Shown here: one piece after another, positions 1 to 64,000 of the stretch
Numbering within the stretch: position 1 is the stretch's first letter
How the letters are laid out: each line of letters opens with the position of its first letter
From: Candidatus Methanophagales archaeon
GTDB lineage: Archaea; Halobacteriota; Syntropharchaeia; Alkanophagales; Methanospirareceae
Direction of reading: 5' to 3'
Length of the DNA stretch: 64,000 nt
Assembly (NCBI GenBank): GCA_003336485.1
Contig: QENH01000200.1
Location: 7,510 to 71,509, forward strand
Notes under the pieces: generated by a model
What the model was told of the DNA's origin: nothing
What the model saw: only the letters and a program-made list of their open reading frames with translations
The model's database searches: none
Position numbers and translations under genes: made by a program

Positions 1-1
1 C

Positions 2-883
2 GAAATATTAGTGGCAGAGGGTAACTCCACTGATGATACAATGAATATCGTTGAGGCGTACGCGAGAAAATACAAGAACATAAAACTACTAAATAATTCA
101 ACCGGAAACACAGCCATTGGAAGAAATATATGCATAGAGCATGCTACGGGGGAGATGTTAATGAACTACTCCGGTCATGTTATAGCCGAGAAGAACCTTC
201 TTAATGTACTTGCATTAAAACTCTTAAAACTACCTAAAGAGATCGCTGGGGTTGGCTGTTCCAACATTTCTCCTAAGGCACAGAATTTTGTTGGACAGGT
301 GACAGGTGTTGCGTTCTCCGGATTTATGGGTGGCAAAAATAGCTTCCCTCAAAACGAGGTATTCCAAGAGGAAAGATTCGTTGAACACGTTTCCTTTACC
401 TGCTACAGAAGAGGAATAGTCGAAGAAGTTAGTAACTTTGATCCGGAGTTTTGGTGCGGTCAGGACGCTGAGCTCGATATACGAATAAAGAAGGCGGGGT
501 ACAAGCTTTTGTACACTCCGGAAACAAGAGTCTATCATTTCAAGAGAAGTACCTTCCGCTCTCTCTTTAGACAGATGTACAGCTATGGGCTAGCACGGGC
601 AAAGATGGTTAAAAAACATCCTGACACTTTTCGTATAGTTTACCTGTTCGGTTCGGGGTTCATACTCGGCATAATACTTTTGAGCGCCCTTACTATTCTC
701 AAACTTATCCCCCCGGAGCTTATTGCAACTCTTGCGTTACTGTATGTTCTACTTTCTATTATCAGCTCGATTCAAGTTACAAAAAAACCGGGCTTAGTTA
801 TGGCGAGTATTCTCTTTTATTTCGTAACTCATGTTAGCTATGGACTAGGGTTCTTCCGAGGGATATTCTATGGCAAGCTTTAA
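2..883 (+). CDS. Glycosyltransferase family 2, Dol-P sugar transferase-like. The 5' end lies outside the window and the C-terminus has transmembrane helices.
   Basis: The frame is open from position 2. The N-terminus reads EILVAEGNSTDDT, matching the GT2 DxD-region pattern, and hydrophobic helices follow at the C-terminus (LFGSGFILGIILLSALTIL...) as in AglJ/AglD/Dpm1-like enzymes. Confidence 0.65.
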   Translation, partial: EILVAEGNSTDDTMNIVEAYARKYKNIKLLNNSTGNTAIGRNICIEHATGEMLMNYSGHVIAEKNLLNVLALKLLKLPKEIAGVGCSNISPKAQNFVGQVTGVAFSGFMGGKNSFPQNEVFQEERFVEHVSFTCYRRGIVEEVSNFDPEFWCGQDAELDIRIKKAGYKLLYTPETRVYHFKRSTFRSLFRQMYSYGLARAKMVKKHPDTFRIVYLFGSGFILGIILLSALTILKLIPPELIATLALLYVLLSIISSIQVTKKPGLVMASILFYFVTHVSYGLGFFRGIFYGKL

Positions 884-930
884 CCGAAAGAATTTTATAG
901 ATTAATACACTATAAGCAAAGAGGCAGACT

Positions 931-1896
931 ATGGCTAAAATCGGACTCATAGGCGTGGGAAAATGGGGTATAAATCACCTCAAATCTTTGAGTGGACTAG
1001 AATGCGAACTAGTGGGAATTTCGGATACAAATCAGGAAAAAAAAAGTGTCGCCGATGAATATGACATAAAATTCTTTACCGACTACAGGGAACTTCTAAA
1101 GGTGGTGGATGCAGTTACCGTAGTTGTCCCAACCGACCTGCATTATAAGATTGCCAAAGATTGTTTAGAATTGGGAAAGCATCTATTGATAGAAAAGCCC
1201 ATAACGACCAAATCAGAGCAAGCCAAAGAACTTGTCAAGATTGCGGAAGATAAAGGACTTATACTTTCTGTCGGCTATCTATATCGATTCAACAATTCTA
1301 TAAAGAGACTAAAAGAATTGATGGAAGAGATAGGCGAAATACAATATATAACCTGCAGATATATGCATTCCACAAAACCACCAAGAAAAGATTCTGGCGT
1401 TATACTCAACCTGGGTATACACCCTATGGATATACTTAACTTCATCACGGATAGAAGACCACTTAAAGTCTATTCCAAAAAGAAGAATCAGATTTCGGAA
1501 CAATTTGAAGATTCTGCAATGATCGTGCTCGATTATGGCGACTTCTTCGCTACAATTGAGGTCAGTTGCTGTCACCCGGAAAAGAAGAGAGATATGTGGA
1601 TTATCGCCGAGAAAGAGAAGATATACGTGGATTATTTCGAGCAGAAAATCGTAAGGTATCCATTGAAGGTGAGCTATGAAAAAATCGAGAAAGAGGAACC
1701 CGTGGAAGAATCAATAACAAAAAATGAGTCGCTCAAGGACGAGCTCGAATATTTCATCCAATCAGTCGATAAAAAAAACGCGGAGGGGATTTCCAACACC
1801 TTAAACATAGGTAAGGAAGAATATTACACAACAAGGATCTGTGAACTCAGTATTAAATCAGCAGAAACGAGAAAGGAGATGGCACTCCATGATTAA
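931..1896 (+). CDS. Gfo/Idh/MocA family NAD-dependent oxidoreductase (WbpB-like UDP-GlcNAcA 3-dehydrogenase)
   Basis: N-terminal Rossmann motif MAKIGLIGVGKWG, EKP motif (LIEKPI), 321 aa. It sits in an operon with an acetyltransferase and an aminotransferase. Confidence 0.75.
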   Translation: MAKIGLIGVGKWGINHLKSLSGLECELVGISDTNQEKKSVADEYDIKFFTDYRELLKVVDAVTVVVPTDLHYKIAKDCLELGKHLLIEKPITTKSEQAKELVKIAEDKGLILSVGYLYRFNNSIKRLKELMEEIGEIQYITCRYMHSTKPPRKDSGVILNLGIHPMDILNFITDRRPLKVYSKKKNQISEQFEDSAMIVLDYGDFFATIEVSCCHPEKKRDMWIIAEKEKIYVDYFEQKIVRYPLKVSYEKIEKEEPVEESITKNESLKDELEYFIQSVDKKNAEGISNTLNIGKEEYYTTRICELSIKSAETRKEMALHD

Positions 1897-2545
1897 TGTC
1901 TCGGTAGCGAAGACCGCGGAAATAATGAAAAACGTGGAATTGGGAAAAAATGTAGAGATAGGAGACTTCGTTATAATCGGCATTCCCCCAGAAGGCAAGA
2001 AGGAAGGAGAACTTAAGACTGTCATAGGCGATTCTGCCATCATAAGATCTCACACCGTGATCTATGCTGGTACGGTTATAGGAAACAATTTTCAAAGCGG
2101 CAACCATACAGCCATAAGGGAGGGAAATATTATAGGAACTAATGTTAGCATAGGTACAATGAGTGTGGTCGAGTTCAAAACCAAGATAGCAGATAATGTC
2201 CGGATTCATTCCCAAGCATTCATTCCCGAATATTGCGAACTCCATGAGGGATGTTGGATAGGCCCAAACGTAGTGCTGACCAACGCGCCATTCCCAAAAT
2301 CAGCCAAGTCCAAAGAATTCCTGAAGGGTGTCATCATATCCGAAGCTGCAAAAATTGGGGCCAATTCGACTATTCTGCCGGGAGTAAAGATTGGCAAAAA
2401 TGCCTTGGTTGGTGCGGGCAGCGTTGTTACAAAAGATGTGCCTGACGGCAAAGTGGTTGTAGGAAACCCGGCAAAAGTTGTCCGGGACGTTTTTGAATTG
2501 AAATATCCCACAGGCGAAAAGGCATATGAAGAGGGTGAAACATGA
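1889..2545 (+). CDS. Left-handed beta-helix (hexapeptide repeat) sugar N-acetyltransferase (WbpD-like)
   Basis: Repeated [LIV]-G-x-x-x-x hexapeptides (IGDSAIIRSHTVIYAGTVIGNN...). The start is placed at MINVSV, with GGAGA 10 nt upstream and an 8-nt overlap with the upstream gene. The ORF-track start at 1841 lies inside the upstream gene. Confidence 0.75.
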   Translation: MINVSVAKTAEIMKNVELGKNVEIGDFVIIGIPPEGKKEGELKTVIGDSAIIRSHTVIYAGTVIGNNFQSGNHTAIREGNIIGTNVSIGTMSVVEFKTKIADNVRIHSQAFIPEYCELHEGCWIGPNVVLTNAPFPKSAKSKEFLKGVIISEAAKIGANSTILPGVKIGKNALVGAGSVVTKDVPDGKVVVGNPAKVVRDVFELKYPTGEKAYEEGET

Positions 2546-3642
2546 AGATACCACTAGTGGATTTAAAAGCCAATTATCTTTCTATAAAGACGGAGATTGA
2601 TTCTGCAATACAAAGGGTTATAGACAATACAGCATTTATAATGGGCGAGAACGTCAAAAATTTTGAGATACATTTTGCGAATTTCAGCAATGCGAAACAT
2701 GCCATCGGCTGTTCAAGCGGGACCAGTGCTCTCCATCTAGCCCTGATGGCAGCGGAAGTCGGACCTGATGACGAGGTTATAACAGTTCCGAACACCTTCA
2801 TCGCGACTACTGAATGCATAACTCATGTTGGTGCCACAGTAAAGTTTGTTGATGTGGACCCTCAAACACTCCTAATTGATATTGACAAGCTAGAGCACGC
2901 GATAACACCACAAACAAAAGCAATCATCGTTGTTCATCTCTATGGGCAGATGCCGGATATGGAACGGATAAGGGAGATCGGAAAGAAGAGTGACCTAACG
3001 ATAATAGAGGATTCTGCGCAAGCACATGCTGCCGAATTCAAGGGGCACTCGCCAGGTTACTATGGCGATATTGCGACATTTAGTTTTTTCCCCGCCAAGA
3101 ACCTCGGATGCTTTGGGGATGGTGGCGCAGTCGTAACAAATGATGACAAGTTGGCAGAACGAATCAGGTTGCTTGTGGATCATGGTAGGACGACCAAATA
3201 TGAACATAAGATAGAAGGATACAATTATAGGCTTGATGCCTTACAGGCGGCCATACTGGATGCGAAGCTTCCCCACCTTGAAAAGTGGACTCATCTAAGG
3301 CGACAGCATGCAAAATTCTACAAAGATAACTTGCCTTCTGAAGTGAGAACTCCCTCCGAGACTGAGAATTACAAGTATGTCTATTACATGTATGTATTAA
3401 GGACAGACAAAAGGGATGATTTGATGGCTTTTCTAAAAGAGAAAGAAGTAAGTTGCGGTATTCACTATCCCATACCATTACATTTGCAACCTGCTTACAG
3501 TTATAGGGCTTATAAAAGCGGTGACTTCCCCGTTGCAGAAAAGGCAGCAAAGGAGATACTATCGATACCTATTTATCCGGAAATGACGCAAGAACAATTG
3601 CGGTATATAGTCGATAGTATAACGGAATTCTTTAGTATTTGA
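2542..3642 (+). CDS. DegT/DnrJ/EryC1/StrS family PLP-dependent sugar aminotransferase (WbpE-like)
   Basis: 366 aa. Motifs include CSSGTSALHLAL, a ~190-aa spacing to the PLP-lysine region (FSFFPAKNLGCFGDGGAV) and GYNYRLDALQAAIL. It is ATGA-coupled to the upstream gene. Confidence 0.8.
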   Translation: MKIPLVDLKANYLSIKTEIDSAIQRVIDNTAFIMGENVKNFEIHFANFSNAKHAIGCSSGTSALHLALMAAEVGPDDEVITVPNTFIATTECITHVGATVKFVDVDPQTLLIDIDKLEHAITPQTKAIIVVHLYGQMPDMERIREIGKKSDLTIIEDSAQAHAAEFKGHSPGYYGDIATFSFFPAKNLGCFGDGGAVVTNDDKLAERIRLLVDHGRTTKYEHKIEGYNYRLDALQAAILDAKLPHLEKWTHLRRQHAKFYKDNLPSEVRTPSETENYKYVYYMYVLRTDKRDDLMAFLKEKEVSCGIHYPIPLHLQPAYSYRAYKSGDFPVAEKAAKEILSIPIYPEMTQEQLRYIVDSITEFFSI

Positions 3643-3645
3643 GCC

Positions 3646-4536
3646 TCATTTATAGCCTCTCTCATTCTCTTGCAGATAGCGCCCAATTTCTGCTTTCAAC
3701 TCTTCTTGTTCTAACGCAAAATCGATAATCGCTTTTATATAGCCCGTCTTATCTCCCGCATCATATCTCTTACCTTTGAACGAATAAGCAAGAACTTCTT
3801 CCTTATCCATCAGCAGTTTAATAGCGTCCGTAAGCTGGATTTCTGTTCCACTTCCCGGCTTCGTCTCCCTGATACAATCGAATATCGCAGGTGTGAACAC
3901 ATAACGCCCAACGGTACCTATGTTAGACGGGGCTTCTTCTATACTCGGCTTTTCTATTATCTCTTCTATGCGGTAGATGAATTCCTCTATTTCTCGCCCT
4001 TTTATCATCCCATAACTGCTCACCTTCTCTTTTGGAACCTTTTCGACAGCAATTATTGATTTGTTATAGCGCCCAAACAAATTCGTGAGTTGCTTAATGC
4101 AAGGTATCTCCGCCTTTATTATATCATCGCCTAATAAGATAGCGAAAGGTTCATTGCCTACATGCTTTTCTGCCTTTAAAACAGCATCGCCCAAGCCTCT
4201 TGGCTCCTTCTGTCTTATGTAATGGATGTCAACTAAGGCGGATATATCTTTTATTTCTCTCAATAGCGCATATTTCTTATTCTTGAATAAATGGCTTTCC
4301 AGTTCGGGCGAGGTATCAAAATAATCCTCGATAGCCTTTTTGCCCCTGCCGGTAACGATTATAAGATCTTCAATTCCTGCTGCTATTGCTTCTTCAACGA
4401 CAAATTGGATGATTGGGGTATCTATAATAGGTAACATCTCCTTGGGCATGGATTTTGTAGCAGGGAGAAATCTAGTTCCTAATCCTGCTGCAGGTATTAC
4501 CGCTTTCCTTATCGTTTGCTCTGCCATCTTACCCAC
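3646..4536 (-). CDS. Sugar-1-phosphate nucleotidyltransferase (UTP-glucose-1-phosphate uridylyltransferase GalU/AglF-like)
   Basis: N-terminal AVIPAAGLGTRFLPATKSMPKEMLP is the canonical GalU/RmlA G-rich loop. Length is 296 aa. Confidence 0.8.
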   Translation of the reverse strand: MGKMAEQTIRKAVIPAAGLGTRFLPATKSMPKEMLPIIDTPIIQFVVEEAIAAGIEDLIIVTGRGKKAIEDYFDTSPELESHLFKNKKYALLREIKDISALVDIHYIRQKEPRGLGDAVLKAEKHVGNEPFAILLGDDIIKAEIPCIKQLTNLFGRYNKSIIAVEKVPKEKVSSYGMIKGREIEEFIYRIEEIIEKPSIEEAPSNIGTVGRYVFTPAIFDCIRETKPGSGTEIQLTDAIKLLMDKEEVLAYSFKGKRYDAGDKTGYIKAIIDFALEQEELKAEIGRYLQENERGYK

Positions 4537-4648
4537 TTAACCTAGTTTTAATAAATTAAAGCGGACATATATCGCTAATTATATATATGTACCACGCCAG
4601 TAATTATTTTATACTATCTAAGATTTAAGAACTAATAGTGAGTGGGAA

Positions 4649-7249
4649 ATGGATAAAATAAGTATAAATATGAAAGGGCTAGAAAAAACATCAATAATCT
4701 ATGGTGTCATATTGGCGCTGATATTCTGTGTTTCGCTTGCTATACGGGGTGTTTTACCATATGCGAGTGTTTTTACTGATACATTCGTCAAATTTGGCGG
4801 GAATGACCCTTGGTATAAGATGCGAGTGGTGGAAAACATGCTGCAGAACTTCCCGCATCGTATTTACTTCGACCCGTTCACATATTATCCTCATGGTACG
4901 CATTTGGGCGTTGGACCGTTATTTGATTACTTGCTTGCGGTTATTATATGGCTAATCGGGCTTGGGAACCCTTTCGCTACTTTAGGTCAGCAGGGAATAG
5001 AAGTAATAGGCGCCTGGTATCCTGCCGTTTTGGGCGCTCTTACTGTTTTACCGGTCTATTTTATAGGAAAAGAATTATGGGGCAGGAATGCCGGCATTCT
5101 CTCCGCAGCCCTAATCGCTATTCTCCCGGGACAGTTCTTATCCCGTTCTCTATTGGGCTTCACAGACCATCACGTTATGGAAACGCTATTCAGTACGATA
5201 GCAATCCTATTCATCATTTTAGCGATAAAGGCGGCGAAGAAGAATGGAATAACATTTCATACCATATTGGAGAAGGATTGGACTTCTTTGAAGAGGCCAA
5301 TGCTTTATTCCTTCTTCGGCGGCATATTCCTCGGAAGTTATTACCTCGCGTGGATGGGTGCCTCACTCCTCATCTTTGTTCTGATTATCTTTGCAGCGGT
5401 GCAGTATGTGCTAGACCATGTAAGAGGCGTAAGCACTGATTATCTTTGCATTATTGCCGTCCCGGTTTTTATTATTTCGTTACTGATGATTGCCCCCGTG
5501 CCATATATTGGCTCTCTAACGGGCATTTCGTTTATTTCGCTTCTCCTTGTAATAGCTGTATTTCTTATTTTGAGTGCTCTTTCAGTTTTGATGGACAGGA
5601 AGAAAATGAACCCTTATGGGTATCCTATTGCGATATTGGCTGTTGCTGTATCATCCATCATCATTTTGAGCGCTTTGAGTCTACCCATATACTCAAAGAT
5701 TATCGGAGCGCTTCATGTCTTTATTCCTTCTGCGTCCAGTTTGACCATAGCTGAAGTTCATCCAATGCATATTATATCACAATATACCGGTAAGTTCACC
5801 GATGGTGAAGCCTGGCGCTGGTTCACCACGCCCTTTTTCGTTGCCTTCGCTGCTTTTCCCTTGATCGGCTATAACATAGCGAAGAAATTCAGGGCAGAAG
5901 AGATGTTGATCCTTGTATGGAGTGTGGTAATGCTGTTTGCATGTTTTGGGCAGAATAGGTTCGCGGCATATTATGCAGTGAACGTTGCTCTTCTCTGTGG
6001 ACTCGTTTCCTGGAAGCTAATTGAGTTTGTATGGCTTAGAGGCGCGGGCGATGCGGTAGAAAAAGCGGGGGTGAAGATAAAGGGGAAGACGAAAGGGGGA
6101 GCAGGTATGGAGAAGGCGAAGCCTAATAAAAAAGTGCATAATGATGAGAAGAGACCGGAAATGGATAAAGTAAAGCGGTATTTACGTCCGGAGCTCATAA
6201 TTACGTGCATCATCATAGGCGTAGTTGTATTTATCCCACCGCTAAATGCTTCTTTAGCAAGTGCGAAATATGGTGGCGGTCCTGCTGACGATTGGTACGA
6301 ATCTCTCTCCTGGATGCGGAATAACACGCCCGATACAGGTGTTGACTATTATGCACACTATGACCGACCACCGATAAATGAAACAACCGGTAGAATAGAG
6401 GATTATAACTATCCGGAATCGGCATATTCGGTAATAAGCTGGTGGGACTATGGACATTGGATTACGCGCATCGCTCGTAGGATTCCCGTTGCCAATCCGT
6501 TCGGGCAGCAGGGCATAGGGGGGCCGTATCGTGGGAACGACCCCGGTGCGTGCCTATTCTTCGTTACAACGAACGTAAGCGAAGCGAACAATGTTGCCGA
6601 TGCGCTTGACGTGAAATATGTAGTGACAGATTTCATGATGGCCGATGCATTCAACGCATTTTATAATAAATTCGGTGCAATGACCGTTTGGTTTGGCGAT
6701 ACAGAAGGATATTACACTCAAGTTGTCACTGATGATGGTCCTCAAATAGGGCCAAGTACAAAGTATTTCAGCACGATGGTGGCACGACTTCACATATTCG
6801 ATGGTCGGGGTGTAGCACTAAGTGAAGAGTTCTATCTGGAGCCGTTACGCCATTACCGGCTTATTCACGAATCGCCCAGTAGCATAATTGTCATGGGTGG
6901 GCAACCGATAAAATATGTTAAGGTCTTCGAATACGTAGAAGGTGCGAAGCTAAAAGGAACCGCACCTATTGGTTCCATAGTGGAAATAGCGACAAATGTG
7001 TCTACAAATACGGGGCGCGAATATATCTATGCCGAGCGAATGATGTCAAATGGCACATACGAGTTCCCCGTGCCGTATTCAACGGCGGGGCCGATAGAAG
7101 GCGGCACGAATTTTGACGTTTTCGCATCGCCATATAAAGTGAGTGTAGGGTATGTAACAAACGCAACGGTGGCATGGACAGAGGCGAAGGAGATTAATGT
7201 GCCGGAAGAGGCAGTAATGGACGGCAAAATGATAACGGTGAATTCGTAA
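4649..7249 (+). CDS. aglB: Archaeal oligosaccharyltransferase AglB (STT3 family)
   Basis: 866 aa with a multi-TM N-terminal half, the STT3 hallmark WWDYG (SWWDYGHWI) and a soluble C-terminal domain. Confidence 0.9.
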   Translation: MDKISINMKGLEKTSIIYGVILALIFCVSLAIRGVLPYASVFTDTFVKFGGNDPWYKMRVVENMLQNFPHRIYFDPFTYYPHGTHLGVGPLFDYLLAVIIWLIGLGNPFATLGQQGIEVIGAWYPAVLGALTVLPVYFIGKELWGRNAGILSAALIAILPGQFLSRSLLGFTDHHVMETLFSTIAILFIILAIKAAKKNGITFHTILEKDWTSLKRPMLYSFFGGIFLGSYYLAWMGASLLIFVLIIFAAVQYVLDHVRGVSTDYLCIIAVPVFIISLLMIAPVPYIGSLTGISFISLLLVIAVFLILSALSVLMDRKKMNPYGYPIAILAVAVSSIIILSALSLPIYSKIIGALHVFIPSASSLTIAEVHPMHIISQYTGKFTDGEAWRWFTTPFFVAFAAFPLIGYNIAKKFRAEEMLILVWSVVMLFACFGQNRFAAYYAVNVALLCGLVSWKLIEFVWLRGAGDAVEKAGVKIKGKTKGGAGMEKAKPNKKVHNDEKRPEMDKVKRYLRPELIITCIIIGVVVFIPPLNASLASAKYGGGPADDWYESLSWMRNNTPDTGVDYYAHYDRPPINETTGRIEDYNYPESAYSVISWWDYGHWITRIARRIPVANPFGQQGIGGPYRGNDPGACLFFVTTNVSEANNVADALDVKYVVTDFMMADAFNAFYNKFGAMTVWFGDTEGYYTQVVTDDGPQIGPSTKYFSTMVARLHIFDGRGVALSEEFYLEPLRHYRLIHESPSSIIVMGGQPIKYVKVFEYVEGAKLKGTAPIGSIVEIATNVSTNTGREYIYAERMMSNGTYEFPVPYSTAGPIEGGTNFDVFASPYKVSVGYVTNATVAWTEAKEINVPEEAVMDGKMITVNS

Positions 7250-7320
7250 CAGGGGTTATGTGATGTCCAAAGGTATTCTCGTGAAAATCAGTGTAATCTT
7301 GTGGTTGCTATAAAAAGGAG

Positions 7321-8205
7321 TTAATGCGATAGGCCTAACTCATCCAAATAGATTTTATATCGACCTAAGCTACCACCGTAATTACCCGCCGATATTTTCA
7401 CCACGCCTTCTATATCGCGTACACTATTCACTGCGGCCTTCATCGCGCTTTTTACCGAATCGAGGGAAAGCCCATTTATGACTATTTCTGGAATTGCAGT
7501 TACAGAGTCCGGAACTTTTGACCCGCTTATTTTATGCATTAATGTGGGACAATAAAGATGATTTGTCGTGGGCCCTATCTCGGGATATTTCGTCTCCGGT
7601 TTAGAACCTGCAGCGCAGACATCAAAAGGAGTGATTGCACCTTCTATTTGATCTATTGCACGGATTGCCGTTTCACTCGCATCTAACGCAGCCTCTAAAG
7701 TTTCAGCAAGGAACCATAGGTTCCCTCCCATTACGCCTTTCTTATAGCCAATGCGATGCTCCACAAGGAACTCCCCCACCATTATCGGCACCGCTATGAC
7801 TTCCCGCCCGAATTTGTGTTCTATTGTTTCGTAGCCATCGCCACAATGCCCTATTCTATTCATGGTATCAATTTTCACTTCTGAATCGAGTGCATTGAAG
7901 ACAGAAGTCGTAGGCACTACCAGTATCCCCTGCCGTATCCGTTTCGATATTTCATAGTCCAGTTTTTTAACGGCATTCTCGCCATAGTTCACCCATAGTT
8001 GAACAAGTGCACCTTTTCTACCGTCTGGTGTTTCGTCTTCGTTCAACCACTTCTCCACTCCGCCTTCCGATTCACCAAAGACCGTGGAAGGCAATGCAGT
8101 GGCACCGAAAGCCGCTCGTTTCAAGCTCTTATCATCTCTCGCAGTTATGCATATCCTTGCGACTAATCCATCAAACGCTTCACAATAAGTCTTTTCGATC
8201 TCCAT
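7321..8205 (-). CDS. ftr: Formylmethanofuran--tetrahydromethanopterin N-formyltransferase
   Basis: 294 aa. The N-terminus MEIEKTYCEAFDGLVARICITA matches the Ftr N-terminus (EDTFAEAFD...ARVIITA). This is a methanogen/ANME marker. Confidence 0.85.
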   Translation of the reverse strand: MEIEKTYCEAFDGLVARICITARDDKSLKRAAFGATALPSTVFGESEGGVEKWLNEDETPDGRKGALVQLWVNYGENAVKKLDYEISKRIRQGILVVPTTSVFNALDSEVKIDTMNRIGHCGDGYETIEHKFGREVIAVPIMVGEFLVEHRIGYKKGVMGGNLWFLAETLEAALDASETAIRAIDQIEGAITPFDVCAAGSKPETKYPEIGPTTNHLYCPTLMHKISGSKVPDSVTAIPEIVINGLSLDSVKSAMKAAVNSVRDIEGVVKISAGNYGGSLGRYKIYLDELGLSH

Positions 8206-8270
8206 TTTTATTATTTCTTTTGGTAAAGCTTTTCTTTCTAAGAAAAGGTTTCCATTAAGTTAAAGAAGAC

Positions 8271-8831
8271 GTGAAAATAAGAGTGGGAATAACCGGGAAG
8301 CCGAAGATAGGGAAGTCAACGATTATAAAAGAAGAGATACAGCGATTGAAAGCGGAAGGGATTGCTGTGGGCGGCATGCTTACATCGGACATCCATAAAA
8401 GCGGCAGGCGAGTAGGTTTCTCGATAGAGGACATAAACTCCGGTGTCATGGGCATTCTGGCACATGTGCACCAGGGAGGTCCCAAAGTGGGTAAATATGG
8501 AGTAAACATAATTGATTTAGATTCCATCGGTGCAAACTCGATAAAAGATGCGGTTGCAAGTCTGGATATAGCAGTGATCTTCGTAGATGAAATAGGACCT
8601 ATGGAACTGAAGTCAATGCGTTTCATAACTGCGGTGGAAGAGGCGATAAAAAGTGATAAACATCTCATTGTCTCTGTGCATCAGAAGTCGGAGCACGAAC
8701 TGGTAAGGCGGATAAAAGACGATTTCGAGATAATTGCTGTTACGGAAGAGAACAGGGCTGAGATTGCTATGATCTTAAGTGAAAAAGTGTTTGGCTGTAA
8801 TGATTCAGCACAAGAAACGGTATATTTTTGA
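8271..8831 (+). CDS. Nucleoside-triphosphatase, THEP1/MJ1559 family
   Basis: P-loop GITGKPKIGKST and a size of 186 aa, typical of archaeal NTPase THEP1. Confidence 0.7.
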   Translation: MKIRVGITGKPKIGKSTIIKEEIQRLKAEGIAVGGMLTSDIHKSGRRVGFSIEDINSGVMGILAHVHQGGPKVGKYGVNIIDLDSIGANSIKDAVASLDIAVIFVDEIGPMELKSMRFITAVEEAIKSDKHLIVSVHQKSEHELVRRIKDDFEIIAVTEENRAEIAMILSEKVFGCNDSAQETVYF

Positions 8832-9607
8832 TGAGAGAAAGTTTCAGGCTAAAAGAGACGTTCGTATGGATAACCGCAGACGAAAAGAGGCACATAGAGG
8901 TTGCAAAAAAAGAGTTAACGCAACGCCGAAGAGATTTGGAACGATTCGCGCGCTGGCATCCTTACTTTCTTGTAACCTTTGAAAGCTACCCGATAGATGA
9001 GACAGAAGTCGGTAATGCCACTATAGCGGCGATAGTGCGAAGAATGATAGAGTCAGCGGAAAAATTCGGCTTAGGGCCGATGTCAGCAGTTGCAGGTACT
9101 TTAGCGGAGTTCGCAGTTGATGCAATGCAAGATGCCGGGGCGACATACGCAATGGTAGATAACGGTGGCGATGTTGCATTAATAACAGATAGAGCGATAC
9201 TTGTGGGCATATATGCAGGGGAAAGTCCCTTCTCGAACAAAATCGCACTTAAAATAAAACCTTCTGCCTCTATGGTGGGAATATGCACATCCTCTGGTAC
9301 CGTGGGACATTCCATAAGCTTTGGGCATGCAGATGCAGCGACGGTGATAAGTAATAGCGCATCTTTGTCCGATGCCGCAGCCACGGCACTATGCAATTCC
9401 GCCACAGACGCCCAATCTATCTCAAAGGTATTCCATTCGATCGACCACGTGGAAGGCATTGAAGGTGCGCTTGTAATATATAAGGACAAGCTTGCAACAT
9501 GGGGTGAAATTCCGGAAATAGCGCGTTTAAATAGTGAAGATCACACGAATTCTCAAAAAAGTTTTTATATACAAAAGACCAATATAAAAGTGGAGGAAGA
9601 GCTATGA
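8828..9607 (+). CDS. UPF0280 / ApbE-like protein
   Basis: GPMSAVAGTLAEFAVDAM...MVDNGGDVAL resembles the ApbE flavin-transferase core. The ~250-aa length matches the methanogen UPF0280 family. It is ATGA-coupled to the upstream NTPase gene. Confidence 0.5.
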   Translation: MMRESFRLKETFVWITADEKRHIEVAKKELTQRRRDLERFARWHPYFLVTFESYPIDETEVGNATIAAIVRRMIESAEKFGLGPMSAVAGTLAEFAVDAMQDAGATYAMVDNGGDVALITDRAILVGIYAGESPFSNKIALKIKPSASMVGICTSSGTVGHSISFGHADAATVISNSASLSDAAATALCNSATDAQSISKVFHSIDHVEGIEGALVIYKDKLATWGEIPEIARLNSEDHTNSQKSFYIQKTNIKVEEEL

Positions 9608-9804
9608 GTATAAGTCTGGATTTTATAGAATCATGTGAGAACCCGGGTATGTGTGGTCCATGGTGCCTCTTCCCGCTTACAATCATCCTGTTCGTGGCTA
9701 TAGTGGTTATACTGGGATTTGCGGAACGGCGTATAGTTGATTGGTATACTATTATACAAATTAAGAAACGCCTGGAAGAGAATGAAGTTCAACAATTTGA
9801 TTAG
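9604..9804 (+). CDS. Small hydrophobic protein, possibly spurious
   Basis: 66 aa with one predicted TM (LFPLTIILFVAIVVILGF). The start overlaps the upstream stop in an ATGA arrangement. Confidence 0.25.
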   Translation: MSISLDFIESCENPGMCGPWCLFPLTIILFVAIVVILGFAERRIVDWYTIIQIKKRLEENEVQQFD

Positions 9805-10076
9805 ATATATTCCCATTTTTTTCGTTACTAAAAGCGAGCAGAAATCTATAGTGATATCGTAGAGGTATAACGTTGCTTATGTATTTGTGCAGTATCCCCG
9901 GGATATTTACAAATTCAAAGCTATGGTTCGGGCTATCGGATTCCTCTCCGTTTTGGAAAAATCAAGACGATTGCGATAACAAATATTATTTTATATCTTG
10001 TGGGGGCGTACATATATATATCCTATGTCGGCTTATATCAAACAATCTCATTAAGATGAAAAGAGGCGAATAAGAA

Positions 10077-11366
10077 ATGAACGACAATTCTAGCACCGTC
10101 AAGTGGGAAAAGAAGGAATTAGAGAAAATTTCTTTGGCTGAAGGAGTTAACGTGGAAAAATTGGAACAACTCCTTGGAGCAGGTCAAGTGGTAATCCCAA
10201 AAAACGCAAAGAGGGCAGAGAAGGGAGACATAACGCTAAAAGCTATTGGCGCTGGGATGAGTATGAAAGTGAACGTTAACGTAGGTACGTCAACGGATTA
10301 TGTTAGCGTCGAGGAAGAAGTAAGAAAGGCAAAGGTAGCGGTAGAATACGGCGCGGATGCCATAATGGACCTCTCCACTGGTGGAAACCTCGCTGCAACC
10401 AGGAGAGCGATTTTGAAAGAGGTAGATGTGCCAGTAGGGACGGTCCCGATATACCAGGCGGCTTTAGAGAAGGCTGATGAACGGGCAGTAGTGGACATGA
10501 GTTCCGATGACTTGTTCAATGCGGTAAGGACCCATGCAAAAGACGGAATAGATTTTGTCACCATTCATGCCGGTGTCAATCAGAATTCGTTGGCACGATT
10601 GAAACTTAGCGGGCGCATATTAGATGTTGTCAGTCGCGGTGGCGCGTTCCTCGTTGCTTGGATGATACATAACGAGCGTGAGAATCCATTTTACGCCGAA
10701 TATGATTACCTGTTGGAAATAGCGAACGAGTATGATTTAACGCTCAGTTTGGGCGATGGTATGCGTCCAGGTTGCGTTTCCGATGCTTCCGACCGTGCCA
10801 AATTTGCAGAAGCTATTACACTTGGCGAACTCGTGAAACGAGCTCGTGAAGAAGGTGTACAGGCAATGGTCGAAGGCCCGGGACATGTGCCATTAGACGA
10901 AATAGAAGCATCTGTAAAGATAATAAAGCATGTAACTGATTTTGCACCGCTTTACCTCTTAGGGCCTCTTGTTACTGACATCGCACCCGGATACGACCAT
11001 TTCGTGAGTGCGATCGGTGGTGCGGTTGCGGGGATGTACGGTGCGGACTTCCTATGTATGGTTTCGCCATCAGAGCATTTGGCGTTGCCATCAGTGGACG
11101 ACATAAAGGAAGGCACGATCGTAACGAAGATAGCTGCGCATGTCGCAGACCTTGTAAGAGAGGGGCAACGAGAAAAGGCGAGACAATTAGATGCTGAGAT
11201 GGCTCATGCAAGGAAAGGCCTCGATTGGAAAAGGCAATTTGAGCTCGCGATGAACCCTGAGGAAGCGATGAGAATAAGAAATAGCAGACTCTCGAAAAGC
11301 GATGCATGCTCTATCTGTGGCGATCTGTGCGCGATAAAGATGGTGAAGGAGTGTTTGGAGAAATGA
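10077..11366 (+). CDS. thiC: Phosphomethylpyrimidine synthase ThiC
   Basis: 429 aa with a conserved radical-SAM-type C-terminal CxxCxxxxC ([13 protein letters not shown]) and an overall ThiC-like sequence. Confidence 0.9.
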
Positions 11367-11486
11367 TTTTGAGTTTGAGGGACTTAAACCAAGAGAATTA
11401 TATTAATTCCGCATCTTGTTCATTTTATGTGCTCTTAATGTAAGCAAATAGGATCTGTTTCTTCTACTTATGGTCTTTTATATGAC

Positions 11487-11534
11487 CTTGACGAATAGAA
11501 TAATGCAAAAAGATATGAGGTGAAAAAGAAGAAA
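11487..11534 (+). promoter_or_regulatory. Conserved 5' leader/promoter block shared by the three beta-helix paralogs. The other copies are at 14288-14322 and 16057-16107.
   Basis: The block ATGACGAATAGAATAA(A)TG(C/A)AAAAG recurs immediately upstream of each paralog start. Confidence 0.4.
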
Positions 11535-13940
11535 ATGAAAAAACCAATAGCAATTTTATTGATAGCTGCAATATTAACGCTAGGCATAGCTACAAGTGCA
11601 CTGCCATTCTCATTCTCAACTTGCGCAACTACAAATAACCAAGGATCTCCACTACTGGCAACAGCCATGCCAGCACTAGCACAAGGTAGCAATGGCACTC
11701 CTAGCGAAGGCGACGCCAGTAGTATGGAAATTCCCCCGAATGCTGAGGAAAATGAGATAACAACGGGCAAGGAGTACTTAAACACCATACAAATGGACGG
11801 TTCTTCATCAGCTCTTTCACATGATGATACAAAGCTTCCATACAACTCTTCGGGTAACAGACAAAAAGGCAGAGATATGCATACATTAGGGAAAATACCG
11901 AGTGAATCGGAACAGCCAGTAGAAGTATCAAAACCACCATTGAAAGGATCTAAACAGCCAGTAAAAGTATCGAAACCGCCAATTAAAGAATCCAAACAAC
12001 AATTAGTACATAATATAAACACAGGCGAGGACTTCACCACGATCCAAGCAGCAATAGATGATCCTGATACATTGGATGGACATACGATTACGGTTGATCC
12101 GGGAACGTATACGGAGAATGTAGCTGTTTACAAGTCTTTAACTATACACTCAACCACAGGTAATCCATTAGATACGATTGTTCAGACGAATTCTGATGAC
12201 CATGTCGTTAATGTATCTGCGGATTATGTGAACATAAAGGGGTTTACGGTGTCGGTGATAGATGATTGGATGAAGGCGGGAATATATCTCGGAAGCGGAG
12301 TGGATCACTGCACCCTCTCTGATAATAATATGACAGATACTTGGTGGGGCATCTATCTAGATCATTCCAACCACAACTATCTCTCTAACAATAACGCCTG
12401 GTATAACGAGTATGGCATCTCTCTGGATTATTCCAGCAACAACTGTCTCTCTAACAATAACGCCTGGTATAATAACGAGTATGGCATAGGTCTATCTCAT
12501 TCCAGCAACAACTGTCTCTCTAACAATAATATCTCGGATTTTAACTTTTATAGCATCTACCTATTGGAATCTAGCAACAACTCCATCTCTAACAATAATC
12601 TCTGGAATAACGAGGATGGCATATACCTATCTTATTCCAGCGACAACTATATTTCTAACAATAATGGTTGGGCTAACAATGGTTATTTCATTAGGCTGTC
12701 GCATTCCAGCAACAACCATATTTCTAACAATAATGCATGGTCAAACTTCTTGGGTGGTATCCGTTTGTCACATTCCAGCAACAACACGATCTCCAACATT
12801 AATACTTCGAACAACGATTTCTTTGGCATTTGTCTATCTGATTCCGACAACAACGGTCTCTATAACAATAATGTCTCGAACAACGGGGATTATGGTATCT
12901 GCCTCTCTTCCTCGAGTAGCAACACCATCTACAACAACTACTTCAACAACACGAACAACGCCTATGATGATGGAACCAACATCTGGAACATCTCAAAAGA
13001 AAATGGACCAAATATCATTGGTGGTGACTATCTTGGTGGGAACTATTGGAGCGATTACACGGGCATAGATGAAGATGGCGATGGACTTGGAGATACTTTG
13101 CTACCATACAACTCTTCTGGTGAGATCCAAAATGGCGGTGATTTGCGGCCATTAGTTACAGCGTGTTTTACACCGCCGGAGATCACTTCTTCCGCCCCTC
13201 TTTCTCCGGTTAACGATACAATATGCACATGGCGGACATTTAACGTTACGGTAGATCAGACGGTGAACGTGCGCTGGTATTTGAACGATATGTTATTATT
13301 CACGAACCTAAGTGTGCGAAAAGCCGATTGCACACTCCATGCAGAGGTTGTGGGAGAACACAACGTAACAGCAAATGCATCGAATGCAAATGGCTCTGAT
13401 CTGCAGACCTGGATCTGGAATGTGACTGGTTTTACTGCGGAGCCGCCTGAAATAACATACTATGCCCCCAAATCGCCGGTTAACGATACCCGAAATGCAA
13501 CAAGGACATTCAACATCACAATCAATCAATCAGTAAATGTTAGTTGGCAGATAAACGGCACGACAGTTCAGGCCAATGAGGGTCTAACCGAAGCATCATA
13601 CACGAATACAAGTGCGGTCATTGGGACCTGGAACGTTTCTGTGATTGTAAGCAATGCAAATGGGACCGACATGCAGACGTGGATATGGACTGTAACATCA
13701 CCATGTTTCATAGCAACAGCAGCATATGGGACGCCATTGCACGGAGATATAGACGTTTTGAGAGATTTCCGAGACGAATATCTGATGTCGAATCCAACCG
13801 GGAGAGCATTTGTAAAAGTTTATTATAATGCAAGTCCCCCAATTGCTGATTGGATAAGGGCGAATGAAGGATTGGGAACTGCTGTACGGGAAGGTTTTGT
13901 TAAACCATTAGTGTATGTTACGAGGATGTTTGTAGGCTGA
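11535..13940 (+). CDS. Secreted right-handed parallel beta-helix (PbH1/NosD-like) repeat surface protein, paralog 1
   Basis: Signal peptide [22 protein letters not shown] (ORF-track start at 11520 adds a K-rich extension). Sequence features in order:
- K/P-rich 11-aa repeats ([11 protein letters not shown]);
- ~22-aa PbH1 repeats (GIxLxxSSNNxxSNNN);
- NosD-like tail [28 protein letters not shown];
- two ~90-aa Ig-like repeats;
- a conserved C-terminal CFIATAAYG domain. Confidence 0.8.
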
Positions 13941-14322
13941 GCGGGGATATTTTGAACTGAATTCTGTCATCGCGATAACACGTCCCAAAGTTGGCTCTTC
14001 GTCCGTCCAGAACTCCCACATATCTTCATCACACGCCGAGTCATATATTCGCGGTGAATTCTCAGTATTGTCTGTCTCACCCTTATCCCGGTCATTGGTG
14101 AGCCAAGCAGTAGAGGAGAGCAACAATAATTTTTGAAGGGTGTATAGCGCGGTTTATTTCGATTATTCAGCCCTGCTTGTGGAGTCGAAAGAGGTTTCTA
14201 CTTTTGGAGTTATAAGGTCACAACTTGTTTATACGTTATCAACACACCAAAATAACACCTGTTCATTCTACCGAGGGTGTTTTATATCAACATGACGAAT
14301 AGAATAAATGAAAAGGAAAAAA

Positions 14323-15876
14323 ATGAAAAACCCAATAGCAATTTTATTGATAACTGCAATATTAACGCTAGCCATAGCTACAAGTGCACTGCCATTCTCG
14401 GCTTGCGCAACTACAAATAACCAAGATTCTTTGATACGGGCAACAGCCATGCCAGCACTAGCACAAGATAGTAAGGATACTCCCTGCGAAGACAACGCCA
14501 ATAGTATGGGATTTGCCCCGAACGCTGAGGAAAATGAGATAACAACGGGCAAGGAGGGCTTAGACACCATACAAATGGACGGGTCTTCATCAGCTCTTTC
14601 GCATGGCGATACAAAGCTACCATACAACTCTTCTGGCAACATAAAAAATGGCGGAGATCTGCATACATTAGAGAAAAAATCGAGTGGATCGAAACCGCCA
14701 GTGAAAGTATCGAAACAGCCGGTGAAAATATCGAAACCACCCGTGAAAGTATCTAAACTACTTTTAGTTCATAATAGGGACACCGGCAAGAACTTTGCTA
14801 CGATACAGGCTGCGATTGATGATTCTGATACCGTAGATGGGCATACGATTATGGTTGATCCAGGAACGTATACGGAAAATATAGTTGTTTACAAGTCTCT
14901 AACGATCAGATCAACCACAGGTAATCCGGCGGATACGATTGTCCCGGCTGCGGATTATAGAGCTCATGTCTTTAATGTGACCGCGGATTATGTGACTATA
15001 CGCGGGTTTACGGTATCGGGGGCAAATGATTATGATACACTGCCGGCCGGAATATATCTGGGAAACGGAGTGGATCACTGCAACATCTTAGATAATAATC
15101 TAATTGACAATTGGAGGGGCATCGATATATACTATTCCAACAACAACGGTCTCTCTAACAATAACGCCTGGTATAACGAGTATGGCATCGGTCTATCTCA
15201 TTCTAGCAACAACTGTCTCTCTAACAATAATATCTCGAATTTTAACCATTATAGCATCTACCTATTGGAATCTAGCAACAACTCCATCTCTAACAATAAT
15301 CTCTGGGATAACGAGTATGGCATATATCTGTCTTATTCCAGCAACAACTATATTTCTAACATTAATGGTTGGGCTAACAATTGTCATCTCATTACGCTGT
15401 CACATTCCTGCAACAACCATATTTCTAACATTAATGCATGGTTAAACTTCTATGGGGGTATCAGTTTGTCACATTCCAGCAACAACTCTATCTCAAACAT
15501 TAATACTTCGAACAACGATTTCTTTGGCCTCTATCTATCGGATTCCGACAACAACTGTCTCTATAACAATATTGTCTCGAACAACGGGGATTATGGTATC
15601 TACCTCTCTTCTTCTAGTAGCAACACCATCTACAACAACTATTTTGACAACACGAACAATGCTTGGGATGACGGAAGCAACATCTGGAACATCACGCCGA
15701 CCTTAGGCGAGAATATCATTGGCGGTTGCTTGCAGGGAGGTAATTATTGGAGCGATTACACGGGCATAGATGAAGATGGTGATGGACATGGAGATACAAT
15801 GCTACCATACAACTCTCCTGGTGAGATACAAAATGGCGGCGATTTGCGACCATTGGTACCTAGAACGTTTTTATGA
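14323..15876 (+). CDS. Secreted beta-helix repeat surface protein, paralog 2 (lacks the C-terminal domain)
   Basis: It has the same signal peptide and N-terminal region as paralogs 1 and 3, PbH1 repeats and the NosD-like tail, but ends at ...GDLRPLVPRTFL with no Ig-like or CFIATAAYG domain. Confidence 0.7.
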   Translation: MKNPIAILLITAILTLAIATSALPFSACATTNNQDSLIRATAMPALAQDSKDTPCEDNANSMGFAPNAEENEITTGKEGLDTIQMDGSSSALSHGDTKLPYNSSGNIKNGGDLHTLEKKSSGSKPPVKVSKQPVKISKPPVKVSKLLLVHNRDTGKNFATIQAAIDDSDTVDGHTIMVDPGTYTENIVVYKSLTIRSTTGNPADTIVPAADYRAHVFNVTADYVTIRGFTVSGANDYDTLPAGIYLGNGVDHCNILDNNLIDNWRGIDIYYSNNNGLSNNNAWYNEYGIGLSHSSNNCLSNNNISNFNHYSIYLLESSNNSISNNNLWDNEYGIYLSYSSNNYISNINGWANNCHLITLSHSCNNHISNINAWLNFYGGISLSHSSNNSISNINTSNNDFFGLYLSDSDNNCLYNNIVSNNGDYGIYLSSSSSNTIYNNYFDNTNNAWDDGSNIWNITPTLGENIIGGCLQGGNYWSDYTGIDEDGDGHGDTMLPYNSPGEIQNGGDLRPLVPRTFL

Positions 15877-16107
15877 TTGTACGCAATGTTTTGGCTGCAC
15901 AATGAGATTTTTTTATATATATATCAAGCCAAAATGTTCTAGCAAGCAGGTAGCGGCATTTTCCACTTGAAGAGTAAAAAACCCCTATCGTACCCATTTT
16001 ATGAGTCCCTAACACCTATGAATATGACATATTCACCCAACCTATGTCTTTTTATGCAGATATGATGAATAGAACAAATGCAAAAGTATGATGTGGAAAA
16101 GATAAAA

Positions 16108-19100
16108 ATGAAAACCCCAATAGCAATATTATTAATAGCCGCAATATTAACGCTAGCCATAGCTACAAGTGCACTCTCATTCTCGGCTTGCGCAACTACA
16201 AATAACCAAGAATCTTCGACATTGGCAACAGCCATGCCAGCACTAGCACAAGGTAGCAATGGTACCCCTAACGAAGACGACACCAGTAGTAGGGGATTTA
16301 CCCCGGATGCTGTGGCATGTGTCTTAACAAAGGACGTGGTGGCCTTTGATACCGTACAAATGGACGGTTTTGCATCTGCCCTTTCGCATGAAGATACAAC
16401 GCTTCCATACAACTCTTCGGGTAACAGACAAAAAGGCAGAGATATGCATACATCAGGGAAAATACCGAGTGAATCGGAACAGCCAGTAGAAGTATCAAAA
16501 CCACCATTGAAAGGATCTAAACAGCCAGTAAAAGTATCGAAACCGCCAATGAAAGAATCCAAACAACAATTAGTACATAATATAGACACAGGCGAGAACT
16601 TCACCACGATACAAGCTGCGATTGGTGATCCTGATACCGAGAATGGGCATACGATTACGGCTGATCCGGGAACGTATACGGAGAATGTAGTTGTTTACAA
16701 GTCTTTAACTATTCGCTCAACCACAGGAAATCCAGCAGATACGATTGTTCAGGCGGCGGATTCCTATGATCATGTCGTTAATGTGACTGCGGATTCTGTG
16801 ACTATAAGCGGGTTTACGGTGTCGGCGATAGATGGATATGCTGCAGGGATATATCTTGGAAGCGGAGTGGATCACTGCAATATCTCTGATAATAATGTAA
16901 CTGTCACTTATGGGTCGGGTATATATCTAGATTGTTCTAGCAACAACCTTATCTCTAACAATAATGCCTGTGGTAACGGGCCATCTGGCATCGAGCTGTC
17001 TCATTCCAACACCAATACTATCGTTAACAATACTGCAGACTATAATGACGAATATGGAATCCATCTGGATTATTCCAGCAACAACTTCATCTCTAACAAT
17101 AATGCCAGCGGGAATAACGGGCATGGCATCTATCTATCTCATTCCAACAACAACTCTCTTTCTAGCAATAATGTCTCGCAGTGTTGGTATGGCATCTATC
17201 TATCTCATTCCAACAACAACTCTCTTTCTAACAGTAATGTTTGGGGATTCGATGATGATGGCATCAGTCTATATTATTCTAGCAACAATTCGCTCTATAA
17301 CAATAACGTCTGGCTTAGCAGTGGTACGGGCATCCGTCTGTCATCTTCCAGCCACAACTCGCTCTCTAACAATAATGTCTTTAGTAACCTTGCTTTTGGC
17401 ATCGCGCTATATGGATCCAGCAACAACTCTCTTTCTACTAATACCCTAGAAAATAACGATTATGGCATCGAGCTGTCTCATTCCACCTGCAACTCGCTCT
17501 ATAACAATAATGTCTTGAAGAATGATGAGCATGGCATCCACCTCTCTTCTTCAGATAGCAACCTCATCTACAACAACATTTTCAACAACACGAACAACGC
17601 CTATGATGATGGAAGCAACATCTGGAACATCACAAAAGAATATACCCCAAACGGGAACATCATTGGCGGTCCTTACTTAGGGGGGAACAATTGGAGCGAT
17701 TACATGGGCATAGATAAAGATGGCGATGGACTTGGAGATACTTTGATGCCATACAACTCTTCGGGCGACATCCAAAACGGCGGCGATTTGCGGCCATTAG
17801 TGGAACCATCTGAACTACCAGTACATAATACAAACACAGGCGAGAACTTCGCCACGATACAAGCTGCGATTGATGATCCTGATACCGTGAATGGGCATAC
17901 GATTACGGCTGATCCGGGAACGTATATAGAGAATGTAGTTGTTTACAAGTCTTTAACTATGCACTCAACCTCAGGAAATCCATCAGATACGATTGTTCAG
18001 GCGGCGGATTCCTATGATCATGTCGTTAATGTGACTGCGGATTATGTGACTATACGCGGGTTTACGGTGTCGGGGGCATCATATGGATGGGATATAGCGG
18101 GAATATATCTTGGAAGCGGAGTGGATCATTGCACCATCTCTGATAATAATATAACTGACAATGGGTGGGGCATCTATCTGGATCATTCCAGCCACAACCA
18201 TCTCTATAACAATAATGTCCGGGGTAACGTCGGCGTTAATGGCGGCGGAATCAGGCTGTCATATTCCGGCGGCAACACTCTCTCTAACAATAACGTCTTG
18301 AACAACGAGGATGATGGCATCTGGCTATATCATTCCAACAACAACACTCTCTCTAACATTAATGCATCGCATAACTACTTTGGCATCATTCTGTCACATT
18401 GCAGCAACAACTCGCTCTTTAATATTGATGCTTCTAACGCATTCGCAAGCATATGGCTCTCTCAATCCAGCAACAACTCGCTCTTTAACATTAATGCCCG
18501 CCACAGCTCTGGTGACGCCGGCATTGTGCTGTTTCAATCCAGCAACAACTCGCTCTCTAACATTAATGCATCGGATGTCATGGGTTATCCTGGCATACAC
18601 CTCTCATCTTCCAGCAACAACTCGCTCTTTAACATTAATGCCTTTAACAACTTTTTAGGCATCGAGCTGTCAGATTCCAGCAACAACACTCTCTATAACA
18701 ATAATGTCTCGAATAACTATCTGTGGGGCATCGAGCTGTCACATTCCTCCTGCAACTCGCTCTATAACAATAATGTCTCGAACAATTATGATCTTGGCAT
18801 CCGCCTCTCTTCTTCAAACAATAACCGCATCTACAACAACATTTTCAACAACACGAACAACGCCTATGATGATGGAACAAACATCTGGAACATCACAAAA
18901 GAATATACGCCAAACGGGAACATCATTGGCGGTACTTACTTAGGGGGGAACAATTGGAGCGATTACATGGGCATAGATGAAGATGGCGATGGACTTGGAG
19001 ATACTTTGCTGCCATACAACTCTTCGGGCGACATCAAAAATGGCGGCGATTTGCGGCCTTTAGTGGAACCATCTGAACTACCAGTACATAATATAGACAC

Positions 19101-20616
19101 AGGCGAGAACTTCGCCACGATACAAGCTGCGATTGATGATCCTGATACCGTGAATTGGCATACGATTACGGCTGATCCGGGAACGTATACGGAGAATGTA
19201 GTTGTTTACAAGTCTTTAACTATTCGCTCGACCACAGGAAATCCATCAGATACGATTGTTCAGGCGGCGGATTCCTATGATCATGTCGTTAATGTGACTG
19301 CGGATTCTGTGACTATAAGCGGGTTTACGGTGTCGGGGGCACCAAGTTGGGATAGTGCAGGGATATATCTTGGAAGCGGAGTGGATCTTTGCACCATCTC
19401 TGATAATAATATAACTGACAATGGGAGGGGCATCTATCTGGATCATTCTAGCCACAACACTCTCTCTAACAATAATGCCCTGAAGAACTTTTGGTGTGGC
19501 ATCTATCTAGATTATTCCAGCAACAACAAGCTCCTCAACAATACTATCTTTCGAGGCGATTATGGCATCTATCTGGATTATTCCAGCAACAACTTCCTCT
19601 ATAACAATACTGTCGATTGGAGCGGTATGGAAGGCATAATTATGTCACATTGCAGCAACAATTCGCTCTTTAACAATAATGCCTGGGGTGTCAATGGTCC
19701 AGGCATCCATCTATCTTCTTCCAGCAACAACAACAATCTCTCAAACAATAATGCCTGGCATAACCTTGATGGTATCATTCTGTCACATTGCAGCAACAAC
19801 TCGCTCTTTAACAATAACGCCTGGTATAACGAGTATGGCATAGGTCTATATCATACCAACAACAACACTCTCTCAAACATTAATGCATCGCATAACGACT
19901 TTGGCATCTATCTGTATCATTGCAGCAGCAACTCGCTCTTTAACAATAACGCCTTTAACAACTATTTTGGCATCGAGCTGTCACATTCCAGCAACAACTC
20001 TATCTCAAACATTAATACATCGAACAACGATTTCTTTGGCATCTATCTATCTGATTCCGACAACAACTGTCTCTATAACAATATTGTCTTGAAGAATGAT
20101 GAGCATGGCATCCACCTCTCTTCTTCAGATAGCAACCTCATCTACAACAACATTTTCAACAACACGAACAACGCCTATGATGATGGAAGCAACATCTGGA
20201 ACAGCACAAACACCACGGGACCGAACATCATTGGTGGACCTTATATTGGCGGTAACTATTGGTCTGATTATGCAGGTATTGATTCGAATCATGATGGTTT
20301 TGGCGATACGCCTTATAATATACCGCCAGGCGGCATTAGCAAAGATTATTTACCGCTGGTTCCTGTTGAACCATCACCATGTTTCATAGCAACAGCAGCA
20401 TATGGTACGCCATTGCACGATGATATAGACGTTTTGAGAGATTTCCGAGACGAATATCTGATGATGAATCCAACAGGGAGAACATTTGTAAAAGTTTATT
20501 ATACATTGAGTCCACCGGTTGCGGATTTGATAAGGGGAAATGAAGGACTGGGAACTGCTGTACGGGAGGGTTTTGTTAAACCCTTAGTGTATGTTACGAG
20601 GATGTTTGTAGGCTGA
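16108..20616 (+). CDS. Giant secreted beta-helix repeat surface protein, paralog 3 (three tandem NosD-like modules)
   Basis: The same signal peptide is followed by three ~420-aa modules, each starting [22 protein letters not shown] and ending ...[13 protein letters not shown], then the C-terminal CFIATAAYG domain. The ORF-track start at 16078 is an upstream in-frame ATG. Confidence 0.8.
16576..20345 (+). repeat. Three tandem ~1.25 kb coding modules inside paralog 3. They start near 16576, 17824 and 19087, with a period of about 1248-1263 bp.
   Basis: Read directly from the sequence. Module ends are about 95% identical at nucleotide level (for example 17650-17822 vs 18900-19083), while interiors differ in PbH1 repeat content. 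Confidence 0.85.
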
Positions 20617-20636
20617 GCGGGGATATTTTATTCCAT

Positions 20637-21221
20637 TTATGTGAAAAACTTCTCGTTCAGAATCTCAATCGCATCCTTCTCTCTACGCCCGCCGCATTTT
20701 TCGACTATGTCCGCATAATGTACCATCTCTTTTTTTAGCTCTTCCTGTTCTCGTTCATCCCTGGTCATTTTATACCGCGTTGCGAGTATAGTAGCTTCAA
20801 TCACCGCATTAAGCCCCCTATTTATCGCTTTTAGCTCATTCCAATTGATTTTCACTGCTATGGGCGTCAATTGAAAGATGGAATATACACCGCTCTTCTC
20901 TTCTAAAACCGCCCGGAATATTATCCCCGATTGCGCTTCTTTTAGTACCGGAAATCCGGAAAGAGCTGAATAATGCGATTTGTCCAACTTCTCAAATGCC
21001 GCTTTCACGAATAAGACCGCGTCACAGGTTACATTCGCGGCTAATTTGTCCGTTTCCGTCACGTTAGAAAGGGTTCTTGAACCTTTGTATAGTTTCACAA
21101 AATGCCCGTTTGTTGTTGTTATTATACCAATAGGGGCAGCATTGAACGTGCCCACAGCGGATCTCGAGGTAACTATTACTTCTGATATGCCCTCGTCTAT
21201 GCCAGCTTCTCTTATGTTCAT
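20637..21221 (-). CDS. DUF447-like protein (predicted flavin-binding split barrel)
   Basis: 194 aa. It resembles methanogen DUF447 proteins, but the family assignment comes from memory and is not computed. Confidence 0.4.
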   Translation of the reverse strand: MNIREAGIDEGISEVIVTSRSAVGTFNAAPIGIITTTNGHFVKLYKGSRTLSNVTETDKLAANVTCDAVLFVKAAFEKLDKSHYSALSGFPVLKEAQSGIIFRAVLEEKSGVYSIFQLTPIAVKINWNELKAINRGLNAVIEATILATRYKMTRDEREQEELKKEMVHYADIVEKCGGRREKDAIEILNEKFFT

Positions 21222-21285
21222 TCTTAAAATCAGTTAAAAATATCTTTTTTGCTGATGCCGAAAAGAGCGAAAACAAAACGCGGTT

Positions 21286-22122
21286 CTAGCTCTTTTTTCT
21301 AATATGTGTAATTGCTGCAGTTAATATCAGAATGATGATTACTGTAGTCGCGTCGAGAGAAGGTAGGGTAGAGGATGACTTACCGATTGTTATTTCGACT
21401 GGCTTGGATTGTGAGACTTTAGAGTCCGCATTCACGAAAGCAAGAGCGGTGTATTGCCCTTCTTCTTCGTCTGTAGTATCCCAGAAAAGTTTAACGTGTT
21501 TTTCTTCTCCCACGATCAGCTCTTCGGGAAAGCCGGGTATCTCTTCCGCTTTTACCCCATCTTTGTACACCGTCACGTTTGGATAAGCGGTTGTACGCAC
21601 GTCCCCATTGTTATTGATAACCAAATCGAACTTCAGAATGTCTCCACGTGAAACGCTTGTGGTAGGGACAGAGAAGGAAGTAATTATAGCTGAGATAACG
21701 GCACCGGGTTTCACGAAATTAGCATACGTCTTTGCCTTTAGCGAGATGATGTAGCCAACTGCAGACCCTTCTCCACTAGCGCCCGAGACCCGTTTTTTGC
21801 CCGCTGCTTTTATCCAGCCATTGTATTCCCCGAGTTTCGCATCTTCCGGAACAATAAGGGTTAAGATAACTTCTTCTGTCTCTCCAGCGTGCAAATCGAA
21901 TTCCGCAGGCGAAAACGATATCAAATCCGACATTTCGCCGCCCTTCTCCATTACGAAATGATTGTCAAAATCCTTTTCTAATGAATAGACCAAAACAGAT
22001 ATGTTATGCACCTTTCCAAGCTCCACGCTACCGAAGCTTGCTCCAGTTATCCCAAATGCACTTGCTGTACTGATACAAAACAAGATGCAAAGGATAAATA
22101 CCAGTGCGGCCTTTTTTATCAT
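21286..22122 (-). CDS. Secreted protein with a C-terminal TM anchor
   Basis: N-terminal signal peptide MIKKAALVFILCILFCISTASA. The C-terminus has a hydrophobic helix plus a basic tail (TVIIILILTAAITHIRKKS) and no PGF motif. Confidence 0.5.
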   Translation of the reverse strand: MIKKAALVFILCILFCISTASAFGITGASFGSVELGKVHNISVLVYSLEKDFDNHFVMEKGGEMSDLISFSPAEFDLHAGETEEVILTLIVPEDAKLGEYNGWIKAAGKKRVSGASGEGSAVGYIISLKAKTYANFVKPGAVISAIITSFSVPTTSVSRGDILKFDLVINNNGDVRTTAYPNVTVYKDGVKAEEIPGFPEELIVGEEKHVKLFWDTTDEEEGQYTALAFVNADSKVSQSKPVEITIGKSSSTLPSLDATTVIIILILTAAITHIRKKS

Positions 22123-22194
22123 GGTTTTTCTCTTTGACTTATTAAAAAAAAATAAAAAGACAAAAAGAAAAAGGTTTTGTCTTACTCTACTATG

Positions 22195-22710
22195 CTACGC
22201 TATGCTAAATATTAGTTCGACTGTTCCGTTATACTTGCCGGCTTCTTGGTATGACGGCACGTTTAGCCCTGCACTGAAATCTTCTGTGCTCTGACTGGTC
22301 ACAGTTCCTATCTCAACATCCTGTCCTTCATTGTCTAATGGTATTTCATTTAACTCAAAATTATCTGCTGGGATTACTTTCCCTTCCGATGGCGTTGGTT
22401 TATATCCTTTCGACGAGTTAGTCAAACCATAGGTACCACCCACTTCTATGGTGAATGCTGCTTCCACCAAAGCCTCGAGACCTCCAGTGTTATCTAGCGT
22501 AAATGACGGCGATAGCTCTTTCAACACTCCAGGAGCCATGTCGCCAAAATCCGCTTCCGCTATACTAATACTTACATCGATGCCTTTTACATTTACTGAA
22601 TACTCTACAGACTCTGTAATCTGGACTTTCTCAGCAGATGCTGCTACCGCTATGATCATAGCAAACATCCATAGAGCAAATACAATCGCTATTTTTTTCC
22701 CCCTTTTCAT
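22195..22710 (-). CDS. Secreted protein of unknown function
   Basis: Signal peptide MKRGKKIAIVFALWMFAMIIAVAASA. It lies next to the other secreted protein. Confidence 0.45.
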   Translation of the reverse strand: MKRGKKIAIVFALWMFAMIIAVAASAEKVQITESVEYSVNVKGIDVSISIAEADFGDMAPGVLKELSPSFTLDNTGGLEALVEAAFTIEVGGTYGLTNSSKGYKPTPSEGKVIPADNFELNEIPLDNEGQDVEIGTVTSQSTEDFSAGLNVPSYQEAGKYNGTVELIFSIA

Positions 22711-22996
22711 CTTTTTTCAGATCACCCCCTAACCATATACCATTACTACATGGCAAGATGATAAGTTAAGAACCTATATAAATATGTGTCCCATGTTGTT
22801 ACGAAAAGACAACCAAATCTTAATATTTTTGGGTATTTCTGCTAAACCCAAATAGGTTAGGCATGCCTAAAAAGGTTAGCGTTGCAAAAAAGATTGAGGG
22901 GCATTGAAATGGCCGTTACCTTTTTCTCATTTACAACTTAATTGATGAACAGTACGTTAAGCGAGAGATAGTAATCGAAAATACAGGAGTAAAAAA

Positions 22997-24343
22997 ATGG
23001 ACCTCGAGGGATTTGCGAAGCGGAAATTAAGAGAAGGCGAAGCAGACAGTAGGATAATGGCAGAGTTGTGCACTCGCATATTAGAAATAAAGCGTGATCG
23101 TATAACGAGAGAAAAGGCCGATGCGATTTCTAACGCGGTATTAGAAGAAGCTAAGATGACGCTCGATTTTAATGACGCACTTATCACCGAACTCAAATCA
23201 GACGTAAGAATGGGCGAGTTGGGAGTTGGATCCCGAGGCGCAGGTGATTTTTATGCCCATGAGAAGATAGGCGAGCTAATAGGTGCTACGGGCGCCGTAG
23301 TTGACTCATCGAGCCTGAGTGATTCGGGTGTGGTGCGTCTCCCGGCAGGGAATAAGGAGAAGTTAATTGTGGTGACGGTAGACGGAATGCATTCGCGGCT
23401 GAGCGATTTCCCGTTTCTCGCTGGTTTTCATGTTGCGCGTGCGGCACTTCGTGACGTGTACGTAATGGGCGCCACACCAGTTGCGTTACTTTCAGACATT
23501 CATGTGGCGGATGACGGCGACGTTGCGAAGATATACGACCATATCGCAGGCATTTCCACTGTCTCAGACGCTGCAAACGTTCCGCTTGTTACGGGCTCAA
23601 CATTGAGAATCGGTGGTGATGTGGTAATAGGGGAACGGATGACGGGCTGTGTAGGCGCAGTTGGCGTGGCTGATACTGTCGTAACGAGAGAAGGCGCAAA
23701 AGAAGGTGATCTGATTTTGATGAGCGAAGGCGCAGGTGGAGGCACTATAACCACTGCCGCTTTGTATTACGGTGAACCGGAAGTGGTGCGGGAAACGCTG
23801 AACATAAAATTCCTGGACGCTTGTAATGCGCTTATCAAAGAAGACCTAGTGAAGAAGGTACATCTAATGACCGATGTCACGAACGGCGGAATCAGGGGCG
23901 ATGCAAATGAGATAGCAAAAGTGTCACACGTGAAACTCGTCTTTCATGAAGATCGAATACGTAATTTAGTAAATAAAAAGGTGCTTGCAATGCTAAAACG
24001 GCGTGCGATAGACTATTTGGGCGTATCTCTGGATGCACTTCTGGTCATTTGTCCCGCGGAAGTTGCAGAAGATGTTGAAGCAGTTGTAAGGGGCGCCGGG
24101 GTGCAAATAGTGGAGATTGGCAAAGTTGTAGCGGGAGAAGGTGCTGAAATTGTTGTTGACAGTGAAGCTAAAGATTTTTCGCCTAAATTCCGTGAGTCTG
24201 CTTATACGCCGATAAAGAAGGTTGTGGGTGAATCAGGGCAGAATTTTGAAGCGATGAAGCGGAAAGTGGATAAGGCGGTTGAAGACGCAGTCAGGAAGAA
24301 AGATGCGGTAAAAAGGATTTTGGAATCTTCACAATACCCATAG
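22997..24343 (+). CDS. AIR synthase-related (PurM-like superfamily) protein
   Basis: 448 aa with a PurM-like N-domain (VDGMHSRLSDFPFLAGFHVARAALRDVYVMGATP) and a C-domain, as seen in methanogen PurM-like proteins. Confidence 0.65.
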   Translation: MDLEGFAKRKLREGEADSRIMAELCTRILEIKRDRITREKADAISNAVLEEAKMTLDFNDALITELKSDVRMGELGVGSRGAGDFYAHEKIGELIGATGAVVDSSSLSDSGVVRLPAGNKEKLIVVTVDGMHSRLSDFPFLAGFHVARAALRDVYVMGATPVALLSDIHVADDGDVAKIYDHIAGISTVSDAANVPLVTGSTLRIGGDVVIGERMTGCVGAVGVADTVVTREGAKEGDLILMSEGAGGGTITTAALYYGEPEVVRETLNIKFLDACNALIKEDLVKKVHLMTDVTNGGIRGDANEIAKVSHVKLVFHEDRIRNLVNKKVLAMLKRRAIDYLGVSLDALLVICPAEVAEDVEAVVRGAGVQIVEIGKVVAGEGAEIVVDSEAKDFSPKFRESAYTPIKKVVGESGQNFEAMKRKVDKAVEDAVRKKDAVKRILESSQYP

Positions 24344-25066
24344 ATATATTATTGCAATCAGTACTGGCTGATGAATAAGGTAAATTAGTAATGAATGCCT
24401 ACCAAAAAGGCAAAGCAATCTTATAACCGCGGAATTAGAAAGGTCACAAAGGTTAAAACGCCGTGTGCAGTCGGGATATAACATATATCCAAGAAATAGC
24501 CCGATTAGGATCACGCCGAACCAGGGTAAAATCGGGAAATAGTCTATAGTATAAAAGTGCTCGGGCGTGAGCCCTAACCACATCAACCAGGAGAACCCCA
24601 AAGTATAGTTCTTTAAGTATAGTCCAAGCGATACGAAAAGAACACCCGGCATCAGATTCCATAAACGGAGTTTTAAGAATGGATAAGCCATAATAATCGA
24701 AATCCCAATAAGATGAAGAACACCAAAAACAACAAAACCCGCTCGCAAAAAGAGCCAGGTCGCTATGCTGATGACCAAACCCCATGCAAATATTTTTAGA
24801 CCCCGTTTGAGATATTTCCGGTATAATCTCTTCCTCTGTTTCTTCTTAGCTCTAGAGTAACTAATGGTTAGTGAGATACCGACCAGAAGAATAAATATTG
24901 TCGCTGTTGCACGCCCAAAATATAACCAGAAACCTGAATGTACGTTAAGATCGTATCCGCCAAAATAATCCAGATCGTAGAGTAAATGGAACAGGATCAT
25001 CATGAATATAGCAATTCCACGCATAAAATCTAGCTCCCAAAATCGCTGCTCCAACTTATTAGCCAT
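24329..25066 (-). CDS. DUF1624 / acyltransferase-3-like integral membrane protein
   Basis: The start is placed at MANKLEQRFWELDFMRGIAIFMMILFHL, the FMRG..I motif of the DUF1624 / heparan N-acetyltransferase-like family. The protein is multi-TM. Confidence 0.55.
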   Translation of the reverse strand: MANKLEQRFWELDFMRGIAIFMMILFHLLYDLDYFGGYDLNVHSGFWLYFGRATATIFILLVGISLTISYSRAKKKQRKRLYRKYLKRGLKIFAWGLVISIATWLFLRAGFVVFGVLHLIGISIIMAYPFLKLRLWNLMPGVLFVSLGLYLKNYTLGFSWLMWLGLTPEHFYTIDYFPILPWFGVILIGLFLGYMLYPDCTRRFNLCDLSNSAVIRLLCLFGRHSLLIYLIHQPVLIAIIYLWVL

Positions 25067-25146
25067 TAAAAACGAAATGTAAACGAAAGCTTTTATATTC
25101 AGAAACTTTGATATTGGATTATAACTCACGTGAAGGGTAGTGCGAA

Positions 25147-25872
25147 ATGACGACATGGACTGAATTGAAGTTTGGAGGCAGGACTTTTTCCCCGGAAGTG
25201 CGGAAATTGGGCGATATGAAGGAAGTCGTATTAGACAAGCGCTTTTTAGCGTGTGCGGACATGGATATGGCGCTGTATTTCATGTTCAGGGAAGTATCAA
25301 AGAATGAAGAGGACGAGAAGCGGATAAAAGAAAGAGAGCTGAGATACGACATCACTATTATCCCCCCGAATACGCTCGGCGCGGAATTTGTTAAAACCGC
25401 GGGACACTATCATCCCCTTATACCGGGTTCACAAATGACATATCCCGAGATGTACGAGGTATTAGAAGGCGAAGCACATTATCTTTTACAGTGCAGAGAT
25501 GAAGATGGCGGTACCGAGAAGATAACAGATGTAGTTGTGGTAAAGGCGAAAAAAGGCGATACTGTTATAATACCGCCCAATTACGGGCATGTTACGATAA
25601 ACCCATCTGAAGCGACGTTAAAAATGGCTAACTGGGTTGCAAGGGCTTTCTCTTCGATCTACGAGCCGATACGAGTAAAAGGCGGTGCCGCGTACTTCGA
25701 GCTGACCAACGGCGAGTTTATTAAGAACGAAAAATATGGGGCCGTGCCTGATATTAGGTTCCTTAAGCCTGAGGCGACAGGGATAAAGCAAATAAAGCTG
25801 AACAAAGAAGTGACAATGTACGAACTACTTCGAGAGCCCGAAAAGTTGCAGTTCCTTATATCACACATTTGA
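25147..25872 (+). CDS. Cupin-type glucose-6-phosphate isomerase (cPGI)
   Basis: Signature motifs TIIPPNTLGAEFVKTAGHYH (TxxPxxxGxExxxTxGHxH) and PPNYGHVTIN (PPxxxHxxxN). The 241-aa length fits archaeal cPGIs. Confidence 0.6.
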   Translation: MTTWTELKFGGRTFSPEVRKLGDMKEVVLDKRFLACADMDMALYFMFREVSKNEEDEKRIKERELRYDITIIPPNTLGAEFVKTAGHYHPLIPGSQMTYPEMYEVLEGEAHYLLQCRDEDGGTEKITDVVVVKAKKGDTVIIPPNYGHVTINPSEATLKMANWVARAFSSIYEPIRVKGGAAYFELTNGEFIKNEKYGAVPDIRFLKPEATGIKQIKLNKEVTMYELLREPEKLQFLISHI

Positions 25873-26025
25873 AACTTCCGGATATTTTTATTGGACTCTT
25901 CACCATTCTCGCCTCCTTCTATAGTCGGTCTACAAAGGATTTTGATAGATAGAATATTCAAGAGATGTAATTAATACTAATGTCAGAAAGCGAATATAAG
26001 AAGGCGAGAAGCGAAGTGATTAATA

Positions 26026-26844
26026 ATGACGCTAAGAGATTATTTAAAGGATTCTGAGATGAAAGGTGTTGAACTACAAAGGAATCCGTATCTCATCAGT
26101 GCTTTCTATTTGATCCTGATAACAATTGCAGAGTGGGTAACAAATTATCATCCTAAATTTGGGATTGCATCACACGTTTTCATCATGATCCTACTGTTTT
26201 GTCATTTCGCTCTGGTATCAGACAAAGATGATAATTTAGCACATTATCTTATTGCTCTTCTTCTCGCCCCGCTTATACGTATACTGAGCTTATGTCTACC
26301 ATATATACAGTTCAGTTGGATCTTTAGCTTCACGCTCGTGTCAATACCACTATTCATAGCGATCTTTACCTGCATGTGGCTGCAAGGGCTACACGGAGCG
26401 GATGTTGGGTTTTCGTCACCCAAGTTGAAGTACCTGCCACTAGAAGCAGGAATAATTCTTTTTGCCGTAGCTCTGGGAATAGCGGAATATATGATTTTAA
26501 GACCCAACCCATTGCCGGCGTCAGGAACATTGAATTTAATCATCGCATCACTACTTTTAATAATATGCACGGGCTTTTTAGAGGAGCTGATCTTCAGGGG
26601 TTTGCTACAATATAATGCAGTAAGAGTGATGAGTAAATGGCGTGGTATCTTTATTGTATCCGCTATTTTCGGCGTGCTTCACCTTGGAAATATATCCCCG
26701 TGGCATTTAGATTGCTTCTTTGCTGGCGCTGTTGGGTTTCTGTTTGCCGTAGTGCGCGATAAAACAGGATCAATACACGGTATAAGCTTCGCGCACGGCA
26801 TTATAAACATAGTTCTGTTTTTAATCGCACCGCTTTATTTTTGA
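26026..26844 (+). CDS. CPBP family intramembrane glutamic endopeptidase (CAAX protease / Abi)
   Basis: Multi-TM protein with the FLEELIFRGLL motif (EExxxR) and the FGVLH motif. Confidence 0.7.
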   Translation: MTLRDYLKDSEMKGVELQRNPYLISAFYLILITIAEWVTNYHPKFGIASHVFIMILLFCHFALVSDKDDNLAHYLIALLLAPLIRILSLCLPYIQFSWIFSFTLVSIPLFIAIFTCMWLQGLHGADVGFSSPKLKYLPLEAGIILFAVALGIAEYMILRPNPLPASGTLNLIIASLLLIICTGFLEELIFRGLLQYNAVRVMSKWRGIFIVSAIFGVLHLGNISPWHLDCFFAGAVGFLFAVVRDKTGSIHGISFAHGIINIVLFLIAPLYF

Positions 26845-26901
26845 TCGTCTGTATTTTTCTTTTGAGTTCAAAACACAGATTATCGCCTTTAGCCCTTACC
26901 C

Positions 26902-27774
26902 CTACCTCTTTTTCAACCGGTTACTTATAGAAGGATAGAAGATAAATGCCAGAGGCACGAGGAATAGCATGACGATTGCCACTTTGCCTGTGGCCGAGCC
27001 AGAAGAGAAGAGGGTAAGAAGAATAGGGTCTTCCTTTTGTACCTCAAAGAGGTAGGGGACGGTATCGCCCATGAACTCCTTTGTTCTATTGAGAATGCCA
27101 TCGTAAGAGCCGTTACGCGATGCGAGAGCTGAGATACGGACCATAGTAACGGTATTTGACGCGAAAGTTTCCTTCACGTAGAAATAAAGCACGACCCTTC
27201 GCTCTGTTACCTTCCCTTCTTCCTTTGATTCCTTCGTGACAATGAGCTTCTTTGCTGCTATCGTCTCATTAAAGACTAAACCATGTTCTCTTTCATACTC
27301 TTCCGACCGCCAAAATCCGGCTGCCCAACTTACATTATGCACCGGCACCTCTGCTATGCCTTCCTCTTTTATCGTATAGCCCAACGCGGGATAGCAAACA
27401 ATAGGCGGATGGAAGCTAGAGCGGTTATTTGATTGCATGATGAGAAAGAATACCGGCTGGTAATATTTCGGATGCGAGTATGCACGCATGAGCATTACGT
27501 CCGCGTTCAAGCGTTCTGCAAGACCTGTCGTGTTGTACTCATAGGCAGTCCAATTCCCTAGCTGCTCTGGGAACTTCTGTAGGTGCTCGTTGTTTCCGAA
27601 GTCCATCTTTGTTCGAACAGGCGTGGCATCGTCAGAAGCATACGAGAGCTCGGTATCTATCGTGGTGATCGTTCTGGCGAGTATCATAGACGGTGTTGAA
27701 AAGACGATGATAATAACGAAAACGAGCAAAAGGAGCCCTATGACCCGTGAATATTCTTCAAAGAAACTCCTCAT
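26902..27774 (-). CDS. Archaeosortase-associated protein, possible EpsI analogue
   Basis: 290 aa with an N-terminal TM, a large extracytoplasmic domain and a C-terminal TM. Its start is a 4-nt ATGA overlap with the stop of the archaeosortase gene, in the same gene order as bacterial epsH-epsI. Confidence 0.4.
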   Translation of the reverse strand: MRSFFEEYSRVIGLLLLVFVIIIVFSTPSMILARTITTIDTELSYASDDATPVRTKMDFGNNEHLQKFPEQLGNWTAYEYNTTGLAERLNADVMLMRAYSHPKYYQPVFFLIMQSNNRSSFHPPIVCYPALGYTIKEEGIAEVPVHNVSWAAGFWRSEEYEREHGLVFNETIAAKKLIVTKESKEEGKVTERRVVLYFYVKETFASNTVTMVRISALASRNGSYDGILNRTKEFMGDTVPYLFEVQKEDPILLTLFSSGSATGKVAIVMLFLVPLAFIFYPSISNRLKKR

Positions 27775-28628
27775 TTCGTTCTCCCCGTAACTTTACACCC
27801 AAAGAGACTACTTATTAGTATCAAGAATATAAGCGCGATGATGAATAGCAGGGGGCTGAAAAGGGTATGGTAAAATCCTGTTGCCGTCTCCGCGCCATAT
27901 GCGTTTGCAATTAGTAGTAGAGATGTAACCCGGATGATATTGGCGAGGATTGCAAGAGGGGGCGTTATACAGAGCAAGATGATCTTCTTATACAACGGGC
28001 ACCGTAAAATGTAGATGAATAGCGTTGCTATTGCCAATAGCGAGATGAGCGAATTCATGCCGCTGCATGGCAAACCGATAATGAAAGCGGCATCTTCAAG
28101 CCGAATCTCCGCCCCTATCCGTGTAACGGGAATACCAAGCATTTCGAGAATTAATGCAGGGAAATATGCAGACAGAGTTTGTAGTGCGTTTGCGACTTTT
28201 CCCAGGAACTCTGGTGGCAATGGGATAGCGAAGATAAGATAGGCGATTGGAAATATGAGAGTGCGCATCAGAGGTTTACCATAGAAATAAAGGATCAAAC
28301 CGCTTGTTGTGAATAAGAATGATAGCGCGGATAAGAAAGGGAAGAGCTTGATAATGCCGATGATATAAAGGATAAGGCCAAAGGCGAAGACGTAGATTCC
28401 TGGTTTACAGGGTTCCTGATTGTCTCCCGGCTCGCTCTTCTTATAGTCTCTGACATTCCACCACGCGATAACGCATGATATAATTAGGATCAAGAACCCA
28501 TGTGTGTAGCACGGATCGGTCCGCCAGAAACTGGCTAACCATATCGGTATAAAGTTGGAAAAAGGCGATGGGAAATATAAAATGACTAAGAGCAGCAAGA
28601 TAAAAATAGTGGTCTTCTTCATCTTCAT
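27771..28628 (-). CDS. Archaeosortase (exosortase/archaeosortase family transpeptidase)
   Basis: 285 aa, polytopic. It carries the family catalytic motif PCSGMNSL (Cys), a conserved Arg in NIIRVTSLL, and an N-terminal lysine-rich stretch followed by a TM. Confidence 0.7.
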   Translation of the reverse strand: MKMKKTTIFILLLLVILYFPSPFSNFIPIWLASFWRTDPCYTHGFLILIISCVIAWWNVRDYKKSEPGDNQEPCKPGIYVFAFGLILYIIGIIKLFPFLSALSFLFTTSGLILYFYGKPLMRTLIFPIAYLIFAIPLPPEFLGKVANALQTLSAYFPALILEMLGIPVTRIGAEIRLEDAAFIIGLPCSGMNSLISLLAIATLFIYILRCPLYKKIILLCITPPLAILANIIRVTSLLLIANAYGAETATGFYHTLFSPLLFIIALIFLILISSLFGCKVTGRTK

Positions 28629-28661
28629 ATACTTCTCTTTATACTAAGTTCTTAATATTTA

Positions 28662-29030
28662 TTATTTGAGTATCGCGTTGTACTCATAAGTGAACTCCAT
28701 TGTGACAAGCTGGAAACGATAATTAACGCTATATCTTCTCTCGGTCTTCGCCGGAAATACCATCTCGTTCTGAGCACCATCTTCGTTCCACCTTATTGAT
28801 ACCACAATATCGCCGGAATTATTCAGCGTCACAATATGACTACCAACAATGCTTGCATGCCATAAATCCACATGTATCTCAAAATCGGTCACCTCACAGC
28901 CGAGATCGTTTATCTGTATCGCATGTTTTTCGTTCTCGTTACCCATTAATCCAAATGCAGATGCCGAGTTAAGAGAAGCCGCAAGAAGTAATGCTATAAC
29001 AACGCCAAATAAGAGATCTCGCCTTCCCAT
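28662..29030 (-). CDS. Small secreted protein
   Basis: Signal peptide MGRRDLLFGVVIALLLAASLNSASA, 122 aa. It lies 34 nt upstream of the archaeosortase gene on the same strand. Confidence 0.45.
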   Translation of the reverse strand: MGRRDLLFGVVIALLLAASLNSASAFGLMGNENEKHAIQINDLGCEVTDFEIHVDLWHASIVGSHIVTLNNSGDIVVSIRWNEDGAQNEMVFPAKTERRYSVNYRFQLVTMEFTYEYNAILK

Positions 29031-29098
29031 AATTATATTAATAGATACAAAAAATATAAATACGAGCAGGACCTTCTTGTGTAAGAAGGAAATAAAAG

Positions 29099-30076
29099 AT
29101 GAGAACTGCGTGGTTGGGGATACGGATGGGGCTTTGTGTATTGCTCCTGTTTGCGGTGATCTATGCGCTATTAATCGTCATAGCTACAGCTACCGGAGTG
29201 GGCACGCCGATAGTTTACGCTCTACTTGCTGCTGGATTAGTGGCTGTTCAGTTCATTATAGGTCCAAAGATAGTAGAGAAGACCATGCACGTTCGCTATG
29301 TTTCAGAGACGGAAGAGCCGGAATTGCATCGGATGGTGACGGAATTAGCGATGAAAGCAGGGATACCCAAGCCAAAAGTAGGGATTTCTGAAATAGCGAT
29401 ACCGAATGCGTTCGCGTTCGGCACATCAAAAAGGAAAGCAAGGGTTTGTGTTACTAGGAGATTGATGCAGATGCTAAGCAGAGATGAGTTAGAAGCGGTT
29501 TTAGGGCATGAAATATCACACATACAGCATCACGATATGGTAGTTATAACCGCGCTGAGTGTAATACCGATGATCTGCTACTTTATCTATTTCAGCTTCT
29601 TCTGGTCCGGTCTCTTTGGTGGCGGCGATAGCGATAGAGAAGGGGCGTTACCTATGATGGCGATTGCACTTATTGCATTTGCATTATACTTCATAAGCAA
29701 CCTCATCGTGCTTTATGGATCGCGAATAAGGGAATATTATGCAGATGCCGGAAGTGTAGAGCTAACGAATAAGCCTCATGAACTTGCTTCTGCGTTATAC
29801 AAAATGATCTATGGTAGTGCAGGAGTGAAACAAGAGAAGTTGAAGAAAGAACTGGGCAGCATGCGCGCTTTCTTTGCCGCAGATCCTGTAACAGCACGAG
29901 GCGATTTAAAGGATCTGAGCGCTGCTGACCTGGACAAGGATGGTAAGATAGACGCCCATGAACTGAAAATATTCGCAGAACGGGCGCAGGTGAGTCGTGC
30001 GGACAGGTTGATGGAGATCTTCTCCACGCATCCAAATCCCGTGAGTAGAGTTAAGAAGTTGGGTGAGTATTTATAA
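29099..30076 (+). CDS. htpX: HtpX-like M48 zinc metalloprotease
   Basis: HEISHIQHHD (HExxH) plus an HtpX-like TM topology, 325 aa. Confidence 0.8.
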   Translation: MRTAWLGIRMGLCVLLLFAVIYALLIVIATATGVGTPIVYALLAAGLVAVQFIIGPKIVEKTMHVRYVSETEEPELHRMVTELAMKAGIPKPKVGISEIAIPNAFAFGTSKRKARVCVTRRLMQMLSRDELEAVLGHEISHIQHHDMVVITALSVIPMICYFIYFSFFWSGLFGGGDSDREGALPMMAIALIAFALYFISNLIVLYGSRIREYYADAGSVELTNKPHELASALYKMIYGSAGVKQEKLKKELGSMRAFFAADPVTARGDLKDLSAADLDKDGKIDAHELKIFAERAQVSRADRLMEIFSTHPNPVSRVKKLGEYL

Positions 30077-30107
30077 GGTCTGAAAACTACGAGTTTAGTT
30101 TCTTTGT

Positions 30108-30644
30108 TTATCTAGCATTTTTACTCACACGCTCAACAGCCACCTTTATCATCGCCACTATGCCCTTCTCGTTCCATCGCGAGGAATCGATTACCAGATC
30201 ATAAATGGTAAGATCGTCCAAGAGTATACCGTAATATTGCTCATATCGCTTATGTTCGGACCGTTCTCGGTCTCTCATTGCAGAAAGAGCATCAATGTAG
30301 GCGACACCTTCGCGACTACCAATTCGTCTCGCTCTTATTTCCGAGGGTGCTTTCAACCATATCTTCAAATCTGCTTTGGGGACAAAGAATCCGGCCAGTC
30401 GGCTTTCTATAATGACATTGTCACGCTTCATCGCCTCCTTGCCCTGCAGCTCATCTATCTGCCTATCGAACTCATCGTTATCTTCTGCTAATTTGTTAAA
30501 ATGCGCCAATTGCAATTTCTTAGCATTCGCTATTTGCCGGAACATTTCGCCCGCAGAGATTAGCTCCATCTCAAATTCACGCGATAGCAAATTCGCAACT
30601 GTTGTTGTTCCACTGCCTGGAAGACCGCTTATTGTTAGTCGCAT
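30108..30644 (-). CDS. cmk: Archaeal cytidylate kinase
   Basis: P-loop ISGLPGSGTTTVANLL. The 178-aa length is typical of archaeal Cmk. Confidence 0.75.
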   Translation of the reverse strand: MRLTISGLPGSGTTTVANLLSREFEMELISAGEMFRQIANAKKLQLAHFNKLAEDNDEFDRQIDELQGKEAMKRDNVIIESRLAGFFVPKADLKIWLKAPSEIRARRIGSREGVAYIDALSAMRDRERSEHKRYEQYYGILLDDLTIYDLVIDSSRWNEKGIVAMIKVAVERVSKNAR

Positions 30645-30700
30645 AAAACATTCTTTAAAAGAAAGTTTTATTAAAGGAATAGTTTTTCAATAATTTTTGG

Positions 30701-30812
30701 TAATCGGACGCAGATGAACGCAGATAATCAGGATTTTAAATATAAGGTTTAATTGACGGAGGAGATTATTAGAATCATTGAGGAACTAGTTTTCTGCGTA
30801 AATCCGCGTCCT
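30701..30812. repeat. Intergenic element with inverted termini, ~110 nt, copy 1. Copy 2 is at 49547-49660.
   Basis: The shared core is AATCGGACGCAGATAAT...GATTTT(A/T)AAT...GACGGAGGAGATTATTAGA. In copy 1 the termini GGACGCAG and CTGCGT..GCGTCC are reverse complements. Confidence 0.5.
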
Positions 30813-30896
30813 AAATAGGTGGAAGTTATACTTCATATATGCACTGCTCGGCGCTCTCCGCGGTGATAAAACAGTATATTTTTAGACTGTGTTGGT

Positions 30897-32405
30897 TTAT
30901 CCTTTTATAACACCAATGGCTCTGAAAGCCGCTACTTTCTTCGCTATACCTGATACTTCACAACTTTGAACTACCACTTCCGGGTCTTTATAGGCTGCGG
31001 AAACTTCTTCCGCCAGCTCGCCATATTTGTCAAATTGGATACCTCTCTTCTTCCTCACATCTCGCTTTGTTCGTTCTCGTGTCTTCACTATTATATTCCG
31101 TTTCGCTAATTCCGCTTTCACTTCACTACCTCGGTATTGCCTCATTGCCGCTGTCCTGCTCATTTCTCTACCAGAGCCATGAGCACAACTTCCAAAAGTC
31201 TCATCTCTTGCTACGTTTGTGCCCACCGCCAAGAAACTGCGTGTGCCCATAGAGCCGGGAATTAACACCGGCTGGCCAACGTTTCTATAGATCGGTGGTA
31301 ATCGTTCGTCACCTGCGGGGAACGCCCGTGTCGCACCTTTTCGATGCACACACAACTTCTTACGCTTCCCGTCCACCACATGCTCTTCCTCTTTCGCTAT
31401 GTTATGTGCAATGTCGTACACCAGCCGAACTTCCATATCTTCCGCTTTTCTTCGTAGCACGTCTTCAAATACTTTTCTTGTCCAGTGGGTTGCGAGTTGC
31501 CTATTCGCAAAAGCGTAATTCGCACATGCGCACATCGAAACGAAATAATCCATACCCGTGTCACTGTTCAAATAAGCGCAAGCCAGTTCACGTTCTAAGC
31601 CGAGTATCTTTGATAACGTTGCATCCTTGTTCATCTCGCGTTCGAAATTCCGCAGATAGTAAGAGCAAACGCCGTGTGATAAGCCCCTGCCACCGGTATG
31701 GATCAAAACAGTTACCTGCCCCACCTCTTCTATTCCATACGCATTTGCAAGTTGCTCATCAAAGATCTCATCCACTACCTGCACCTCTAAAAAGTGATTC
31801 CCCGAACCGAGCGTACCTAACTGTGGCGAGCCCCGCTTCTTTGATTTCTCGTCTATCTTATCTATACTTGCTGCTTTTAATCTACCGCCCTCTTCTGTGC
31901 GCTCTATATCCTCTGGCCAGCCATAACCATTTTCAATGCACCATTTGGAACCACCCAATAGCACATCATCTAACTGACTATGCGACAACTTCACTTTCCC
32001 GGATAGTCCCAGCCCCGCGGGGATATAGTCAAATAAGCTGTCCAATATCTCGGACAAATGAGGCCTCACGTCACCCTCCTTCAGATTGGTGCGCATAAGC
32101 CTAACGCCACAGTTTATGTCGTATCCAACGCCACCGGGGGAAATGACACCGTCCTCGAAATCCGTAGCTGCAACGCCGCCTATCGGGAAGCCATAACCCT
32201 GGTGCCCATCGGGCATAACCAGAGAGTATTTCTCTATGCCTGGGAGCGAAGCGATATTGATTGTTTGTTGTAGCGTCAGGTCGCTTTTCAGCTTTTCCAA
32301 AAGCGCTTCTGCCGCATATACCCTTGCCGGCACTCGCATGTACTCTTTATATGATTGGGGTACTTCCCATACATCGTCCCTTATCTTTTTAAGCGGAATT
32401 GCCAT
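30897..32405 (-). CDS. rtcB: RNA-splicing ligase RtcB
   Basis: 502 aa with motifs GSGNHFLEV, the C-terminal HGSGR-type block (CAHGSGREMSR) and contiguous homology with no intein. Confidence 0.9.
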   Translation of the reverse strand: MAIPLKKIRDDVWEVPQSYKEYMRVPARVYAAEALLEKLKSDLTLQQTINIASLPGIEKYSLVMPDGHQGYGFPIGGVAATDFEDGVISPGGVGYDINCGVRLMRTNLKEGDVRPHLSEILDSLFDYIPAGLGLSGKVKLSHSQLDDVLLGGSKWCIENGYGWPEDIERTEEGGRLKAASIDKIDEKSKKRGSPQLGTLGSGNHFLEVQVVDEIFDEQLANAYGIEEVGQVTVLIHTGGRGLSHGVCSYYLRNFEREMNKDATLSKILGLERELACAYLNSDTGMDYFVSMCACANYAFANRQLATHWTRKVFEDVLRRKAEDMEVRLVYDIAHNIAKEEEHVVDGKRKKLCVHRKGATRAFPAGDERLPPIYRNVGQPVLIPGSMGTRSFLAVGTNVARDETFGSCAHGSGREMSRTAAMRQYRGSEVKAELAKRNIIVKTRERTKRDVRKKRGIQFDKYGELAEEVSAAYKDPEVVVQSCEVSGIAKKVAAFRAIGVIKG

Positions 32406-32514
32406 TTGAACCTTCCTCCCTATTTGTAATTACTGCGCATTAGTTTAAAAAATTTATGAAAAAAATAAGAGTCCGAAAAAAAATGGGACGCCATGCGAAC
32501 AAACCAAAACAAAA

Positions 32515-32886
32515 CTATGCGCCTGGCGGCTGTGTATCAGCACCTAAAGCTTCTCGTAACTGCTGCTGCAACTGCTGGTATCGCTTCTGTACACGCTCAT
32601 CCTGCCGTTCCAGCGTTTTCAATCGCAAGGCGTAGGTCTCTTTCTTCTCTGACAGTTCCACCTTTACTTCGTCCTTACCGGTTTTTATCATCAACATGCC
32701 AACATTTTTGTATATCGCTGTTTTTTCATCGTGCTTTTCCAATTCCTCTAACGCGTTTTCTGAGTCTTGCAACATAGCCTCCACCTGCATCTTCTGCCTG
32801 CCCGCGGCTTCTATTTGAACCTTAAGCTGCTGAAGCTGAGCAAGCTGGTTCTGTAACTGCGGTGGCATCTCTCCACTTCCACTCAT
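32515..32886 (-). CDS. pfdB: Prefoldin subunit beta
   Basis: 123 aa of coiled coil, starting QLQNQLAQLQQLK and ending QQQLREAL. Typical archaeal PfdB. Confidence 0.75.
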   Translation of the reverse strand: MSGSGEMPPQLQNQLAQLQQLKVQIEAAGRQKMQVEAMLQDSENALEELEKHDEKTAIYKNVGMLMIKTGKDEVKVELSEKKETYALRLKTLERQDERVQKRYQQLQQQLREALGADTQPPGA

Positions 32887-32980
32887 CTTATTTATTATCC
32901 CCTCATTTACCGTATGTCATTATTTATTTACGATTTTAGTTAAACTATTACTTTTCAGTCCTTATAAGTATAAATACATC

Positions 32981-34381
32981 ATGACCGAAGAAAGAGAGAA
33001 AGTAGGAGTATTAGTTATTTCTTATGGCTCACGAGCGGCTGCGCTAATAGATGCACTGAGCAGAAGTGCGAGTTATGACGCGCGTTTGTTTGTTGCGGAC
33101 AAGCAAAGGAACCCGTTTAACGTGTCACATGCCGAGAAGCACGTGGTCATCCCAGATCTGGATGTGGAGAAGATATGTGAGTTCGTGGAGGCGAATAAAA
33201 GCAGCATAGATTTCGGGATTTGCGGCCCAGAGAAGCCAATAATTGCCGGTGTTCGGGATCTGGTAGAGCATAAGACAGGAGTGCCAATGATATGTCCGAC
33301 GAAGAGATATGCAATAGAAGGAAGCAAAGCATCGCAACGGTATCTGATTGAGGATTGTTGTGCAGAGGCGAATCCTAAATTCAAAGTCTTTCATCATGCG
33401 GATTATAAGAGCGTAAGTGAAGTGAAAGATGCGGTATGGGCATTTTTAGACGAGTTTGGCGATGAAGTGGCAGTGAAGCCAGATAAGCCCGCTGCGGGTA
33501 AGGGCGTGGGGGTCTGGGGCGACCACTTCACCTGTCGGGAGCACCTTTTCACACATTTCCGATCCATTTTTGAGAGTGGTAGTGACGTGATATTAGAGGA
33601 GCGAGTAGAGGGCGAAGAATCGAGCTTTCAGGCGTTCTGTGATGGTAAAAGGCTCCTCGCTCTACCGGACACAAGGGATTATAAACGCGCTTTCGATTCC
33701 GATTTGGGCCCAAATACGGGTGGTATGGGCGCTTATAAGGACACTACCGATTGGCTGCCGTTTATGGATGAACGTGATCGTGAAGAGGAGGTGCTTTTGG
33801 TTCAGAAGATATTCAACAAATTGAGGGGTAACGGAAGCAATGACGAGCTTAGGGGTATACCGCTTTATGTCGCTTTTATGCATACTCGAGACGGTGCGAA
33901 GATACTAGAGATAAACAGTCGACCGGGCGACCCCGAAATAATGGGTTTATTGCCGGTTTTGGAGAACGATTTTGTGGATCTCTGCTTTCGTATGATAGAA
34001 GGGACTCTTTCACGGCTCGAATGTGCGAATAAAGCAACAGTGGTGACGTATGCAGTGCCGATGGATTATGGCGGTTACCGTAAAAAAGATAGCGGCGATA
34101 AAAGGGTGGATTTGAGTGCGGCCTATGCGTTGCAGGATACTTATGGTGATCATTTGCGGGTCTATCCCGGGTCTATGGAGTTACGTGCAGATGGAAATAC
34201 ATACGCGCTTGGATCACGAACTGTTTGCACCGTGGGCGTTGGTGAGACGATGGAAGATGCGAGGGAACTATCGCTGGAAGGGATTAGGAATATAGATGGT
34301 GCGTTGTGGAACCGGTGGGACGTGGGAGCTGCACATTACATAGAGCGGAACATAAAGAAGATGCGGGAGTTGCGTGGATAA
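32981..34381 (+). CDS. ATP-grasp enzyme of the phosphoribosylamine--glycine ligase (PurD) family, divergent
   Basis: The N-terminus VLVISYGSRAAALIDAL parallels PurD VLVVGSGGREHA. Other matches are GPEKPIIAGVRD and the ATP-grasp segment VAVKPDKPAAGKGVGVW. At 466 aa it is longer than canonical PurD. Confidence 0.5.
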   Translation: MTEEREKVGVLVISYGSRAAALIDALSRSASYDARLFVADKQRNPFNVSHAEKHVVIPDLDVEKICEFVEANKSSIDFGICGPEKPIIAGVRDLVEHKTGVPMICPTKRYAIEGSKASQRYLIEDCCAEANPKFKVFHHADYKSVSEVKDAVWAFLDEFGDEVAVKPDKPAAGKGVGVWGDHFTCREHLFTHFRSIFESGSDVILEERVEGEESSFQAFCDGKRLLALPDTRDYKRAFDSDLGPNTGGMGAYKDTTDWLPFMDERDREEEVLLVQKIFNKLRGNGSNDELRGIPLYVAFMHTRDGAKILEINSRPGDPEIMGLLPVLENDFVDLCFRMIEGTLSRLECANKATVVTYAVPMDYGGYRKKDSGDKRVDLSAAYALQDTYGDHLRVYPGSMELRADGNTYALGSRTVCTVGVGETMEDARELSLEGIRNIDGALWNRWDVGAAHYIERNIKKMRELRG

Positions 34382-34422
34382 TAAACAAAAACAAAGATAC
34401 TAAATAACTAAAGAGTGCTGAA

Positions 34423-35148
34423 ATGTGGTACTTTTACATTATAATCGGTTTACTTGTCTTTTTTGCTTTTACCGTAAGAGTTATTACCGGTTTTGGTTCT
34501 GCAATGATTTTAACACCGGTTTTATCACTCTTTTTAGGCCCGAAGAACGCGGTTATCATTAGTATACTCATGGAAAGTGTAATGGCGGTGGTTTTTATAG
34601 TAAAAGAGAAGCTTAATTTCGAGATAAGGCAGATTTTTAGCGGCGGTATAGTGGGAATAATTGTAGGCATAATATTGTTTGGGTTATTACCGACACGAAT
34701 ATTGGGGTTGATTATAGGAATAAGTGTTCTTACGTTTTCCGTCATCTTTCTCCTGAATATAAACTTCCGAACGAAAAGGGAGGGGCTGCTATTTACCGTT
34801 CTTGGGTTAATAAGTGGTTCTATGGGTGTCTTGACGGGAATAAATGGGCCACCAATCGTTTTTGGTTTGGTAAATCAGCAATATGATGCAACATTCATAA
34901 GAAGATGCTTGATTACTTATTTAATTGTGATAGATATTATTACTTTGGCTTCATTTTCGATTTCCGGGTATGTAACGGTTGATCTAGTTCTACTTCTGAT
35001 TTATTCCATTCCTTTCATTCTTATCGCTTATGTGGTTGGGAAATATATATTGACTTTCACAGATCCGGAGAAGTTGAAACGAATTATTCTCTTTACTACT
35101 CTTTTCGTGGGAATCATTGCAATTTGGAAGTTCTTACCGTGGTGGTAG
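34423..35148 (+). CDS. TauE/SafE family sulfite/anion exporter membrane protein
   Basis: 241 aa. It has two repeated halves with the G-rich TM motifs typical of TauE/SafE (GFGSAMILTPVL...). Confidence 0.65.
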   Translation: MWYFYIIIGLLVFFAFTVRVITGFGSAMILTPVLSLFLGPKNAVIISILMESVMAVVFIVKEKLNFEIRQIFSGGIVGIIVGIILFGLLPTRILGLIIGISVLTFSVIFLLNINFRTKREGLLFTVLGLISGSMGVLTGINGPPIVFGLVNQQYDATFIRRCLITYLIVIDIITLASFSISGYVTVDLVLLLIYSIPFILIAYVVGKYILTFTDPEKLKRIILFTTLFVGIIAIWKFLPWW

Positions 35149-35276
35149 GTGCGTTTCTTTAGATTCTTCAGAAAAGCGAATCTACCCCTGCCAAAATCAT
35201 TTATCGCATTCTTTGAAACCGCAATAACAGCCTTTCCTATACGAATTTATATTGATACTCCGTATTTACTAAGTGT

Positions 35277-35816
35277 ATGAAGATCGCATGGGGGATTACA
35301 GGTGCAGGAGACCACATGACCGAATGTGTGACTTTTATGAGGCTGCTTAGCAAGAAGTACAACTTAGATGTTCATGTCTATCCCTCAAAAGAGGGCGTTG
35401 TAGTTTTGAAGTACTATAATCTCTTAAAAGAAGTTAAAGATAATTTCTCAAAGCTGAGCCCCGAAAAAGGGCCAAACGCACCGTTCATAGCAGGGAAAAT
35501 AGCGTTAGGCACTTACGAATTCTTTTTAATCGCACCCGCTACTGCAAATACAGTGGCAAAGATGGCATATGGTATTGCGGATTCGCTTATTACTAATTCT
35601 GCTGCACAGGCCATGAAGGCGAACGTGCCGGTGTATATCTTCCCCGTAGACCAGAAAGAGGGCGAAATAATGACTACGCTACCTGATGGTAGGGCTTTAA
35701 AGTTAAGAATTCGGAAAGAGGATGCCGATAATGTAGAGACGTTACGGGGGATGCGTGGCATCAATGTTTTAAGCCGGGTACATGAGGTAAAAGATGTGGT
35801 GGAGCAGCATAGCTGA
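35277..35816 (+). CDS. Flavoprotein (archaeoflavoprotein AfpA / CoaC-like flavin-binding fold)
   Basis: The N-terminus KIAWGITGAGD matches the flavoprotein family (PF02441-like), and a PATANT-like segment (APATANTVAKMAYGIAD) follows. Confidence 0.6.
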   Translation: MKIAWGITGAGDHMTECVTFMRLLSKKYNLDVHVYPSKEGVVVLKYYNLLKEVKDNFSKLSPEKGPNAPFIAGKIALGTYEFFLIAPATANTVAKMAYGIADSLITNSAAQAMKANVPVYIFPVDQKEGEIMTTLPDGRALKLRIRKEDADNVETLRGMRGINVLSRVHEVKDVVEQHS

Positions 35817-35872
35817 TTAGTCTATGGAGACCACAGTTAGTTGCCGACTCCGAGAATCTATTTGATCTTTTA

Positions 35873-36274
35873 TTATTGCGCTTTGGTTCTCACGCCATAT
35901 TTGGCATACATGTAAAGCGCTATCTCAAGGGTAACATGTAAATCTCTCTCCTCGAGCGGTTTGAGTACATAGCCATAAGGCTCTGTTATCTTTGCTCGTT
36001 GTACTGTCTCGTCATCCGCATAAGCAGTGAGATATACGACAGGGATTTTGAAGCGAGTGCGAATCTGATCTGCTGCTTCTATACCGTCCATGCCATCTTT
36101 CAGCACAATATCCATCAATACTAAATCAGGCTTCATCTCTCCTGCCTTTCCTATAGCTTCTTCTCCTGTAGATGCTATCGCAGGTACCGTGTATCCCCAA
36201 GTCACCAACAGATCTTTTAGATCCTTTGCAAAAAGGACCTCATCCTCAACAATCATTATATTTGCTTCTGCCAT
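35873..36274 (-). CDS. Stand-alone response regulator receiver (CheY-like) domain protein
   Basis: 133 aa with an acidic pocket (IMIVEDE), the phospho-acceptor DLVLMDIVL and the K-containing YVLKP. Confidence 0.8.
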   Translation of the reverse strand: MAEANIMIVEDEVLFAKDLKDLLVTWGYTVPAIASTGEEAIGKAGEMKPDLVLMDIVLKDGMDGIEAADQIRTRFKIPVVYLTAYADDETVQRAKITEPYGYVLKPLEERDLHVTLEIALYMYAKYGVRTKAQ

Positions 36275-36388
36275 TTTTTTATCCCCCCTTTATTTTAGCT
36301 TGGTATTATAACGCTAACTTTCTATTCTATTGTGTAGCATAGTATATAAAACTACCCTACTTAAAATTTGTATATTGAAAACATCGTA

Positions 36389-36568
36389 TTACTCTTCCTT
36401 ATTTTTCCCAGTTTCAATCTCCTTCTTTATCGCCGCTGCTATTTCCGGATCGTCTTCTTCTATTATGAAAACACCCCGATAACCACAATCCCGGCATTCA
36501 TATATCTCGCCAAGCCAGGGCTCATAGTTCAACTCCTCAGAGCCACATTTCGGACAGATTTTCATCTT
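36389..36568 (-). CDS. Small zinc-ribbon protein (59 aa), absent from the ORF track
   Basis: Own translation: MKICPKCGSEELNYEPWLGEIYECRDCGYRGVFIIEEDDPEIAAAIKKEIETGKNKEE. It has two CxxC pairs, and its ATG directly abuts the tpiA stop on the same strand. Confidence 0.5.
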   Translation of the reverse strand, partial: KMKICPKCGSEELNYEPWLGEIYECRDCGYRGVFIIEEDDPEIAAAIKKEIETGKNKEE

Positions 36569-37249
36569 CTACACCCCCGACACCAGGTCCAACAATGCCG
36601 CCCTTGGATCCTTTGCCTTCACTACGCCAGAAGCCAGCAGCACACCGTCTGCGCCTAACTCTATCGCCGCTTTTACATCCTCGCCATTTGTTACTCCTGC
36701 GCCGCAAAGCACAACACAGTCCGCATATACTCGTTTCACTTCTTTCACCGTTTCTTCTACTATCCCCGGATCCTCCTTTGATACGGATCTGCCGCTACCG
36801 ATCAACTCCGGCGGTTCCACTGCGACTGCGTACGGTTTCAGTTCCGCAACCGCTTTACTCACCGCGATATTATTCGTGCAGACTATCGTTGGAAGGTCTA
36901 AGCTTGCTGCTTTACCTATGATGAACTCAATATCCGCGATTTTCAGCCGGTGCTCTGAATGATTCACGAGTGTGCCCGTAGCGCCCGCCGCCTTTATTGA
37001 CTCCAGCGTTACAAAGCCAGTATGACTGCCCGGTTCCACTGCCTCAACGTGCTGTGCGAAACACGGAATCTTCACTGACGATGCTATCTTCGCAAGTTCC
37101 ACCTGCTGTGGGCAGATGACAATACTCATATCCTGCTCTGCTGCAACAGCCTCGCATATTTTGGCGAGTTTTAGACCCTTAGCCCCTGCAGATTCTAGGT
37201 AGGTCTTTTCGTTTAGCACGATTACCGGCAGATCTATTTTTCTTCCCAT
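36569..37249 (-). CDS. tpiA: Triosephosphate isomerase (archaeal short form)
   Basis: 226 aa. The sequence IVLNEKTY...VICPQ...NHSEHRL...LVCTNN...AVEPPELIG matches archaeal TIM. Confidence 0.85.
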   Translation of the reverse strand: MGRKIDLPVIVLNEKTYLESAGAKGLKLAKICEAVAAEQDMSIVICPQQVELAKIASSVKIPCFAQHVEAVEPGSHTGFVTLESIKAAGATGTLVNHSEHRLKIADIEFIIGKAASLDLPTIVCTNNIAVSKAVAELKPYAVAVEPPELIGSGRSVSKEDPGIVEETVKEVKRVYADCVVLCGAGVTNGEDVKAAIELGADGVLLASGVVKAKDPRAALLDLVSGV

Positions 37250-37318
37250 AATTAATTATTCTTTCACTTATCTCCTTTCTTTGATAGGTATACACTAACT
37301 AAATGTACGTTTTTTATT

Positions 37319-38020
37319 TCATATAACTTGTTTCAGTTCTCCGATATTAAGCACAGAAAACGTGGGTTTCGATTCATACTTTAGCCCCTTGTCCGCGTCC
37401 GCGTTATCGATAAGCACGGAATCAATACCGGCCCGATTTGCCGCTAATATCCCTACCGTGCTGTCATCTACTAGTATCACGTCAGCCCTACGCATATTCA
37501 ATTCACTCAGGACCTTATTAATGTAATAAGGGCTGGGCTTCCTCTTTGCCAGACTTGGCAAATCGCTACTCCGTCCATACCATATTTTGAAGTGCGGTTT
37601 CAAGTGGAAATGCGCAAGTGCATAGTCCACACACGCCTGTTGTGAATCGCTCACCACGGCAAGATAAAATTGTCCGCTGAGATAGTTTATTATCGCCTCG
37701 GATCCGTCGCATAGTTTTATCTTGCCTGTTCGCATCGCTTCTATCTTCGCTTCTATGACGTCCGCCTCCCGCCGTGCCCAGAACTCTTCTGTATCTAATC
37801 CGAACCTATTACAAAATCGTCTCACGCCTGCTTCGCCATCGGAATGCAGAGGCGCGAGAAATAAACTATCTATCTCCGTCATGGAGAGAGATAGCCCATA
37901 ATGCCGCAAAGTTTTTCTGAATGCTTCATAGGCCCACTCATGTGCTATCGCCCTTACACCCCTCGAATTCAGAAGCGTTTCGTCCATATCGAAGATGACT
38001 GTCTTATATCTATTCACCAT
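37319..38020 (-). CDS. HAD superfamily hydrolase
   Basis: Motif I VIFDMDETL at the N-terminus and the C-terminal VDDS-type motif (ILVDDSTVGILAA). Confidence 0.7.
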   Translation of the reverse strand: MVNRYKTVIFDMDETLLNSRGVRAIAHEWAYEAFRKTLRHYGLSLSMTEIDSLFLAPLHSDGEAGVRRFCNRFGLDTEEFWARREADVIEAKIEAMRTGKIKLCDGSEAIINYLSGQFYLAVVSDSQQACVDYALAHFHLKPHFKIWYGRSSDLPSLAKRKPSPYYINKVLSELNMRRADVILVDDSTVGILAANRAGIDSVLIDNADADKGLKYESKPTFSVLNIGELKQVI

Positions 38021-38102
38021 ATAACTACATAAGTAGTATACAGGAAGTTATAACCCATAAAAATTTATTACGAATGAAACGAAAGAAGGAGAAAGTGCAA
38101 AA

Positions 38103-38519
38103 ATGAGTGTCGAAACGAAGGAACTGCATTTTGATACACAAGGCGAAGTGGAAATAATAAACATAACGGGGAAGGTGAACGGTAAATTAAGAGAATCTGC
38201 GATTGAGGACGGTATTGTAACTGTCTTCGTGCCTGGTGCGACGGGAGCGATCACAACAATAGAATACGAGCCCGGTCTGCTGCAGGATTTACCCACCGCC
38301 TTGGAACGGTTATTTCCTAAGGGTATTGGATACGAGCATGAATATAGATGGCATGACGGTAACGGGCATTCGCACGTAAGAGCATCTTTCTTAGGCCCGT
38401 CTTTGACCGTGCCCTTCAGAGCGAAAAAGCTCATGCTGGGAACGTGGCAGCAAGTGATATTTATCGAGCTGGACAATAAGAGGCGGTCAAGAAGAATAAT
38501 CCTTCAGATAATCGGGTAG
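38103..38519 (+). CDS. YjbQ/UPF0047 family protein (secondary thiamine-phosphate synthase-like)
   Basis: 138 aa. DITxxV-like and HVRASFLGPSLTVP motifs are characteristic of the YjbQ family. Confidence 0.75.
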   Translation: MSVETKELHFDTQGEVEIINITGKVNGKLRESAIEDGIVTVFVPGATGAITTIEYEPGLLQDLPTALERLFPKGIGYEHEYRWHDGNGHSHVRASFLGPSLTVPFRAKKLMLGTWQQVIFIELDNKRRSRRIILQIIG

Positions 38520-38940
38520 CGAGATATACGAGAAGGGCAATTGTCGCCTGAAGACATGGGGTAATCATGTTAAAAATATCAAAATGATCCACCAGCAGAT
38601 ACTCGCAATATTTTTAAAATCTCTCGGTAATTCTTTTCTCGCCCCACCCGGAACAAAACCCTGATAAAATCGCGGTAATCGGTGATGAATCTTGCCCTGA
38701 TTAAGATATTCGTCACTTCTTCCTCTTCTTTTCCGCTTATCCTAAATCATATCTCCTTTATATTCTCTTAATACTCTCGTTGTTATTTGATAGCCCCATG
38801 AACACAATAATCGCAAACATAGCCATTATAACCACTATCTTCACACCGCTATTTTTTCTTCTTATCCCTCTACTTCTAACCACGATGCAATCGCTTTTAG
38901 TGAATCAAGTGCAGTTTTAGATCGCTAAAATCTAATAATA

Positions 38941-39357
38941 TTGATGTTCTCGTTCTCAAGCGCGAAACCGAGTTCGATAAAAGATGGACGTGTGGAAGGC
39001 GATATTCAAAACTTCCTCAGACGATGTAAGGAGCATCCGATTTATACCTTTTCCTGTTTGATGCTTCTAATCTTGCTTTTTTGGGTAATTGGTTATTATA
39101 GCTGGGATTTGTTGTGGAATGTTTGTGCATTCGTCACAATGCTACCGATCCTTTCGGTATTTGCATTGATATTGAATATTTTCTTTGTTGAGTTTGTGCA
39201 TCGGCTCGATAATACGCTGAAAATGTACAAAATTCTGCCCATCGTAGCTTTTTGGGGGCGTTATTTCCTGACTGCACAATTTACCGCTAATCAATATCTG
39301 ATTAATGGTGTGAGTGTAGGGCTATTAGAGGGGGTGTTAAAGGTTGTTTCTAAATAA
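38941..39357 (+). CDS. Hypothetical membrane protein
   Basis: 138 aa with two or three hydrophobic helices and no recognisable motif. Confidence 0.3.
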   Translation: MMFSFSSAKPSSIKDGRVEGDIQNFLRRCKEHPIYTFSCLMLLILLFWVIGYYSWDLLWNVCAFVTMLPILSVFALILNIFFVEFVHRLDNTLKMYKILPIVAFWGRYFLTAQFTANQYLINGVSVGLLEGVLKVVSK

Positions 39358-39366
39358 AATGTAGGA

Positions 39367-40503
39367 CTACCTTTTTCGTCCTACCAGATATGCTACTGCT
39401 AATAGCCCTGCAATAGCGAATACCATTTCAAACCCTATTGTTTCCCTTGGACTAGGTGTGGCCATTGTCCTGGTTGTCGCAGGTGTAGAAATTAGATCCA
39501 CTTTAACAGGAAGCATTATGCTTTTATATTCCGCAGTTGACTTATCTCCTCCAAAATAATAACAAATATCGCTCTCAACATTGAACACACCAACTTGATT
39601 CGTTTTTATGCCCACCCCGATATGTCTTTCCTTTCCCGGTTCTACGGTATAATTAGCTGTATACATACCTGCTCCAGATTCTATAAATTCTATGGATGTA
39701 ATGCTCATTCCTGATGGGACTTTTAGTATCAGTTGCAAAGTCATCGTTGGCTTTGTTATTAGATTGACCGCAGAAAGAGATAATAGAATATCTTCTCCAA
39801 CAGTGACATCTGTCTTTTCTCCATGGAGATAAACACTTGGTTCTCCGGGTTTGGGAGTTGGTGGCGGGGTCTCAGTTGGTGTTTCTGTTGGCATAGAAGT
39901 GTATGTTGATGCCTGTGTGGACGTAGTTATTGTTGGAGTTGGTATGTAGGAGGGGGTAGGTGTTATAAATGGCGTGGGACTCGGTGCTTGTAAGTGGAAA
40001 GGAGTAATAGTAGGTAAATGTTTTGGTGAAGGAGTTATAGCAGGAGTTGGACTTGGTGAAGGTGTTGGTGAAAGTATTGGTGAAGGTGTTATGGTAGGAG
40101 TTGGACTTAGTGTGGGTGTTGGTGAAGGTGTTGGCGAAGGTGTTGGCGAAGGTGTCAATACCTTATAACTCACGGAGATAGTTTTTGTAGCGGTATCACC
40201 AGCATTATCAGTTGCTTCCACTTTTATTATATTGGTGTTGGGGTTTAACGAAATGGTTTTACTCCAGAAAGATGTGCCTGATGCAAGCTCTCCGTTGACC
40301 AGGACACCCTCAATTACTGCTCCCGGAGAAGTGGGGAATGCTGTACCAGAAACCGTTATGGTACCCGTAATCACTTCTGCCTCATCTTCAGGTGTAGCTA
40401 TTTCCAACAAAGGAGCACTTGCAAGCACGGATGTCAAAGAATATATAAGTAAGAAAATGCTGATAGGTACTATAATGAAACCCCTCAAACCTATCCTTTT
40501 CAT
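39367..40503 (-). CDS. PGF-CTERM-anchored surface protein with a Pro/Thr/Ser-rich linker
   Basis: - Start placed at [19 protein letters not shown] (signal/TM).
- Long TPSPTPSP linker.
- C-terminal [23 protein letters not shown], a PGF-CTERM archaeosortase A sorting signal. Confidence 0.7.
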
Positions 40504-40513
40504 GCCAACCTCT

Positions 40514-42811
40514 TTACTGTTCCAATCTAACAATTGGTATCCAAGTATTATAAACTATTATGCTTAGATATGTTTCGGGACCCGTATCAAATTCACTTTC
40601 TGTTGCAACAATAGTAACTTCCCTTGGCTTTGCGATATTTCCTTCTTCATCATTGGCATGTATTATAAAAGTATATCTACCCTCCTTCTTCGGAACAAAG
40701 CTCACCATATACCTATTTCCTACCTCTTCTTTTAACTCCAATGTGGTCAAGTTTATTTCATACATTGTATCATTGCTTATCTGGTCTATGGCAAAATCAG
40801 GTTCAATCAGGGTTACATATACACGCTCTACCTTCAAATCATCTACTACTACCGCCCATATCTCTATTTCTTCACCCACCATCACAGTCTGATTATCAAT
40901 TGAATCTAAGATAGTTGGAGGGAAATCAAGGGCTCCGAATTGGGATCCTATGTATGTTGACGATGACAAAGAGCCATCTCCAGGATATACTGGTGCGGGA
41001 TGCCCAATTCCATCACCATTGTCATCCAACAACGAAATTTGAGGCGATAATCCTACTTTATCGAGCGTATCAGAATATGCTTTTATCTCAGGCACATTTG
41101 ATGTTTCTTCAAAAGCTTCTTTTATGTTCTTCCCTTTTGCTATCGAGTTGAAGAAATATTTTGAGAATGTAGCGCCTGTTTGCTCTATCAACGAATTCGC
41201 TTTTGCGCCCGTTGATGTTACAATTATCCTGCCAGCCGTTGAAAGATTACAAATGAAACTGCCAGAACTACACGATTCTATCACCACCGTTATCTTATAG
41301 CATCCCGTATCAGCGGACAATTCATCCAGATTAGAATCCAACTCCGAAGAACTCAATGTCTCTCCAAGTCCTTTTAACAGAAGCATATCTTCTTTTCCAT
41401 GACCTATTATGTAAATGAACAATGGGACCTCGGTGCCTACTTTCCCCTCTGCCCATGTGTTTATCGCATACGAAATATTTTCCTTTGATGTTTGCATGTC
41501 TACTCTCTCAAAGTTCATGGGACTGAGATAAAATAGCCTTTCATCAGTGAAGCCGCGCTTCAAGAGTGTGTCATAAGTCATGTTTGCTGTCAGGTCAATG
41601 TAATTCTGCGATAGCCATTCGTCGTTTCTGCCAACGATTATAATTGCATATCCTACTTCAATACGGTATTGTTTTACGGTAAAACACATAGTTTCGCTCT
41701 TTATCGCTTTCCCTCCGATAACACAAGAGGCATTTACGTTCCATTCTCCGACCTCATTTGGCGGAAAAGTAATGGCGTAGGAGCCGCTTAATGTGGTCAT
41801 TACAGGCTGCTCTGCAATTTCACCTGTGGGCGATTTGAATATCATGGTTACTATTGTGCTGGATGCAGGAACTATTTCTCCAGAAACCGTTACGCTTTCT
41901 GATCTGTTCAACATAGCAGGACTTACTGAGATTGTGATATGTGTTGGTGGGGTTGGAGTGGGAGTTGGATATTCGTAAGTTGTGGGGGATGCAACAGGTG
42001 TTGGCGTTTGCTGAGCTGAGGGTGAAGGCGTTAATGTTTGAGAAGGTGAAGGTTCTGGAGTGGGAACCGCTCCTCTTGCCTCCTTCTTATCCACTATAAA
42101 ACCAAAAGCAATACCGCTACCATCAGTTTCGAGCTTAATCTTTAACGTGTCCCCAGTGAACCATTCCGTCCACATATCCGCTTCACTTAAAGGGCCCCAA
42201 CTGTATCCATATGTTGCAAGTTCATTCTTGTCTATATCGAGTATCCGCACATAATCATCTTCCAAGAGTTCTATCTTGGTAAAATGAATCCTCATTTCAG
42301 CTACTCCCGGTTCCGAGATGGTCCAGATGTTTTCATAGTTGTTTGCATACGGATGATAGGTTTCTGCTAAATATGAGGATGTTGGTGCTGATTCTGTCCG
42401 CCTTTCCACTTCATCCACTATAAAACCAAAAGCAATACCGCTACCATCAGTTTCGAGCTTAATCTTTAACGTGTCCCCAGTGAACCATTCCGTCCACATA
42501 TCCGCTTCACTTAAAGGGCCCCAACTGTATCCATATGTTGCAAGTTCATTCTTGTCTATATCGAGTATCCGCACATAATCATCTTCCAAGAGTTCTATCT
42601 TGGTAAAATGAATCCTCATTTCAGCTACTCCCGGTTCCGAGATGGTCCAGATGTTTTCATAGTTGTTTGCATACGGATGATAGGATTCTGCTAAATACGA
42701 AGCTGAAACAGTTTGGATTCCGAGTGGGAAGATTCCGATTGACAAGACACATATCAAAAGGATACTACCTAAAAATATGCCGAGCTTCATGATTTTGCCC
42801 TTTCTCTTCAT
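40514..42811 (-). CDS. Secreted legumain/C13-like cysteine peptidase with two tandem CUB-like domains
   Basis: - Signal peptide.
- Two ~130-aa near-identical CUB-like domains ([18 protein letters not shown]...YVRILD...).
- Peptidase core with His in IIGHG and Cys in VIESCSSG, the C13/caspase-like dyad arrangement. Confidence 0.55.
42091..42694 (-). repeat. Near-perfect tandem duplication of the CUB-like domain coding segment (2 copies of ~324 bp)
   Basis: Read directly from the sequence: 42091-42370 and 42415-42694 are nearly identical. Confidence 0.85.
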
Positions 42812-42870
42812 GCTCTCTTCACACCATATAATAAAAAAAGTGAGGCTATTTTTTTTTTCGCCTCACAAGA
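42812..42870 (-). terminator. Hairpin plus oligo-T terminator-like structure after the stop of the PGF-CTERM gene at 42846-43538
   Basis: On the minus strand the sequence is GTGAGGC-GAAAAAAAAAATA-GCCTCAC followed by TTTTTTTT, and the hairpin spans the stop codon. Archaeal termination typically occurs at oligo-T tracts. Confidence 0.5.
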
Positions 42871-43538
42871 TATGCTACTGCTAATGATCCTGTGACCGCT
42901 AAAACTGCTTCAAATCCGGATATTATCGCTGGCGTTTCAGTTGGTAGTTCCTTTACCGTTATAGGATATGTTAGCGATATTGGATTATAATGGTCTTTGT
43001 TATTCCCTGGATAATATAATCCGCTGAAATGTAAAGTATGCTGACCAATTCTCGCATTCTCATCCGCTTTGATATGTAGCGAGATTGTCCTCACCGTTCC
43101 GGGTGGGATTTCGAAAAGTGGTGCATAAGCAACTCCAGCGGCTGTTGCCCATGCATATTCTTCTGAATAGATATGTATTCCGGAAGGAACACTGACATGC
43201 GCTTCCATATGCAATACCACATCGTTCAACGACGGATTGTCTATATATAACTCAACAATACCATCTTGTTTCTTTTCAATTATATCAATTACTGGCCTTA
43301 AACGAACAGTTGGCCCCACTCTGAATTTCTCTTCCGATGGTTTTGGTGTAGCTGGCGCTGGCGTAATAGTGGAGGTAACCACAGGTATAGTTGTTGGCGT
43401 AGACGTTATTATTGGTGCAGGCGTTAGCGTAACGGGCGTTATTGAGGAGGTATATAGCATTGGATAAACAACAAAGGCAATAAGACTAATTACTGCGATT
43501 ATAACACTTGCTAAAGCTATTTTTTCACCTTTATCCAT
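42846..43538 (-). CDS. PGF-CTERM-anchored surface protein
   Basis: - N-terminal TM/signal anchor.
- Thr/Pro-rich stretch.
- C-terminal SGFEAVLAVTGSLAVAYLVRRKKK, a PGF-CTERM signal. Confidence 0.7.
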   Translation of the reverse strand: MDKGEKIALASVIIAVISLIAFVVYPMLYTSSITPVTLTPAPIITSTPTTIPVVTSTITPAPATPKPSEEKFRVGPTVRLRPVIDIIEKKQDGIVELYIDNPSLNDVVLHMEAHVSVPSGIHIYSEEYAWATAAGVAYAPLFEIPPGTVRTISLHIKADENARIGQHTLHFSGLYYPGNNKDHYNPISLTYPITVKELPTETPAIISGFEAVLAVTGSLAVAYLVRRKKK

Positions 43539-43669
43539 TACGTTTCATCTCCTTTTCATAACCTACTTTCATGGATAGATTTACAAATAAACTTGGGTAT
43601 GATAAATGAATAGCCATCGGGAAAAAAAATCATATTCTTAAAATAGCTAGTGCGGGCTGCTTAAATCAA

Positions 43670-43766
43670 TCATTTCTTTCGTCCTACGAAATATGCTATG
43701 GCTAATAGCTCAGCGATAGCAAATATTACTTCAAATCTCGGCGATTTTTGGTAATAGGGGTGCTAA
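43670..43766 (-). pseudogene. Orphan remnant of a PGF-CTERM gene 3' end
   Basis: Own translation of the minus strand: ...HPYYQKSPRFEVIFAIAELLAIAYFVGRKK*. There is no start codon, and an in-frame stop lies immediately upstream. Confidence 0.5.
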
Positions 43767-43831
43767 AAATGTACAACTTAAAAATAGCACAATACTGTAT
43801 CTCTTCCATTTTTGCTTTTTGACCATAACGG

Positions 43832-45088
43832 TTACAGATTCGCCTTATACGCCTCTATCGTCTTCTCTATATCATCGTCAGTATGTGCAAAACAGACGAA
43901 ATTCGTCTCAAACTGAGAAGGCGGAAAGAACACACCAGCAGACAACATTTTATGGAAAAAGCGTGTATATTTGGCTTTATCGCAATCCAAAGCATCGGCA
44001 TAGTTCTTTACCGCCGCACCGCCTGGACTAAAGAAGACCTTGAACATCGAACCAACACCCGAAACACAGCCTTCAACGCCTGAGTCACGCACTAGCTCGC
44101 TTAAAACTGACCGCATAGTCGCACCACGCTCGTTTATCCTTTCCGGTACACTATCTCGTTCCAATATCTCTATCGTTTTCAAGCCCGCAGTAACCGAAAC
44201 AGGATTACCACTAAATGTCCCTGCCTGATATACCGCACCGGAAGGCGCTACTAACGCCATAATCTCGCGCTTGCCGCCGAACATGCCGATAGGGAAACCA
44301 CCACCTACGATCTTACCCAAAACCGTTAAGTCCGCATCCACACCATAATATTCCTGCGCACCGCCCAACGCCAACCGAAAGCCAGTAATTACCTCATCAA
44401 GAATGAGTAGTACGTCGTTCTCCTTCGTTATTCTTCGCACTTCACCCAAATAGTCATCTGCAGGCGGTATCGGACCCACATTCCCCATCACCGGCTCCAA
44501 TATAATAGCAGCAACCGAATTATTCTCCAGCACAGAGGTAAGCGCCTCCGTATCATTAAATGGAATTTGAAGCGTGTTCGTCACGGAATCCTTAGGTATA
44601 CCTTCTGAGTCAGGAATACCAAATGTTGTAGCGCCGGAACCTGCCTTTACGAGCACGCCATCATGTGCACCGTGAAACCCGCCCTCTATCTTCACTATTT
44701 TATCGCGTCCCGTAAACCCCCTTGCAAGCCTTATAGCCGCCATCGTTGCTTCACTCCCGGTATTAACAAACCGGACCATCTCAACAGAAGGGTAATGGCT
44801 TATTACCTTCTTCGCAAGCGTTATCTCCTTCTCATGCGGCGTACCATAAAGCCACCCTTTTTCGAGCTGATCTACGACTGCATGCTTCACCTCTTCGTTT
44901 CCATGCCCTAAAACAAGCGGGCCATACGCCAAACAGTAGTCAATGTATTCTTTACCATCCACATCGTATATCTTCGACCCTTTCGCACGCGCCGTATAAA
45001 ACGGATACGGCTTATATGCTCGCACCGGGCTGCTAACACCACCGGGCATATACCCCTTTGCAAGTTCAAAAAGCTTCTCGGATTTCAT
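43832..45088 (-). CDS. hemL: Glutamate-1-semialdehyde 2,1-aminomutase
   Basis: 418 aa with an aminotransferase class III fold and an overall sequence ([12 protein letters not shown]...) that matches HemL. Confidence 0.9.
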
Positions 45089-45089
45089 T

Positions 45090-45449
45090 TTACTTCAATT
45101 CCTTCAGTCTTATAGCTTCATTTATACGCAACAAATCTATTAAATGCTCACAAGCCCTAAAAGCCGCCGTCCTATGCTTCGCACCTACCAAAATAGCAAC
45201 GATAATATCGCCCACTTCCAGTAAGCCATGCCGATGTATGACCTCCACAGCTTCGATGTCAAACTTATCAAAAGCATCTCGTTTTAACTGCTCAAGCTCG
45301 GCCTGCGCATTATCTTCTAGCTCTACTGCCATGCCTTTTAGACCCGCCTCAGCCCGCACCACACCGACAAAAGTCACTATGGCACCTATACCCCGCTTCT
45401 CCATCGCCCTTACGGCGCCATCAATGGAAATCTCTTGTTCTGTAATCAT
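45090..45449 (-). CDS. moaE: Molybdopterin synthase catalytic subunit MoaE
   Basis: [11 protein letters not shown] and [36 protein letters not shown] align with E. coli MoaE. Confidence 0.6.
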
Positions 45450-45495
45450 CTAAAAATGCGCTTTATTTTATTTCGCTATGTTCTATTATGCTAGG

Positions 45496-45837
45496 TTATA
45501 CCCTTCTTATTGTAATATCGCGCTTCTTTGGCATCAACTGCCGCAGGATTTCCTTAAATTGAGTATCGTTTATCATGCTCTTTAGCCTTCCACTCTGCGC
45601 TAATCCAATTAGCTGGTTCTCTAGCAGTTCCGCATATTCTGGCTTTGCCATTCTTATGTTCGTTAGCCGTTCTCGCGCTTCCGGTGAGAGAATCTGCTTG
45701 ATAATACTTTGTTTCGCCTCTTCTATCTCTTGCCGCTTTTCCTCTTCCGCGCCCGCTCCTGCCTGAACCTGCGCCAGCTCTTCATACTTGCGCCTTTTTA
45801 TCGCTTCTAGTTCCGCTTCACTCGCCATTTGTAACAC
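45496..45837 (-). CDS. PDCD5/TFAR19-like dsDNA-binding protein
   Basis: 113 aa. QILSPEARERLTNIRMAKPEYAELLENQLIGLAQSGRL is the conserved PDCD5-family core. Confidence 0.7.
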   Translation of the reverse strand: MLQMASEAELEAIKRRKYEELAQVQAGAGAEEEKRQEIEEAKQSIIKQILSPEARERLTNIRMAKPEYAELLENQLIGLAQSGRLKSMINDTQFKEILRQLMPKKRDITIRRV

Positions 45838-46288
45838 CTGCTGCTTCTTCTAAGACTTCCTTGATCGGTTCTTGAGTATTTTTTAGCTCGTGTGCGGCAT
45901 CATCGAGAAAAGATTGCCCCTTTGGCGATATTTTACGCCCTTTTTTCGTCTTTATCACATACTCGGCCTGTTCTAACTGAGAAAGCACCTCTCGTATTAT
46001 CTTCCCAGAAGCAGCTCTAAACCGCGCTTTCTTTACGCCCCTTCTGGCACTACTACCGTAATACGTACGAAGCCTTGACACTCCTACAGGCCCATGAAGA
46101 TATATCTGCCGCAGCACAGATGCACATCGCACCCACCACCAGTCCTTATCCTCAGGCGGTAATTCCTTGCTCATGCCTTTCTTTACGTCCTTGCTCCACT
46201 CTGGCATAGTGATAACCTTGTTCTTCTTTAATTCCGCCCCTACCGACTTCGTCAGTTTATCCGGTGGCACATCGTATACCGTCGTCAT
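45818..46288 (-). CDS. rps19e: 30S ribosomal protein S19e
   Basis: 156 aa. The sequence TVYDVP...KDWWWVRCASVLRQIY matches S19e. Confidence 0.85.
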   Translation of the reverse strand: MTTVYDVPPDKLTKSVGAELKKNKVITMPEWSKDVKKGMSKELPPEDKDWWWVRCASVLRQIYLHGPVGVSRLRTYYGSSARRGVKKARFRAASGKIIREVLSQLEQAEYVIKTKKGRKISPKGQSFLDDAAHELKNTQEPIKEVLEEAAGVTNGE

Positions 46289-46333
46289 TTTACTTTACTT
46301 TTTTATTGCAGACATAAAAAGTTATTTGATAAA

Positions 46334-46374
46334 AAACCTTTTCTTAGAATGAAAAGCTTTACCAAAAGAAACAG
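46334..46374. promoter_or_regulatory. ~40-nt quasi-palindromic intergenic motif, copy B. Copy A is at 8217-8254 (inverted) and copy C at 54774-54812.
   Basis: Consensus: AACCTTTTCTTAGAA(A/T)GAAAAGCTTTACCAAAAGAAACA. All three copies lie in divergent promoter regions. Confidence 0.5.
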
Positions 46375-46475
46375 GTTTTTCTGCGAAGCATTTATGATAA
46401 AGTTTTTTGTAAAAAGAAAAAGAGTAAAGAAAGCGTCATTAAAGTAATAAGATACAATAAAAGGAGAAGAAACAA

Positions 46476-47906
46476 ATGGAAGTGAAAATCGGTTTGGAAT
46501 GCCATGCACAACTTCTTACAAAGTCTAAATTGTTTTGTTCTTGCTCTACAGACTATCATAACGCTGATCCAAATACGCACGTCTGTGCAACCTGTTTAGG
46601 CTTACCCGGCGCTTTGCCGGTCGTGAACACACGAGCAATAGGATATGCGATAAAAATAGCGCTTGCTTTGGGCTGTGAAGTGCAAGAGGAAACCATATTC
46701 TACCGAAAGAATTATTACTATCCCGACCTACCCAGAGGGTTCCAGATCACGCAGTATGATTTCCCCATCGCTTTTAATGGCTTGGTACGAATAGAAAGTG
46801 ATAGCGGCGATGGAAGCAAAGAGCGAGAGATAAGGATTACGCGCGTGCATATGGAGGAAGACCCCGGTAGGCTGGCATATAAGGGTACGATAGATAGCGC
46901 GAAATATTCTCTTGTTGATTATAACCGGTCGGGAATGCCGTTAGTTGAGATAGTGACCGAGCCCGACCTCAAGTCGCCGAAAGAGGCGCGGATATTCTTA
47001 GGTAAGTTGAGGAGCATACTGGAATATTTAGACGTCTATGATGGCGATTTGGAAGGTGCAATGCGAGTTGATGCGAATATATCCATAGAAGGGGGCGATA
47101 GGGCAGAAGTAAAGAACATATCGTCATATAAGGGTGTGGAGCGTGCGTTATTGTTCGAGATAACACGGCAGAAGAATTTGTTGCGCCGAGGACTTAATGT
47201 CCGACTGGAGACACGCCATTACGATGAAGTGCGTGGGATAACTCTTTCCATGCGTACGAAAGAGTTTGAGCATGACTATCGCTATTTCCCAGAGCCAGAT
47301 CTCGTGCCTATTTGCATTTCTGACCGTGTAGAAGCGGTGAGGCAGGAGATACCCGAACTCCCGGACGAAAAGCGGAAGCGATTCCTCGCCCTATATTCTA
47401 TTACACCGGAACATGCGAGTTCGCTCACTTACGATCTCCCTATTGCGGTTTACTACGAAGCTGTAGCGTCTAAGATAGATCCGCGGTTAAGTGCTACGTG
47501 GATTGCGGATGTTCTGAAGGGCGAACTGAATTATCGCTCTATTTCAATGCGTGAGGCGTCAAAAAGGATACCTCATGATGAGTTCGTCACCATCTTGCGA
47601 TCTTTGGAGCAGGGTGTGATTACCGAGCGAGGGGCGACTACGATAATAAGGGCGATGCTTGATAAGGGCGGTAAGCCAGAAGAGATAATCAAGATAAAAG
47701 GTCTGGCAAGTATGGGTTCGGAAGAGACGGAAAAGATAATCTATGGCGTACTAAAGGATAACAAAGCCGTAATAGCAGATTATAAAGCGGGAAAAAAGGA
47801 AACGTTGAATTTCTTAGTCGGGCAGGTAATGAAGCATACACAGGGTAGAGCGGACCCAAAAGAAGTTAGTAGATTGATACGGGACAAGATAGAAAGTGGC
47901 GTTTAG
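46476..47906 (+). CDS. gatB: Asp-tRNA(Asn)/Glu-tRNA(Gln) amidotransferase subunit B
   Basis: 476 aa. The N-terminus IGLECHAQL.TKSKLFCSC...CATCLGLPGALPVVN is the GatB signature. It is shorter than GatE. Confidence 0.85.
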   Translation: MEVKIGLECHAQLLTKSKLFCSCSTDYHNADPNTHVCATCLGLPGALPVVNTRAIGYAIKIALALGCEVQEETIFYRKNYYYPDLPRGFQITQYDFPIAFNGLVRIESDSGDGSKEREIRITRVHMEEDPGRLAYKGTIDSAKYSLVDYNRSGMPLVEIVTEPDLKSPKEARIFLGKLRSILEYLDVYDGDLEGAMRVDANISIEGGDRAEVKNISSYKGVERALLFEITRQKNLLRRGLNVRLETRHYDEVRGITLSMRTKEFEHDYRYFPEPDLVPICISDRVEAVRQEIPELPDEKRKRFLALYSITPEHASSLTYDLPIAVYYEAVASKIDPRLSATWIADVLKGELNYRSISMREASKRIPHDEFVTILRSLEQGVITERGATTIIRAMLDKGGKPEEIIKIKGLASMGSEETEKIIYGVLKDNKAVIADYKAGKKETLNFLVGQVMKHTQGRADPKEVSRLIRDKIESGV

Positions 47907-47949
47907 GAGAGTTGTATTTGGTTAGCGAACCATAAAAAAAAGTATTCCA

Positions 47950-48491
47950 TCATCCTTTGATAAAATCAGCCTCTGACGCTGTGATCAACTTATACATCTT
48001 CGGCCGCCTGTCCTTGAGGTAGCTATGGTTGGCCGCTGGATGGGTCATCCCATAGTGCCCCGAGATGCAGTCAGCAATAAGCAACGTGTCCTGCTGATGA
48101 TTGGCCTGAACAATGATGTCACCGTGAGGTCCTATAATGATACTGTTGCCGCGATAGTGCCATTGGTTTGAATCTCGTTCCTCATATCCTGCACGGTTAG
48201 AATATGCATAGAATACATTATTAGTATATGCAAAGGCTGGAAGCACGAGAGTTGAAACGTCAGGATATGGAACAGCACTGCGATTGCCGTTGGGTAGAGT
48301 ATAATAATAGTCCGCAGCAGTTGGACCTACAATGAGCTTTGCACCTTTGAGGGCGAGCATTCGAGAAAGCTCAGGGAACTCATTCTCATAGCAGTTGAGA
48401 ATACCAACAGGTTCACCACGCGCTCATGGAGCACCGCGGTTTGTGGATATTGAAAGTGGTCAATAAAATTTTTGTTGATGTTTTCCATGAA
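47950..48491 (-). pseudogene. Carbon-nitrogen hydrolase (nitrilase superfamily) gene remnant, frameshifted and N-terminally truncated
   Basis: The 136-aa ORF holds only the C-terminal half. The catalytic-Cys region GEPVGILNCYENEFPE lies upstream in a different frame, preceded by an in-frame TGA. An ATG at 48489 gives MENINKNF..., which frameshifts after ~25 codons. Confidence 0.5.
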
Positions 48492-48500
48492 GATCAAGCG

Positions 48501-49493
48501 TCAAAATCCATCTCGCTTCCTCAATCCCTCTTCATCTGCGTATCTCTCTATTAAAGGCCTTATCTCCTCGCTGTACCAGCCCTTTTTGATGTACCGCGGA
48601 TAGATAGGTAGTCGTTCCCGTAATTCGAAAGGTGCAACTCTCCTTCGGAGTTCGTCCTCTCGTGGCCATGGCGATTCGGGATTTATGTAGTCTATTGTCT
48701 TCTCCGCTATCCCGCCGAGGTCCGATGCGCCCAGTTCTATCAACTCCGTTGGCGAAGTCAAATTCGGCGGGACCTGTATCGCTATCTCATTCGGCAGTAT
48801 ATCTTTCGCTGCACGGACAACGTCCTTCAGCTCCTCGAAACTCGGTGGAGTTTTGTCCCCCATTGGTGTGAACGGTTTAGGTAAGAATGGCTGGATAATA
48901 ACCTCCTGTATGTGCCCATACTGCCCATGTACTGATTTTATAGCTTCTAAAGCGCGAATATGGTCGCCCTTTTCTTCGCCTATGCCAACTAATATGCCCG
49001 TAGTGAACGGTATCTTGAGCCTACCCGCCTCTTCCATCATCGCCAATCTCAGATTCGGATCTTTACCCGGCGAGTTCTTATGCGCTTCTAGTTCAGAAGT
49101 GGTTTCAAGCATCAAGCCTATAGACGCATTCACTGGTCGTAGTTCCTTTAATTCCGCTCTATTCAGCACGCCCAAATTGCAGTGAGGCAGTAATCCCTGC
49201 TTAATCGCGAGTTTGCACAGCTCTTTTGTGTATTCTATGAGGGTGGAGCACCCCAAAGAGGCAAGGCGATCTGTGAAGAAGTGCGCAAGATGTGCGAGTT
49301 CTGGCTTTTCGCCTGCTGTGAATAGCGCTTCTGTCACCGCACCGCAATTAGTTATGCCCTCTAAAAATTCGCGCTTCTCTATCACGTAAGCCTCTTCTAA
49401 GCTACGTGCTTTAAACACGCAATAGTCACATGCATTCCTGCATACATTCGTCACCGGTATGAAGATGTTCTTGGAGAAGGTGATGTATCTCAT
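48501..49493 (-). CDS. cofG: FO synthase subunit 1 (7,8-didemethyl-8-hydroxy-5-deazariboflavin synthase CofG)
   Basis: Radical SAM motif CRNACDYC and an overall sequence matching CofG, 330 aa. Confidence 0.8.
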   Translation of the reverse strand: MRYITFSKNIFIPVTNVCRNACDYCVFKARSLEEAYVIEKREFLEGITNCGAVTEALFTAGEKPELAHLAHFFTDRLASLGCSTLIEYTKELCKLAIKQGLLPHCNLGVLNRAELKELRPVNASIGLMLETTSELEAHKNSPGKDPNLRLAMMEEAGRLKIPFTTGILVGIGEEKGDHIRALEAIKSVHGQYGHIQEVIIQPFLPKPFTPMGDKTPPSFEELKDVVRAAKDILPNEIAIQVPPNLTSPTELIELGASDLGGIAEKTIDYINPESPWPREDELRRRVAPFELRERLPIYPRYIKKGWYSEEIRPLIERYADEEGLRKRDGF

Positions 49494-49546
49494 TTCCTTT
49501 TATTCTATTTCTCTTTGATTGCTTATATTTGATTTTTTGTATTTGA

Positions 49547-49660
49547 TAATCGGACGCAGATAATATGATTTTTAATATTTTTGATGGTTTATTAGACGGA
49601 GGAGATTATTAGACTCTTCTATCATCTCGTGGAAATCTGTGTAATCTCGTGGCGTATAAA
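49547..49660. repeat. Intergenic element, copy 2 (see 30701-30812)
   Basis: It shares the core AATCGGACGCAGATAAT...GACGGAGGAGATTATTAGA with copy 1. Confidence 0.5.
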
Positions 49661-49730
49661 AAAGGAGCTAAACAAATACAAGTTAAAGTATAAATATTAA
49701 TCACTGGCTAATGTGGGAGAGCGAAAGAAG

Positions 49731-50588
49731 ATGAAAATAATACCCGGAAAGTCGTCACAGCTCCTGGCTGCGAGAATAGCATCGGAACTGGACTGTAACG
49801 TCTCGTTATGTGAGTTCAAGAAATTCCCCGATGGGGAGTCATACACGCGAGTATTAGATGACATAAAAGACGAAGAAGTAACCATCGTTCAGAGCATCGT
49901 AACCGATTCCGACCTGATATGCCTGTTGCAACTGATAGATGCGGTAGAAGAAGCGCATGAAACAACAGTGGTTATACCGTATCTAGGGTATGCGAGACAG
50001 GATAAGAAGTTTAAATCAGGCGAGGCGATAAGCGCAAGAGCTGTTGCAAGGTGCTTGTGTCTTGATAGTATCAAAAGGATTTATGTAGTTAATGTGCATA
50101 ATAACGCCATATTGCAGTATTTCGATAAAGAAACAAAGGATCTGGATGCAGCTCACACAATTGGCGATTACATAGCGAGGAAGGAAATAACACATCCTGT
50201 GATAATCGGACCGGACGCAGGAGCGAATGGGTTAGCGAAAGCAGTTGCCGCACCTCATGGCTTCGATTACGATGTGCTGGAGAAGCGGCGGATAAGCGGC
50301 GAGGAAGTGGAAATATCGCCGCGAGCGTTGAGCGTGGCGGGGAAGAACGTTATTATCGTAGATGACATCATCTCTACCGGTGGCACAATAGCAGAAGCGG
50401 CCACTATGCTAAAAGCGCAGGGCGCAGTGGACGTTCATGTTACGTGCATACATGGCCTTTTTGTGCAAAATGCGACTCTGCGGATGTTTAAAGCAGGCGT
50501 CAAAGAGATAACCGCAACGGATACATTAGAATCCGCTTTTAGCACGATAAGCATCGCTAAGATGGTTGCCGAAGAGTTGACGAAGTGA
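49731..50588 (+). CDS. prs: Ribose-phosphate pyrophosphokinase
   Basis: Start placed at MKIIPGKSS. The PRPP-binding loop IIVDDIISTGGT is present. The ORF-track start at 49713 is also possible. Confidence 0.85.
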   Translation: MKIIPGKSSQLLAARIASELDCNVSLCEFKKFPDGESYTRVLDDIKDEEVTIVQSIVTDSDLICLLQLIDAVEEAHETTVVIPYLGYARQDKKFKSGEAISARAVARCLCLDSIKRIYVVNVHNNAILQYFDKETKDLDAAHTIGDYIARKEITHPVIIGPDAGANGLAKAVAAPHGFDYDVLEKRRISGEEVEISPRALSVAGKNVIIVDDIISTGGTIAEAATMLKAQGAVDVHVTCIHGLFVQNATLRMFKAGVKEITATDTLESAFSTISIAKMVAEELTK

Positions 50589-50622
50589 AAAATAAATAAA
50601 TAATCTTGTGGTTTCCTTTTCG

Positions 50623-52077
50623 TCATTCACCGCCGAAGAATCGTCTCATTGTCGGATACATCTCCATCATCTGCTCAGACGCTACGTCTTCATAGAGCCG
50701 GTATGCAATGCTCACCGCCAGAAGTAAACCAGTCCCTGATGCCTGTCCAAGTGTGCCGAACATACTCGAAACCACGCACAACACGCCCAGAATAGCACCG
50801 CCCATAAGCGCTATTTTCGGGATGTATCCTTCCATCATTCGTTCTATCGTTGACGCTGTCCTACGATGCCCCGGTATTTGTAGCCCTGAGTTATGTATCT
50901 GCGCTGCCACATCTTTAGCACCCATTCCTGTTGTATTTATCCAGAACAGGGCAAACATCGCGCCACCTACGATCATAAAAGAGAAGTCAATACACAATCT
51001 TATGGCAATTTGCCAACCTTCAATGCCCGGAAGCACAAGTGCAGGGTACCAATCCCAGGGGCTATATATAGGGCTGAGATAATACATCAAGCCTGAAACC
51101 GCAGTGTTCCCTTCAAACGTCCCAAAAATAGTTATTCCTTGTGAATAAAGCATCCTCCCAAAACCCTGTATGGTCGCTTGTAACGCTCTTACAAGGATCA
51201 TTGGCAGCACACTTGCGTACAACAGCTTAATAGGGAATTTCCCCCGTGCTCCTCTTGCTACCGCATGTGCTAACGGTATCTCTAACCGAGTGCTCTCAAG
51301 ATAAACAACGGTGAAAAATACCGCAATCGTGGATATAAGCGCAATCAGGTGATTTTGGAAAAGGAAAGTCATTCCACCTTCCAGTATCTCGTACCCCGGT
51401 ACTTGTTGCACTATTTCTATCCATCTTGGGATTACGCCCACGGCCCATCCGCTTTGATCGGGAATCCAACTTATAAGGCCGATAATTACCTGTTGCGAGA
51501 CACCTGCGAGGATGAACAGTGAAACACCTGATCCTATACCCCATTTCGAGACCACCTCATCCATGAAGTATATCAGCATCCCACCAGCGAAGACCTGAAG
51601 AAACAGCATGGTCGTAATCCAGAATGGATCCACGCCAAGCTGCGCTGCTACTGCCAGGTCGGGCTTATAAAAGCCTACAACGTACGTCAGACTAATAAAA
51701 GCAGCAAAGACCAAAACGAGCAGTTTCTGGATGTTCTGATAAAACGCCTGATCCTTGGGATCGCTCAAGTTCAACTTTACTATACCTGCACCGACTAAGA
51801 GTTGTAATACAATAGAAGCATCAACAATTGGCATAATACCAAGAGCAGTTAGCGAGAATCGCTCCCCTGCAAATATCGCACGCCATTGCCCGAATAGGTC
51901 CATTGACTCAGGCGATAGCCCAAATAGGGGGATATTACCAAGGGCAAAAAAGAGAACGAGTATGCCCACTGTCCAGGCCAATTTAGTTTTAAAATGAACG
52001 TGCCACTCGGGACGTTCAACCATGGGGAATTTACCTAAAACAGACGATACTACATCTCTGAAGTTTATCGCACTCAT
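50623..52077 (-). CDS. secY: Preprotein translocase subunit SecY
   Basis: 484 aa with 10 TM helices. It sits immediately downstream of uL15 as in the conserved operon. Confidence 0.9.
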   Translation of the reverse strand: MSAINFRDVVSSVLGKFPMVERPEWHVHFKTKLAWTVGILVLFFALGNIPLFGLSPESMDLFGQWRAIFAGERFSLTALGIMPIVDASIVLQLLVGAGIVKLNLSDPKDQAFYQNIQKLLVLVFAAFISLTYVVGFYKPDLAVAAQLGVDPFWITTMLFLQVFAGGMLIYFMDEVVSKWGIGSGVSLFILAGVSQQVIIGLISWIPDQSGWAVGVIPRWIEIVQQVPGYEILEGGMTFLFQNHLIALISTIAVFFTVVYLESTRLEIPLAHAVARGARGKFPIKLLYASVLPMILVRALQATIQGFGRMLYSQGITIFGTFEGNTAVSGLMYYLSPIYSPWDWYPALVLPGIEGWQIAIRLCIDFSFMIVGGAMFALFWINTTGMGAKDVAAQIHNSGLQIPGHRRTASTIERMMEGYIPKIALMGGAILGVLCVVSSMFGTLGQASGTGLLLAVSIAYRLYEDVASEQMMEMYPTMRRFFGGE

Positions 52078-52497
52078 CTAAGTAATACTCACCGTGCCTC
52101 CAGCACTTTCTATCTTCCCCTTCGCTGTCTCGGTAACTGCATTCGCTGTGAGCATCAGCTTCTTCGTTACTTTGCCCTTGCCCAGAATCTTTTGTATACC
52201 TAGCTCCGTGACATCGAGATAAATACCATCTGCTTTCTCTTCCGCTTTACCGTCCCTTATCAGTTCTGCTAGCATCTCTTCTAAATTACCGATATTAAGT
52301 GTCCCTTCGTCATGGCGGTTATGCTGATTTGAGATATGCTGCCCTTTTATTATACCCATCTTCAACGATCGTACGACATGATGTGAGTGCGCTCCCGCGT
52401 TACCGACACCGCCCCTACTTCCTTTCCCTCTTCGTTTCTTATGTGAGCCACCGCCGCAGGTTCTTGTTCCGCGTATCCTTTTTAGTCTCTTCTTCAT
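52078..52497 (-). CDS. rpl15: 50S ribosomal protein uL15
   Basis: The basic, Gly-rich N-terminus RIRGTRTCGGGSHKKRRGKGSRGG matches uL15. Confidence 0.85.
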   Translation of the reverse strand: MKKRLKRIRGTRTCGGGSHKKRRGKGSRGGVGNAGAHSHHVVRSLKMGIIKGQHISNQHNRHDEGTLNIGNLEEMLAELIRDGKAEEKADGIYLDVTELGIQKILGKGKVTKKLMLTANAVTETAKGKIESAGGTVSIT

Positions 52498-52613
52498 GAT
52501 CTATGCATGCCCTCTTAATCTTATAGTCTATCTCAGGTTTAAAAATATACTATACATTTCTTTTTATAGCACAGCAATAGTATAGTTTTATATATTATAA
52601 TATTGGGGGATTA

Positions 52614-53171
52614 ATGAAAATGTCAGAAATAAATATAAAAATAGAGAATGTTGTAGCGAATGCGAGGATTACTGAGAGCCTGGACCTGGAATATGTCGAA
52701 TCTCAGTTAGAAGAAGCGATGTTCACGAAAAAGAAGTTCCCTGGTCTCGTGTATAGGACAAAAGAGCCCAAATCCGCTTTTCTTATCTTCCGCTCTGGAA
52801 AAGTAGTATGCACGGGAGCGAAGACCAAAGAAGGTGTGCGTACTGTAATGGATAAGCTTGCTGCGGACCTCAGAGGCGTAGGTATAGAAGTGGAAGAGCA
52901 TCCCGAATTCAAAGTGCAAAATATCGTGGCTTCTGCCGATCTTGGGAAAGAGCTTAACCTCGGGGCTATTGTGATGGGTTTAGAGCTAGAAGGTATGGAA
53001 TATGAGCCCGAAGTTTTCCCCGGCTTAGTTTATCGTATAACCGATCCAAAGAGTGCTATATTGATTTTCAGTTCGGGCAAGCTGGTTATAACTGGTGGGA
53101 AGACGTTAGACGATTGTAAAAAGTCCGTAGAGATATTACTGACAAAATTAAGGAGTTTAAACCTGTTTTGA
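52614..53171 (+). CDS. tbp: TATA-box-binding protein
   Basis: 185 aa comprising two direct repeats (ENVVANARI... / QNIVASADL...) characteristic of TBP. Confidence 0.9.
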   Translation: MKMSEINIKIENVVANARITESLDLEYVESQLEEAMFTKKKFPGLVYRTKEPKSAFLIFRSGKVVCTGAKTKEGVRTVMDKLAADLRGVGIEVEEHPEFKVQNIVASADLGKELNLGAIVMGLELEGMEYEPEVFPGLVYRITDPKSAILIFSSGKLVITGGKTLDDCKKSVEILLTKLRSLNLF

Positions 53172-53181
53172 GCGTTTATGA

Positions 53182-53994
53182 TTGATGGGCGATAAAGAGA
53201 AGCTGAAAGTAGCAGTTGCGGGAAAGGGCGGTGTGGGTAAAACGACCATTGCCGGCACGCTCGCCCGACTCCTTGCGAGGGATGGGCATACGGTAATAGC
53301 AGTGGATGCAGATCCTTCAATGAACTTAAAATTTGTATTGGGTATAAAGGAGAATCCAAAGCCAGTGTCTGAGCTAAAGGACTTGATTTTCGAGCGGACG
53401 AACGCTTATTCTGGGATCTACAAATTGAATCCCAAAGTGGATGACGTAATCCGAAGATACGGGGCAGAAGGACCCGACGGGGTGACATTGTTGGTAATGG
53501 GAACGATAGAGAAAGGCGGGTCAGGCTGCACATGCCCGGAAAATGCGTTCCTTCGCTCTTTGTTGCATCATACCCTGTTCAAGGAAAACACGGTTATAAT
53601 GGATATGGAAGCAGGGATAGAGCATTTGGGTAGGGGAACGGCAAAGGGGGTTGATCTACTGCTTGCCGTGGTAGAGCCAGGGATGAGATCGGTAGAGACA
53701 GTGGGTAGAATAAAGAAACTCGGAGAGGATATAGGGATAAAGAATATGGCGGCGGTGATGAACAAGGTTACAGATTCAGAGATGGTAAAAACGATAGAAA
53801 CCAAATTAAATGCTATGGGCATTCCATTGCTGGCGATCATACCTCACGATCCGGAGTTGATAAAGGCGGATATAGAGAATAAAGCACCTTTAGATGTGGG
53901 TGGGGATGCAGTTGAGCATATAAAAACAATTAAAGAACTCTTAATTGATTGCCAAACAAATACCGAATACTTAAATAGCAGATATAATAAATGA
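53182..53994 (+). CDS. CooC-type nickel-insertion ATPase (MinD/ParA superfamily)
   Basis: Deviant Walker A AGKGGVGKTT and the CooC CxC metal motif (GSGCTCPE). Confidence 0.65.
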   Translation: MMGDKEKLKVAVAGKGGVGKTTIAGTLARLLARDGHTVIAVDADPSMNLKFVLGIKENPKPVSELKDLIFERTNAYSGIYKLNPKVDDVIRRYGAEGPDGVTLLVMGTIEKGGSGCTCPENAFLRSLLHHTLFKENTVIMDMEAGIEHLGRGTAKGVDLLLAVVEPGMRSVETVGRIKKLGEDIGIKNMAAVMNKVTDSEMVKTIETKLNAMGIPLLAIIPHDPELIKADIENKAPLDVGGDAVEHIKTIKELLIDCQTNTEYLNSRYNK

Positions 53995-54006
53995 GACTAG
54001 TAGCAG

Positions 54007-54300
54007 ATGGAGAACAAGGATAAAGAGCGGGATAAAAAAAGGGCAGAATATGAGGAAGGCTTAAAAAAGACGTTGATACCACTCGCATTTGGTATTCTTG
54101 CAGGTGCCTTATCCTTTATTTTGATAAAAGATCCCGTATCAACGGATGGTTTGATTATTGCAATCATAATGATATTTGTGCAGAAGTTTGTCTATCAGTT
54201 CTTGCATATACCCATGGAAGGTGCAAAAGACTGGATTTATCTCGCTTTTATGACTCTTTTCTGCTGGTTCGTCGCTTATACATTAATGTTGAATCTGTAG
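54007..54300 (+). CDS. Small membrane protein
   Basis: 97 aa with a charged N-terminus followed by two or three TM helices. Confidence 0.4.
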   Translation: MENKDKERDKKRAEYEEGLKKTLIPLAFGILAGALSFILIKDPVSTDGLIIAIIMIFVQKFVYQFLHIPMEGAKDWIYLAFMTLFCWFVAYTLMLNL

Positions 54301-54771
54301 ATCGGAATTCAGAATAATGTGGGTAGCTGCGATAGCGAGGGCATCAGTGACATCGTCGGGCTTTGGCATTTCCGCTAATTTGAGCTTCTCGACTACACTG
54401 GTGGCGACTTCGCTCTTCGTTGCCCTGCCATATCCGGTTATAATGCTCTTTACCTCGGATGTGTTATAGTCATATGCCGGTATGTCTGAGATCGCAGCAG
54501 TTAAGAGACAAACCCCTCGTGCCTGTCCAACACTTAACGCTGTCTTCACGTTTGTATTGAAGAAAATCATCTCTATTGCCATAACATCTGGCGTAACGTC
54601 CTTTATCACGGCGAGCAGATCATAATAGATCTTCTTTAATCGCTCTCCATTCGATTGCGCGGGTGTTGTCTTTACATAACCAAAATCAATTGGTTTTAAT
54701 CGTCCGTTGTTTAACTCGACAACACCCCATCCAGTGCGAGCAGTTCCTGGGTCTATTCCTATCACACGCAT
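54283..54771 (-). CDS. ruvC: Crossover junction endodeoxyribonuclease RuvC (bacterial-type Holliday junction resolvase)
   Basis: RVIGIDPGTARTGWGVV, AIEMIFF, LSVGQARGV, TGYGRATKSEV and DDVTDALAIAATH are colinear with E. coli RuvC motifs, including the catalytic D/E/D/D positions. Confidence 0.7.
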   Translation of the reverse strand: MRVIGIDPGTARTGWGVVELNNGRLKPIDFGYVKTTPAQSNGERLKKIYYDLLAVIKDVTPDVMAIEMIFFNTNVKTALSVGQARGVCLLTAAISDIPAYDYNTSEVKSIITGYGRATKSEVATSVVEKLKLAEMPKPDDVTDALAIAATHIILNSDLQIQH

Positions 54772-54803
54772 AAAAAAACCTTTCTTTCAAAAAGAAAGCT
54801 TTA

Positions 54804-54878
54804 CCAAAGAAACAATATACCTTAGGTAAGATAACCTTCTTCCAAAGAAACAATATACCTTAGGTAAGATAACCTTTC
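54804..54878. repeat. Two tandem copies of a 38-nt unit (CCAAAGAAACAATATACCTTAGGTAAGATAACCTTTCT)
   Basis: Read directly from the sequence. It lies immediately 3' of motif copy C, in the ruvC/csl4 divergent region. Confidence 0.8.
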
Positions 54879-54973
54879 TTTCAAAAAGTTTTAAAACATT
54901 TAGCAAAGAAATATTAATTATACTTAGTATAAAGTAAATTGTTAAGGGGGAGTGAAAAGAAGGAAAGGAAGTA

Positions 54974-55537
54974 ATGGAGAAAGAAGAAGGTATTGTAGTT
55001 CCTGGGGATTTCCTGGGTACTTCTGAGGAATTTACGCCTGGGATGGGCGTGTATGATGAAACTGGAAATATTTATGCCTCTGTGACCGGAGAGATTAGCA
55101 TAAGTGATAAGAGGGTTATAGATGTCCTGCCAAAAGTAGGGACACCGCCAGTGCCAGAAGAGGGAGATGTGGTTATAGGCAGGATAGAAGATTTGAGAGA
55201 TGCTGTTGCTGTCGTGAATATAGCGCGAGTGAAAGGTAAAGATGATCGAGATGTTGCATCATCCACGCAGGGTATTATCCATATATCGAATATAAAGAGC
55301 GGGTATGTGTCAGAATTGCAGCGTGAGTTTGGTTATCTGGATCTGGTGAAGGCGAAAGTGCTGGACGCAAAGGCATTAAGACTTAGCACGGAGGGAAATG
55401 ATTTGGGCGTGATAAAAGCGATATGCGGGAAATGCAAAGGCGATTTGAGGAAGAAAGGGAATACGTTGACGTGTGATACGTGCAAGAGGGTAGAAGAAAG
55501 GAAGCTATCTGACGATTATGGTAAGGGATTAGTGTAG
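54974..55537 (+). CDS. csl4: Exosome complex RNA-binding subunit Csl4
   Basis: An S1 domain plus a C-terminal zinc ribbon (CGKCKGDL...CDTCKR), 187 aa. Confidence 0.8.
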   Translation: MEKEEGIVVPGDFLGTSEEFTPGMGVYDETGNIYASVTGEISISDKRVIDVLPKVGTPPVPEEGDVVIGRIEDLRDAVAVVNIARVKGKDDRDVASSTQGIIHISNIKSGYVSELQREFGYLDLVKAKVLDAKALRLSTEGNDLGVIKAICGKCKGDLRKKGNTLTCDTCKRVEERKLSDDYGKGLV

Positions 55538-55568
55538 CTAGCATACTAAACTAAGTGGTGATGTAAGC

Positions 55569-55859
55569 ATGGAGAATGGCGGGATAAAGATAAAGGTAGT
55601 GGAAAGGGCGGAGAATGAGCTGCGGCTGGAGATAGAAGGGGAGGGCAATACGCTTTTAGCACCGCTGACTTCCAAGCTCCTGGAGAATGAAAATGTAGAC
55701 CTAGCAACCAATAGCATGACACATTCGCTGCTGGGCAATTCCATATTGTATGTGAAGATGAAGGAGGGTGATGCTTTAGAAGCCATAAAATCTGCACTTA
55801 CTTCTCTTGCTTCCGACTTTGAAGAGTTTGGGCGGAAATACCGGGCGGCAATAGTCTAG
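55569..55859 (+). CDS. rpoL: DNA-directed RNA polymerase subunit L (Rpo11)
   Basis: 96 aa. IKVVERAENELRLEIEGEGNTLLAPL matches the Rpo11 N-terminus. Confidence 0.8.
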   Translation: MENGGIKIKVVERAENELRLEIEGEGNTLLAPLTSKLLENENVDLATNSMTHSLLGNSILYVKMKEGDALEAIKSALTSLASDFEEFGRKYRAAIV

Positions 55860-55915
55860 TGGTAGGACATAGGCTTCCCAAGCCTGTAACCCGGGTTCGA
55901 GCCCCGGTTGCCGCA
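55845..55915 (+). tRNA. tRNA-Gly (anticodon CCC)
   Basis: Manually folded:
- acceptor stem GCGGCAA/TTGCCGC;
- D-arm GTCT/GGAC;
- anticodon stem TAGGC/GCCTG with loop TTCCCAA;
- T-arm CCGGG-TTCGAGC-CCCGG;
- discriminator A.
No CCA is encoded, as is common in archaea. It overlaps the rpoL stop by 15 nt. Confidence 0.85.
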
Positions 55916-56018
55916 TAAAGCCGCCGCTCGTGTGGGGACGGTTTTCGGCAGACAACCATTAGGATATTAGTTTAGAACCGCTATCAAAGTAAACTAAATA
56001 CTGTGTTGGGCTGAGGAT

Positions 56019-57101
56019 ATGGATCAGATAAAGAAATATGAATTCAGGAAGGTATTGGAAGAACTGAGGGAAAAGACCGGGCGAGGAACCGAGCTCGTTT
56101 CCGTTTACATCCCGCAGGATAAACAGATTTCAGATGTTACTTCTCAGCTCCGTTCGGAGCACGGGCAGGCGATGAACATAAAGAGTAAATCGACACGTAC
56201 TAATGTTCAAAGCTCTCTGGAGTCAATATTAGCGAAGCTGCGGTACGTGCGTGTGGATGAGAACGGGTTGGTTATTTTCTGCGGTGCCGTTGCTAAGGGA
56301 GGGGACAGGACAGATATAGAAACTTTCATTGTGGAGCCGCCAGCGAAGATATATTCCTATATCTACCATTGTGATTCGAGCTTCTTCCTCGAGCCGCTGG
56401 AAGATCTAGTGGACGAGCACGAAAAATACGGCTTGATTGTGCTTGACAAAAGAGAGGCAACGATCGGTCTATTGAATGGTAAGGTGATAGAGTCGCTGAA
56501 GCACATAACTTCCGCTGTTCCGGGAAAGATGAGAAAAGGTGGGCAATCAGCACCGAGATTCCAGCGGCTGCGGTTAATAGCAATCGGGGATTTTTATAAG
56601 CGAATAGGCGAACATACAACACAAGCATTGCTTCATATGGACCTGAAAGGCATTTTGATTGGTGGACCCAGTCCGACGAAGGAGGAATTTTTAAAGGGGT
56701 CTTTCCTGCATTATGAGTTACAAGATAAGATACTGGGCATTTTTGATGTTGCATATACGGATGAATCGGGACTCTATGAACTCGTAGACAAAGCGGATGA
56801 TGTATTAGAGGGGTTGGATTTGGTGCGTGAGCGGAAGCTGATGACAAGGCTCATGAAACTATTGGTTAATAAGGATACTATGGTGGCATACGGCGAACAA
56901 GAAGTGCGGCGGAAATTGGAACAGGGTGCGGTGGATACGCTTTTGGTATCGGAAGAGCTAGATAAGGCGCTTGTGCACGATTTGGTGGAGATGGCCGAGG
57001 TGATAGGGTCAGACGTGGAACTAATTTCAATGGAGTTTGAGGAAGGTGCGCAGTTAAAGCGAGCTTTTGGTGGCGTTGCTGCTATATTGCGCTATGGCTA
57101 G
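56019..57101 (+). CDS. prf1: Peptide chain release factor aRF1
   Basis: The N-terminus YEFRKVLEELREKTGRGTELVSVYIP, the NIKS-containing segment QAMNIKSKSTR and the GGQ motif (KMRKGGQSAPRFQRLR) are all present. Confidence 0.85.
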   Translation: MDQIKKYEFRKVLEELREKTGRGTELVSVYIPQDKQISDVTSQLRSEHGQAMNIKSKSTRTNVQSSLESILAKLRYVRVDENGLVIFCGAVAKGGDRTDIETFIVEPPAKIYSYIYHCDSSFFLEPLEDLVDEHEKYGLIVLDKREATIGLLNGKVIESLKHITSAVPGKMRKGGQSAPRFQRLRLIAIGDFYKRIGEHTTQALLHMDLKGILIGGPSPTKEEFLKGSFLHYELQDKILGIFDVAYTDESGLYELVDKADDVLEGLDLVRERKLMTRLMKLLVNKDTMVAYGEQEVRRKLEQGAVDTLLVSEELDKALVHDLVEMAEVIGSDVELISMEFEEGAQLKRAFGGVAAILRYG

Positions 57102-57356
57102 AAGGTAAATTCACGCCATGGGCCTGTGTCCGCCCCACCGATTAAAAGCACACACAGCAAAAGGCTTATATATCCCTTGTACACTTCCAATTTTTAACGG
57201 TCTGCTTTGTGGAAGGCGATAAAAACAAAGATGGACCTTACTTAAAGCGATACGAACGAAGCGTACTTTAGCTTGACCTGAAACTGCTCTGAACCATTTT
57301 GTGATGAAATCCTCAATTTTCTTATTGTATTGTCTAGATACTCAATATACAATAAA

Positions 57357-57527
57357 GAACCCACCGCCGCGGATGGCCCGGTAGGCGCCATCTCCTTTCC
57401 ATACGCTGCCGTCAGTAGGTGCGCCGTCCGTCATAGCAAACCAGACATTGTTGTCAGGCAGGACTTCGTATCCGCGTTTTAGCTCGAGAATTGATGTACT
57501 GTAAGCTTTGAGGTTTCATGTAATTTG
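57357..57527 (-). pseudogene. Short gene fragment (C-terminal ~57 codons, no start) in a decayed intergenic region
   Basis: Own translation: NLKAYSTSILELKRGYEVLPDNNVWFAMTDGAPTDGSVWKGDGAYRAIRGGGFFIVY*. It is bounded upstream by an in-frame TGA and has no ATG. It weakly resembles the C-terminus of FGE-sulfatase/SUMF1-like domains (NVWEW...R..RGGS). Confidence 0.3.
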
Positions 57528-57785
57528 AGGGGGTTTTGAGGATACCAAAGCTTTGATCCGTTGTGTTGCAAGGCTATAGCAGAGAGTAGCGGTTCCAAAT
57601 AATGTGCTTCGCATTTTGTTCGTTCTATCGCTTTATGACAACCTTTTTGGTGGTGAGTATCAAAACAAAAAAGCGAATAGCTTTTAATATCCTAGGTCAT
57701 ACCTGTGATAAACGTGTAGTTTATGTCATCGGCGGTCTTGCTTAAAGGCAGGCCTTGTACTTAAGTACGCTGTATGGTGACTTTA

Positions 57786-58499
57786 TCAACCCCAACGTTC
57801 ATGGCTCAACATTGACCGATTCAACTCTTCTTTATATAAACGCCATTGCGGCATAAATTTATCCAGATATGCTATAAAACGATCGCTGTGGTTGCGCACT
57901 AAAAGGTGTATCATCTCGTGTACGATAATGTATTCAAGACAGGTTTCCTGCTTTTTCGCGAGTTCTAGATTTAACCAAATTCGACGACTTGCAAGAGTGC
58001 AAGTGCCCCATTTGGTTTTCATTTTCTTAATACCCCAGTCATCAACTTCCACTCCGATTATCTTTTGCCATTTATCCAATAGTGCAGGTACTTGATCTTT
58101 AAGTTGCTTCCGATACCATTTGGTAAGCACTTTCTCGCGCTGCTCGGTCGTGCTCCCAACCCGAACGTAAAGGTCAATATAGGTTTTATTGCGTATTTCT
58201 ACTTTGGGGCTAGCATTGCAATAAATAACATTTAATATATAGCGCCTGCCGTTGTAATAATGACTTTCTCCGGACACAAATTTACGTGCTGATTGACGTT
58301 CTTGAGCTTCAAATTTCAATTGCTGTTTTCTTATCCACGCCATTTTCGTTATAGCAAAAAGGCTAACAGCATCATCATCTAGTTTCAGTGGTGTAGCAAT
58401 GCGCACCCGGCCGTTGGGCGGATATACACCAAGATGCAGATTCTTTATATCCTTTCTTACCACATCTATTGATAGGTCACCTACAGTAATCCGGTGCAT
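57786..58499 (-). CDS. DUF45/YgjP-like M48-family zinc metallohydrolase (accessory gene often found with type I R-M systems)
   Basis: HEMIHLLVRNH (HExxH), 237 aa, positioned directly downstream of hsdR. Confidence 0.75.
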   Translation of the reverse strand: MHRITVGDLSIDVVRKDIKNLHLGVYPPNGRVRIATPLKLDDDAVSLFAITKMAWIRKQQLKFEAQERQSARKFVSGESHYYNGRRYILNVIYCNASPKVEIRNKTYIDLYVRVGSTTEQREKVLTKWYRKQLKDQVPALLDKWQKIIGVEVDDWGIKKMKTKWGTCTLASRRIWLNLELAKKQETCLEYIIVHEMIHLLVRNHSDRFIAYLDKFMPQWRLYKEELNRSMLSHERWG

Positions 58500-58500
58500 T

Positions 58501-61500
58501 TTAATAGTCCCTCTGATTTTTGACTAACCCAAAAATAAGGTCTACTTCATCATCATCATCTATGTGTTTTCGTATCGCATATTTTACTTCACGCTCCTTT
58601 ATCAAATTGCCACGCCAGCCGTCTTTTTTCGTGTGACTGATTTCCGCATCCAGAGCAATCGTGAGTTCTTCATCATGGCTCAAATTATCGTATAGGGCGC
58701 GTTTGGCATTAGAATCCAACCGTTTAGGATATATAGCAGAATCAGCAGGTTTTTTTACTTTTTTACTTAATTCGACTATTTTGGCCAAATATTCTTTATA
58801 ACTTTTGGCTTCTTCTTTTCGTTCATTTATCAATTCATCCAGAAGCGTTGACATATTCTCGTAATACTTCGGATTGGTAGGCATTTGATCGATTATCAGC
58901 CTGCGCATATTGTTTTCTATTGTTTCCGCCACGGCTTCTTTGTTCCTTGTTATGCCTTTCGGTAATGCGTTTACCGCATCCGCGCCTCGTTCTACGATCA
59001 AATCGATCAGCGTCATGTCATCAAAAGCAGAAATCGTTTTGCTTTCTTCTGCACCTATGTACGTGTCTATCAAATGACGCATAGCAGGCTCGTATGCCTT
59101 CAAGTCAATATAATCACCACTTGCCAGTTTTATTTCGGCTCTTACAGCTTCATAATACGCAACATCTCTTTTTATCTGCTCAATTTCTTCTGGTCTATAA
59201 CCGGCTTTCACCATTTCGTTTGCTATGTCGGCATAGGCTCTGATCAATGCTGCTGTATGCTTATATAATGCGATACGCTTTTGTTCCGTTTCTTTTAATT
59301 CGTTCTTAATTTCCGGGTTGCCACAGAAGTAACGAGTATAAGCCAGAGTATCTTTTGGTGCTGCTACCGGTTCGCACAACGCTTTTATTGCTTCCAGTGC
59401 ATTATCTAATCGTTCCTTGCCCAGTGCCAATCTGTCAGTCAATAAACCTGCTACATCTTCTTGTTCGTACGCATCGAATGCTCCTGAGGTATAATCGTCT
59501 ATTGCCTTTTCAAGGCTTTTGAATAGGTCTTTGTAATCGATGATATAGCCATATTCTTTGTCATCGCCATCTAAACGGTTTACACGGCAGATGGCTTGAA
59601 ACAGCCCATGATCCTGCATACTCTTATCAATGTAGAGATAGGTAGCGGAAGGGGCGTCAAAGCCCGCAAGCAGTTTATCCACAACAATGAGCAATTTCAT
59701 CTGGGCAGGTTCTTCTACAAACTTCTTTTTTACTTCTTCTTCAAACGTCTTTGGATCTTTACCATCCAACATCTTCTGATAAACGTCGTATTTCTTCAGT
59801 TTGTCAGTAGGCGAGTCTTCGCCGGTGCTTTCGCCTTTTTGGTCTCCCATTGAGGGTATGTAAGAGGTGACAATGGCACATTTTTTCAAGCCTGCATTTT
59901 GAAACAGTTCATAATATCTACATGCCTGATAAATACTACCTGAGACCAGCATGGCATTGCCCGCACCGTTTTGCAGCCGGTCTTTTGTTTCTATGTCCAG
60001 TAAAATATCGGCAACAATTTTTTCTAATCGTGATTGTGAGCTGAGGACACGTTTCATGGTGCCCCATTTCTTCTTCAGTTCGATTTTGGCGTAGTCGGTT
60101 AATCCTCTTGTCTTTGCCTCGAACCACTGGTCTATCTTTGCCGGTGAGGTGATATTCTGGTCAACGTTCCGTGCCTCGTATCGCAGATCAAGCACTACCT
60201 CATCTTTTACTGCTTCATCGTATTTGTAGGTGTGGATATATTTGCCAAATACTTCTATGCTTTTCTTCTTATCTTTCTTTAGCAGGGGCGTGCCGGTAAA
60301 ACCGATGAGCAATGCATCAGGCAAAATGAATTTCATGGCTTCGTGCAGCTTACCCGACTGTGTGCGGTGGCACTCATCCACAAATACGTAGATGTCGCCT
60401 TTTGCTCGAAAGTCTCTGGGCAGATTTTTCCGGAGGTCTTCTATATAGCCGTCATAATCAGCCTCTTCTTTATTTGCGAATTTATGGATTAGCGAGCAGA
60501 GCAGCCAGGGCGTTGTCGCATTCAATTTATCAATCAAATCTATTCCGCTTCTGGTGCGGGCAATCTTTTCACTGAGACCCAAAAATACTTTCTCTATCTG
60601 CTTATCCAGATCATCACGGTCGGTGATGATGAGTACCCGGGCATCATTGATATTCTCGCGTATCCATTTGGCAAGCCAGACCATGATCAGGCTTTTGCCG
60701 CTACCCTGGGAGTGCCAGATGATACCGCCTTCGCGTTTGCCTATGCTTGCCTGAGATGTCTTGACTGCAAAGTACTGATTGTGCCGGCAGATCTTTTTGG
60801 TGCCGCGATCGTAGACGATAAAATCGTGTAAGAGCTCCAGAAACCGCTCTTTATTGCATAGCTGTGTAATGTGCCGATCAAGCGGGTTTTCTATGTCGCT
60901 TTCTTCTTTCCATGAGAGCCAATATTTTTCCGGTGTTTCGATAACGCCGTAGCGGATGCCTTCGGTATCGTTGCCTGCCATTATCAATTGAATAGTAGCA
61001 AAAAACGGGCGGATAAAAGTTTGCTTTTGATTGTCCAGATTCTGGCGAATACCTTCGGAAACGGACACGGTGCTGCGTTTTAGTTCCAATACGCCTAAGG
61101 CAATGCCATTGACATATAGCACCACGTCCGGGCGTTTATCGTTTTCGCCTTTTACTGTTACCTCTTCTGCTATGGCGAACTCATTTTCAAGTGGATTTTC
61201 CCAATCTATCAGCTTAACGGTCTGGGTGTTTTCACCTACCTCTTCCTTTACACTTACGCCATAACGCAACAGGGAATATACATCTTTGTTGAGGTCGTGC
61301 AAACTCTTGCTCTGGTTGGTTGCGGCCCTGGTAAGCTCGTAAATGGCTTTGACGATAAGGATCTGGCTATAACCTCTTTTAAGCAGGTACTGGTGTAAAA
61401 TCTTCTTTTCTATATTGCCATTGTTCTCGCGGTCTTCCCAGTTGCCGAGATATTCATAGCCTAAATGTGTTTGGAACAGGTCTACCACTCGGTCCTGTGT

Positions 61501-61530
61501 GATGCGTTCTATTTGTCCTATTGGTGTCAT
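58501..61530 (-). CDS. hsdR: Type I restriction enzyme R subunit HsdR
   Basis: 1009 aa with an N-terminal nuclease-domain region, the SF2 helicase motif I (HSQGSGKS) and DEAH-like motif II (VFVDECHRTQ), plus C-terminal helical domains. Confidence 0.9.
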   Translation of the reverse strand: MTPIGQIERITQDRVVDLFQTHLGYEYLGNWEDRENNGNIEKKILHQYLLKRGYSQILIVKAIYELTRAATNQSKSLHDLNKDVYSLLRYGVSVKEEVGENTQTVKLIDWENPLENEFAIAEEVTVKGENDKRPDVVLYVNGIALGVLELKRSTVSVSEGIRQNLDNQKQTFIRPFFATIQLIMAGNDTEGIRYGVIETPEKYWLSWKEESDIENPLDRHITQLCNKERFLELLHDFIVYDRGTKKICRHNQYFAVKTSQASIGKREGGIIWHSQGSGKSLIMVWLAKWIRENINDARVLIITDRDDLDKQIEKVFLGLSEKIARTRSGIDLIDKLNATTPWLLCSLIHKFANKEEADYDGYIEDLRKNLPRDFRAKGDIYVFVDECHRTQSGKLHEAMKFILPDALLIGFTGTPLLKKDKKKSIEVFGKYIHTYKYDEAVKDEVVLDLRYEARNVDQNITSPAKIDQWFEAKTRGLTDYAKIELKKKWGTMKRVLSSQSRLEKIVADILLDIETKDRLQNGAGNAMLVSGSIYQACRYYELFQNAGLKKCAIVTSYIPSMGDQKGESTGEDSPTDKLKKYDVYQKMLDGKDPKTFEEEVKKKFVEEPAQMKLLIVVDKLLAGFDAPSATYLYIDKSMQDHGLFQAICRVNRLDGDDKEYGYIIDYKDLFKSLEKAIDDYTSGAFDAYEQEDVAGLLTDRLALGKERLDNALEAIKALCEPVAAPKDTLAYTRYFCGNPEIKNELKETEQKRIALYKHTAALIRAYADIANEMVKAGYRPEEIEQIKRDVAYYEAVRAEIKLASGDYIDLKAYEPAMRHLIDTYIGAEESKTISAFDDMTLIDLIVERGADAVNALPKGITRNKEAVAETIENNMRRLIIDQMPTNPKYYENMSTLLDELINERKEEAKSYKEYLAKIVELSKKVKKPADSAIYPKRLDSNAKRALYDNLSHDEELTIALDAEISHTKKDGWRGNLIKEREVKYAIRKHIDDDDEVDLIFGLVKNQRDY

Positions 61531-61533
61531 ATC

Positions 61534-62150
61534 TTAGCCCCCTATAACTTTCCAATGCCCGCCTTTATCTGGGCCAACTCTTATAAGTTTACCCTCTTGT
61601 TGCAAGTTTTGGATGTTTCTTTCGATTGAACGTGTGGTTACGCCAATTATTTCTGCAAGTTCCGGTATCGTTATCCAGTCATTTGATTTAATTGCCTCCA
61701 CTATTTTCACCGACGTTTTCACCGACGTTTCTTCCGGAACAATATAGTTACTTAGCTTAAACTCAAGATAAAAACCGGAGAAATCATACTTGAATTCAGG
61801 TACGGGCAAACCAGCTCTCTTGCATTCACTGTTAATTTTCTGAATGCCTCGCCCCCCATGCTTCAATTAAGCCTGCACGGAAAAATGCATTCGCAATATC
61901 GGGATTATACGGTTTGGAGGGGTGTTTTTGTTTTAGCGTTTCAATTGTCCAGTTTTCAGGTAATTGACCATCGTTCCATAAAACTATTTTATCATCATAA
62001 ACGCTTATTTGGATGGGGACGCCGTTGCTATAATCTTTGTGTACAACGGCATTTAACAGGGCTTCACGCAAAGCCGGTCTGGGAAACGGGTATTTTTCAA
62101 TTCTGGTCAGATCGTCATAACTTATATTCGCCCTCATGTATTTGGTAAGC
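61534..62150 (-). pseudogene. Transcriptional-regulator-like ATPase gene (HATPase_c_4 core plus C-terminal wHTH; AlbA_2/Schlafen-like family), 5'-truncated and frameshifted
   Basis: Two overlapping ORFs (61832-62230 and 61534-61866) carry the HATPase_c_4-like core (LLNAVVHKDYSNGVPIQISVYDDKIVLWNDG) and the wHTH tail. The frameshift is near the C-run at ~61855-61861. Homology stops at ~62150, where sequence identical to the beta-helix repeat begins. Confidence 0.6.
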
Positions 62151-64000
62151 AGCAACACGATACATAGCAATACCGCTTCAAGCAACGACTTCGGCATCGA
62201 TCTGTATTCTTCAAGCAACAATAACCGCATCTATAACAACTACTTCAACAACTTCCATAACAATGCTCGAGATGACGGGAGCAACATCTGGGACATCTCG
62301 CCGACCTTAGGAGGGAACATAATCGGCGGTTCCTGGCTGGCTGGTAACTACTGGAGCGATTATGCCGGAATAGATGCAAATGGCGATGGGCTTGGAGATA
62401 CATTACTACCGTATAACGCCAATGGTGATATTTTAATAGGTGGCGATATGCATCCATTGGTTCCAGCGGGTATTGCACCCCTTTTAGCACTAAAAAAATC
62501 AGACGACCTCGATCCCATCCCGCCCGGCGGCACATTGAACTATTCTATTATCGTGAATAACGTTGGATATATAACAACAACGAATGTCACAGTGACAGAG
62601 ACATACGATATGAACGTTGCCTACGACTCGGCTATGCCTGCGCCTTCATCAGGAAACGACATGTGGATATTCCCGGTGCTCAATGCAAACGAGAGCAAAT
62701 GGATCAATATTTCCGTTATTGTCAACCCGTCCATTCCGATAGGAACGGTCCTACATAATACCGTTAATGTGTCCAGTGCAGAAGGAGTAACTGATTCTGA
62801 TACAGAGGCTACAACTGTCTTCTTCGGTGAACAAAACTGCACCTGTGGCGACATATGTGTAATTACAACCGGCTGGTGGCGAGATGGCGGCGCGTTTCAT
62901 CCAACTGATACGCCGATACAAGATGCAATAGAGAACGCAGGTACGGGTGATACTATTTGCGTTAAGGATGGCACGTACAATGAGAACGTGAATGTGGACA
63001 AGCGATTAACGCTAAAATCGGATAACTGTGCTGCTTCGACCACGGTTAATGCTTTATATCCAAATGAGCATGTATTTGAGGTGACTGCGGATTATGTAAA
63101 CATATCGGGATTCACTGTTAAAGGAGCAACAGGTAAAGGAAAGGCAGGAATATATCTCAGCAGTAGCATAGATCACTGCAACATTTATGATAACAACGCT
63201 TCGGATAATAACTATGGCATCTATATGATGGAGTCGAGCTACAACAGGATCACAAGCAATACCGTCTCGAACAACGACAGGTATGGCATTTACCTGCGGC
63301 GTGAGTCGAGCAACTACAACACAATCACAAACAACATTGCTTTGAACAACGACTACGGCATCCGCCTGTCTCATTCCAGCAACAACACGATACATAGCAA
63401 TACCGCTTCAAGCAACGACTTCGGCATCGATCTGTATTCTTCAAGCAACAATAACCGCATCTATAACAACTACTTCAACAACTTCCATAACAATGCTCGA
63501 GATGACGGGAGCAACATCTGGGACATCTCGCCGACCTTAGGAGGGAACATAATCGGCGGTTCCTGGCTGGCTGGTAACTACTGGAGCGATTATGCCGGAA
63601 TAGATGCAAATGGCGATGGGCTTGGAGATACATTACTACCGTATAACGCCAATGGTGATATTTTAATAGGTGGCGATATGCATCCATTGGTTCCAGCGGG
63701 TATTGCACCCCTTTTAGCACTAAAAAAATCAGACGACCTCGATCCCATCCCGCCCGGCGGCACATTGAACTATTCTATTATCGTGAATAACGTTGGATAT
63801 ATAACAACAACGAATGTCACAGTGACAGAGACATACGATATGAACGTTGCCTACGACTCGACTATTCCTGCGCCTTCCGTAGGGAATGACACGTGGATAT
63901 TCCCTGCACTCAATGCAAACGAGACCAGATGGATTAATATTTCCGTTTCTGTCAATCCGTCCACTCCGATAGGAACTGTTCTACATAATATCGTTAAGGT
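62136..64000 (+). CDS. Beta-helix/NosD-like plus DUF11-like repeat protein. It is open-ended with no stop in the window, no signal peptide at the first ATG, and is probably a fragment.
   Basis: Own translation of the plus strand from ATG 62136 (preceded by an in-frame TAA at 62118): [40 protein letters not shown]...[37 protein letters not shown]...DUF11-like LALKKSDDLDPIPPGGTLNYSIIVNNVG...CTCGDICVITTGWW...PbH1 repeats, then the same unit again. The ORF track missed it because the ORF does not terminate inside the window. The minus-strand ORFs listed here are antisense artefacts. Confidence 0.6.
   Translation, partial: MYLVSSNTIHSNTASSNDFGIDLYSSSNNNRIYNNYFNNFHNNARDDGSNIWDISPTLGGNIIGGSWLAGNYWSDYAGIDANGDGLGDTLLPYNANGDILIGGDMHPLVPAGIAPLLALKKSDDLDPIPPGGTLNYSIIVNNVGYITTTNVTVTETYDMNVAYDSAMPAPSSGNDMWIFPVLNANESKWINISVIVNPSIPIGTVLHNTVNVSSAEGVTDSDTEATTVFFGEQNCTCGDICVITTGWWRDGGAFHPTDTPIQDAIENAGTGDTICVKDGTYNENVNVDKRLTLKSDNCAASTTVNALYPNEHVFEVTADYVNISGFTVKGATGKGKAGIYLSSSIDHCNIYDNNASDNNYGIYMMESSYNRITSNTVSNNDRYGIYLRRESSNYNTITNNIALNNDYGIRLSHSSNNTIHSNTASSNDFGIDLYSSSNNNRIYNNYFNNFHNNARDDGSNIWDISPTLGGNIIGGSWLAGNYWSDYAGIDANGDGLGDTLLPYNANGDILIGGDMHPLVPAGIAPLLALKKSDDLDPIPPGGTLNYSIIVNNVGYITTTNVTVTETYDMNVAYDSTIPAPSVGNDTWIFPALNANETRWINISVSVNPSTPIGTVLHNIVK
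62150..62630 (+). repeat. Direct repeat, copy 1, of a ~1.23 kb unit. Copy 2 is at 63380-63860.
   Basis: Blocks compared by eye (62161-62340 vs 63391-63570 and 62581-62630 vs 63811-63860) are identical at a 1230-bp offset. Downstream the copies diverge to roughly 85%. Confidence 0.8.
63380..63860 (+). repeat. Direct repeat, copy 2 (see 62150-62630)
   Basis: Same comparison as for copy 1. Confidence 0.8.

What the first reader, a model, noticed from the sequence alone, without database searches (positions are those of the whole stretch)
16576..20345. Three ~1.25 kb intragenic tandem modules inside the 1512-aa paralog
Each module (~420 aa) begins [21 protein letters not shown]...[15 protein letters not shown] and ends ...[15 protein letters not shown]. 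Module boundaries are ≥95% identical at nucleotide level, while the PbH1-repeat cores differ in repeat number and sequence. The gene is therefore a concatenation of three NosD-like units, whereas paralogs 1 and 2 have one each. Long near-identical intragenic repeats like these are hot spots for expansion and contraction. They are also classic short-read assembly errors.
Basis: seen in the sequence. Interest (0 to 1): 0.6.

Follow-up and report, generated by a model that had tools for sequence, protein, structure and literature searches.

The report
Three-module beta-helix surface protein, ANME-1
A methane-oxidising archaeon (ANME-1) encodes a large cell-surface protein made of three copies in a row of a "NosD-like" beta-helix unit; the ends of the copies have recently been homogenised by recombination, and this layout is common in the protein family.

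Summary
The ORF at 16078-20616 (1512 aa) has a signal-peptide leader, three complete NosD-like beta-helix modules (16573-17820, 17821-19083, 19084-20373) and a CFI-box C-terminal domain. The upstream paralogs (11520-13940, 14308-15876) have one module each.

Two corrections:
- The 267-nt module starts are 92.5-95.5% identical, not at least 95% throughout.
- Only modules 1 and 2 end in [14 protein letters not shown]. Module 3 has a different, unrelated tail.

Synonymous divergence is 0.01-0.03 in the module starts and 0.7-0.76 in the cores. The boundary identity therefore reflects recent gene conversion or recombination, not protein-level selection alone.

An assembly artefact is unlikely:
- The longest exact repeat is 119 nt.
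- The three cores are unique.
- The two junctions differ at 34 of 616 positions.

Reads are still needed to prove the module count.

The layout is ordinary for the family. Of the 120 best homologues, 74 carry at least one internal module-to-module junction and 25 carry two or more.

The three-gene cluster is lineage-specific. It sits between thiC and a DUF447 gene, which are adjacent in eight related ANME-1 genomes. No orthologue exists for comparing module counts.

Verdict: a real feature and a new member of a known kind. Interest is low to moderate.

The parts
16078..20616 (+). 1512-aa gene: leader + three beta-helix modules + CFI-box C-terminal domain. The conserved start MK(T)PIAILL suggests the real start is at 16108.
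   Evidence: ORF list; translation; Pfam NosD 2.9e-148 and Beta_helix 1.8e-93; NCBIfam CFI_box_CTERM 1.1e-24; conserved upstream region and start.
16078..16572 (+). Leader: hydrophobic signal sequence, a fossil module tail (about 16389-16461, ...[11 protein letters not shown]...) and PVKVSKP heptad repeats (21-nt tandem repeat, 16471-16565).
   Evidence: D13 repeat family. P2 leader against the module tail scored 92, versus 27 +/- 5 for shuffles.
16573..17820 (+). Module 1 (416 aa, 11 G-I-x-L coils).
17821..19083 (+). Module 2 (421 aa). AlphaFold2 model: right-handed parallel beta-helix, residues 1-357 mostly at pLDDT >90. The 60-aa tail is at pLDDT <50.
   Evidence: Foldseek best matches: AlgE4 A-module, tailspikes, NosD and AlgG.
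19084..20373 (+). Module 3 (430 aa, 12 coils) with a different tail (…[11 protein letters not shown]) that leads into the CFI-box domain.
   Evidence: The tail is closer to tails in other organisms (69-75% aa) than to the M1/M2 tails.
16565..16831 (+). N-cap repeat, copy 1 (copies 2 and 3 at 17813-18079 and 19076-19342). 92.5-95.5% nt identity; dS 0.009-0.027.
   Evidence: D9.
17464..18079 (+). Junction-spanning repeat, copy A (M1 tail + EPSELP linker + M2 cap).
   Evidence: 94.5% identical to 18727-19342 (582 of 616). Longest exact run 72 nt.
18727..19342 (+). Junction-spanning repeat, copy B (M2 tail + EPSELP linker + M3 cap).
20085..20203 (+). 119-nt tract identical to 17511-17629 in module 1. 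This is the longest exact repeat in the cluster and marks a conversion tract between M1 and M3.
19954..20237 (+). Tract in module 3 related to paralog 2 (15442-15725, 82%). The 69-nt window at 19981 is 97% identical to the window at 15469.
   Evidence: D7.
20380..20571 (+). CFI-box C-terminal domain ([10 protein letters not shown]...). The region 20372-20616 is 91.5% identical to 13696-13940 in paralog 1.
11520..13940 (+). Paralog 1 (806 aa): leader + one module + two ~90-aa repeats + CFI-box domain.
14308..15876 (+). Paralog 2 (522 aa): leader + one module, no C-terminal domain. Its core is closely related to the paralog 1 core (dS 0.15).
10077..11366 (+). thiC, the left flank of the lineage-specific 9.25-kb cluster.
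   Evidence: Pfam ThiC_Rad_SAM 7.5e-178. thiC and DUF447 are adjacent in related ANME-1 genomes.
20637..21221 (-). DUF447 gene, the right flank of the cluster. Its stop codon lies 20 nt from the stop codon of the 1512-aa gene.

Best explanation
This is a genuine three-module, secreted and C-terminally anchored beta-helix protein of an ANME-1 (Methanophagales) archaeon.

Each module is a complete NosD-like/CASH-type right-handed parallel beta-helix. It has a conserved ~85-aa N-terminal cap, 11-12 variable 22-24-aa coils, and a conserved ~60-aa tail (GGNxWSDY...DGDGLGD...PLV).

The gene arose within a local family of three tandem paralogs by in-register unequal recombination that joined module tail to module cap. 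Non-reciprocal recombination (gene conversion) among the five modules is still occurring. It has recently homogenised the caps and the M1/M2 tails and has left short mosaic tracts elsewhere. The cores are old and divergent.

Shown:
- the architecture
- the fold
- the mosaic pattern
- the contrast in synonymous divergence
- that multi-module layouts are usual in the family
- that the cluster is lineage-specific

Inferred:
- The protein projects from the cell as a string of three ~7-nm beta-helical rods. This assumes ~15 turns at 4.8 A rise per turn, from general knowledge of beta-helices.
- The variable coil surfaces bind or process glycans, or mediate adhesion.
- The direct repeats allow in-frame loss or gain of whole modules.
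For: Architecture:
- One intact ORF with three VHNxxTGENF starts.
- NosD, Beta_helix and parallel-beta-helix repeat hits, plus a CFI-box C-terminal domain.

Fold:
- AF2 mean pLDDT 86 and pTM 0.85, with a beta-helix over residues 1-357.
- Foldseek matches to the AlgE4 A-module, tailspikes, NosD and AlgG at probability 1.00.
- Profile match to NosD 7o0y at 1.8e-10, including the GNYWSDY...DGLGD tail motif.

Recombination rather than selection:
- Cap dS is 0.009-0.027 against core dS 0.71-0.76.
- M1-M2 tail dS is 0.08.
- Between paralogs, cap dS is 0.25-0.48.
- Concordant sites are clustered, with permutation p <= 0.0005 for six of ten pairs.
- Exact tracts of 119, 96, 90 and 72 nt link different partners.
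- Some out-of-register coil matches reach 84-89%.

Cores are truly divergent. The best match for any core 69-mer anywhere in the cluster is 62-84%.

Family context:
- Homologues carry 2-5 complete modules joined by '...PLV[26 protein letters not shown]'.
- Two independent multi-module genes (L081, L082) show the same pattern of similar ends and divergent cores at the DNA level.
- The orthologues P0001 and P0002 differ by whole-coil indels in the cores, while caps and tails show far fewer amino-acid changes (pN 0.00-0.15 against 0.14-0.32 in the cores).

Own promoters: ~110 nt upstream of each paralog is conserved and includes a TTTTATAT box.

Island: thiC and DUF447 are adjacent in L001, L002, L003, L009, L045, L036, L037 and L038.
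Against: - No reads, so three modules and their order are not independently verified.
- No orthologue was found, so gain or loss of modules has never been observed for this gene.
- The direction and timing of conversion cannot be separated from a recent triplication followed by replacement of the cores from donors outside the window.
- Function is inferred only from fold and domain names. No catalytic residues were identified. AlphaFold2 did not fold the conserved tail (pLDDT <50).
- The role of the CFI-box domain as an anchor is assumed from its position and family name.
Confidence: 0.8

Rival explanations
1. Assembly artefact. The module number or order is wrong because an assembler mis-joined or duplicated sequence across the ~95%-identical junction repeats, or merged strain variants or paralogs from elsewhere in the genome.
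For: Two 616-nt direct repeats at 94.5% identity and three 267-nt caps at 92.5-95.5% lie within 4 kb. Many exact repeats of 60 nt or more would tangle a de Bruijn graph at small k. The genome is probably metagenome-derived, since no identical protein is on record.
Against: - The longest exact repeat is 119 nt, and the longest within the junction repeat is 72 nt. Ordinary 150-nt reads can therefore tell the copies apart.
- The copies are not perfect duplicates, unlike a loop artefact.
- Each of the three cores is unique.
- The tail-EPSELP-cap junction cannot come from single-module genes, and the two junction copies differ at 34 sites.
- The reading frame stays open over 4.5 kb with no Ns.
- Multi-module genes with the same junction type were assembled independently in many other samples.
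Confidence: 0.08
2. The near-identity of the boundaries reflects only strong purifying selection on structurally essential caps and tails after an old triplication. No recent recombination is involved.
For: Caps and tails are conserved across the whole family, at 75-84% aa identity to caps in distant organisms, against 43-55% for cores. In the orthologues P0001 and P0002, pN is 0.00-0.15 in caps and tails and 0.14-0.32 in cores.
Against: - Selection on the protein does not remove synonymous differences. Cap dS within the gene is 0.009-0.027, yet 0.25-0.48 against the neighbouring paralogs and 0.7 or more in the cores.
- Most of the few cap differences are non-synonymous (12.5 non-synonymous against 0.5 synonymous for M1-M2). 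That is the opposite of what pure purifying selection predicts.
- Mosaic tracts switch partners along the module.
Confidence: 0.03
3. A dedicated variation system. The conserved caps and tails serve as recombination handles, so that beta-helix cores are swapped or whole modules added and dropped at high frequency. This would diversify the cell surface against viruses or for partner recognition.
For: - Mosaic conversion tracts link all five modules.
- All repeat offsets are in frame.
- Cores are hypervariable and indel-prone between orthologues.
- The cluster is a lineage-specific island at a site that carries restriction-modification cargo in another ANME-1 genome.
Against: - No recombinase, reverse transcriptase or silent-cassette array was found next to the cluster.
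- dN/dS in the cores is 0.37-0.66, not above 1.
- No population data show switching.
- Ordinary homologous recombination between paralogs explains the pattern equally well.
Confidence: 0.08
4. A true NosD, the accessory protein that matures nitrous-oxide reductase.
For: Pfam NosD hits. TIGR04247 scores 306.5 against a cutoff of 300 for the 1512-aa protein. There is a sequence match to P. stutzeri NosD.
Against: - The TIGR04247 score passes only because three modules are summed. The single-module paralogs score 100-105 against the cutoff of 300.
- No Met is conserved among the five modules, so a conserved His-Met-Met site is absent.
- The ORFs of 150 aa or more that were scanned across the window gave no Pfam match to any nos-operon family.
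- The gene carries a signal peptide and a C-terminal sorting-type domain.
- Similar NosD-like proteins in methanogens and ANME-associated viruses are regarded as non-canonical (PMC13452462, PMC12904285).
Confidence: 0.01

Closest known systems
Multi-domain 'NosD domain-containing / CASH domain-containing / parallel beta-helix repeat' surface proteins of Methanophagales (ANME-1) and Methanosarcinales (for example P0018, P0029, P0040, P0062, P0001 and P0002)
   Same: - Same module type, with a [19 protein letters not shown] cap and a GGNYWSDY...DGDGxGD...PLV tail.
- Same short tail-to-cap linkers.
- 2-5 modules per protein.
- Some share the same CFI-box C-terminal domain (P0018, P0069, P0078, P0088).
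   Different: - The best overall identity is only 45-60%, so there is no orthologue.
- This copy has unusually recent homogenisation of its caps (dS ~0.01-0.03, against pS 0.15-0.44 in L081 and L082).
- It sits in a three-paralog island between thiC and DUF447.
Canonical NosD of the NosDFY complex (P. stutzeri, PDB 7o0y/7osf)
   Same: Right-handed parallel beta-helix with a similar coil repeat and the C-terminal GNYWSDY...DGLGD motif.
   Different: A single module that works with NosF, NosY, NosL and NosZ and has a His-Met-Met copper site (PMC13452462). Here there is no conserved Met, no nos gene context, three modules, a signal peptide and a C-terminal sorting-type domain. Single modules score well below the TIGR04247 cutoff.
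Azotobacter vinelandii AlgE mannuronan C-5 epimerases (A-modules; PDB 2pyg, 5lw3)
   Same: Best structural match to the module. From my own knowledge, AlgE1-7 are secreted modular proteins in which beta-helical A-modules and R-modules are repeated in varying numbers among paralogs.
   Different: Only 14-15% sequence identity. No R-modules are present. No epimerase catalytic motif was identified or tested here.
Bacterial surface proteins with long near-identical intragenic tandem repeats (for example the group B Streptococcus alpha C/Rib family and staphylococcal SasG/Aap) - from my own knowledge
   Same: Direct in-frame repeats of whole folded units in a surface-anchored protein. Such repeats are known substrates for copy-number change by homologous recombination.
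   Different: In those proteins whole repeats are nearly identical. Here only the caps and tails are, and the cores are 54-79% identical. Copy-number change here would create hybrid modules and has not been observed.
Cell-wall-associated variable genomic islands of archaea (Haloquadratum walsbyi, PMC4535781, title and abstract only)
   Same: A lineage-specific island encoding surface proteins, inserted between conserved housekeeping genes.
   Different: A different organism and different protein families. The comparison rests on the abstract only.

Membership tests
Right-handed parallel beta-helix (PbH1/CASH) repeat proteins | Tandem ~22-24-residue coils matching beta-helix repeat models | tested here: met
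   Pfam Beta_helix 1.8e-93 in 9 stretches. TIGR03804 para_beta_helix 2e-112 in 20 stretches. 69-nt coil periodicity.
Right-handed parallel beta-helix (PbH1/CASH) repeat proteins | Three-dimensional beta-helix fold | tested here: met
   AF2 model of module 2: pLDDT mostly >90 over residues 1-357, with regular three-strand turns. Foldseek probability 1.00 to AlgE4, tailspikes, NosD and AlgG.
Archaeal multi-module NosD-like surface proteins (Methanophagales/Methanosarcinales) | Two or more complete modules joined tail-to-cap by a short linker (...PLV-x(3-7)-VHNxxTGExF) | tested here: met
   Two such junctions occur in the gene. The same junction type occurs in 74 of the 120 best homologues, and 25 have two or more.
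Archaeal multi-module NosD-like surface proteins (Methanophagales/Methanosarcinales) | N-terminal signal sequence and a C-terminal sorting or anchor domain | tested here: inconclusive
   A hydrophobic N-terminus [23 protein letters not shown] was read from the sequence. No signal-peptide predictor was available. CFI_box_CTERM NF041770 scored 86 bits against a cutoff of 40. The anchoring role of that domain is not established.
Canonical NosD (TIGR04247, N2O-reductase maturation) | Score above the curated family cutoff for one NosD unit | tested here: not met
   Single-module paralogs score 104.6 and 100.3 against the cutoff of 300. The 1512-aa protein reaches 306.5 only by summing 6 stretches from three modules.
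Canonical NosD (TIGR04247, N2O-reductase maturation) | Conserved His-Met-Met copper site (as described in PMC13452462) | tested here: not met
   No Met column is invariant among the five modules. Each module has only 2-3 Met, at non-corresponding positions. In the HMM alignment, the NosD segments GVHYMF, GYALMQS and GILMNY face GIYLS-type coils. The exact motif residue numbers were not verified.
Canonical NosD (TIGR04247, N2O-reductase maturation) | nos operon context (nosZ, nosF, nosY, nosL) | tested here: not met
   The neighbours are thiC and DUF447. The ORFs of 150 aa or more that were scanned across the window gave no match to any nos-operon family.
Contingency / antigenic-variation loci | Observed high-frequency variation in repeat or module number, or cassette exchange, within a population | not testable with these tools
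   No reads are available. No orthologous or same-species sequence was found in any collection.

The most novel reading that the evidence does not exclude
The conserved cap and tail segments may act as built-in recombination handles. Through them ANME-1 cells would shuffle beta-helix cores among tandem paralogs and add or drop whole modules in frame. The thiC-DUF447 island would then be a surface-variation locus comparable to bacterial antigenic-variation systems, possibly driven by the large ANME-1 virome or by partner recognition.
Probability: 0.1. Interest if true: 0.55.

Novelty: new member of a known kind. Interest (0 to 1): 0.27.

Why it matters
ANME-1 archaea are uncultured and important in the methane cycle, and their cell surface is poorly known. 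This locus shows that their abundant NosD-annotated genes are not denitrification genes. They are modular beta-helix surface proteins that evolve by module concatenation, coil gain and loss, and gene conversion.

For annotation, the practical point is that the three-module protein passes the NosD family cutoff only because three modules are summed.

For assembly quality control, the locus is a place where long reads should be checked, although the sequence gives no sign of error.

As a discovery it is incremental, because the same architecture is widespread in public data.

Tried and rejected
1. Orthologue search for module-count polymorphism:
- Exact-protein look-ups of the flanking genes found nothing.
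- The protein database gave no relative above ~60% identity.
- A metagenome scan with the whole protein found nothing.
- A scan with the module alignment reached at most ~50-57% identity over whole modules.
- The thiC-anchored scan of GTDB genomes found close ANME-1 relatives (thiC 90-93%), but they lack the cluster entirely.

2. Coil-register shuffling as the cause of core divergence was rejected. No core 69-mer has a near-identical copy anywhere in the cluster.

3. Positive selection in the caps was not pursued further. The excess of non-synonymous changes (about 13 non-synonymous against 1-2 synonymous) is suggestive, but the numbers are too small to be significant by my own rough binomial estimate.

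4. N-glycosylation sequon enrichment was rejected. The 1512-aa protein has 47 sequons against 43 +/- 5 expected from composition.

5. Structure of the tail and junction was not resolved. Two AlphaFold2 runs, one of a module alone and one of tail + linker + next cap, both left the 60-aa tail at pLDDT <50. The geometry between modules is therefore unknown.

6. Literature:
- No paper mentions CFI-box-CTERM.
- No paper holds the terms 'ANME', 'parallel beta-helix' and 'surface' together.
- The residue numbers of the NosD His-Met-Met motif could not be retrieved.
Full report
**1. Observation**

The + strand carries one intact ORF at 16078-20616 (1512 aa). Its translation contains three VHNxxTGENF module starts, at aa 166, 582 and 1003. 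These correspond to nt 16573, 17821 and 19084.

The repeat finder returns a 261-nt family at 16565, 17813 and 19076 (94-97% identity). It also returns a 300-nt family at 17464 and 18727 (94%), whose third copy at 20038 is only 65% identical.

The protein alignment of the three modules with the single modules of the upstream paralogs (11520-13940, 806 aa; 14308-15876, 522 aa) is collinear. Module lengths are 416, 421 and 430 aa, with 11, 11 and 12 G-I-x-L coils.

Codon-aligned nucleotide identity:

| Region | Identity |
|---|---|
| First 80 codons, among M1/M2/M3 | 93-100% |
| Cores | 54-79% |
| Last ~110 codons, M1 vs M2 | 90-97% |

Two details of the finding need correction:
- Over 267 nt the caps are 92.5%, 95.1% and 95.5% identical. 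They are not uniformly at least 95%.
- The ending [14 protein letters not shown] exists only at the two internal junctions. Module 3 ends ...[16 protein letters not shown] and runs into the C-terminal domain.

The unit that is really repeated at high identity is a 616-nt junction-spanning segment of tail + EPSELP linker + next cap. It occupies 17464-18079 and 18727-19342, with 582 of 616 positions identical.

**2. What the protein is**

Domain matches:
- Pfam NosD (2.9e-148, 7 stretches) and Beta_helix (1.8e-93, 9 stretches).
- NCBIfam parallel-beta-helix repeat (20 stretches).
- A CFI-box C-terminal domain at aa 1435-1498.

The N-terminus is a hydrophobic signal-like sequence that is conserved in all three paralogs.

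An AlphaFold2 model of module 2 has mean pLDDT 86 and pTM 0.85. It is a regular beta-helix over residues 1-357. The best structural matches are the AlgE4/AlgE6 A-modules, phage tailspikes, NosD and AlgG. A profile of the five modules matches P. stutzeri NosD (7o0y) at 1.8e-10, including the GNYWSDY...DGLGD tail motif.

The conserved 60-aa tail stays at pLDDT <50. This is true both in the single module and in a tail + linker + cap construct. How successive modules sit relative to each other is therefore unknown.

The protein is not a canonical NosD:
- The single-module paralogs score 100-105 against the TIGR04247 cutoff of 300. The three-module protein reaches 306.5 only by summation.
- No Met is conserved among the modules.
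- The ORFs of 150 aa or more that were scanned across the window gave no match to a nos-operon family.

Two recent papers reach the same view for NosD-like genes of methanogens and of viruses in ANME enrichments. They propose adhesion or envelope roles (PMC13452462, PMC12904285).

**3. Organism and locus**

The window carries formylmethanofuran:H4MPT formyltransferase, AglB, SecY, TBP and eRF1. Its ThiC is 90-93% identical to those of Methanophagales/ANME-1 genomes. The source is therefore an ANME-1 archaeon that is not itself in the collections.

In eight related genomes thiC and the DUF447 gene are adjacent and convergent. The spacer is a few tens of nucleotides in the five closest genomes (L001, L002, L003, L009, L045) and roughly 390 nt in L036, L037 and L038. 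In the window they are 9.25 kb apart, and the whole interval is the three NosD-like paralogs. The cluster is therefore a lineage-specific island.

In L017 the same spacer holds a HEAT-repeat ORF and a 1039-aa ORF that I read as restriction-methylase-like. I judged this by eye from the translation and ran no domain search on it. The site looks like a recurrent insertion spot.

About 110 nt upstream of each paralog is conserved and includes a TTTTATAT box. This fits whole-gene tandem duplication with separate promoters.

**4. Mechanism behind the repeat pattern**

Nei-Gojobori estimates:

| Segment | Pair(s) | dS |
|---|---|---|
| Cap | among M1/M2/M3 | 0.009-0.027 |
| Cap | M1-M3 vs paralogs 1 and 2 | 0.25-0.48 |
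| Core | among M1/M2/M3 | 0.71-0.76 |
| Tail | M1 vs M2 | 0.08 |
| Tail | M3 vs M1 or M2 | saturated |
| Core | paralog 1 vs paralog 2 | 0.15 |

Purifying selection cannot erase synonymous differences. The caps and the M1/M2 tails must therefore share very recent ancestry, while the cores do not.

A Sawyer-type permutation test shows significant clustering of concordant polymorphic sites, with p <= 0.0005 in six of ten pairs.

The partner changes along the module. For example, module 3 is 97% identical to paralog 2 over the 69-nt window starting at 19981. It is then 100% identical to module 1 over 20085-20203, a 119-nt exact tract.

The cores are not simply re-registered copies of one another. 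No core 69-mer finds a match better than 62-84% anywhere in the cluster.

The simplest account has two parts:
- Modules were concatenated by in-register unequal recombination.
- Gene conversion then continued among the five modules, working most efficiently where protein-level constraint keeps the sequences similar (caps and tails).

The leaders of all three paralogs also contain a degenerate module tail (GDTxLPYNSSGxIxNGGDL). It scores 92, against 27 +/- 5 for shuffled sequence. It is followed by PVKVSKP heptad repeats and then the cap. Even the 'single-module' genes therefore descend from a tail-linker-cap junction.

**5. How ordinary it is**

An HMM of the module finds 2-5 complete modules in most of the 120 best database hits. 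Of these, 74 have at least one internal '...PLV-linker-VHNxxTGExF' junction and 25 have two or more.

Caps and tails are conserved family-wide, at 75-84% aa identity to distant organisms. Cores are 43-55% identical.

Two independently assembled four-module genes (L081, L082) show the same pattern of similar ends, divergent cores and mosaic tracts at the DNA level. Their products, P0001 and P0002, are orthologues. They differ by whole-coil indels in the cores, whereas the caps and tails show far fewer amino-acid changes.

Coil-level expansion and contraction is therefore documented in the family. Module-level change is plausible but has not been seen.

**6. Assembly-error rival**

- The longest exact repeat in the cluster is 119 nt. 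Within the junction repeat the longest is 72 nt.
- The repeat copies differ at 3-7% of sites.
- Each core is unique.
- The tail-to-cap junction cannot be produced from single-module genes.
- There are no Ns, and the frame is open throughout.

A mis-join across the 616-nt repeats cannot be excluded without reads, but nothing in the sequence points to one. I put this at about 8%.

**7. Verdict**

The interpretation as a concatenation of three NosD-like units is supported. The expansion/contraction idea is mechanistically reasonable, because all offsets (1248, 1263, 2511, 2574) are in frame, but it is untested.

Novelty is low. This is a new, locally homogenised member of a widespread class of modular beta-helix surface proteins in ANME and Methanosarcinales archaea.

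The most novel reading still open is a dedicated surface-variation locus. It has no specific support beyond the mosaic pattern and the island context.

Noticed in passing
window 11367-20636; L017 6730-11503: The thiC-DUF447 spacer appears to be a recurrent insertion site in ANME-1. It is empty in eight related genomes. It holds the 9.25-kb NosD-like cluster here. In L017 it holds a HEAT-repeat ORF plus a 1039-aa ORF that looks restriction-methylase-like by eye (no domain search was run).
   Followed up: partly
window 16389-16565, 14600-14758, 11800-12005: The leader of each paralog contains a degenerate copy of the module tail (…LPYNSSGN…). This is followed by 21-nt tandem repeats encoding PVKVSKP heptads, just before the first cap.
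   Followed up: partly
window 11400-11520, 14200-14307, 15970-16107: About 110 nt upstream of each of the three paralogs is conserved and includes a TTTTATAT (TATA-box-like) element. The conserved start MK(K/N/T)PIAILL implies the 1512-aa ORF probably starts at 16108, and that paralog 1 and paralog 2 probably start at internal ATGs a few codons into their ORFs.
   Followed up: partly
window 26902-28628 (-): An exosortase/archaeosortase-family gene (EpsH, 3.2e-51; below every subtype cutoff) lies next to an EpsI-like gene, about 6 kb from the cluster. Two PGF-CTERM proteins lie at 39367-40533 and 42846-43538. Whether the CFI-box domain is a substrate of this sortase is unknown.
   Followed up: no
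window 11-7249: A block of glycosylation genes (GT2, oxidoreductase, hexapeptide transferase, DegT aminotransferase, nucleotidyl transferase) and the AglB oligosaccharyltransferase lie upstream. N-glycosylation sequons in the 1512-aa protein are not enriched beyond what its composition predicts.
   Followed up: partly
window 13176-13695: Paralog 1 carries two ~90-aa tandem repeats (…PPEITxxAPxSPVNDT…WIWNVT) between its module and the CFI-box domain. They have no Pfam match. Similar segments occur in L033 and L078.
   Followed up: no
window 16573-16831 vs 17821-18079: Nearly all the few differences between the homogenised caps are non-synonymous (M1-M2: 12.5 non-synonymous against 0.5 synonymous). 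The numbers are too small for significance.
   Followed up: partly
window 14308-15876: Paralog 2 stops right after its module (…LRPLVPRTFL*) and has no C-terminal domain. It could be a secreted, unanchored form or a truncated copy.
   Followed up: no
window 58501-61530 (-): A type I restriction enzyme R subunit (HsdR) gene lies next to a YgjP-like metallopeptidase gene.
   Followed up: no
window 15999-16607 (-), 11468-12040 (-), 16964-17449 (+), 18311-18658 (+): Long overlapping ORFs occur in other frames or on the other strand of the repeat genes. They are most likely by-products of the repetitive, low-complexity coding sequence.
   Followed up: no

Follow-up and report, generated by a model that had tools for sequence, protein, structure and literature searches.

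Is the exosortase-like gene found next to an EpsI-like gene in an uncultured ANME-1 archaeon an archaeosortase with an unusual partner, or does it belong to the sorting system of bacterial type? Sorting by exosortases and PEP-CTERM signals has been described for diderm bacteria, and Archaea are known for the distantly related archaeosortases (PMC1569441, PMC6098224, bioRxiv 10.1101/2023.06.07.544157). The envelope of ANME-1 and the way in which extracellular proteins are attached to it are unresolved (PMC9012536, PMC5244752). Here we analyse the locus within a 64,000-nucleotide stretch of a Candidatus Methanophagales contig (the window). We consider it likely that the locus represents the exosortase system of protein sorting in an archaeal version. 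Judged from its sequences, the gene set probably cuts tails off secreted proteins and fixes the proteins to the cell surface.

Organization of the locus

All five open reading frames named in a preliminary description of the window are present and correctly placed (Table 1). So is the ATGA overlap, in which the exosortase stop codon TGA and the partner's start codon ATG share nucleotides, suggesting that the two genes are translationally coupled. The TATA-like element is positioned to act as a putative promoter of a three-gene operon (small protein, exosortase, EpsI). An exact search of public contigs for the window's exosortase gives no match; the source was recognized from the CPBP and EpsI proteins, whose counterparts are the Methanophagales entries RCV62798.1 and RCV62799.1.

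Table 1 Features of the window discussed in the text.
Feature	Position	Strand	Remarks
CPBP (Rce1-like) glutamic-type intramembrane protease	26026-26844	+	272 aa; convergent with exosortase operon; PF02517
EpsI/DUF3485-family partner	26902-27774	-	290 aa, bitopic; PF11984
EpsH-type exosortase	27771-28628	-	285 aa, polytopic membrane Cys transpeptidase (Cys188, Arg233, His254); PF09721, TIGR02602
ATGA overlap, exosortase stop/EpsI start	27771-27774	-	read directly from sequence
Small secreted or anchored beta-rich protein, no known family	28662-29030	-	122 aa; accessory gene of module
TATA-like element TTTATATT	29053-29060	-	23-30 nt before small-protein ATG; read from sequence
HtpX (M48)	29099-30076	+	PF01435
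PGF-CTERM protein	39367-40533		PF18204, 29.8 bits (GA 18.8)
C13 peptidase	40514-42811		Pfam
PGF-CTERM protein	42846-43538		PF18204, 25.6 bits (GA 18.8)

The enzyme is an EpsH-type exosortase

The enzyme is a member of the exosortase/archaeosortase superfamily, as had been claimed: it scores 174.6 bits against PF09721 in a Pfam profile search (cutoff 25.7) and 59.9 bits against the signature model TIGR04178 (cutoff 23). It also passes TIGR02602 (EpsH; 125.7 bits, cutoff 105.55). Its scores remain below the cutoffs of the specific Xrt models (XrtA, 142.7 versus 208; XrtW, 147.3 versus 425; XrtV, 132.1 versus 313; XrtD, 126.7 versus 400; XrtB, 122.1 versus 275). Among the archaeosortase models, ArtC alone gives a match (49.2 bits versus 100), no other Art model appearing at E ≤ 0.1. 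Five relatives (L002, L010, L033, L036, and P0424) likewise pass TIGR02602 only. The identification as an archaeosortase is therefore not sustained. The locus had also been said to mirror the bacterial exosortase–EpsI arrangement. The pairing stands, but a separate archaeosortase counterpart does not: because the enzyme passes TIGR02602 only and fails the Art models, this is the bacterial-type arrangement itself, in an archaeon.

The catalytic cysteine noted in PCSGMNS and the conserved arginine are both present. In particular, Cys188 lies in the motif GLPCSGMNS and Arg233 in ANIIRVT, and these two residues and His254 are invariant in an alignment (15 homologues). A crude hydropathy scan gives seven hydrophobic segments, compared with the roughly eight transmembrane segments expected of the EpsH family. 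Neither the exosortase nor the EpsI profile finds a match among PDB sequences.

The coupled partner had been taken for an EpsI-like protein, and its reading as an EpsI homologue is supported. It reaches 30.5 bits against PF11984 (GA 26.1) over an alignment confined to residues 53–144, and scores below the cutoff of TIGR02914 (20.6 versus 42.8 bits) and far below those of EpsI types V and B. Nearly all of 120 EpsI-partner homologues listed have a precomputed PF11984 match. Hydrophobic helices are located near the N-terminus (residues ~14–32) and the C-terminus (residues ~255–281). An invariant motif, FHPPxVCY (residues 121–128), sits in the extracellular alpha/beta domain. The function of EpsI is unknown even in bacteria (PMC1569441).

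Conservation of the module

Conservation was counted over 29 non-redundant related archaeal loci, with denominators restricted to loci that have enough flanking DNA. In 26 of 27 loci the gene next after that of the exosortase encodes EpsI, confirming that the pair is conserved; in L001/L014 the cognate EpsI has shrunk to a 57-residue remnant. A CPBP protease is encoded in 11 of the 14 loci with enough downstream DNA, always convergently, in accordance with its proposed membership of the module. The window protein is a CPBP protease by profile (60.3 bits against PF02517, cutoff 22.4), and it retains the catalytic motifs in intact form (EELIFR186, FGVLH215, and HGIIN257). The small secreted protein, composed of an N-terminal signal-like helix followed by a beta-rich domain, is less widespread (6/29 loci).

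HtpX is confirmed as an M48 protease by its score against PF01435 (137.7 bits) and its HEISH motif. It had been counted as part of the module, a claim that fails: it is near the exosortase in 0/29 loci, and we reject it as a chance neighbour. An HGSNAT-like acyltransferase (24329–25156) and a cupin-type GPI (25147–25872) were rejected as well. None of the three recurs in L001–L015, the set of loci screened for all of them, indicating that they are not module members. The same screen, in which the PGF-CTERM genes were not among the queries, finds no homologue of cytidylate kinase, RtcB, or an AIRS-like protein near the exosortase.

The exosortase clade includes Methanophagales, Syntropharchaeia, Argoarchaeum, and Methanosarcinales at 53–94% identity. 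More distant labelled relatives are an Altiarchaeales archaeon (43%) and Chloroflexota (36%). Together with relatives that are 90% identical to it, the window exosortase makes up a sub-branch marked by an N-terminal insertion of six residues.

A PVPEL tail accompanies the exosortase

Near the exosortase in relatives, proteins end in a PEP-CTERM-like sorting tail, PVPEL(S/P)T–TM–RRR. The consensus of 18 distinct tails is P-[VIY]-P-E-L-[SP]-T...G-L-L-x-L-A-G-Y-V...R-R-R. A tail-bearing gene is found in 17/22 related loci; in 15 it lies at most 5 kb upstream on the same strand, and in 11 it is adjacent to the exosortase. The carriers comprise papain-like proteins (Peptidase_C1 with or without a lectin domain), subtilisin-like proteins (Peptidase_S8/NosD), and beta-helix, Big_1/TED, Lamin-tail, and DUF2341 proteins, as well as a recurrent family of ~240 residues; adhesin-like proteins are among them. 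The tail of ~28 residues is the sole part that they have in common, a pattern typical of modular sorting signals. On sequence and position, the PVPEL tail is the predicted cognate sorting signal of the exosortase clade. A recognizable tail of this kind could be used to predict the ANME-1 surface proteome.

The PVPEL tails score at most 11.6 bits against TIGR02595 (PEP-CTERM), below the cutoff of 16. PF07589, which we take to be the Pfam PEP-CTERM model, is not among their Pfam matches at E ≤ 0.01. An HMM of the PVPEL tail finds no tail in the 64-kb window, PGF-type tails included (best score, 6.4 bits), and neither PVPEL tails nor carrier homologues are found in the window or in the flanks from Logan assembly SRR6058406. 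These negative results and the low TIGR02595 scores, like the sub-branch position of the window exosortase and the EpsI remnant of L001/L014, weigh against the exosortase-system reading. No multihaem cytochrome near an exosortase carries a PVPEL tail.

Substrates, unity, and origin of the module

The two PGF-CTERM proteins and the C13 peptidase, described earlier as likely substrates, are confirmed by Pfam to be encoded in the window. The enzyme could serve this genome as its archaeosortase, maturing these proteins, 10–15 kb away. Both tails pass PF18204, and a survey finds ANME-1 with PGF-CTERM domains but without ArtA or ArtC, so that some other enzyme might have to process them (PMC5244752). 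However, the enzyme is exosortase-type rather than Art-type by profile, the tail beside it in relatives is PVPEL rather than PGF, and the PVPEL-tail HMM gives the PGF tails of the window no score. Moreover, these tails have another residue where PGF has its Pro (IGFE and SGFE) and fall below the TIGR04126 cutoff of 24.5 (18.8 and 15.4 bits), a C-terminal anchor is wholly absent from the C13 peptidase, and the other window neighbours queried do not lie near the exosortase in L001–L015 (the PGF-CTERM genes being outside that query set). We therefore regard an archaeosortase role as quite improbable, and the PGF-CTERM proteins are no longer favoured as substrates.

The extent of the functional unit is a separate question. 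Archaea commonly carry CPBP genes, and the CPBP protease and the small protein might be unrelated neighbours of an exosortase–EpsI pair that works alone. The absence of CPBP from three of 14 loci (L002, L005, and L025) and the occurrence of the small protein in so few loci agree with this. It is nevertheless rather unlikely, as CPBP keeps its convergent position across exosortases of 53–90% identity in neighbourhoods that otherwise differ, and the small protein, where present, is always inside the module. In addition, bacterial XrtE of the VPEID-CTERM system combines an exosortase and a CPBP protease domain in one fused protein. As to origin, the top profile scores of the enzyme are to bacterial exosortase models, one 64%-identical homologue on a 3-kb contig is labelled Nitrospiraceae, and PEP-CTERM was first reported to be absent from Archaea (PMC1569441), all as expected if the module were bacterial DNA, present through mis-binning of a contig or through very recent transfer, and non-functional in the archaeon. 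Yet the window is archaeal throughout, with even GC content and genes for AglB, RtcB, and prefoldin as well as for PGF-CTERM proteins; loci L013 and L015 have a ribosomal-protein operon of archaeal type next to the module; and every catalytic residue is intact. The spread of the clade over the archaeal groups named above at 53–94% identity, with the next named relative in Altiarchaeales at 43%, indicates long residence in archaea. A bacterial origin of this kind is thus very improbable, and we retain the reading of the locus as an archaeal exosortase system.

Proposed mechanism

In this archaeal exosortase system, the operon would be transcribed from the TATA-like promoter, with the CPBP gene converging on it. 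Substrates in this genome would be exported by Sec and held in the membrane by a C-terminal signal in three parts: the PVPEL(S/P)T motif, a single hydrophobic helix, and a cluster of Arg/Lys residues. The exosortase (Cys188/Arg233/His254) would cleave at the motif through an acyl-enzyme intermediate and hand the mature protein to a surface acceptor, which may be a lipid or a glycan, so that the protein stays on the ANME-1 surface. EpsI, which is anchored at both ends beside the enzyme and whose binding domain is Mog1/PsbP-like, probably serves to present either substrate or acceptor. The probable task of the CPBP protease is to clear away the helix after cleavage or to perform a second trimming.

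Tentatively, we go further and propose that exosortase, doubly anchored EpsI, CPBP protease, and small beta protein may form a distinct C-terminal sorting machine of monoderm archaea with its own "PEL-CTERM" signal, hosted by ANME-1, Syntropharchaeia, Argoarchaeum, Methanosarcinales, and, more distantly, Altiarchaeales. Such a machine would display cysteine and serine peptidases and adhesin-like proteins, and might shape the ANME-1 envelope and contact with partner bacteria.

Comparison with known systems

The module resembles the bacterial PEP-CTERM/exosortase system (EpsH/XrtA, PMC1569441) in passing TIGR02602, in its Cys, Arg, and His residues, in the EpsI-family gene immediately downstream, as in epsH–epsI of Methylobacillus (PMC1569441), and in a tripartite tail (PEL-S/P-T, ...GL..L.G..., RRR) on many unrelated secreted proteins. 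It differs in its monoderm archaeal host, the 2006 survey having found none in Archaea (PMC1569441). The third motif residue is Leu instead of Pro, and the TIGR02595 cutoff is missed; EpsI has an added C-terminal membrane helix and ~290 residues, compared with profile lengths of ~174–221; the module also includes a CPBP protease and a small beta protein; neither PrsK/PrsR/PrsT regulators nor EPS genes are seen beside it; and the enzyme meets no specific Xrt subfamily model. The occurrence of an EpsH-type system, EpsI included, in uncultured archaea that oxidise methane and alkanes would mean that exosortase machinery also serves a single-membrane envelope.

Archaeosortases ArtA–ArtE were reportedly described by Haft in 2012, with PGF-CTERM, PEF-CTERM, and related signals. 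They belong to the same superfamily as the present enzyme (PF09721 and TIGR04178), likewise occur in archaea, and are paired with tripartite signals at the C-termini of surface proteins, with surface anchoring as the likely outcome (review PMC6098224). In contrast, the present enzyme does not reach the Art models, and its signal is PEP-like, not PGF, PEF, VPXXXP, or PIP. The literature searched makes no mention of an EpsI partner for archaeosortases. The system is undescribed in that literature, and in this respect is new; the databases, however, already name relatives of both core genes ("exosortase/archaeosortase family protein" for the enzyme, "exosortase-associated EpsI family protein" for its partner). 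In practice the benefit is modest, namely better annotation and testable candidate surface peptidases and adhesins.

Myxosortases (MrtX, MrtS, MrtJ, and MrtA; bioRxiv 10.1101/2023.06.07.544157, PMC11980579) are likewise CPBP glutamic intramembrane proteases, with motifs that are intact in the window protein. In NCBIfam that protein is matched best by MrtS and MrtJ, families that act on C-terminal sorting signals, but it scores far below their cutoffs (41.6 versus 130 and 36.4 versus 75 bits) and below that of Mrt_core (27.2 versus 100). Myxosortase signals carry an invariant Cys, whereas the PVPEL tails have none, and the CPBP protease here accompanies an exosortase instead of being the sole sorting enzyme. 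Doubly anchored EpsI and the linked CPBP protease are natural variants that could help to work out the role of EpsI.

Operon layout and identity of the exosortase

On profile matches and gene order, the locus is read as an archaeal module of an EpsH-type exosortase, EpsI, and a CPBP protease; its cognate signal is predicted to be a PEP-CTERM-like "PEL" tail. All five open reading frames of the preliminary description are found exactly in place, as is the ATGA in which the TGA stop of the exosortase gene overlaps the ATG of the EpsI gene. The TATA-like sequence TTTATATT, a putative promoter element, lies 23-30 nt ahead of the ATG of the 122-aa ORF.

Coordinates of the exosortase module and of other features (L numbers denote sequences other than the window, mostly related loci carrying homologues of the window exosortase; other positions are those of the window)
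Feature	Position	Strand	Remark
CPBP gene	26026-26844	+	convergent with exosortase operon
EpsI-like ORF, 290 aa	26902-27774	-	ATG overlaps exosortase stop
Exosortase ORF, 285 aa	27771-28628	-	33 nt after 122-aa ORF
Small beta protein ORF, 122 aa	28662-29030	-	first gene of operon
HtpX gene (M48)	29099-30076	+	divergent from operon
N-glycosylation cluster	1-9600		also L062; ~20 kb from exosortase
AglB/STT3 gene	4649-7249		within N-glycosylation cluster
NosD/beta-helix trio	11520-13940, 14308-15876, 16078-20616	+	tandem
Restriction R subunit, then YgjP-like gene	58501-61530	-	also L063
C1 peptidases, PEL-tailed	L015 7696-9830; L010 7872-9985
EpsI remnant and second paralogue	L001 1927-3752; L014 8204-11826
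Tandem EpsI pair	L064 3617-5473		after exosortase
Tandem EpsI pair	L033 8207-9910		before exosortase
Paralogous secreted proteins	L009 7809-9221, 10113-11303		downstream of module
DUF5678 genes	L013 11760-12391; L014 13561-13767; L066 384-590

The 285-aa enzyme had been described as an archaeosortase. It does belong to the superfamily (PF09721, 174.6 bits), but the only archaeosortase model among its listed matches, ArtC, scores 49 bits against a cutoff of 100. Among NCBIfam models it exceeds the cutoff for the subfamily model TIGR02602 (125.7 vs 105.55 bits) and the shared TIGR04178 signature only; its top partial matches are the bacterial XrtW, XrtA, XrtV, XrtD, and XrtB (122-147 bits, each under its own cutoff). 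Because only TIGR02602 and TIGR04178 are passed, with the Xrt models and ArtC below their cutoffs, the enzyme is classified by profile as an EpsH-type exosortase that belongs to none of the curated subfamilies, Xrt or Art. This placement also applies to one Altiarchaeales homologue and to relatives at 38-70% identity. The catalytic residues are intact, with Cys188 (in GLPCSGMNS), Arg233, and His254 invariant across 15 homologues. The window enzyme and its 90% relatives (L001/L014) share a six-residue N-terminal insertion.

GC content is uniform over the whole window. The CPBP protein is identical to RCV62798.1, encoded on a Methanophagales (ANME-1) contig of 79.7 kb, and the EpsI-like protein of the window matches, through a 90%-identity cluster, RCV62799.1 from that contig. 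The remaining window genes are archaeal, including those for AglB and glycosyltransferases, RtcB, prefoldin beta, an archaeal-type cytidylate kinase, and PurD; NosD-like surface proteins and PGF-CTERM proteins are encoded as well.

The EpsI partner

EpsI has no known function according to Haft 2006 (PMC1569441). The EpsI identity proposed for the 290-aa protein is supported by Pfam DUF3485/EpsI (PF11984; 30.5 bits vs a cutoff of 26.1), though TIGR02914 is missed (20.6 vs 42.8). The protein has 345 homologues at E <= 0.001; the best 120 of these 345 are 55-90% identical, and almost all of them carry PF11984. Several homologues bear the NCBI name "exosortase-associated EpsI family protein". The motif FHPPxVCY (residues 121-128) is invariant, and more distant relatives keep HxPxxC[YF]. 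A C-terminal membrane helix is extra relative to the EpsI profiles (174-221 positions); it is common to the loci L029, L033, L035, and L036, where the exosortase is only 38-39% identical, and L039, a 35% relative, encodes a classical 208-aa EpsI.

In the closest relative (L001/L014, 90%), the EpsI following the exosortase is a 57-aa remnant abutting the CPBP gene, and a transposase fragment and a second EpsI paralogue (59% identical) lie upstream on the opposite strand. EpsI paralogues occur in tandem in L064 and L033, L040 has exosortase-EpsI-exosortase in tandem, and in the MAG CSMAG_2436 exosortases are encoded at both L003 and L005, which are separate loci.

Conservation of the module

Related loci were taken from a species-representative genome collection, metagenomes, and contigs encoding selected homologues. 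The comparison set, cleared of redundancy, comprised 29 loci whose exosortase shares 47% or more identity with that of the window; their sources are Methanophagales, Methanospirareceae, Syntropharchaeia-type "Methanomicrobia" MAGs, Ca. Argoarchaeum ethanivorans, and Methanosarcinales MAGs; each linkage count is restricted to loci with sufficient flanking DNA.

The proposed exosortase-EpsI pairing is conserved, EpsI following the exosortase in 26 of 27 loci. The CPBP gene is likewise a conserved neighbour, near the exosortase in 11 of 14 loci and convergent every time. Its product retains the motifs EExxxR, FxxxH, and HxxxN, and in NCBIfam it comes closest to the models of two sorting proteases, MrtS and MrtJ, both sub-threshold. 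HtpX, also put forward as a flanking protease of the module, is linked to the exosortase in none of the 29 loci. The 122-aa protein has homologues in six of the 29: upstream of the exosortase in L016 and L018, as in the window, between EpsI and CPBP in L010, L013, and L015, and 3' of EpsI, ahead of the contig end, in L066. Wider neighbourhoods vary among loci; the modules of L013 and L015 adjoin an archaeal-type ribosomal-protein operon.

Small genes for DUF5678 proteins are found repeatedly close to the module and look like mobile or toxin-antitoxin-like inserts; in L013, such a gene and an Asp-protease-like partner are inserted between the genes for EpsI and the small beta protein.

A probable PEL sorting signal linked to the exosortase

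In related loci, the products of genes just 5' of the exosortase have a common C-terminal tail of ~30 aa; 18 distinct tails give the consensus P-[VIY]-P-E-L-[SP]-T-hydrophobic...G-L-L-x-L-A-G-Y-V...R-R-R. A profile HMM trained on 16 tails gives 23 matches above 43 bits in related loci, and more in three further loci. Of the 22 loci whose upstream sequence spans 700 bp or more, 17 contain a PEL-tailed gene; in 15 of the loci such a gene lies on the exosortase strand no more than 5 kb upstream, and in 11 it is the immediate neighbour of the exosortase. The tail is modular, being the only common part of otherwise unrelated carriers: Peptidase_C1 proteins with or without a lectin-like domain, Peptidase_S8 with NosD, beta-helix, Big_1/TED and Big_1/Invasin, Lamin-tail domain, and DUF2341 proteins, and a recurrent unannotated family of ~240 aa ending ...SDPGYPVPELST. 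None of the carriers has a CxxCH haem motif. The tail resembles bacterial PEP-CTERM, yet stays under the curated threshold of TIGR02595 (at most 11.6 bits, cutoff 16); PF07589, the Pfam PEP-CTERM model, is absent among the Pfam matches at E <= 0.01.

The commonest annotated neighbours of the exosortase are PEL-tailed C1 (papain-family) peptidases (L007, L010, L015, L019, L026, and L027), often preceded by the unannotated ~240-aa protein. In L009, two paralogous secreted proteins share a different tail (...PEPSEPSN.RIPAIGAFGTLL.VITGFYLLVLLKRRC), which may be another sorting signal.

Substrates of the window copy

The PGF-CTERM pair and C13 peptidase 10-15 kb from the operon, earlier proposed as substrates, do exist, but processing by this exosortase is improbable. 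The C13 peptidase has no C-terminal anchor, and the PGF-type tails, which read IGFE and SGFE, fall under the TIGR04126 cutoff and receive no score from the PEL HMM; the tails found close to the enzyme in related loci are of the PEL and not the PGF kind. A published survey reported PGF-CTERM domains in ANME-1 with ArtA and ArtC absent (PMC5244752), which leaves a low probability that PGF tails are processed by an exosortase. As observation the preliminary description is confirmed; as interpretation it is supported in part, for superfamily membership, EpsI, and CPBP.

PEL-tailed proteins are the more probable substrates. No PEL tail is found in the window by regular expression, the HMM reaching 6.4 bits at most; tblastn of ten PEL carriers against the window gives no match, and flanks from the Logan assembly SRR6058406, which carries the window's end genes, contain no PEL tail. 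Judging from these searches, substrates of the window copy must be encoded elsewhere in the genome. In L001/L014, the opposite strand carries a gene for a PEL-tailed DUF2341 protein, ~6 kb downstream.

Proposed mechanism and relation to known systems

The sorting chemistry is established for SrtA and ArtA; that of exosortases was listed in 2018 as not yet tested (PMC6098224). If the enzyme works on the model of sortase, exosortase, and ArtA chemistry, substrates would be exported by Sec, retained by the tail, cut at the PEL motif via a Cys188 acyl-enzyme, and handed over to a lipid or glycan acceptor. EpsI might act as an extracellular adaptor, and CPBP might remove the cleaved helix or make a second cut.

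PEP-CTERM was reported absent from Archaea (Haft 2006; PMC1569441), and later texts call the archaeal homologues archaeosortases (PMC6098224; bioRxiv 10.1101/2023.06.07.544157). A full-text literature search of incomplete coverage returned no description of an exosortase/EpsI system in ANME or other archaea, only a domain-count table (PMC5244752). The two core genes, exosortase and EpsI, are already auto-annotated in databases; the system is therefore a variant of a known one, not a new category.

Other features of the window

The N-glycosylation cluster contains several glycosyltransferase genes besides AglB/STT3, and sugar aminotransferase, epimerase, and nucleotidyltransferase genes; no linkage to the exosortase is seen in other loci. 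The type I restriction enzyme R subunit (HSDR_N/ResIII) and YgjP-like metalloprotease genes are unrelated to the exosortase finding. Residues 270-292 of the HtpX-like protease form a C-terminal EF-hand/dockerin-like calcium-binding motif (DLDKDGKIDAHELKIF; PF13202, 25.9 bits, right at the cutoff), which is unusual for HtpX; ANME genomes encode abundant dockerin/cohesin proteins (PMC9012536). The secreted NosD/beta-helix trio has near-identical signal peptides, and its first and third members have a conserved C-terminal stretch of ~50 aa. This stretch is no TM anchor and has no family match, and may be an attachment or sorting domain that has so far gone unrecognised.

Follow-up and report, generated by a model that had tools for sequence, protein, structure and literature searches.

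Two intergenic repeats in an ANME-1 archaeon are ORF-less relics of an inverted-repeat cassette with a nuclease-like ORF

The closest described counterparts of the repeats analyzed here are MITEs, free-standing homing-endonuclease genes, the REP/REPIN sequences with their RAYT genes, and the intervening sequences (IVS) of 23S rRNA. Free-standing homing-endonuclease genes are found between conserved genes of T4-like phages. The IVS of Coxiella burnetii is a 428-nt selfish element with an S23p ORF, which RNase III excises via a stem (PMC4990558). The protein family at the center of the present analysis, GxxExxY/PDDEXK_3, has been listed as "unknown, multiple transfers" (PMC3424549); a full-text literature search did not find a function for it, and literature searches on GxxExxY, PDDEXK_3, TIGR04256/PF13366 and ANME-1 MITEs gave no account of an element such as the one reported below. 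We analyzed a window of 64,000 nucleotides from an ANME-1 (Methanophagales) genome, in which two loci are ORF-less relics of an inverted-repeat cassette with a nuclease-like ORF. We consider it likely that they descend from a selfish GxxExxY cassette that was transferred between bacteria and ANME-1, multiplied in the latter and then decayed; the role of its repeat units as nuclease sites and that of its stem we infer.

Like MITEs, the window copies are about 150 bp long, non-coding, multi-copy and intergenic, have inverted arms, and derive by internal deletion from a longer coding element of which both ends are kept. Unlike MITEs, their parent has only a 131-aa protein of predicted PD-(D/E)XK fold and no DDE, HUH, serine or tyrosine enzyme, a target-site duplication is not seen, and the arms are arrays of 10-bp units and not simple terminal repeats. 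Where a MITE has terminal repeats, copy 1 has 20-nt arms that are subterminal in ANME-1, and copy 2 has its left arm together with a foreign right arm. As the IVS of 23S rRNA, the parent is a selfish element of about 0.4-0.5 kb with one small, decay-prone ORF, inverted repeats that pair into a stem, and horizontal transfer. However, all copies examined lie between protein-coding genes and not in 23S rRNA helices, and the ORF is GxxExxY/PDDEXK_3 and not the S23p four-helix bundle. With REP/REPIN-RAYT the cassette has in common a few coding copies flanked by short palindromic units that are also dispersed, non-coding, in many copies, units presumably served in trans, and a unit sequence that co-varies with the protein subfamily. 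The analogy is one of layout only, as the predicted fold is PD-(D/E)XK and not HUH Y1, the units form 10-bp iterated arrays, and the coding cassette, too, is multi-copy and crosses domains. Finally, the small nuclease-like ORF, co-oriented in a spacer and with alleles with and without it, recalls the T4-type homing genes. In contrast to those, the cassette has inverted arms and non-coding minis, and dozens of unrelated sites in a single genome hold near-identical copies, for which one homing enzyme with a long recognition site would be insufficient.

Results clearly showed that the two window copies are related. An exact 19-mer, GACGGAGGAGATTATTAGA, is present at 30755-30773 and at 49595-49613, that is, twice vs 0.03 times expected, and 0 of 100 shuffles reached two occurrences; TAATCGGACGCAGAT is also common to both. 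The two copies and their gene context had been correctly recognized in the initial annotation, while the coordinates proposed there were too short: copy 1 extends from 30688 to 30840 (153 bp) and copy 2 from 49542 to 49682 (141 bp). The neighbors of copy 1 are a cytidylate-kinase-like gene (cmk) and RtcB, to both of which it is antisense, and those of copy 2 are Prs and a radical-SAM gene that would fit cofG. An exact-protein search with the cmk of the window returned no record. A degenerate third copy suspected at about 38660 could not be upheld, as only the 9-mer GGTAATCGG is common, 47 of 300 shuffles gave an equal or better alignment, and all searches missed it. Neither window copy has an intact frame, and tblastn yields only fragments of 10-11 residues. 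In copy 1, a stop is found at codon 13 and 350 bp are missing; in copy 2, the ATG and the frame are gone.

All parts of copy 1 are read on the plus strand. It begins with a truncated, ANME-1-specific left extension (30688..30705; CAATAATTTTTGGTAATC, canonical CAAGAAAGAATAATTTTTGATAATC) lacking ~9 nt at its start, and its BLAST alignment to the 494-bp reference (positions marked r) begins at r50. The join to host DNA is at ...TTTTTCAATA, and in a related locus (L064) the flank is present as far as TTTTTCAATA but the element is absent. The left arm (30706..30725; GGACGCAGATGAACGCAGAT) consists of two 10-nt units, GGACGCAGAT-GAACGCAGAT, and contains at 30714-30716 the cassette ATG, with which the 131-aa proteins P0002 and P0009 begin. 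What had been taken for a 10-nt duplication in copy 1 is in fact this two-unit arm, the normal state in nearly all of about 45 related copies, of which copy 2 is a one-unit variant. The 5' coding remnant (30714..30776) reads MNADNQDFKYKV, an in-frame TAA at codon 13, then LTEEIIRI, and aligns with r50-133. At the deletion junction (30776/30777) about 350 bp are gone (r134-483), after which the 3' ORF-end remnant follows (30777..30789; ATTGAGGAACTAG), whose canonical form TTTGAGGAAATAG encodes ..NLRK and the stop. The right arm (30790..30811; TTTTCTGCGTAAATCCGCGTCC), made of two inverted units, is paired to the left arm in the minimum-energy structure, and the ANME-1-specific right extension (30812..30840; TAAATAGGTGGAAGTTATACTTCATATAT, canonical TAAATAGGTAGAAGTTATACTTTATATACAA) ends the copy. 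Directly next to it is a right arm from a third related family (30841..30891, plus strand; ...CTCGGCGCTCTCCGCGGTGATAAAA...; L066, L006), and in L026 this same sequence flanks a full-length family-1 element on both sides.

Copy 2 is a chimera of a family-1 left half and a sister-family right arm. Its left part (49542..49623, plus strand; r57-141) is the only family-1 part and contains the single-unit left arm GGACGCAGAT at 49552-49561, diverged N-terminal codons, the 19-mer and CTCTTCTATC. The remainder (49624..49682, plus strand; ATCTCGTGGAAATCTGTGTAATCTCGTGGCGTATAAAAAAGGAGCTAAACAAATACAAG) is the right arm and tail of the sister "CAC" family (L065), and the junction is at the position where, in L025, a family-1 copy has a complete CAC-family mini inside it. 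The window also contains an empty site, at 36374..36389 (unstranded), with 15 nt, TTGAAAACATCGTAT, in place of the element. The site is filled by a ~270-bp family-1 copy in the related MAG172 (L031), and an orthologous copy is present in GLR107 (L042); this filled/empty pair is not a clean insertion, as 15 nt differ.

The intact cassette is 494 bp long in ANME-1 (Methanophagales), lineage-specific extensions included, with a core of about 445 bp from arm to arm, GGACGCAGAT(GA)ACGCAGAT ... TCTGCGTAAATCTGCGTCC. It carries one gene of 131 aa, with the start codon in the left arm and the stop 4 nt short of the right arm. In long copies the 19-mer runs on into the GxxExxY reading frame, and in intact relatives the protein begins with MNADNQDFKYKELTEEII... 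The intact ORF (L014/L026) matches Pfam PF13366 PDDEXK_3 (E=4e-41, 140.4 bits vs a cut-off of 22) and TIGR04256 GxxExxY (E=4e-39, 133.7 bits vs a cut-off of 35). Its GxxExxY motif is G31-F-L-E34-K-V-Y37, and D73, E83 and K85, forming the D...(D/E)xK core, are invariant in 27 homologues. PADLOC returned a faint Cas4b core match (E=0.006), PHROGs returned no match, no solved structure was found for the protein by sequence or by profile, and its AlphaFold model, from an alignment of 27 close homologues, was poor (pLDDT 53). These profile matches make the cassette protein nuclease-like, a putative nuclease of PD-(D/E)XK fold in the GxxExxY/PDDEXK_3 family. The parent cassette encodes neither a recombinase nor a transposase of any known class (DDE, HUH, serine, tyrosine), and strand transfer is beyond a nuclease acting alone.

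We also looked at the arms. Each consists of one to three 10-bp units in an inverted array, reading ACGCAGAT-NN in the left arm and the complement of this in the right one. Of 8 distant plasmid-borne homologues, 4 likewise have their ORF between inverted iterated units (z = 4.5-14.2 vs shuffles). As these units are of other sequence, the arms co-vary across subfamilies, and an iteration of 9-11 nt recurs in every subfamily. The outer units of family 1 are almost invariant and therefore offer no compensatory changes to count, so that covariation is seen only between subfamilies. The unit sequences collected so far are ACGCAGAT, CACAGAG, ACGCGAAG and ACACGGAT, the complement of each being present on the other arm. 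We propose that the 10-bp units may be binding or cleavage sites of the cassette's own nuclease, which the few copies still intact would supply in trans, much as a RAYT gene serves REPINs. In the transcript the arms would also pair into a long stem enclosing the ORF, similar to that of 23S rRNA intervening sequences with an ORF, and host operons may be insulated from the insertion by this stem.

A different reading, compatible with this proposal, considers the arms only at the RNA level. As in the 23S IVS (the Coxiella element being the precedent, PMC4990558), the stem would be cut by a double-strand RNase or would shield cistrons, the units would provide stem length, and host recombination would move the element. 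Minimum-energy folds indeed pair both arms in 6 of 6 full cassettes, the arms co-vary between subfamilies, and cassettes sit co-oriented inside operons with the downstream ribosome-binding site intact (fabD-fabG, hemB-ahbD-like). However, a stem needs no 10-nt periodicity, yet this periodicity recurs, with 9-11 nt, in every subfamily. In family 1 the unit numbers are unequal (2 left vs 3 right), and the middle right unit varies freely, without a left partner. Moreover, window copy 1 is antisense to both neighbors, RNase III is to our knowledge absent from most archaea, and the sharp arm-to-arm edge of the cross-domain identity described below requires a DNA-level event. We consider this reading rather unlikely, though still the strongest of the alternatives.

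Further copies are numerous in ANME-1: the exact 19-mer gave 48 matches, of which Methanophagales/ANME-1-type MAGs account for about 45, a single MAG having up to 9. Only 2 of the 19-mer copies kept the full-length frame. Nearly all span r40-43 to r533-545 with varied internal deletions, although the search demanded only the 5' 19-mer and not the 3' end. One orthologous locus (L036/L040/L044) is found in three different states, while the junction r151->449 recurs at non-orthologous loci; such identical junctions could reflect gene conversion between copies rather than the spread of minis. Left flanks often end with a stop codon and then a few A/T bases. Co-orientation of cassettes with neighboring genes is suggestive only: counted with crude ORF calls and with orthologous loci kept in, it holds for 24 of 33 downstream and 28 of 41 upstream genes. 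Neither the filled/empty pairs nor the flank survey gave a convincing target-site duplication or target motif; as the pairs are 8-26% diverged, short target-site duplications could be hidden. The ANME-specific extensions, of which 18-29 nt are conserved, lie outside the arms and yet are copied along with the element, which is not accounted for by a simple "arms = ends" model. The extensions were also considered as a general host terminator-promoter module, a possibility rejected for this genome because neither extension was found in the window outside copy 1.

Cassettes in bacteria of sulfate-reducer type, on Desulfobacterota-type contigs, align from r64/67 to r508, arm to arm, with 85-90% identity and 0 gaps, in a comparison that rests on MAG and metagenome contigs whose neighbor genes look bacterial or archaeal as expected. 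Cassette GC is 32-35% vs 39-49% in the flanks, in archaeal and bacterial hosts alike. Between ANME and the bacterial copy L053, dS is 0.21-0.25 and dN/dS 0.08-0.4, and ACGGAGGAG of the window is replaced by ACCGAGAAG in bacterial copies. In 6 lineages no spacer separates rtcB from cmk, and in the clade of the window this junction varies in element content; a Sphingomonas fabD-fabG spacer is empty in one species and holds exactly the arm-to-arm unit in another. Viral contigs gave 0 matches to the 19-mer, and the arm 20-mer was found there only in high-GC contigs, as ORF-less hairpins and not as the cassette. Taken together, these data suggest that the cassette moved recently between Desulfobacterota-type bacteria and ANME-1 archaea and multiplied in ANME-1, where it decays mostly by end-sparing internal deletions into MITE-like minis, of which copy 1 is one. 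The mode of movement, too, we infer from sequence comparisons. The suggestion of a non-autonomous, MITE-like element made in the initial annotation is supported, as the window copies lack an ORF and derive, by internal deletion, from a multi-copy cassette that shows presence/absence polymorphism among relatives.

We asked whether the same copies could be ordinary paralogous GxxExxY genes, duplicated by general recombination and now decaying, with flanks that are promoter and terminator. This would be in line with the prevalence of pseudogenes, with the lack of an encoded transposase and of a detected target-site duplication, and with several loci that are ancient and common to different MAGs. 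On the contrary, the archaeal-bacterial DNA identity ends exactly at the arms, the GC of the cassette is foreign to both hosts, and the copies are dozens of single insertions scattered in short spacers between unrelated genes. In addition, elements sit nested exactly between other families' arms, deletions spare both ends even though only the 5' 19-mer was needed for detection, and the ancestral rtcB-cmk and fabD-fabG junctions are empty. Simple gene duplication is thus an improbable explanation.

The initial annotation had also suggested a small structured ncRNA with its own archaeal TATA-like promoter and a GGAGGAG motif, in which the inverted termini would be the closing stem. Copy 1 does have inverted arms and folds far better than shuffles (z = -3.8 and -4.1, either strand), and it contains a TTTAAATA-like sequence. 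In copy 2, the right arm does not match its left and the fold is no better than that of shuffles (z about 0). Moreover, the "TATA-like box" corresponds to codons DFKY and "GGAGGAG" to codons TEE, within 30714..30776, among the N-terminal codons of the conserved ORF. The GATTTTAAATAT sequence is equally conserved in bacterial cassettes, where an archaeal TATA box would be meaningless, and the promoter reading is therefore unsupported. The content between the arms varies by arbitrary deletions, the opposite of a conserved RNA core. The Rfam 15 covariance-model search of the whole window gave nothing at the gathering score but one tRNA elsewhere, no match of copy 1 reached E<=1, the full-length L014 element gave a chance mir-2 match only, and no rRNA match was found in the window. 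An ncRNA gene is, on these grounds, highly improbable. Least probable of all is a shared promoter or regulatory fragment of the host genes cmk, cofG and prs: both copies adjoin gene starts (those of minus-strand cmk and cofG and of plus-strand prs) and at other loci the canonical right extension has a TATA-like sequence just upstream of genes, but the conserved blocks are cassette coding sequence and arms, the promoter-like region of cmk falls outside the element and also occurs in L064, where the element is absent, and no functional theme is common to the two window contexts.

In conclusion, the GxxExxY-cassette relics at both window sites are probably without a present-day function of their own. 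More tentatively, and with somewhat less than even confidence, GxxExxY genes with inverted 9-11-bp arrays may be a widespread, undescribed class of tiny mobile elements, with an arm-recognizing nuclease as sole protein, that insert in operon spacers, cross domains and leave minis served in trans. Such a class would be a nuclease-based counterpart of RAYT/REPIN, and ANME-1 would represent a recent invasion and burst, possibly from the kind of bacteria it lives with. GxxExxY/PDDEXK_3 is a large family, for which the co-varying inverted units, the about 90% cross-domain identity and the minis provide a testable hypothesis of function. For annotation, it is now possible to mask as relics many intergenic "repeats" of ANME-1, together with tiny bogus ORFs (..FCVNPRP.., ..LRKSAS..) and sequences that look like promoter motifs. 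Finally, the cassette marks a recent exchange of DNA between ANME-1 and Desulfobacterota-type bacteria, and helps to account for remodeled intergenic regions such as the broken rtcB-cmk junction.

We confirmed two related elements in the window, copy 1 at 30688-30840 and copy 2 at 49542-49682, which have the blocks TAATCGGACGCAGAT and GACGGAGGAGATTATTAGA in common. The 19-mer occurs exactly twice in the window, at 30755 and 49595 (shuffle mean 0.03; 0 of 100 shuffles reach 2), and the count of the left block behaves against shuffles as that of the 19-mer does. Copy 1 lies between a cytidylate-kinase-like gene (cmk, 30108-30644, minus strand) and rtcB (30897-32405, minus strand), while copy 2 separates a radical-SAM gene consistent with cofG (48501-49493, minus strand) from prs (49731-50588, plus strand). 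Copy 1 possesses inverted arms, and its predicted fold is far better than those of shuffled sequences on either strand (z = -3.8 and -4.1); for copy 2, z is about 0. No further copy of any block was found elsewhere in the window; the third copy proposed near 38660 has only GGTAATCGG in common with the elements, a similarity that 47 of 300 shuffles equal or exceed.

In the longest copies found in other genomes, the 19-mer continues into a reading frame (...TEEIIRIFYRVYNKLGYGFLEKVYENAMM...), and this parent ORF is recognised by the profiles Pfam PDDEXK_3 (E=4e-41) and TIGR04256 "GxxExxY protein" (E=4e-39). Its database homologues are 131 aa long and begin with MNADNQDFKYKELTEE, which places the start codon at the ATG within GGACGCAG-ATG-AACGCAGAT. 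The 10-nt duplication initially described in copy 1 is therefore the second left-arm unit, bearing the start codon, the TATA-like box GATTTTAAATAT reads as codons D-F-K-Y and GGAGGAG as codons T-E-E. Moreover, bacterial copies keep GATTTTAAATAT but carry ACCGAGAAG in place of the window's ACGGAGGAG, so that neither feature is a promoter or ribosome-binding signal. The initial annotation was right about the observation itself, apart from the third copy, and, in substance, about the MITE-like nature of the elements. Its alternative reading as an ncRNA with its own promoter was wrong, as the bases in question are codons of the GxxExxY ORF.

Relatives were sought by the exact 19-mer in one scan of 185,579 species-representative genomes. 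Results showed 48 loci, about 45 of them in Methanophagales/ANME-1-type MAGs, with several per MAG (9 in GLR107, 7 in binchicken_co116_93). Three of the loci share synteny with the window (91-93% identity), which shows that the window DNA belongs to an ANME-1 archaeon. The full-length ANME-1 element (locus L014) measures 494 bp and consists of a left extension (CAAGAAAGAATAATTTTTGATAATC), a left arm of one or two 10-nt units (GGACGCAGAT-GAACGCAGAT), a 396-nt ORF, a right arm starting 4 nt past the ORF with two or three inverted units (TCTGCGTAAA-TCTGCGTAAA-TCTGCGTCC) and a right extension (TAAATAGGTAGAAGTTATACTTTATATACAA). The extensions lie outside the arms, yet they are copied along with the element; the left one has a T5 run and the right one a TATA-like sequence, and the gene downstream of the element is co-oriented in 24 of 33 cases (crude ORF calls). 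On these grounds, the extensions may act as sources of termination and promoter signals when in the archaeal host. The full-length frame is kept in only 2 of the copies found with the 19-mer. One of them, L014, shows ATA where the canonical ATG is expected (2087-2110). The protein on record for it (P0001, 145 aa) uses an ATG further upstream, within flanking host DNA, and its frame crosses the left extension and arm.

Nearly all ANME-1 copies start at r40-43 and end at r533-545 of the reference element, with different internal deletions (r151->449, r152->482, r147->471, r211->412, r239->438, r133->484 and others). The r151->449 junction, without obvious microhomology, was found at non-orthologous loci of four MAGs. 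At one orthologous locus (L036/L040/L044) three different internal states were observed, suggesting that gene conversion between copies, besides the spread of internally deleted minis, may yield shared junctions. At least three sister families are also present in ANME-1, with arm units ACACAGAT, CACAAGAT and CGCAGAG, the ACACAGAT family having the same outer extensions as family 1, that of the 19-mer. These families nest exactly between one another's arms; in genome L025, a whole mini of the sister "CAC" family sits in a family-1 copy at the same position as the fusion in copy 2.

Both window copies are relics of this cassette. Copy 1 consists of r50-133 fused to r484-530, its translation being MNADNQDFKYKV* followed by a 350-bp deletion. 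Copy 2 joins r57-141 to ATCTCGTGGAAATCTGTGTAATCTCGTGGCG..., the right arm of the "CAC" family, and has lost the ATG and the reading frame. No intact GxxExxY gene was found in the window. The segment directly abutting copy 1 (30841-30891) belongs to another of the nesting families, of which it is the right arm (...CTCGGCGCTCTCCGCGGTGATAAAACAGTATATTTTTAGAC...); the same sequence is present in L006 and L066 and stands on both sides of a full-length family-1 element in L026, and the matching left arm is absent from the window.

The cassette is multi-copy and variably present. The window has 15 unrelated bases at 36374-36389, a site that a family-1 copy occupies in MAG172 (L031) and GLR107 (L042); in GLR107, the 2 kb matching window 34381-36391 are also missing. 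At rtcB-cmk junctions in metagenomes (L064-L076), the stop codon of rtcB abuts or overlaps the cmk ATG in six more distant ANME-1-related lineages, whereas in the clade of the window a 100-250-nt spacer with its own promoter-like sequence splits the two genes, its element content being different in every genome examined (L064, L065, L066, L025 and the window). Similarly, the fabD-fabG spacer of a Sphingomonas is filled by exactly the arm-to-arm unit of a distant family member, while a sister species has a plain 30-nt spacer. No target-site duplication was recognisable in filled/empty pairs or element flanks.

Several other features of the window were recorded, among them large insertions or deletions by which it differs from syntenic ANME-1 MAGs. 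L025 has an extra 1.47 kb at 30097-30107, between an htpX-like gene and cmk, and lacks 25870-28662 (2.8 kb). MAG172 lacks 38573-43838 (5.2 kb), a region where short tandem repeats of the GGTGAAGGTGTT type occur, together with a duplicated stretch of 293 nt (42089-42705). A palindromic motif, TTTGGTAAAGCTTTTCTTTCTAAGAAAAGGTTT, occurs at 8214-8251 (+), 46334-46371 (-) and 54776-54808 (-), preceding the candidate start codons of unrelated genes by about 5-45 nt, and a related sequence lies upstream of cmk (30645-30680). In L025 and L042 the motif also forms the internal part of "CAC"-family minis, which could be spreading it as a promoter or operator module. In addition, 11500-20650 and 62100-63700 hold a cluster of large paralogous genes in which 66-72-nt (22-24-codon) units are repeated in tandem, as many as 38 times, alongside long duplicated blocks; their products look like repeat-rich surface or adhesin-type proteins.

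Close homologues (81-87% amino-acid identity) were found on Desulfobacteraceae, Syntrophobacter and other Desulfobacterota-type contigs, flanked by ordinary bacterial genes. The bacterial cassettes give a gap-free DNA alignment to the ANME reference with 85-90% identity; it spans r64/67 to r508, exactly from one arm to the other, and the similarity ends at the arm boundaries. The cassette has a GC content of 32-35%, against flanks of 39-49% in bacteria and about 44% in ANME-1. It thus has a foreign base composition, is nearly unchanged across domains and has its boundaries at the arms. Between ANME-1 and locus L053, synonymous divergence is only 0.21-0.25 with dN/dS of 0.08-0.4, indicating purifying selection on intact copies.

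Eight distant homologues (30-58% identity), carried on plasmids and chromids and drawn from seven phyla or classes, were also examined. In every case with annotated neighbours on record, the gene was co-oriented in a tight spacer, as between radA and a FAD-dependent protein gene, ade and a mannose-1-phosphate guanylyltransferase gene, or fabD and fabG. Inverted arrays of 9-11-nt units, differing in sequence from family 1, flank the ORF on both sides in four of these eight homologues: Bacteroides (left arm TTCACCACAGAGGACGCAGAGGACACGGAG, z 12.7 against shuffles), Sphingomonas (TCTTTTTTCACGCGAAGGCGCGAGGACGCGA, z 14.2), Bernardetia (AACACAGAGATAAGGAGAACCACAGAGA, z 9.1) and Treponema (ACACGGATTCG, z 4.5). 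A three-unit ACGCGGAT hairpin closely follows the ORF in a fifth homologue, that of Gemmatirosa. The two arms therefore co-vary between subfamilies, the iterated-unit design being constant, and in predicted RNA folds they pair across about 400 nt in 6/6 full cassettes tested. High-GC viral contigs (IMG/VR) contain ORF-less, near-perfect hairpins of ACGCAGAT decamer units, e.g., CCGCAGATGGACGCAGATGAACGCAGAT...ATCTGCGTCCATCTGCGTTCATCTGCGG (L083 870-960; L084 2930-3060 and 4060-4090; L081, L082), so the unit array also exists without the ORF, in phage-like DNA.

A 10-bp periodicity presents successive sites on one helix face, the usual layout of protein-binding site arrays. Together with the co-variation of units and protein subfamilies, it suggests that the PD-(D/E)XK protein of the cassette acts on its own arms, many minis presumably being served in trans by few intact copies. 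The arms would enclose the ORF in a stem within the host transcript, which could explain the tolerance of insertions in operon spacers; 23S rRNA intervening sequences bearing an ORF have such a stem-enclosed layout and are excised by RNase III (PMC4990558). The parent cassette resembles these in size and architecture but differs in location and ORF family; its logic, though not its enzyme, recalls RAYT/REPIN, and its context is similar to that of free-standing homing-endonuclease genes, from which its many target sites set it apart. In view of their behaviour, the window elements can be called MITEs; two defining traits of MITEs are a target-site duplication, of which the filled/empty pairs gave no recognisable case, and a transposase-encoding parent, the parent here encoding a PD-(D/E)XK protein.

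Full-text literature searches found nothing on function or mobility of the GxxExxY family, sequence search gave no solved structure for the protein, and the quality of a structure model was too poor for use. In conclusion, as dead relics the two loci are only modestly interesting, and the interest lies in the parent cassette, an iterated inverted repeat with a nuclease ORF that moves between bacteria and ANME-1 archaea. Such a pairing seems to be a general feature of the GxxExxY family, and an undescribed one.

What the first reader, a model, noticed from the sequence alone, without database searches (positions are those of the whole stretch)
39367..43538. Cluster of PGF-CTERM surface proteins around a legumain-like C13 peptidase
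Two proteins end in canonical PGF-CTERM tripartite signals, with the Pro replaced: [23 protein letters not shown] and SGFEAVLAVTGSLAVAYLVRRKKK. Both have long Pro/Thr/Ser linkers typical of O- and N-glycosylated stalks. Between them lies a 765-aa secreted protein whose core has the His...Cys dyad context of clan CD C13 peptidases (IIGHG...VIESCSSG). It is preceded by two CUB-like domains. A surface-tethered legumain-like protease flanked by archaeosortase substrates is not a described archaeal arrangement, and its function is unknown. The three PGF tails, including the remnant at 43670-43766, share nucleotide-level similarity (AGATATGCTACTGCTAATAG), which suggests a paralogous family.
Basis: partly seen in the sequence, partly recalled or inferred. 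Interest (0 to 1): 0.6.

Follow-up and report, generated by a model that had tools for sequence, protein, structure and literature searches.

The report
ANME-1 surface cluster with legumain-like peptidase
A methane-oxidising archaeon (ANME-1) carries a secreted legumain-type cysteine protease gene wedged between two related membrane-anchored surface proteins; the reading is correct, but the protease is already annotated as such and belongs to a large uncharacterised prokaryotic family, so this is a modest, mostly ordinary finding.

Summary
Three tightly packed minus-strand genes lie at 39367-43538, in a chromosome of an ANME-1 (Methanophagales) archaeon.

The central 765-aa protein has a signal peptide, two 99%-identical CUB repeats, a Pro/Thr linker, an Ig-like domain, a clan CD peptidase domain and a second Ig-like domain.
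- Pfam Peptidase_C13 scores above its gathering cut-off.
- His471 and Cys514 align with legumain His148 and Cys189. One intact His/Cys copy is kept in most of the 161 related proteins sampled.
- Legumain's Asn-specific S1 residues and its C-terminal prodomain are absent.
- The protein has no PGF-CTERM or membrane anchor of its own.

The two flanking proteins end in PGF-CTERM signals (IGF and SGF; orthologs have PGF). They belong to two orthologous groups, "small" and "large", which are neighbours in two Methanosarcinales genomes without any peptidase. The C13 gene is therefore an ANME-1 insertion into an older gene pair. C13 next to the large protein recurs in four to five metagenome loci.

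GenBank already names the protein "Peptidase C13 family protein". Substrate and function remain untested.

The parts
42846..43538 (-). Small ('S-type') PGF-CTERM surface protein, 230 aa. It has an N-terminal hydrophobic signal or anchor, a Pro/Thr linker, an Ig-like beta-sandwich of about 125 aa ('VPSG' domain) and a C-terminal SGF + hydrophobic helix + RRKKK.
   Evidence: ORF. Pfam PGF-CTERM 25.6 bits against a cut-off of 18.8. 100% identical to RCV62817.1. 46-52% identical orthologs occur in Methanosarcina, Methanoperedens and other Methanosarcinales. AF2 model pLDDT 86.7, a beta-sandwich plus a terminal helix, with only generic Ig/MG/TRAP-beta-like fold hits.
42846..42917 (-). PGF-CTERM signal of the 230-aa protein (IISGFEAVLAVTGSLAVAYLVRRKKK). 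Pro is replaced by Ser.
   Evidence: The close orthologs L001 and L002 read IIPGFEAVLAV.
40514..42811 (-). 765-aa secreted multidomain C13-like (legumain-like, clan CD) cysteine peptidase.
   Evidence: Deposited as RCV62816.1 'Peptidase C13 family protein'.
42698..42811 (-). Signal peptide ([37 protein letters not shown]|SY), judged by inspection.
   Evidence: Sequence. 75-80% identical to the N-terminus of the CUB/PGF-CTERM protein P0004.
42089..42697 (-). Two CUB domains, encoded by a 324-bp tandem repeat that is 99% identical.
   Evidence: Pfam CUB 32.1 bits against 21.4, two stretches. Tandem repeat. The same module occurs three times in P0004.
41678..41941 (-). Ig-like (PKD/filamin-like) domain, residues 291-378. 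The Pro/Thr/Ser linker before it covers residues 243-290 (41942-42085).
   Evidence: Weak Pfam PKD hit. Conserved in all homologs of alignment A1.
40907..41659 (-). Clan CD / C13-like catalytic domain, residues 385-635. Key residues and codons:
- His471: 41399-41401
- Cys514: 41270-41272
- Asn396: 41624-41626
- Glu512: 41276-41278
40601..40906 (-). Second Ig-like (filamin/Big-like) domain, residues 636-737.
   Evidence: Sub-threshold Pfam hits to Filamin, InlK_D3, Big_13 and Y_Y_Y. Conserved in A1.
40517..40600 (-). Stump of a C-terminal domain (…[20 protein letters not shown]). An in-frame deletion removed about 115 aa that are present in P0002, P0005 and L084.
   Evidence: Alignment A1 columns 901-1035. 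L084 ORF.
39367..40503 (-). Large ('L-type') PGF-CTERM surface protein, 378 aa from the ATG (388 aa from the TTG at 40533). It has a signal peptide, a Glucodextran_B-like Ig domain, a Pro/Thr/Ser linker of about 105 aa, an Ig-like 'VPSG' domain and IGF + hydrophobic helix + GRKR.
   Evidence: Pfam Glucodextran_B 37.7 bits against 27, and PGF-CTERM 29.8 against 18.8. The C-terminal half is 41-49% identical by blastp (50-51% by tblastn) to Methanosarcina L088_413, Methanoperedens L090_412 and L093_360. It is 67% identical to L084_378, which lies next to a C13 ortholog.
39367..39438 (-). PGF-CTERM signal of the large protein ([25 protein letters not shown]). Pro is replaced by Ile.
   Evidence: Orthologs read ETPGFELIF (L084) and PSPGFGSAF (L004).
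43670..43762 (-). Remnant of a third PGF-CTERM tail (HPYYQKSPRFEVIFAIAELLAIAYFVGRKK*). It has no ORF upstream.
   Evidence: Translation with upstream stops. DNA alignment of the three tails. 81% identical to the L-type tail of L001.

Best explanation
This is a cell-surface gene cluster of an ANME-1 (Methanophagales) archaeon.

The two flanking genes are an old, conserved pair of small and large membrane-proximal Ig-like proteins. Each is exported by Sec and carries a PGF-CTERM signal. That signal implies C-terminal cleavage and lipid attachment by archaeosortase A, which is inferred from the Haloferax model and not shown here.

In the ANME-1 lineage, a gene for a secreted multidomain cysteine endopeptidase was inserted into this pair. 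Its fold is that of legumain (clan CD, family C13-like). In the window's sub-lineage, recombination with a CUB/PGF-CTERM paralog then replaced its 5' end with a signal peptide plus CUB repeats.

The peptidase most likely is catalytically active outside the cell. The His471-Gly ... Ser-Cys514 dyad, Asn396 and Glu512 are in place. It would use its CUB and Ig-like domains for binding and cleave extracellular or surface proteins. Its recurring neighbour, the large PGF-CTERM protein, is the best candidate partner, either as docking site or as substrate.

Its P1 specificity is probably not asparagine. An acidic S1 residue without legumain's Arg44/His45 hints at basic P1 residues, but this is inference only.

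Shown: gene content, fold, residue conservation, synteny. Inferred: activity, location, partner, specificity.
For: Organism:
- SecY is 95-96% identical to ANME-1 MAGs.
- The proteins are identical to RCV62816.1 and RCV62817.1 of a Methanophagales archaeon.

Fold and family:
- Pfam C13 scores 34.5 bits against a cut-off of 22.8.
- A profile of the family hits legumains at E 1e-10, GPI transamidase at about 1e-7 and metacaspases only at 1e-3.

Catalytic residues:
- His471 is invariant and Cys514 is present in 9 of 10 close homologs.
- In 161 proteins with 293 domain copies, two-domain proteins typically pair one His/Cys copy, mostly the first, with a degenerate copy. 26 of 36 single-domain proteins keep both residues.
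- An acidic residue at Cys-2 occurs in 285 of 292 copies.

Export:
- An N-terminal signal sequence is present, and the protein has 8 N-X-S/T sequons.
- AglB is encoded in the window.

Synteny:
- C13 lies directly upstream of the large Glucodextran_B/VPSG/PGF-CTERM protein in the window, L001/L002 (97%), L084 (80%) and L004/L005 (54%).
- In L003 (55%), C13 is followed by the small protein.
- Small and large genes are adjacent without C13 in Methanosarcina (L088) and in L093. They are split only by JAB + wHTH (plus a HepT/MNT toxin-antitoxin pair in L090) in Methanoperedens (L090) and ANME-1 (L003).

N-terminal swap:
- Residues 1-268 are 75% identical to P0004, which has 3 CUB repeats and a PGF-CTERM.
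- P0002 and L084 have a different N-terminus and an upstream 'protein A' that is absent from the window.
Against: - There is no biochemical, expression or proteomic evidence for activity, location or substrate.
- The small/large pair works without a C13 peptidase in Methanosarcina and Methanoperedens, so the pair does not need it.
- The peptidase lacks any anchor, and its C-terminal domain is deleted. The gene may be drifting.
- The PGF motifs have lost their Pro (IGF, SGF), and TIGR04126 scores fall below its cut-off. Processing of these two copies by ArtA is therefore uncertain.
- One ANME-1 metagenome was reported to lack archaeosortase A (PMC5244752).
- The syntenic relatives number only 4-5 short metagenome contigs of unknown phylogenetic spread.
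- Scans of GTDB species genomes with two peptide patterns found no close relative.
- The two 99%-identical CUB repeats could be affected by assembly. L001 and L002 show one copy or a collapsed repeat.
Confidence: 0.6

Rival explanations
1. The adjacency has no functional meaning. The region is a recombination-prone island of surface-protein genes. The C13 protein is a free, secreted scavenging protease or general surface-remodelling enzyme that is unrelated to its neighbours.
For: - The domains are strongly modular: CUB, NosD, NHL and dockerin versions of the same catalytic domain exist.
- The N-terminus was swapped and the C-terminal domain deleted.
- A tail remnant lies at 43670-43762.
- The 97% relative carries about 5 kb of extra HNH, TPR and transposase-like genes at the same site.
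- The small/large pair exists without C13 in other genera.
- Extracellular C13, C11 and C25 peptidases are commonly invoked for protein scavenging in sediment archaea (PMC6461988).
Against: - C13 lies next to a small or large gene in every related locus long enough to judge (L001, L002, L003, L004, L005, L084), over 54-97% identity.
- Intergenic gaps are tiny and all genes are on the same strand, which looks like an operon.
Confidence: 0.28
2. The C13 domain acts as a transpeptidase or sorting enzyme, like GPI transamidase (PIGK) or plant asparaginyl ligases. It would cleave the C-terminal signals of the neighbouring proteins and attach them to a lipid or to each other, replacing or supplementing archaeosortase A in ANME-1.
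For: - Peptide ligases of the same family are the top Foldseek hits.
- Both neighbours carry C-terminal tripartite signals.
- One ANME-1 metagenome was reported to have PGF-CTERM domains but no archaeosortase A (PMC5244752).
Against: - The close subfamily is rare and patchy. No relative was found in 185,579 species genomes with the two patterns used, and only 2 were found in the metagenome scan.
- The gene is modular and partly decayed, with no membrane anchor. None of this is expected for a housekeeping sorting enzyme.
- The same domain family sits mainly in giant bacterial surface proteins.
- PGF-CTERM proteins are scattered across ANME genomes and are not linked to C13.
- The reported absence of ArtA rests on one incomplete metagenome.
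Confidence: 0.05
3. The C13 gene is a decaying or non-catalytic gene: a binding module or pseudo-enzyme kept only as part of a surface scaffold.
For: - The C-terminal domain carries an in-frame deletion.
- The upstream 'protein A', present in four of the related loci, has been lost.
- About half of all domain copies in the family have lost His and/or Cys, so non-catalytic copies are common.
Against: - The 765-codon ORF is intact.
- His471, Cys514, Asn396 and Glu512 are all retained.
- The catalytic domain is 99% identical to that of P0001, from a different sample, with no frameshifts.
Confidence: 0.07

Closest known systems
Legumain / asparaginyl endopeptidase (MEROPS family C13, clan CD; e.g. 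human legumain 4AW9, OaAEP1 5H0I)
   Same: - The His-Gly ... (Ala/Ser)-Cys dyad follows hydrophobic strands and aligns with His148 and Cys189.
- Asn396 aligns with Asn42 and Glu512 with Glu187.
- It is a secreted protein.
   Different: - Only 13-19% identity.
- Pfam covers only profile positions 110-182 of 258.
- Legumain S1 residues Arg44 and His45 align with Tyr404 and Ile405, and Glu190 with Ser515.
- There is no C-terminal LSAM prodomain. Ig-like domains flank the catalytic domain instead, and CUB repeats sit at the N-terminus.
- Activity and specificity are unknown.
Prokaryotic 'C13 family peptidase' domain proteins (PGAP/Pfam-annotated, uncharacterised)
   Same: - Same domain family: phmmer finds 3032 cluster representatives at E<=1e-3 and 86 at E<=1e-30.
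- One example is MDM8561751.1, 'C13 family peptidase [Ca. Marithioploca araucensis]'.
- The window protein itself is RCV62816.1, 'Peptidase C13 family protein'.
   Different: - Most relatives are giant proteins of 1-7 thousand residues with NHL propellers, NosD beta-helices or dockerins. They often carry tandem active plus degenerate C13 domains.
- The window protein is a single-domain version with CUB repeats.
- It sits inside a conserved pair of PGF-CTERM genes.
GPI transamidase catalytic subunit PIGK/GPI8 (C13)
   Different: There is no membrane anchor and no partner subunits. The sequence is closer to legumains than to PIGK. No evidence points to transamidation.
PGF-CTERM / archaeosortase A substrates (Haloferax volcanii S-layer glycoprotein and others; Haft 2012; PMC7157517)
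   Same: - The C-terminal signal is tripartite: xGF, a hydrophobic helix and a basic tail at the extreme C-terminus.
- A Thr/Pro-rich linker precedes it.
- Pfam PF18204 scores above its cut-off.
   Different: - Pro of the PGF motif is replaced (IGF, SGF), although orthologs keep PGF.
- TIGR04126 scores below its cut-off.
- ArtA was not seen in the window, and its presence in this organism is untested.
Small PGF-CTERM proteins of Methanosarcina and Methanoperedens (e.g. P0224 'PGF-CTERM sorting domain-containing protein [Methanosarcina]', P0268 ANME2D_01860)
   Same: These are orthologs of the window's 230-aa protein (46-52% identity). They have the same architecture and are often followed by an ortholog of the window's large protein.
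   Different: No C13 gene lies between or beside them in those genomes.

Membership tests
Clan CD cysteine peptidases | Caspase/hemoglobinase alpha/beta fold with a central six-stranded sheet. | tested here: met
   [not shown]
Clan CD cysteine peptidases | Catalytic His then Cys, each after a hydrophobic strand (His-Gly ... Ala/Ser-Cys). | tested here: met
   The motifs are LFIYIIGH471G and ITVVIESC514SSG. The strands are model E95-100 and E138-143. His is invariant and Cys present in 9 of 10 close homologs. Both are present in 146 of 293 family copies, and most proteins keep one intact copy.
Peptidase family C13 (legumain) | Significant match to the family profile (Pfam PF01650) and closest relationship to C13 members. 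| tested here: met
   34.5 bits against a cut-off of 22.8, but only profile positions 110-182 of 258. A family profile against PDB sequences finds legumains at 1e-10, GPI transamidase at about 1e-7 and metacaspases at 1e-3.
Peptidase family C13 (legumain) | Third catalytic residue Asn42 (the Cys-His-Asn triad of legumain; from my own knowledge of Dall & Brandstetter 2013). | tested here: inconclusive
   Asn396 aligns with Asn42 in the profile alignment and is nearly invariant in the close subfamily. It is not among the positions conserved above 60% in the wider family.
Peptidase family C13 (legumain) | Asn/Asp-specific zwitterionic S1 pocket (Arg44, His45, Glu187, Asp231; from my own knowledge of Dall & Brandstetter 2013). 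| tested here: not met
   The Glu187 equivalent is present (Glu512; Asp or Glu in 285 of 292 copies). Arg44 and His45 align with Tyr404 and Ile405, and Glu190 with Ser515. The Asp231 equivalent could not be assigned.
Peptidase family C13 (legumain) | C-terminal LSAM prodomain that caps the active site. | tested here: not met
   The catalytic domain is followed by an Ig-like beta domain (sub-threshold Filamin/Big hits) and a 28-residue stump.
Peptidase family C13 (legumain) | Demonstrated endopeptidase or ligase activity. | not testable with these tools
   This needs a biochemical assay.
PGF-CTERM archaeosortase A substrates | C-terminal tripartite signal: PGF motif, hydrophobic helix and basic residues at the extreme C-terminus. 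| tested here: inconclusive
   Pfam PF18204 scores 29.8 and 25.6 bits against 18.8. TIGR04126 scores 18.8 and 15.4 against 24.5. The motifs read IGF and SGF, while orthologs read PGF. The model shows a terminal helix.
PGF-CTERM archaeosortase A substrates | N-terminal secretion signal. | tested here: met
   By inspection: [30 protein letters not shown] and MDKGEKIALASVIIAVISLIAFVVYPML. No signal-peptide predictor was available.
PGF-CTERM archaeosortase A substrates | Archaeosortase A encoded in the same genome. | not tested
   None was noticed among the window proteins scanned, but not all ORFs were scanned. PMC5244752 reports no ArtA in one ANME-1 metagenome.
CUB domain | Match to Pfam PF00431 above its cut-off. 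| tested here: met
   32.1 bits against 21.4, two stretches. Homologous CUB proteins occur in Methanosarcina.
GPI transamidase-like sorting enzyme | Membrane-anchored C13 subunit in a multi-subunit complex that acts on C-terminal signals. | tested here: not met
   There is no transmembrane segment beyond the signal peptide and no partner subunits in the neighbourhood. Only the fold is similar.

The most novel reading that the evidence does not exclude
The legumain/GPI-transamidase-fold enzyme is a dedicated processing enzyme, or even a transpeptidase, for the conserved small/large pair of PGF-CTERM proteins in ANME-1. It would cleave at or near their C-terminal signals or linkers to mature, release or cross-link them. 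That would give ANME-1 an archaeosortase-independent route for building its unusual envelope, in an organism reported to lack S-layer domains.
Probability: 0.05. Interest if true: 0.8.

Novelty: new member of a known kind. Interest (0 to 1): 0.3.

Why it matters
No prokaryotic C13 (legumain-family) peptidase appears to have been characterised. Searches of the held paper library for bacterial, prokaryotic or archaeal legumain found nothing. Yet the domain occurs in about 3000 protein clusters, mostly in giant surface proteins.

ANME-1 archaea cannot be cultured, and their envelope and cell-to-cell contacts are poorly understood. This cluster offers a compact, single-domain enzyme that could be expressed. 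It also offers two obvious candidate partners, which could be used to find out what this family does and which residue it cleaves after.

The finding that the flanking genes form a conserved pair across Methanosarcinales and ANME also flags an uncharacterised envelope module. In some lineages it carries a JAMM protease and a wHTH regulator.

The value is that of a lead, not a discovery. The annotation already exists, and nothing here is mechanistically surprising.

Tried and rejected
With A1 it matched 61 patterns, but none was a relative. The second scan was therefore spent on SecY to identify the organism.
- The metagenome-contig scan with A1 gave only 2 loci, so a systematic synteny statistic was not possible.
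- The AFDB fold library was unavailable.
- A word-indexed homolog search with the catalytic domain alone gave only 7 hits. The exhaustive phmmer search was needed to see the true family size.
- 'Protein A' lies upstream of C13 in L003, L004, L005 and L084. I searched the window and L001/L002 for it by tblastn and found it absent. The JAB and wHTH genes are also absent from the window.
- Pfam and NCBIfam give no family for protein A, the small protein or the VPSG domain.
- The fold search of the VPSG domain gave only generic Ig-like matches, such as complement MG domains, TRAP-alpha/beta and PapD-like domains. I rejected any specific functional reading.
- I considered that the fourth 20-mer match at 41371 marked another tail. 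It is coding sequence for KDMLLLKG on the other strand, so I rejected this.
- I considered Asn-specific legumain activity and rejected it, because the S1 residues are not conserved.

Full report
**What is there**

They are tightly packed. The gap between the 230-aa gene and the 765-aa gene is 34 nt. If the 388-aa ORF starts at its internal ATG (40503, MKRIGL..., as called in the relative L002), the gap after the 765-aa gene is about 10 nt. That layout looks like an operon.

The window is archaeal chromosome:
- It encodes AglB, three NosD/beta-helix surface proteins, RtcB, SecY and GatB-type genes.
- SecY is 95-96% identical to ANME-1/Methanophagales MAGs.
- The 765-aa and 230-aa proteins are identical to GenBank RCV62816.1 ('Peptidase C13 family protein') and RCV62817.1 ('hypothetical protein C5S53_17190') of a Methanophagales archaeon, on a 79.7-kb contig.

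**The central protein**

Its domain order is as follows:

| Residues | Feature |
|---|---|
| 1-38 | signal peptide |
| about 39-242 | two CUB domains, encoded by a 324-bp tandem repeat, 99% identical |
| 243-290 | Pro/Thr/Ser linker |
| 291-378 | Ig-like domain |
| 385-635 | catalytic domain |
| 636-737 | second Ig-like domain |
| 738-765 | 28-residue stump |

Pfam Peptidase_C13 scores 34.5 bits against a cut-off of 22.8, over the His-to-Cys core.

I built a 29-sequence alignment of the domain. The resulting AlphaFold model has mean pLDDT 89.6 and pTM 0.87.
- Foldseek against the PDB returns only legumains, plant asparaginyl endopeptidases and ligases in its first 23 ranks (E 1e-12 to 2e-10). 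GPI transamidase PIGK follows at ranks 24 and 26, and the first caspase appears at rank 50.
- A sequence profile of the family hits legumains at E 1e-10 and metacaspases only at 1e-3.

The profile alignment places the window residues on legumain as follows:

| Window residue | Legumain residue | Role |
|---|---|---|
| His471 | His148 | catalytic His |
| Cys514 | Cys189 | catalytic Cys |
| Asn396 | Asn42 | third catalytic residue |
| Glu512 | Glu187 | S1 pocket |
| Tyr404 | Arg44 | S1 pocket, not conserved |
| Ile405 | His45 | S1 pocket, not conserved |
| Ser515 | Glu190 | not conserved |

No LSAM prodomain follows the catalytic domain. The domain is therefore legumain-like in fold and catalytic machinery, but it fails the features that define legumain's Asn specificity and zymogen control. 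The acidic residue at Cys-2 is Asp or Glu in 285 of 292 copies. Without a basic counterpart it would fit a basic P1, as in metacaspases. That is inference only.

**Conservation**

- In ten close homologs His471 is invariant. Cys514 is present in nine.
- An exhaustive phmmer search finds 3032 cluster representatives at E<=1e-3 and 86 at E<=1e-30.
- Most are giant proteins with NHL propellers, NosD beta-helices or dockerins, and several carry multiple C13-like domains. One is named 'C13 family peptidase' in a sulfur bacterium.
- In the 161 best proteins (293 domain copies), the typical two-domain protein has one His/Cys copy, usually the first, and one degenerate copy. Of 36 single-domain proteins, 26 keep both residues. 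That pattern is what one expects of a real enzyme with pseudo-enzyme partners.

**The flanking proteins**

- Both end in a tripartite signal that Pfam scores above the PGF-CTERM cut-off (29.8 and 25.6 bits against 18.8). TIGR04126 is below its cut-off.
- The Pro is replaced (IGF, SGF), but orthologs read PGF (L001, L002, L084, L004).
- The two proteins are paralogs (BLASTP 4e-16). They share a domain of about 125 residues. Its model (pLDDT 86.7) is an Ig-like beta-sandwich followed by the terminal helix, and it has only generic fold matches.
- The linkers have no N-glycosylation sequons.
The remnant is a headless 30-codon fragment.

**Synteny: the main new point**

The 230-aa protein has orthologs at 46-52% identity in Methanosarcina, Methanoperedens and other Methanosarcinales. 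The C-terminal half of the 388-aa protein has separate orthologs at 41-49% identity in the same genomes. I call these two groups "small" and "large".

| Locus | Organism or source | C13 identity to window | Gene order |
|---|---|---|---|
| L088 | Methanosarcina | no C13 | small, large (adjacent) |
| L093 | Methanosarcinales genome | no C13 | small, large (adjacent) |
| L090 | Methanoperedens | no C13 | small, JAMM-type JAB, wHTH, HepT/MNT pair, large |
| L003 | ANME-1 contig | 55% | protein A, C13, small, JAB, wHTH, large |
| window, L001/L002 | ANME-1 | 100% / 97% | small, C13, large |
| L084 | metagenome contig | 80% | protein A, C13, large |
| L004, L005 | metagenome contigs | 54% | wHTH, small TM protein, protein A, C13, large |

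The flanking genes are thus an older conserved pair, and the C13 gene is a lineage-specific insertion that stays with them.

'Protein A' is a secreted protein of 250-390 aa with no known family. It precedes C13 in four loci but is absent from the window.

In the window's lineage the 5' end of the C13 gene (signal peptide, CUB repeats and the start of the linker) is 75% identical to P0004. P0004 is a protein with three CUB repeats and a PGF-CTERM, from the same type of sample. P0002 and L084 have an unrelated N-terminus. A recombination event that swapped the N-terminal module and removed protein A is the simplest account.

The window protein and P0001 also carry an in-frame deletion of a C-terminal domain of about 115 residues. 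P0002, P0005 and L084 keep that domain, and other relatives carry a dockerin there instead. As encoded, the peptidase has no evident anchor.

**Interpretation**

The best reading is a secreted, probably active, legumain-fold cysteine endopeptidase embedded in a conserved envelope-protein module of ANME-1. The large PGF-CTERM protein is its most likely partner or substrate.

- Chance adjacency in a recombination-prone surface island is the main rival.
- A GPI-transamidase-like sorting role is attractive because of the fold match. One report also says an ANME-1 metagenome had PGF-CTERM domains but no archaeosortase A (PMC5244752).
- That role is unlikely, because the subfamily is rare and patchy, unanchored and partly decayed.

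**Novelty**

- C13 homologs in Archaea are already listed in the literature (PMC4357240; PMC6461988).
- The protein is already annotated as C13 in GenBank.
- I found no paper on prokaryotic legumains or on this arrangement.

This is a new member of a known kind, with a useful synteny observation. It is of moderate-to-low interest until activity or partners are tested.

Noticed in passing
L003:293-1129, L004:744-1517, L005:976-1713, L084:265-1437: A secreted 'protein A' (250-390 aa, conserved FP(E/S)DEAGISAY...DGW(V/I)(V/M)AYY motifs) lies immediately upstream of the C13 gene in four related loci, and its end overlaps the C13 start in at least two of them. It has no Pfam or NCBIfam match and is absent from the window and from L001/L002. 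It could be a cognate inhibitor, chaperone or substrate.
   Followed up: partly
L095:4087-5784 (P0004) versus window 42008-42811: A 565-aa protein with three CUB repeats and a PGF-CTERM shares 75% identity with the signal peptide, both CUB repeats and the start of the linker of the window's C13 protein. This indicates a recent swap of the N-terminal module between surface-protein genes.
   Followed up: yes
window 40517-40600; P0002 residues ~600-727; L084:1450-3606: A C-terminal domain of about 115 aa (YPSIMGIHRGTIIP...CPGTGGH...WIPAIRLE) has no family assignment. It is present in some C13 relatives and deleted in-frame in the window and in P0001, with only the terminal WIPxxRLE motif kept. 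Other relatives have a dockerin at this position.
   Followed up: partly
L090:8001-12050, L003:3037-6442, L088:8001-10204, L093:6001-8004: The small and large Ig-like PGF-CTERM proteins form a conserved module across Methanosarcina, Methanoperedens and ANME-1. In some lineages a JAMM-motif JAB protein (HTHPxxxxxxSDED) and a BlaI/TrmB-like wHTH lie between them. The function of the module is unknown.
   Followed up: partly
window 41003-41044 (residues 590-603): A [14 protein letters not shown] loop at the end of the catalytic domain is highly conserved in the whole family (Gln591, Asp596, Gly599, Gly601). It resembles a calcium-binding loop, and several clan CD enzymes depend on Ca2+.
   Followed up: no
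window 41228-41230 (Arg528): Arg528 (GRIIVTS, at the start of a beta strand) is present in 284 of 291 domain copies. It is more conserved than the catalytic His or Cys and is kept even in the degenerate copies. Its role is unknown and is probably structural.
   Followed up: no
L001:1795-6190 versus window 43539-43831: In the 97% relative, about 5 kb lies between hemL and the small gene. It holds an HNH endonuclease, a transposase-like ORF and a 564-aa protein made of near-identical TPR-like repeats. The window has only the PGF-tail remnant at that site, which marks it as a rearrangement hot spot.
   Followed up: partly
window 42089-42697 versus L001:7979-8458, L002:529-1008: The two 99%-identical CUB repeats of the window align to a single or collapsed copy in the related contigs. 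The copy number may vary, or short-read assembly may have affected it.
   Followed up: partly
window 4649-7249, 11520-20616, 57786-61530: The window also encodes AglB oligosaccharyltransferase and three large NosD/beta-helix surface proteins (806, 522 and 1512 aa). A type I restriction R subunit sits next to a YgjP-like metallopeptidase.
   Followed up: no
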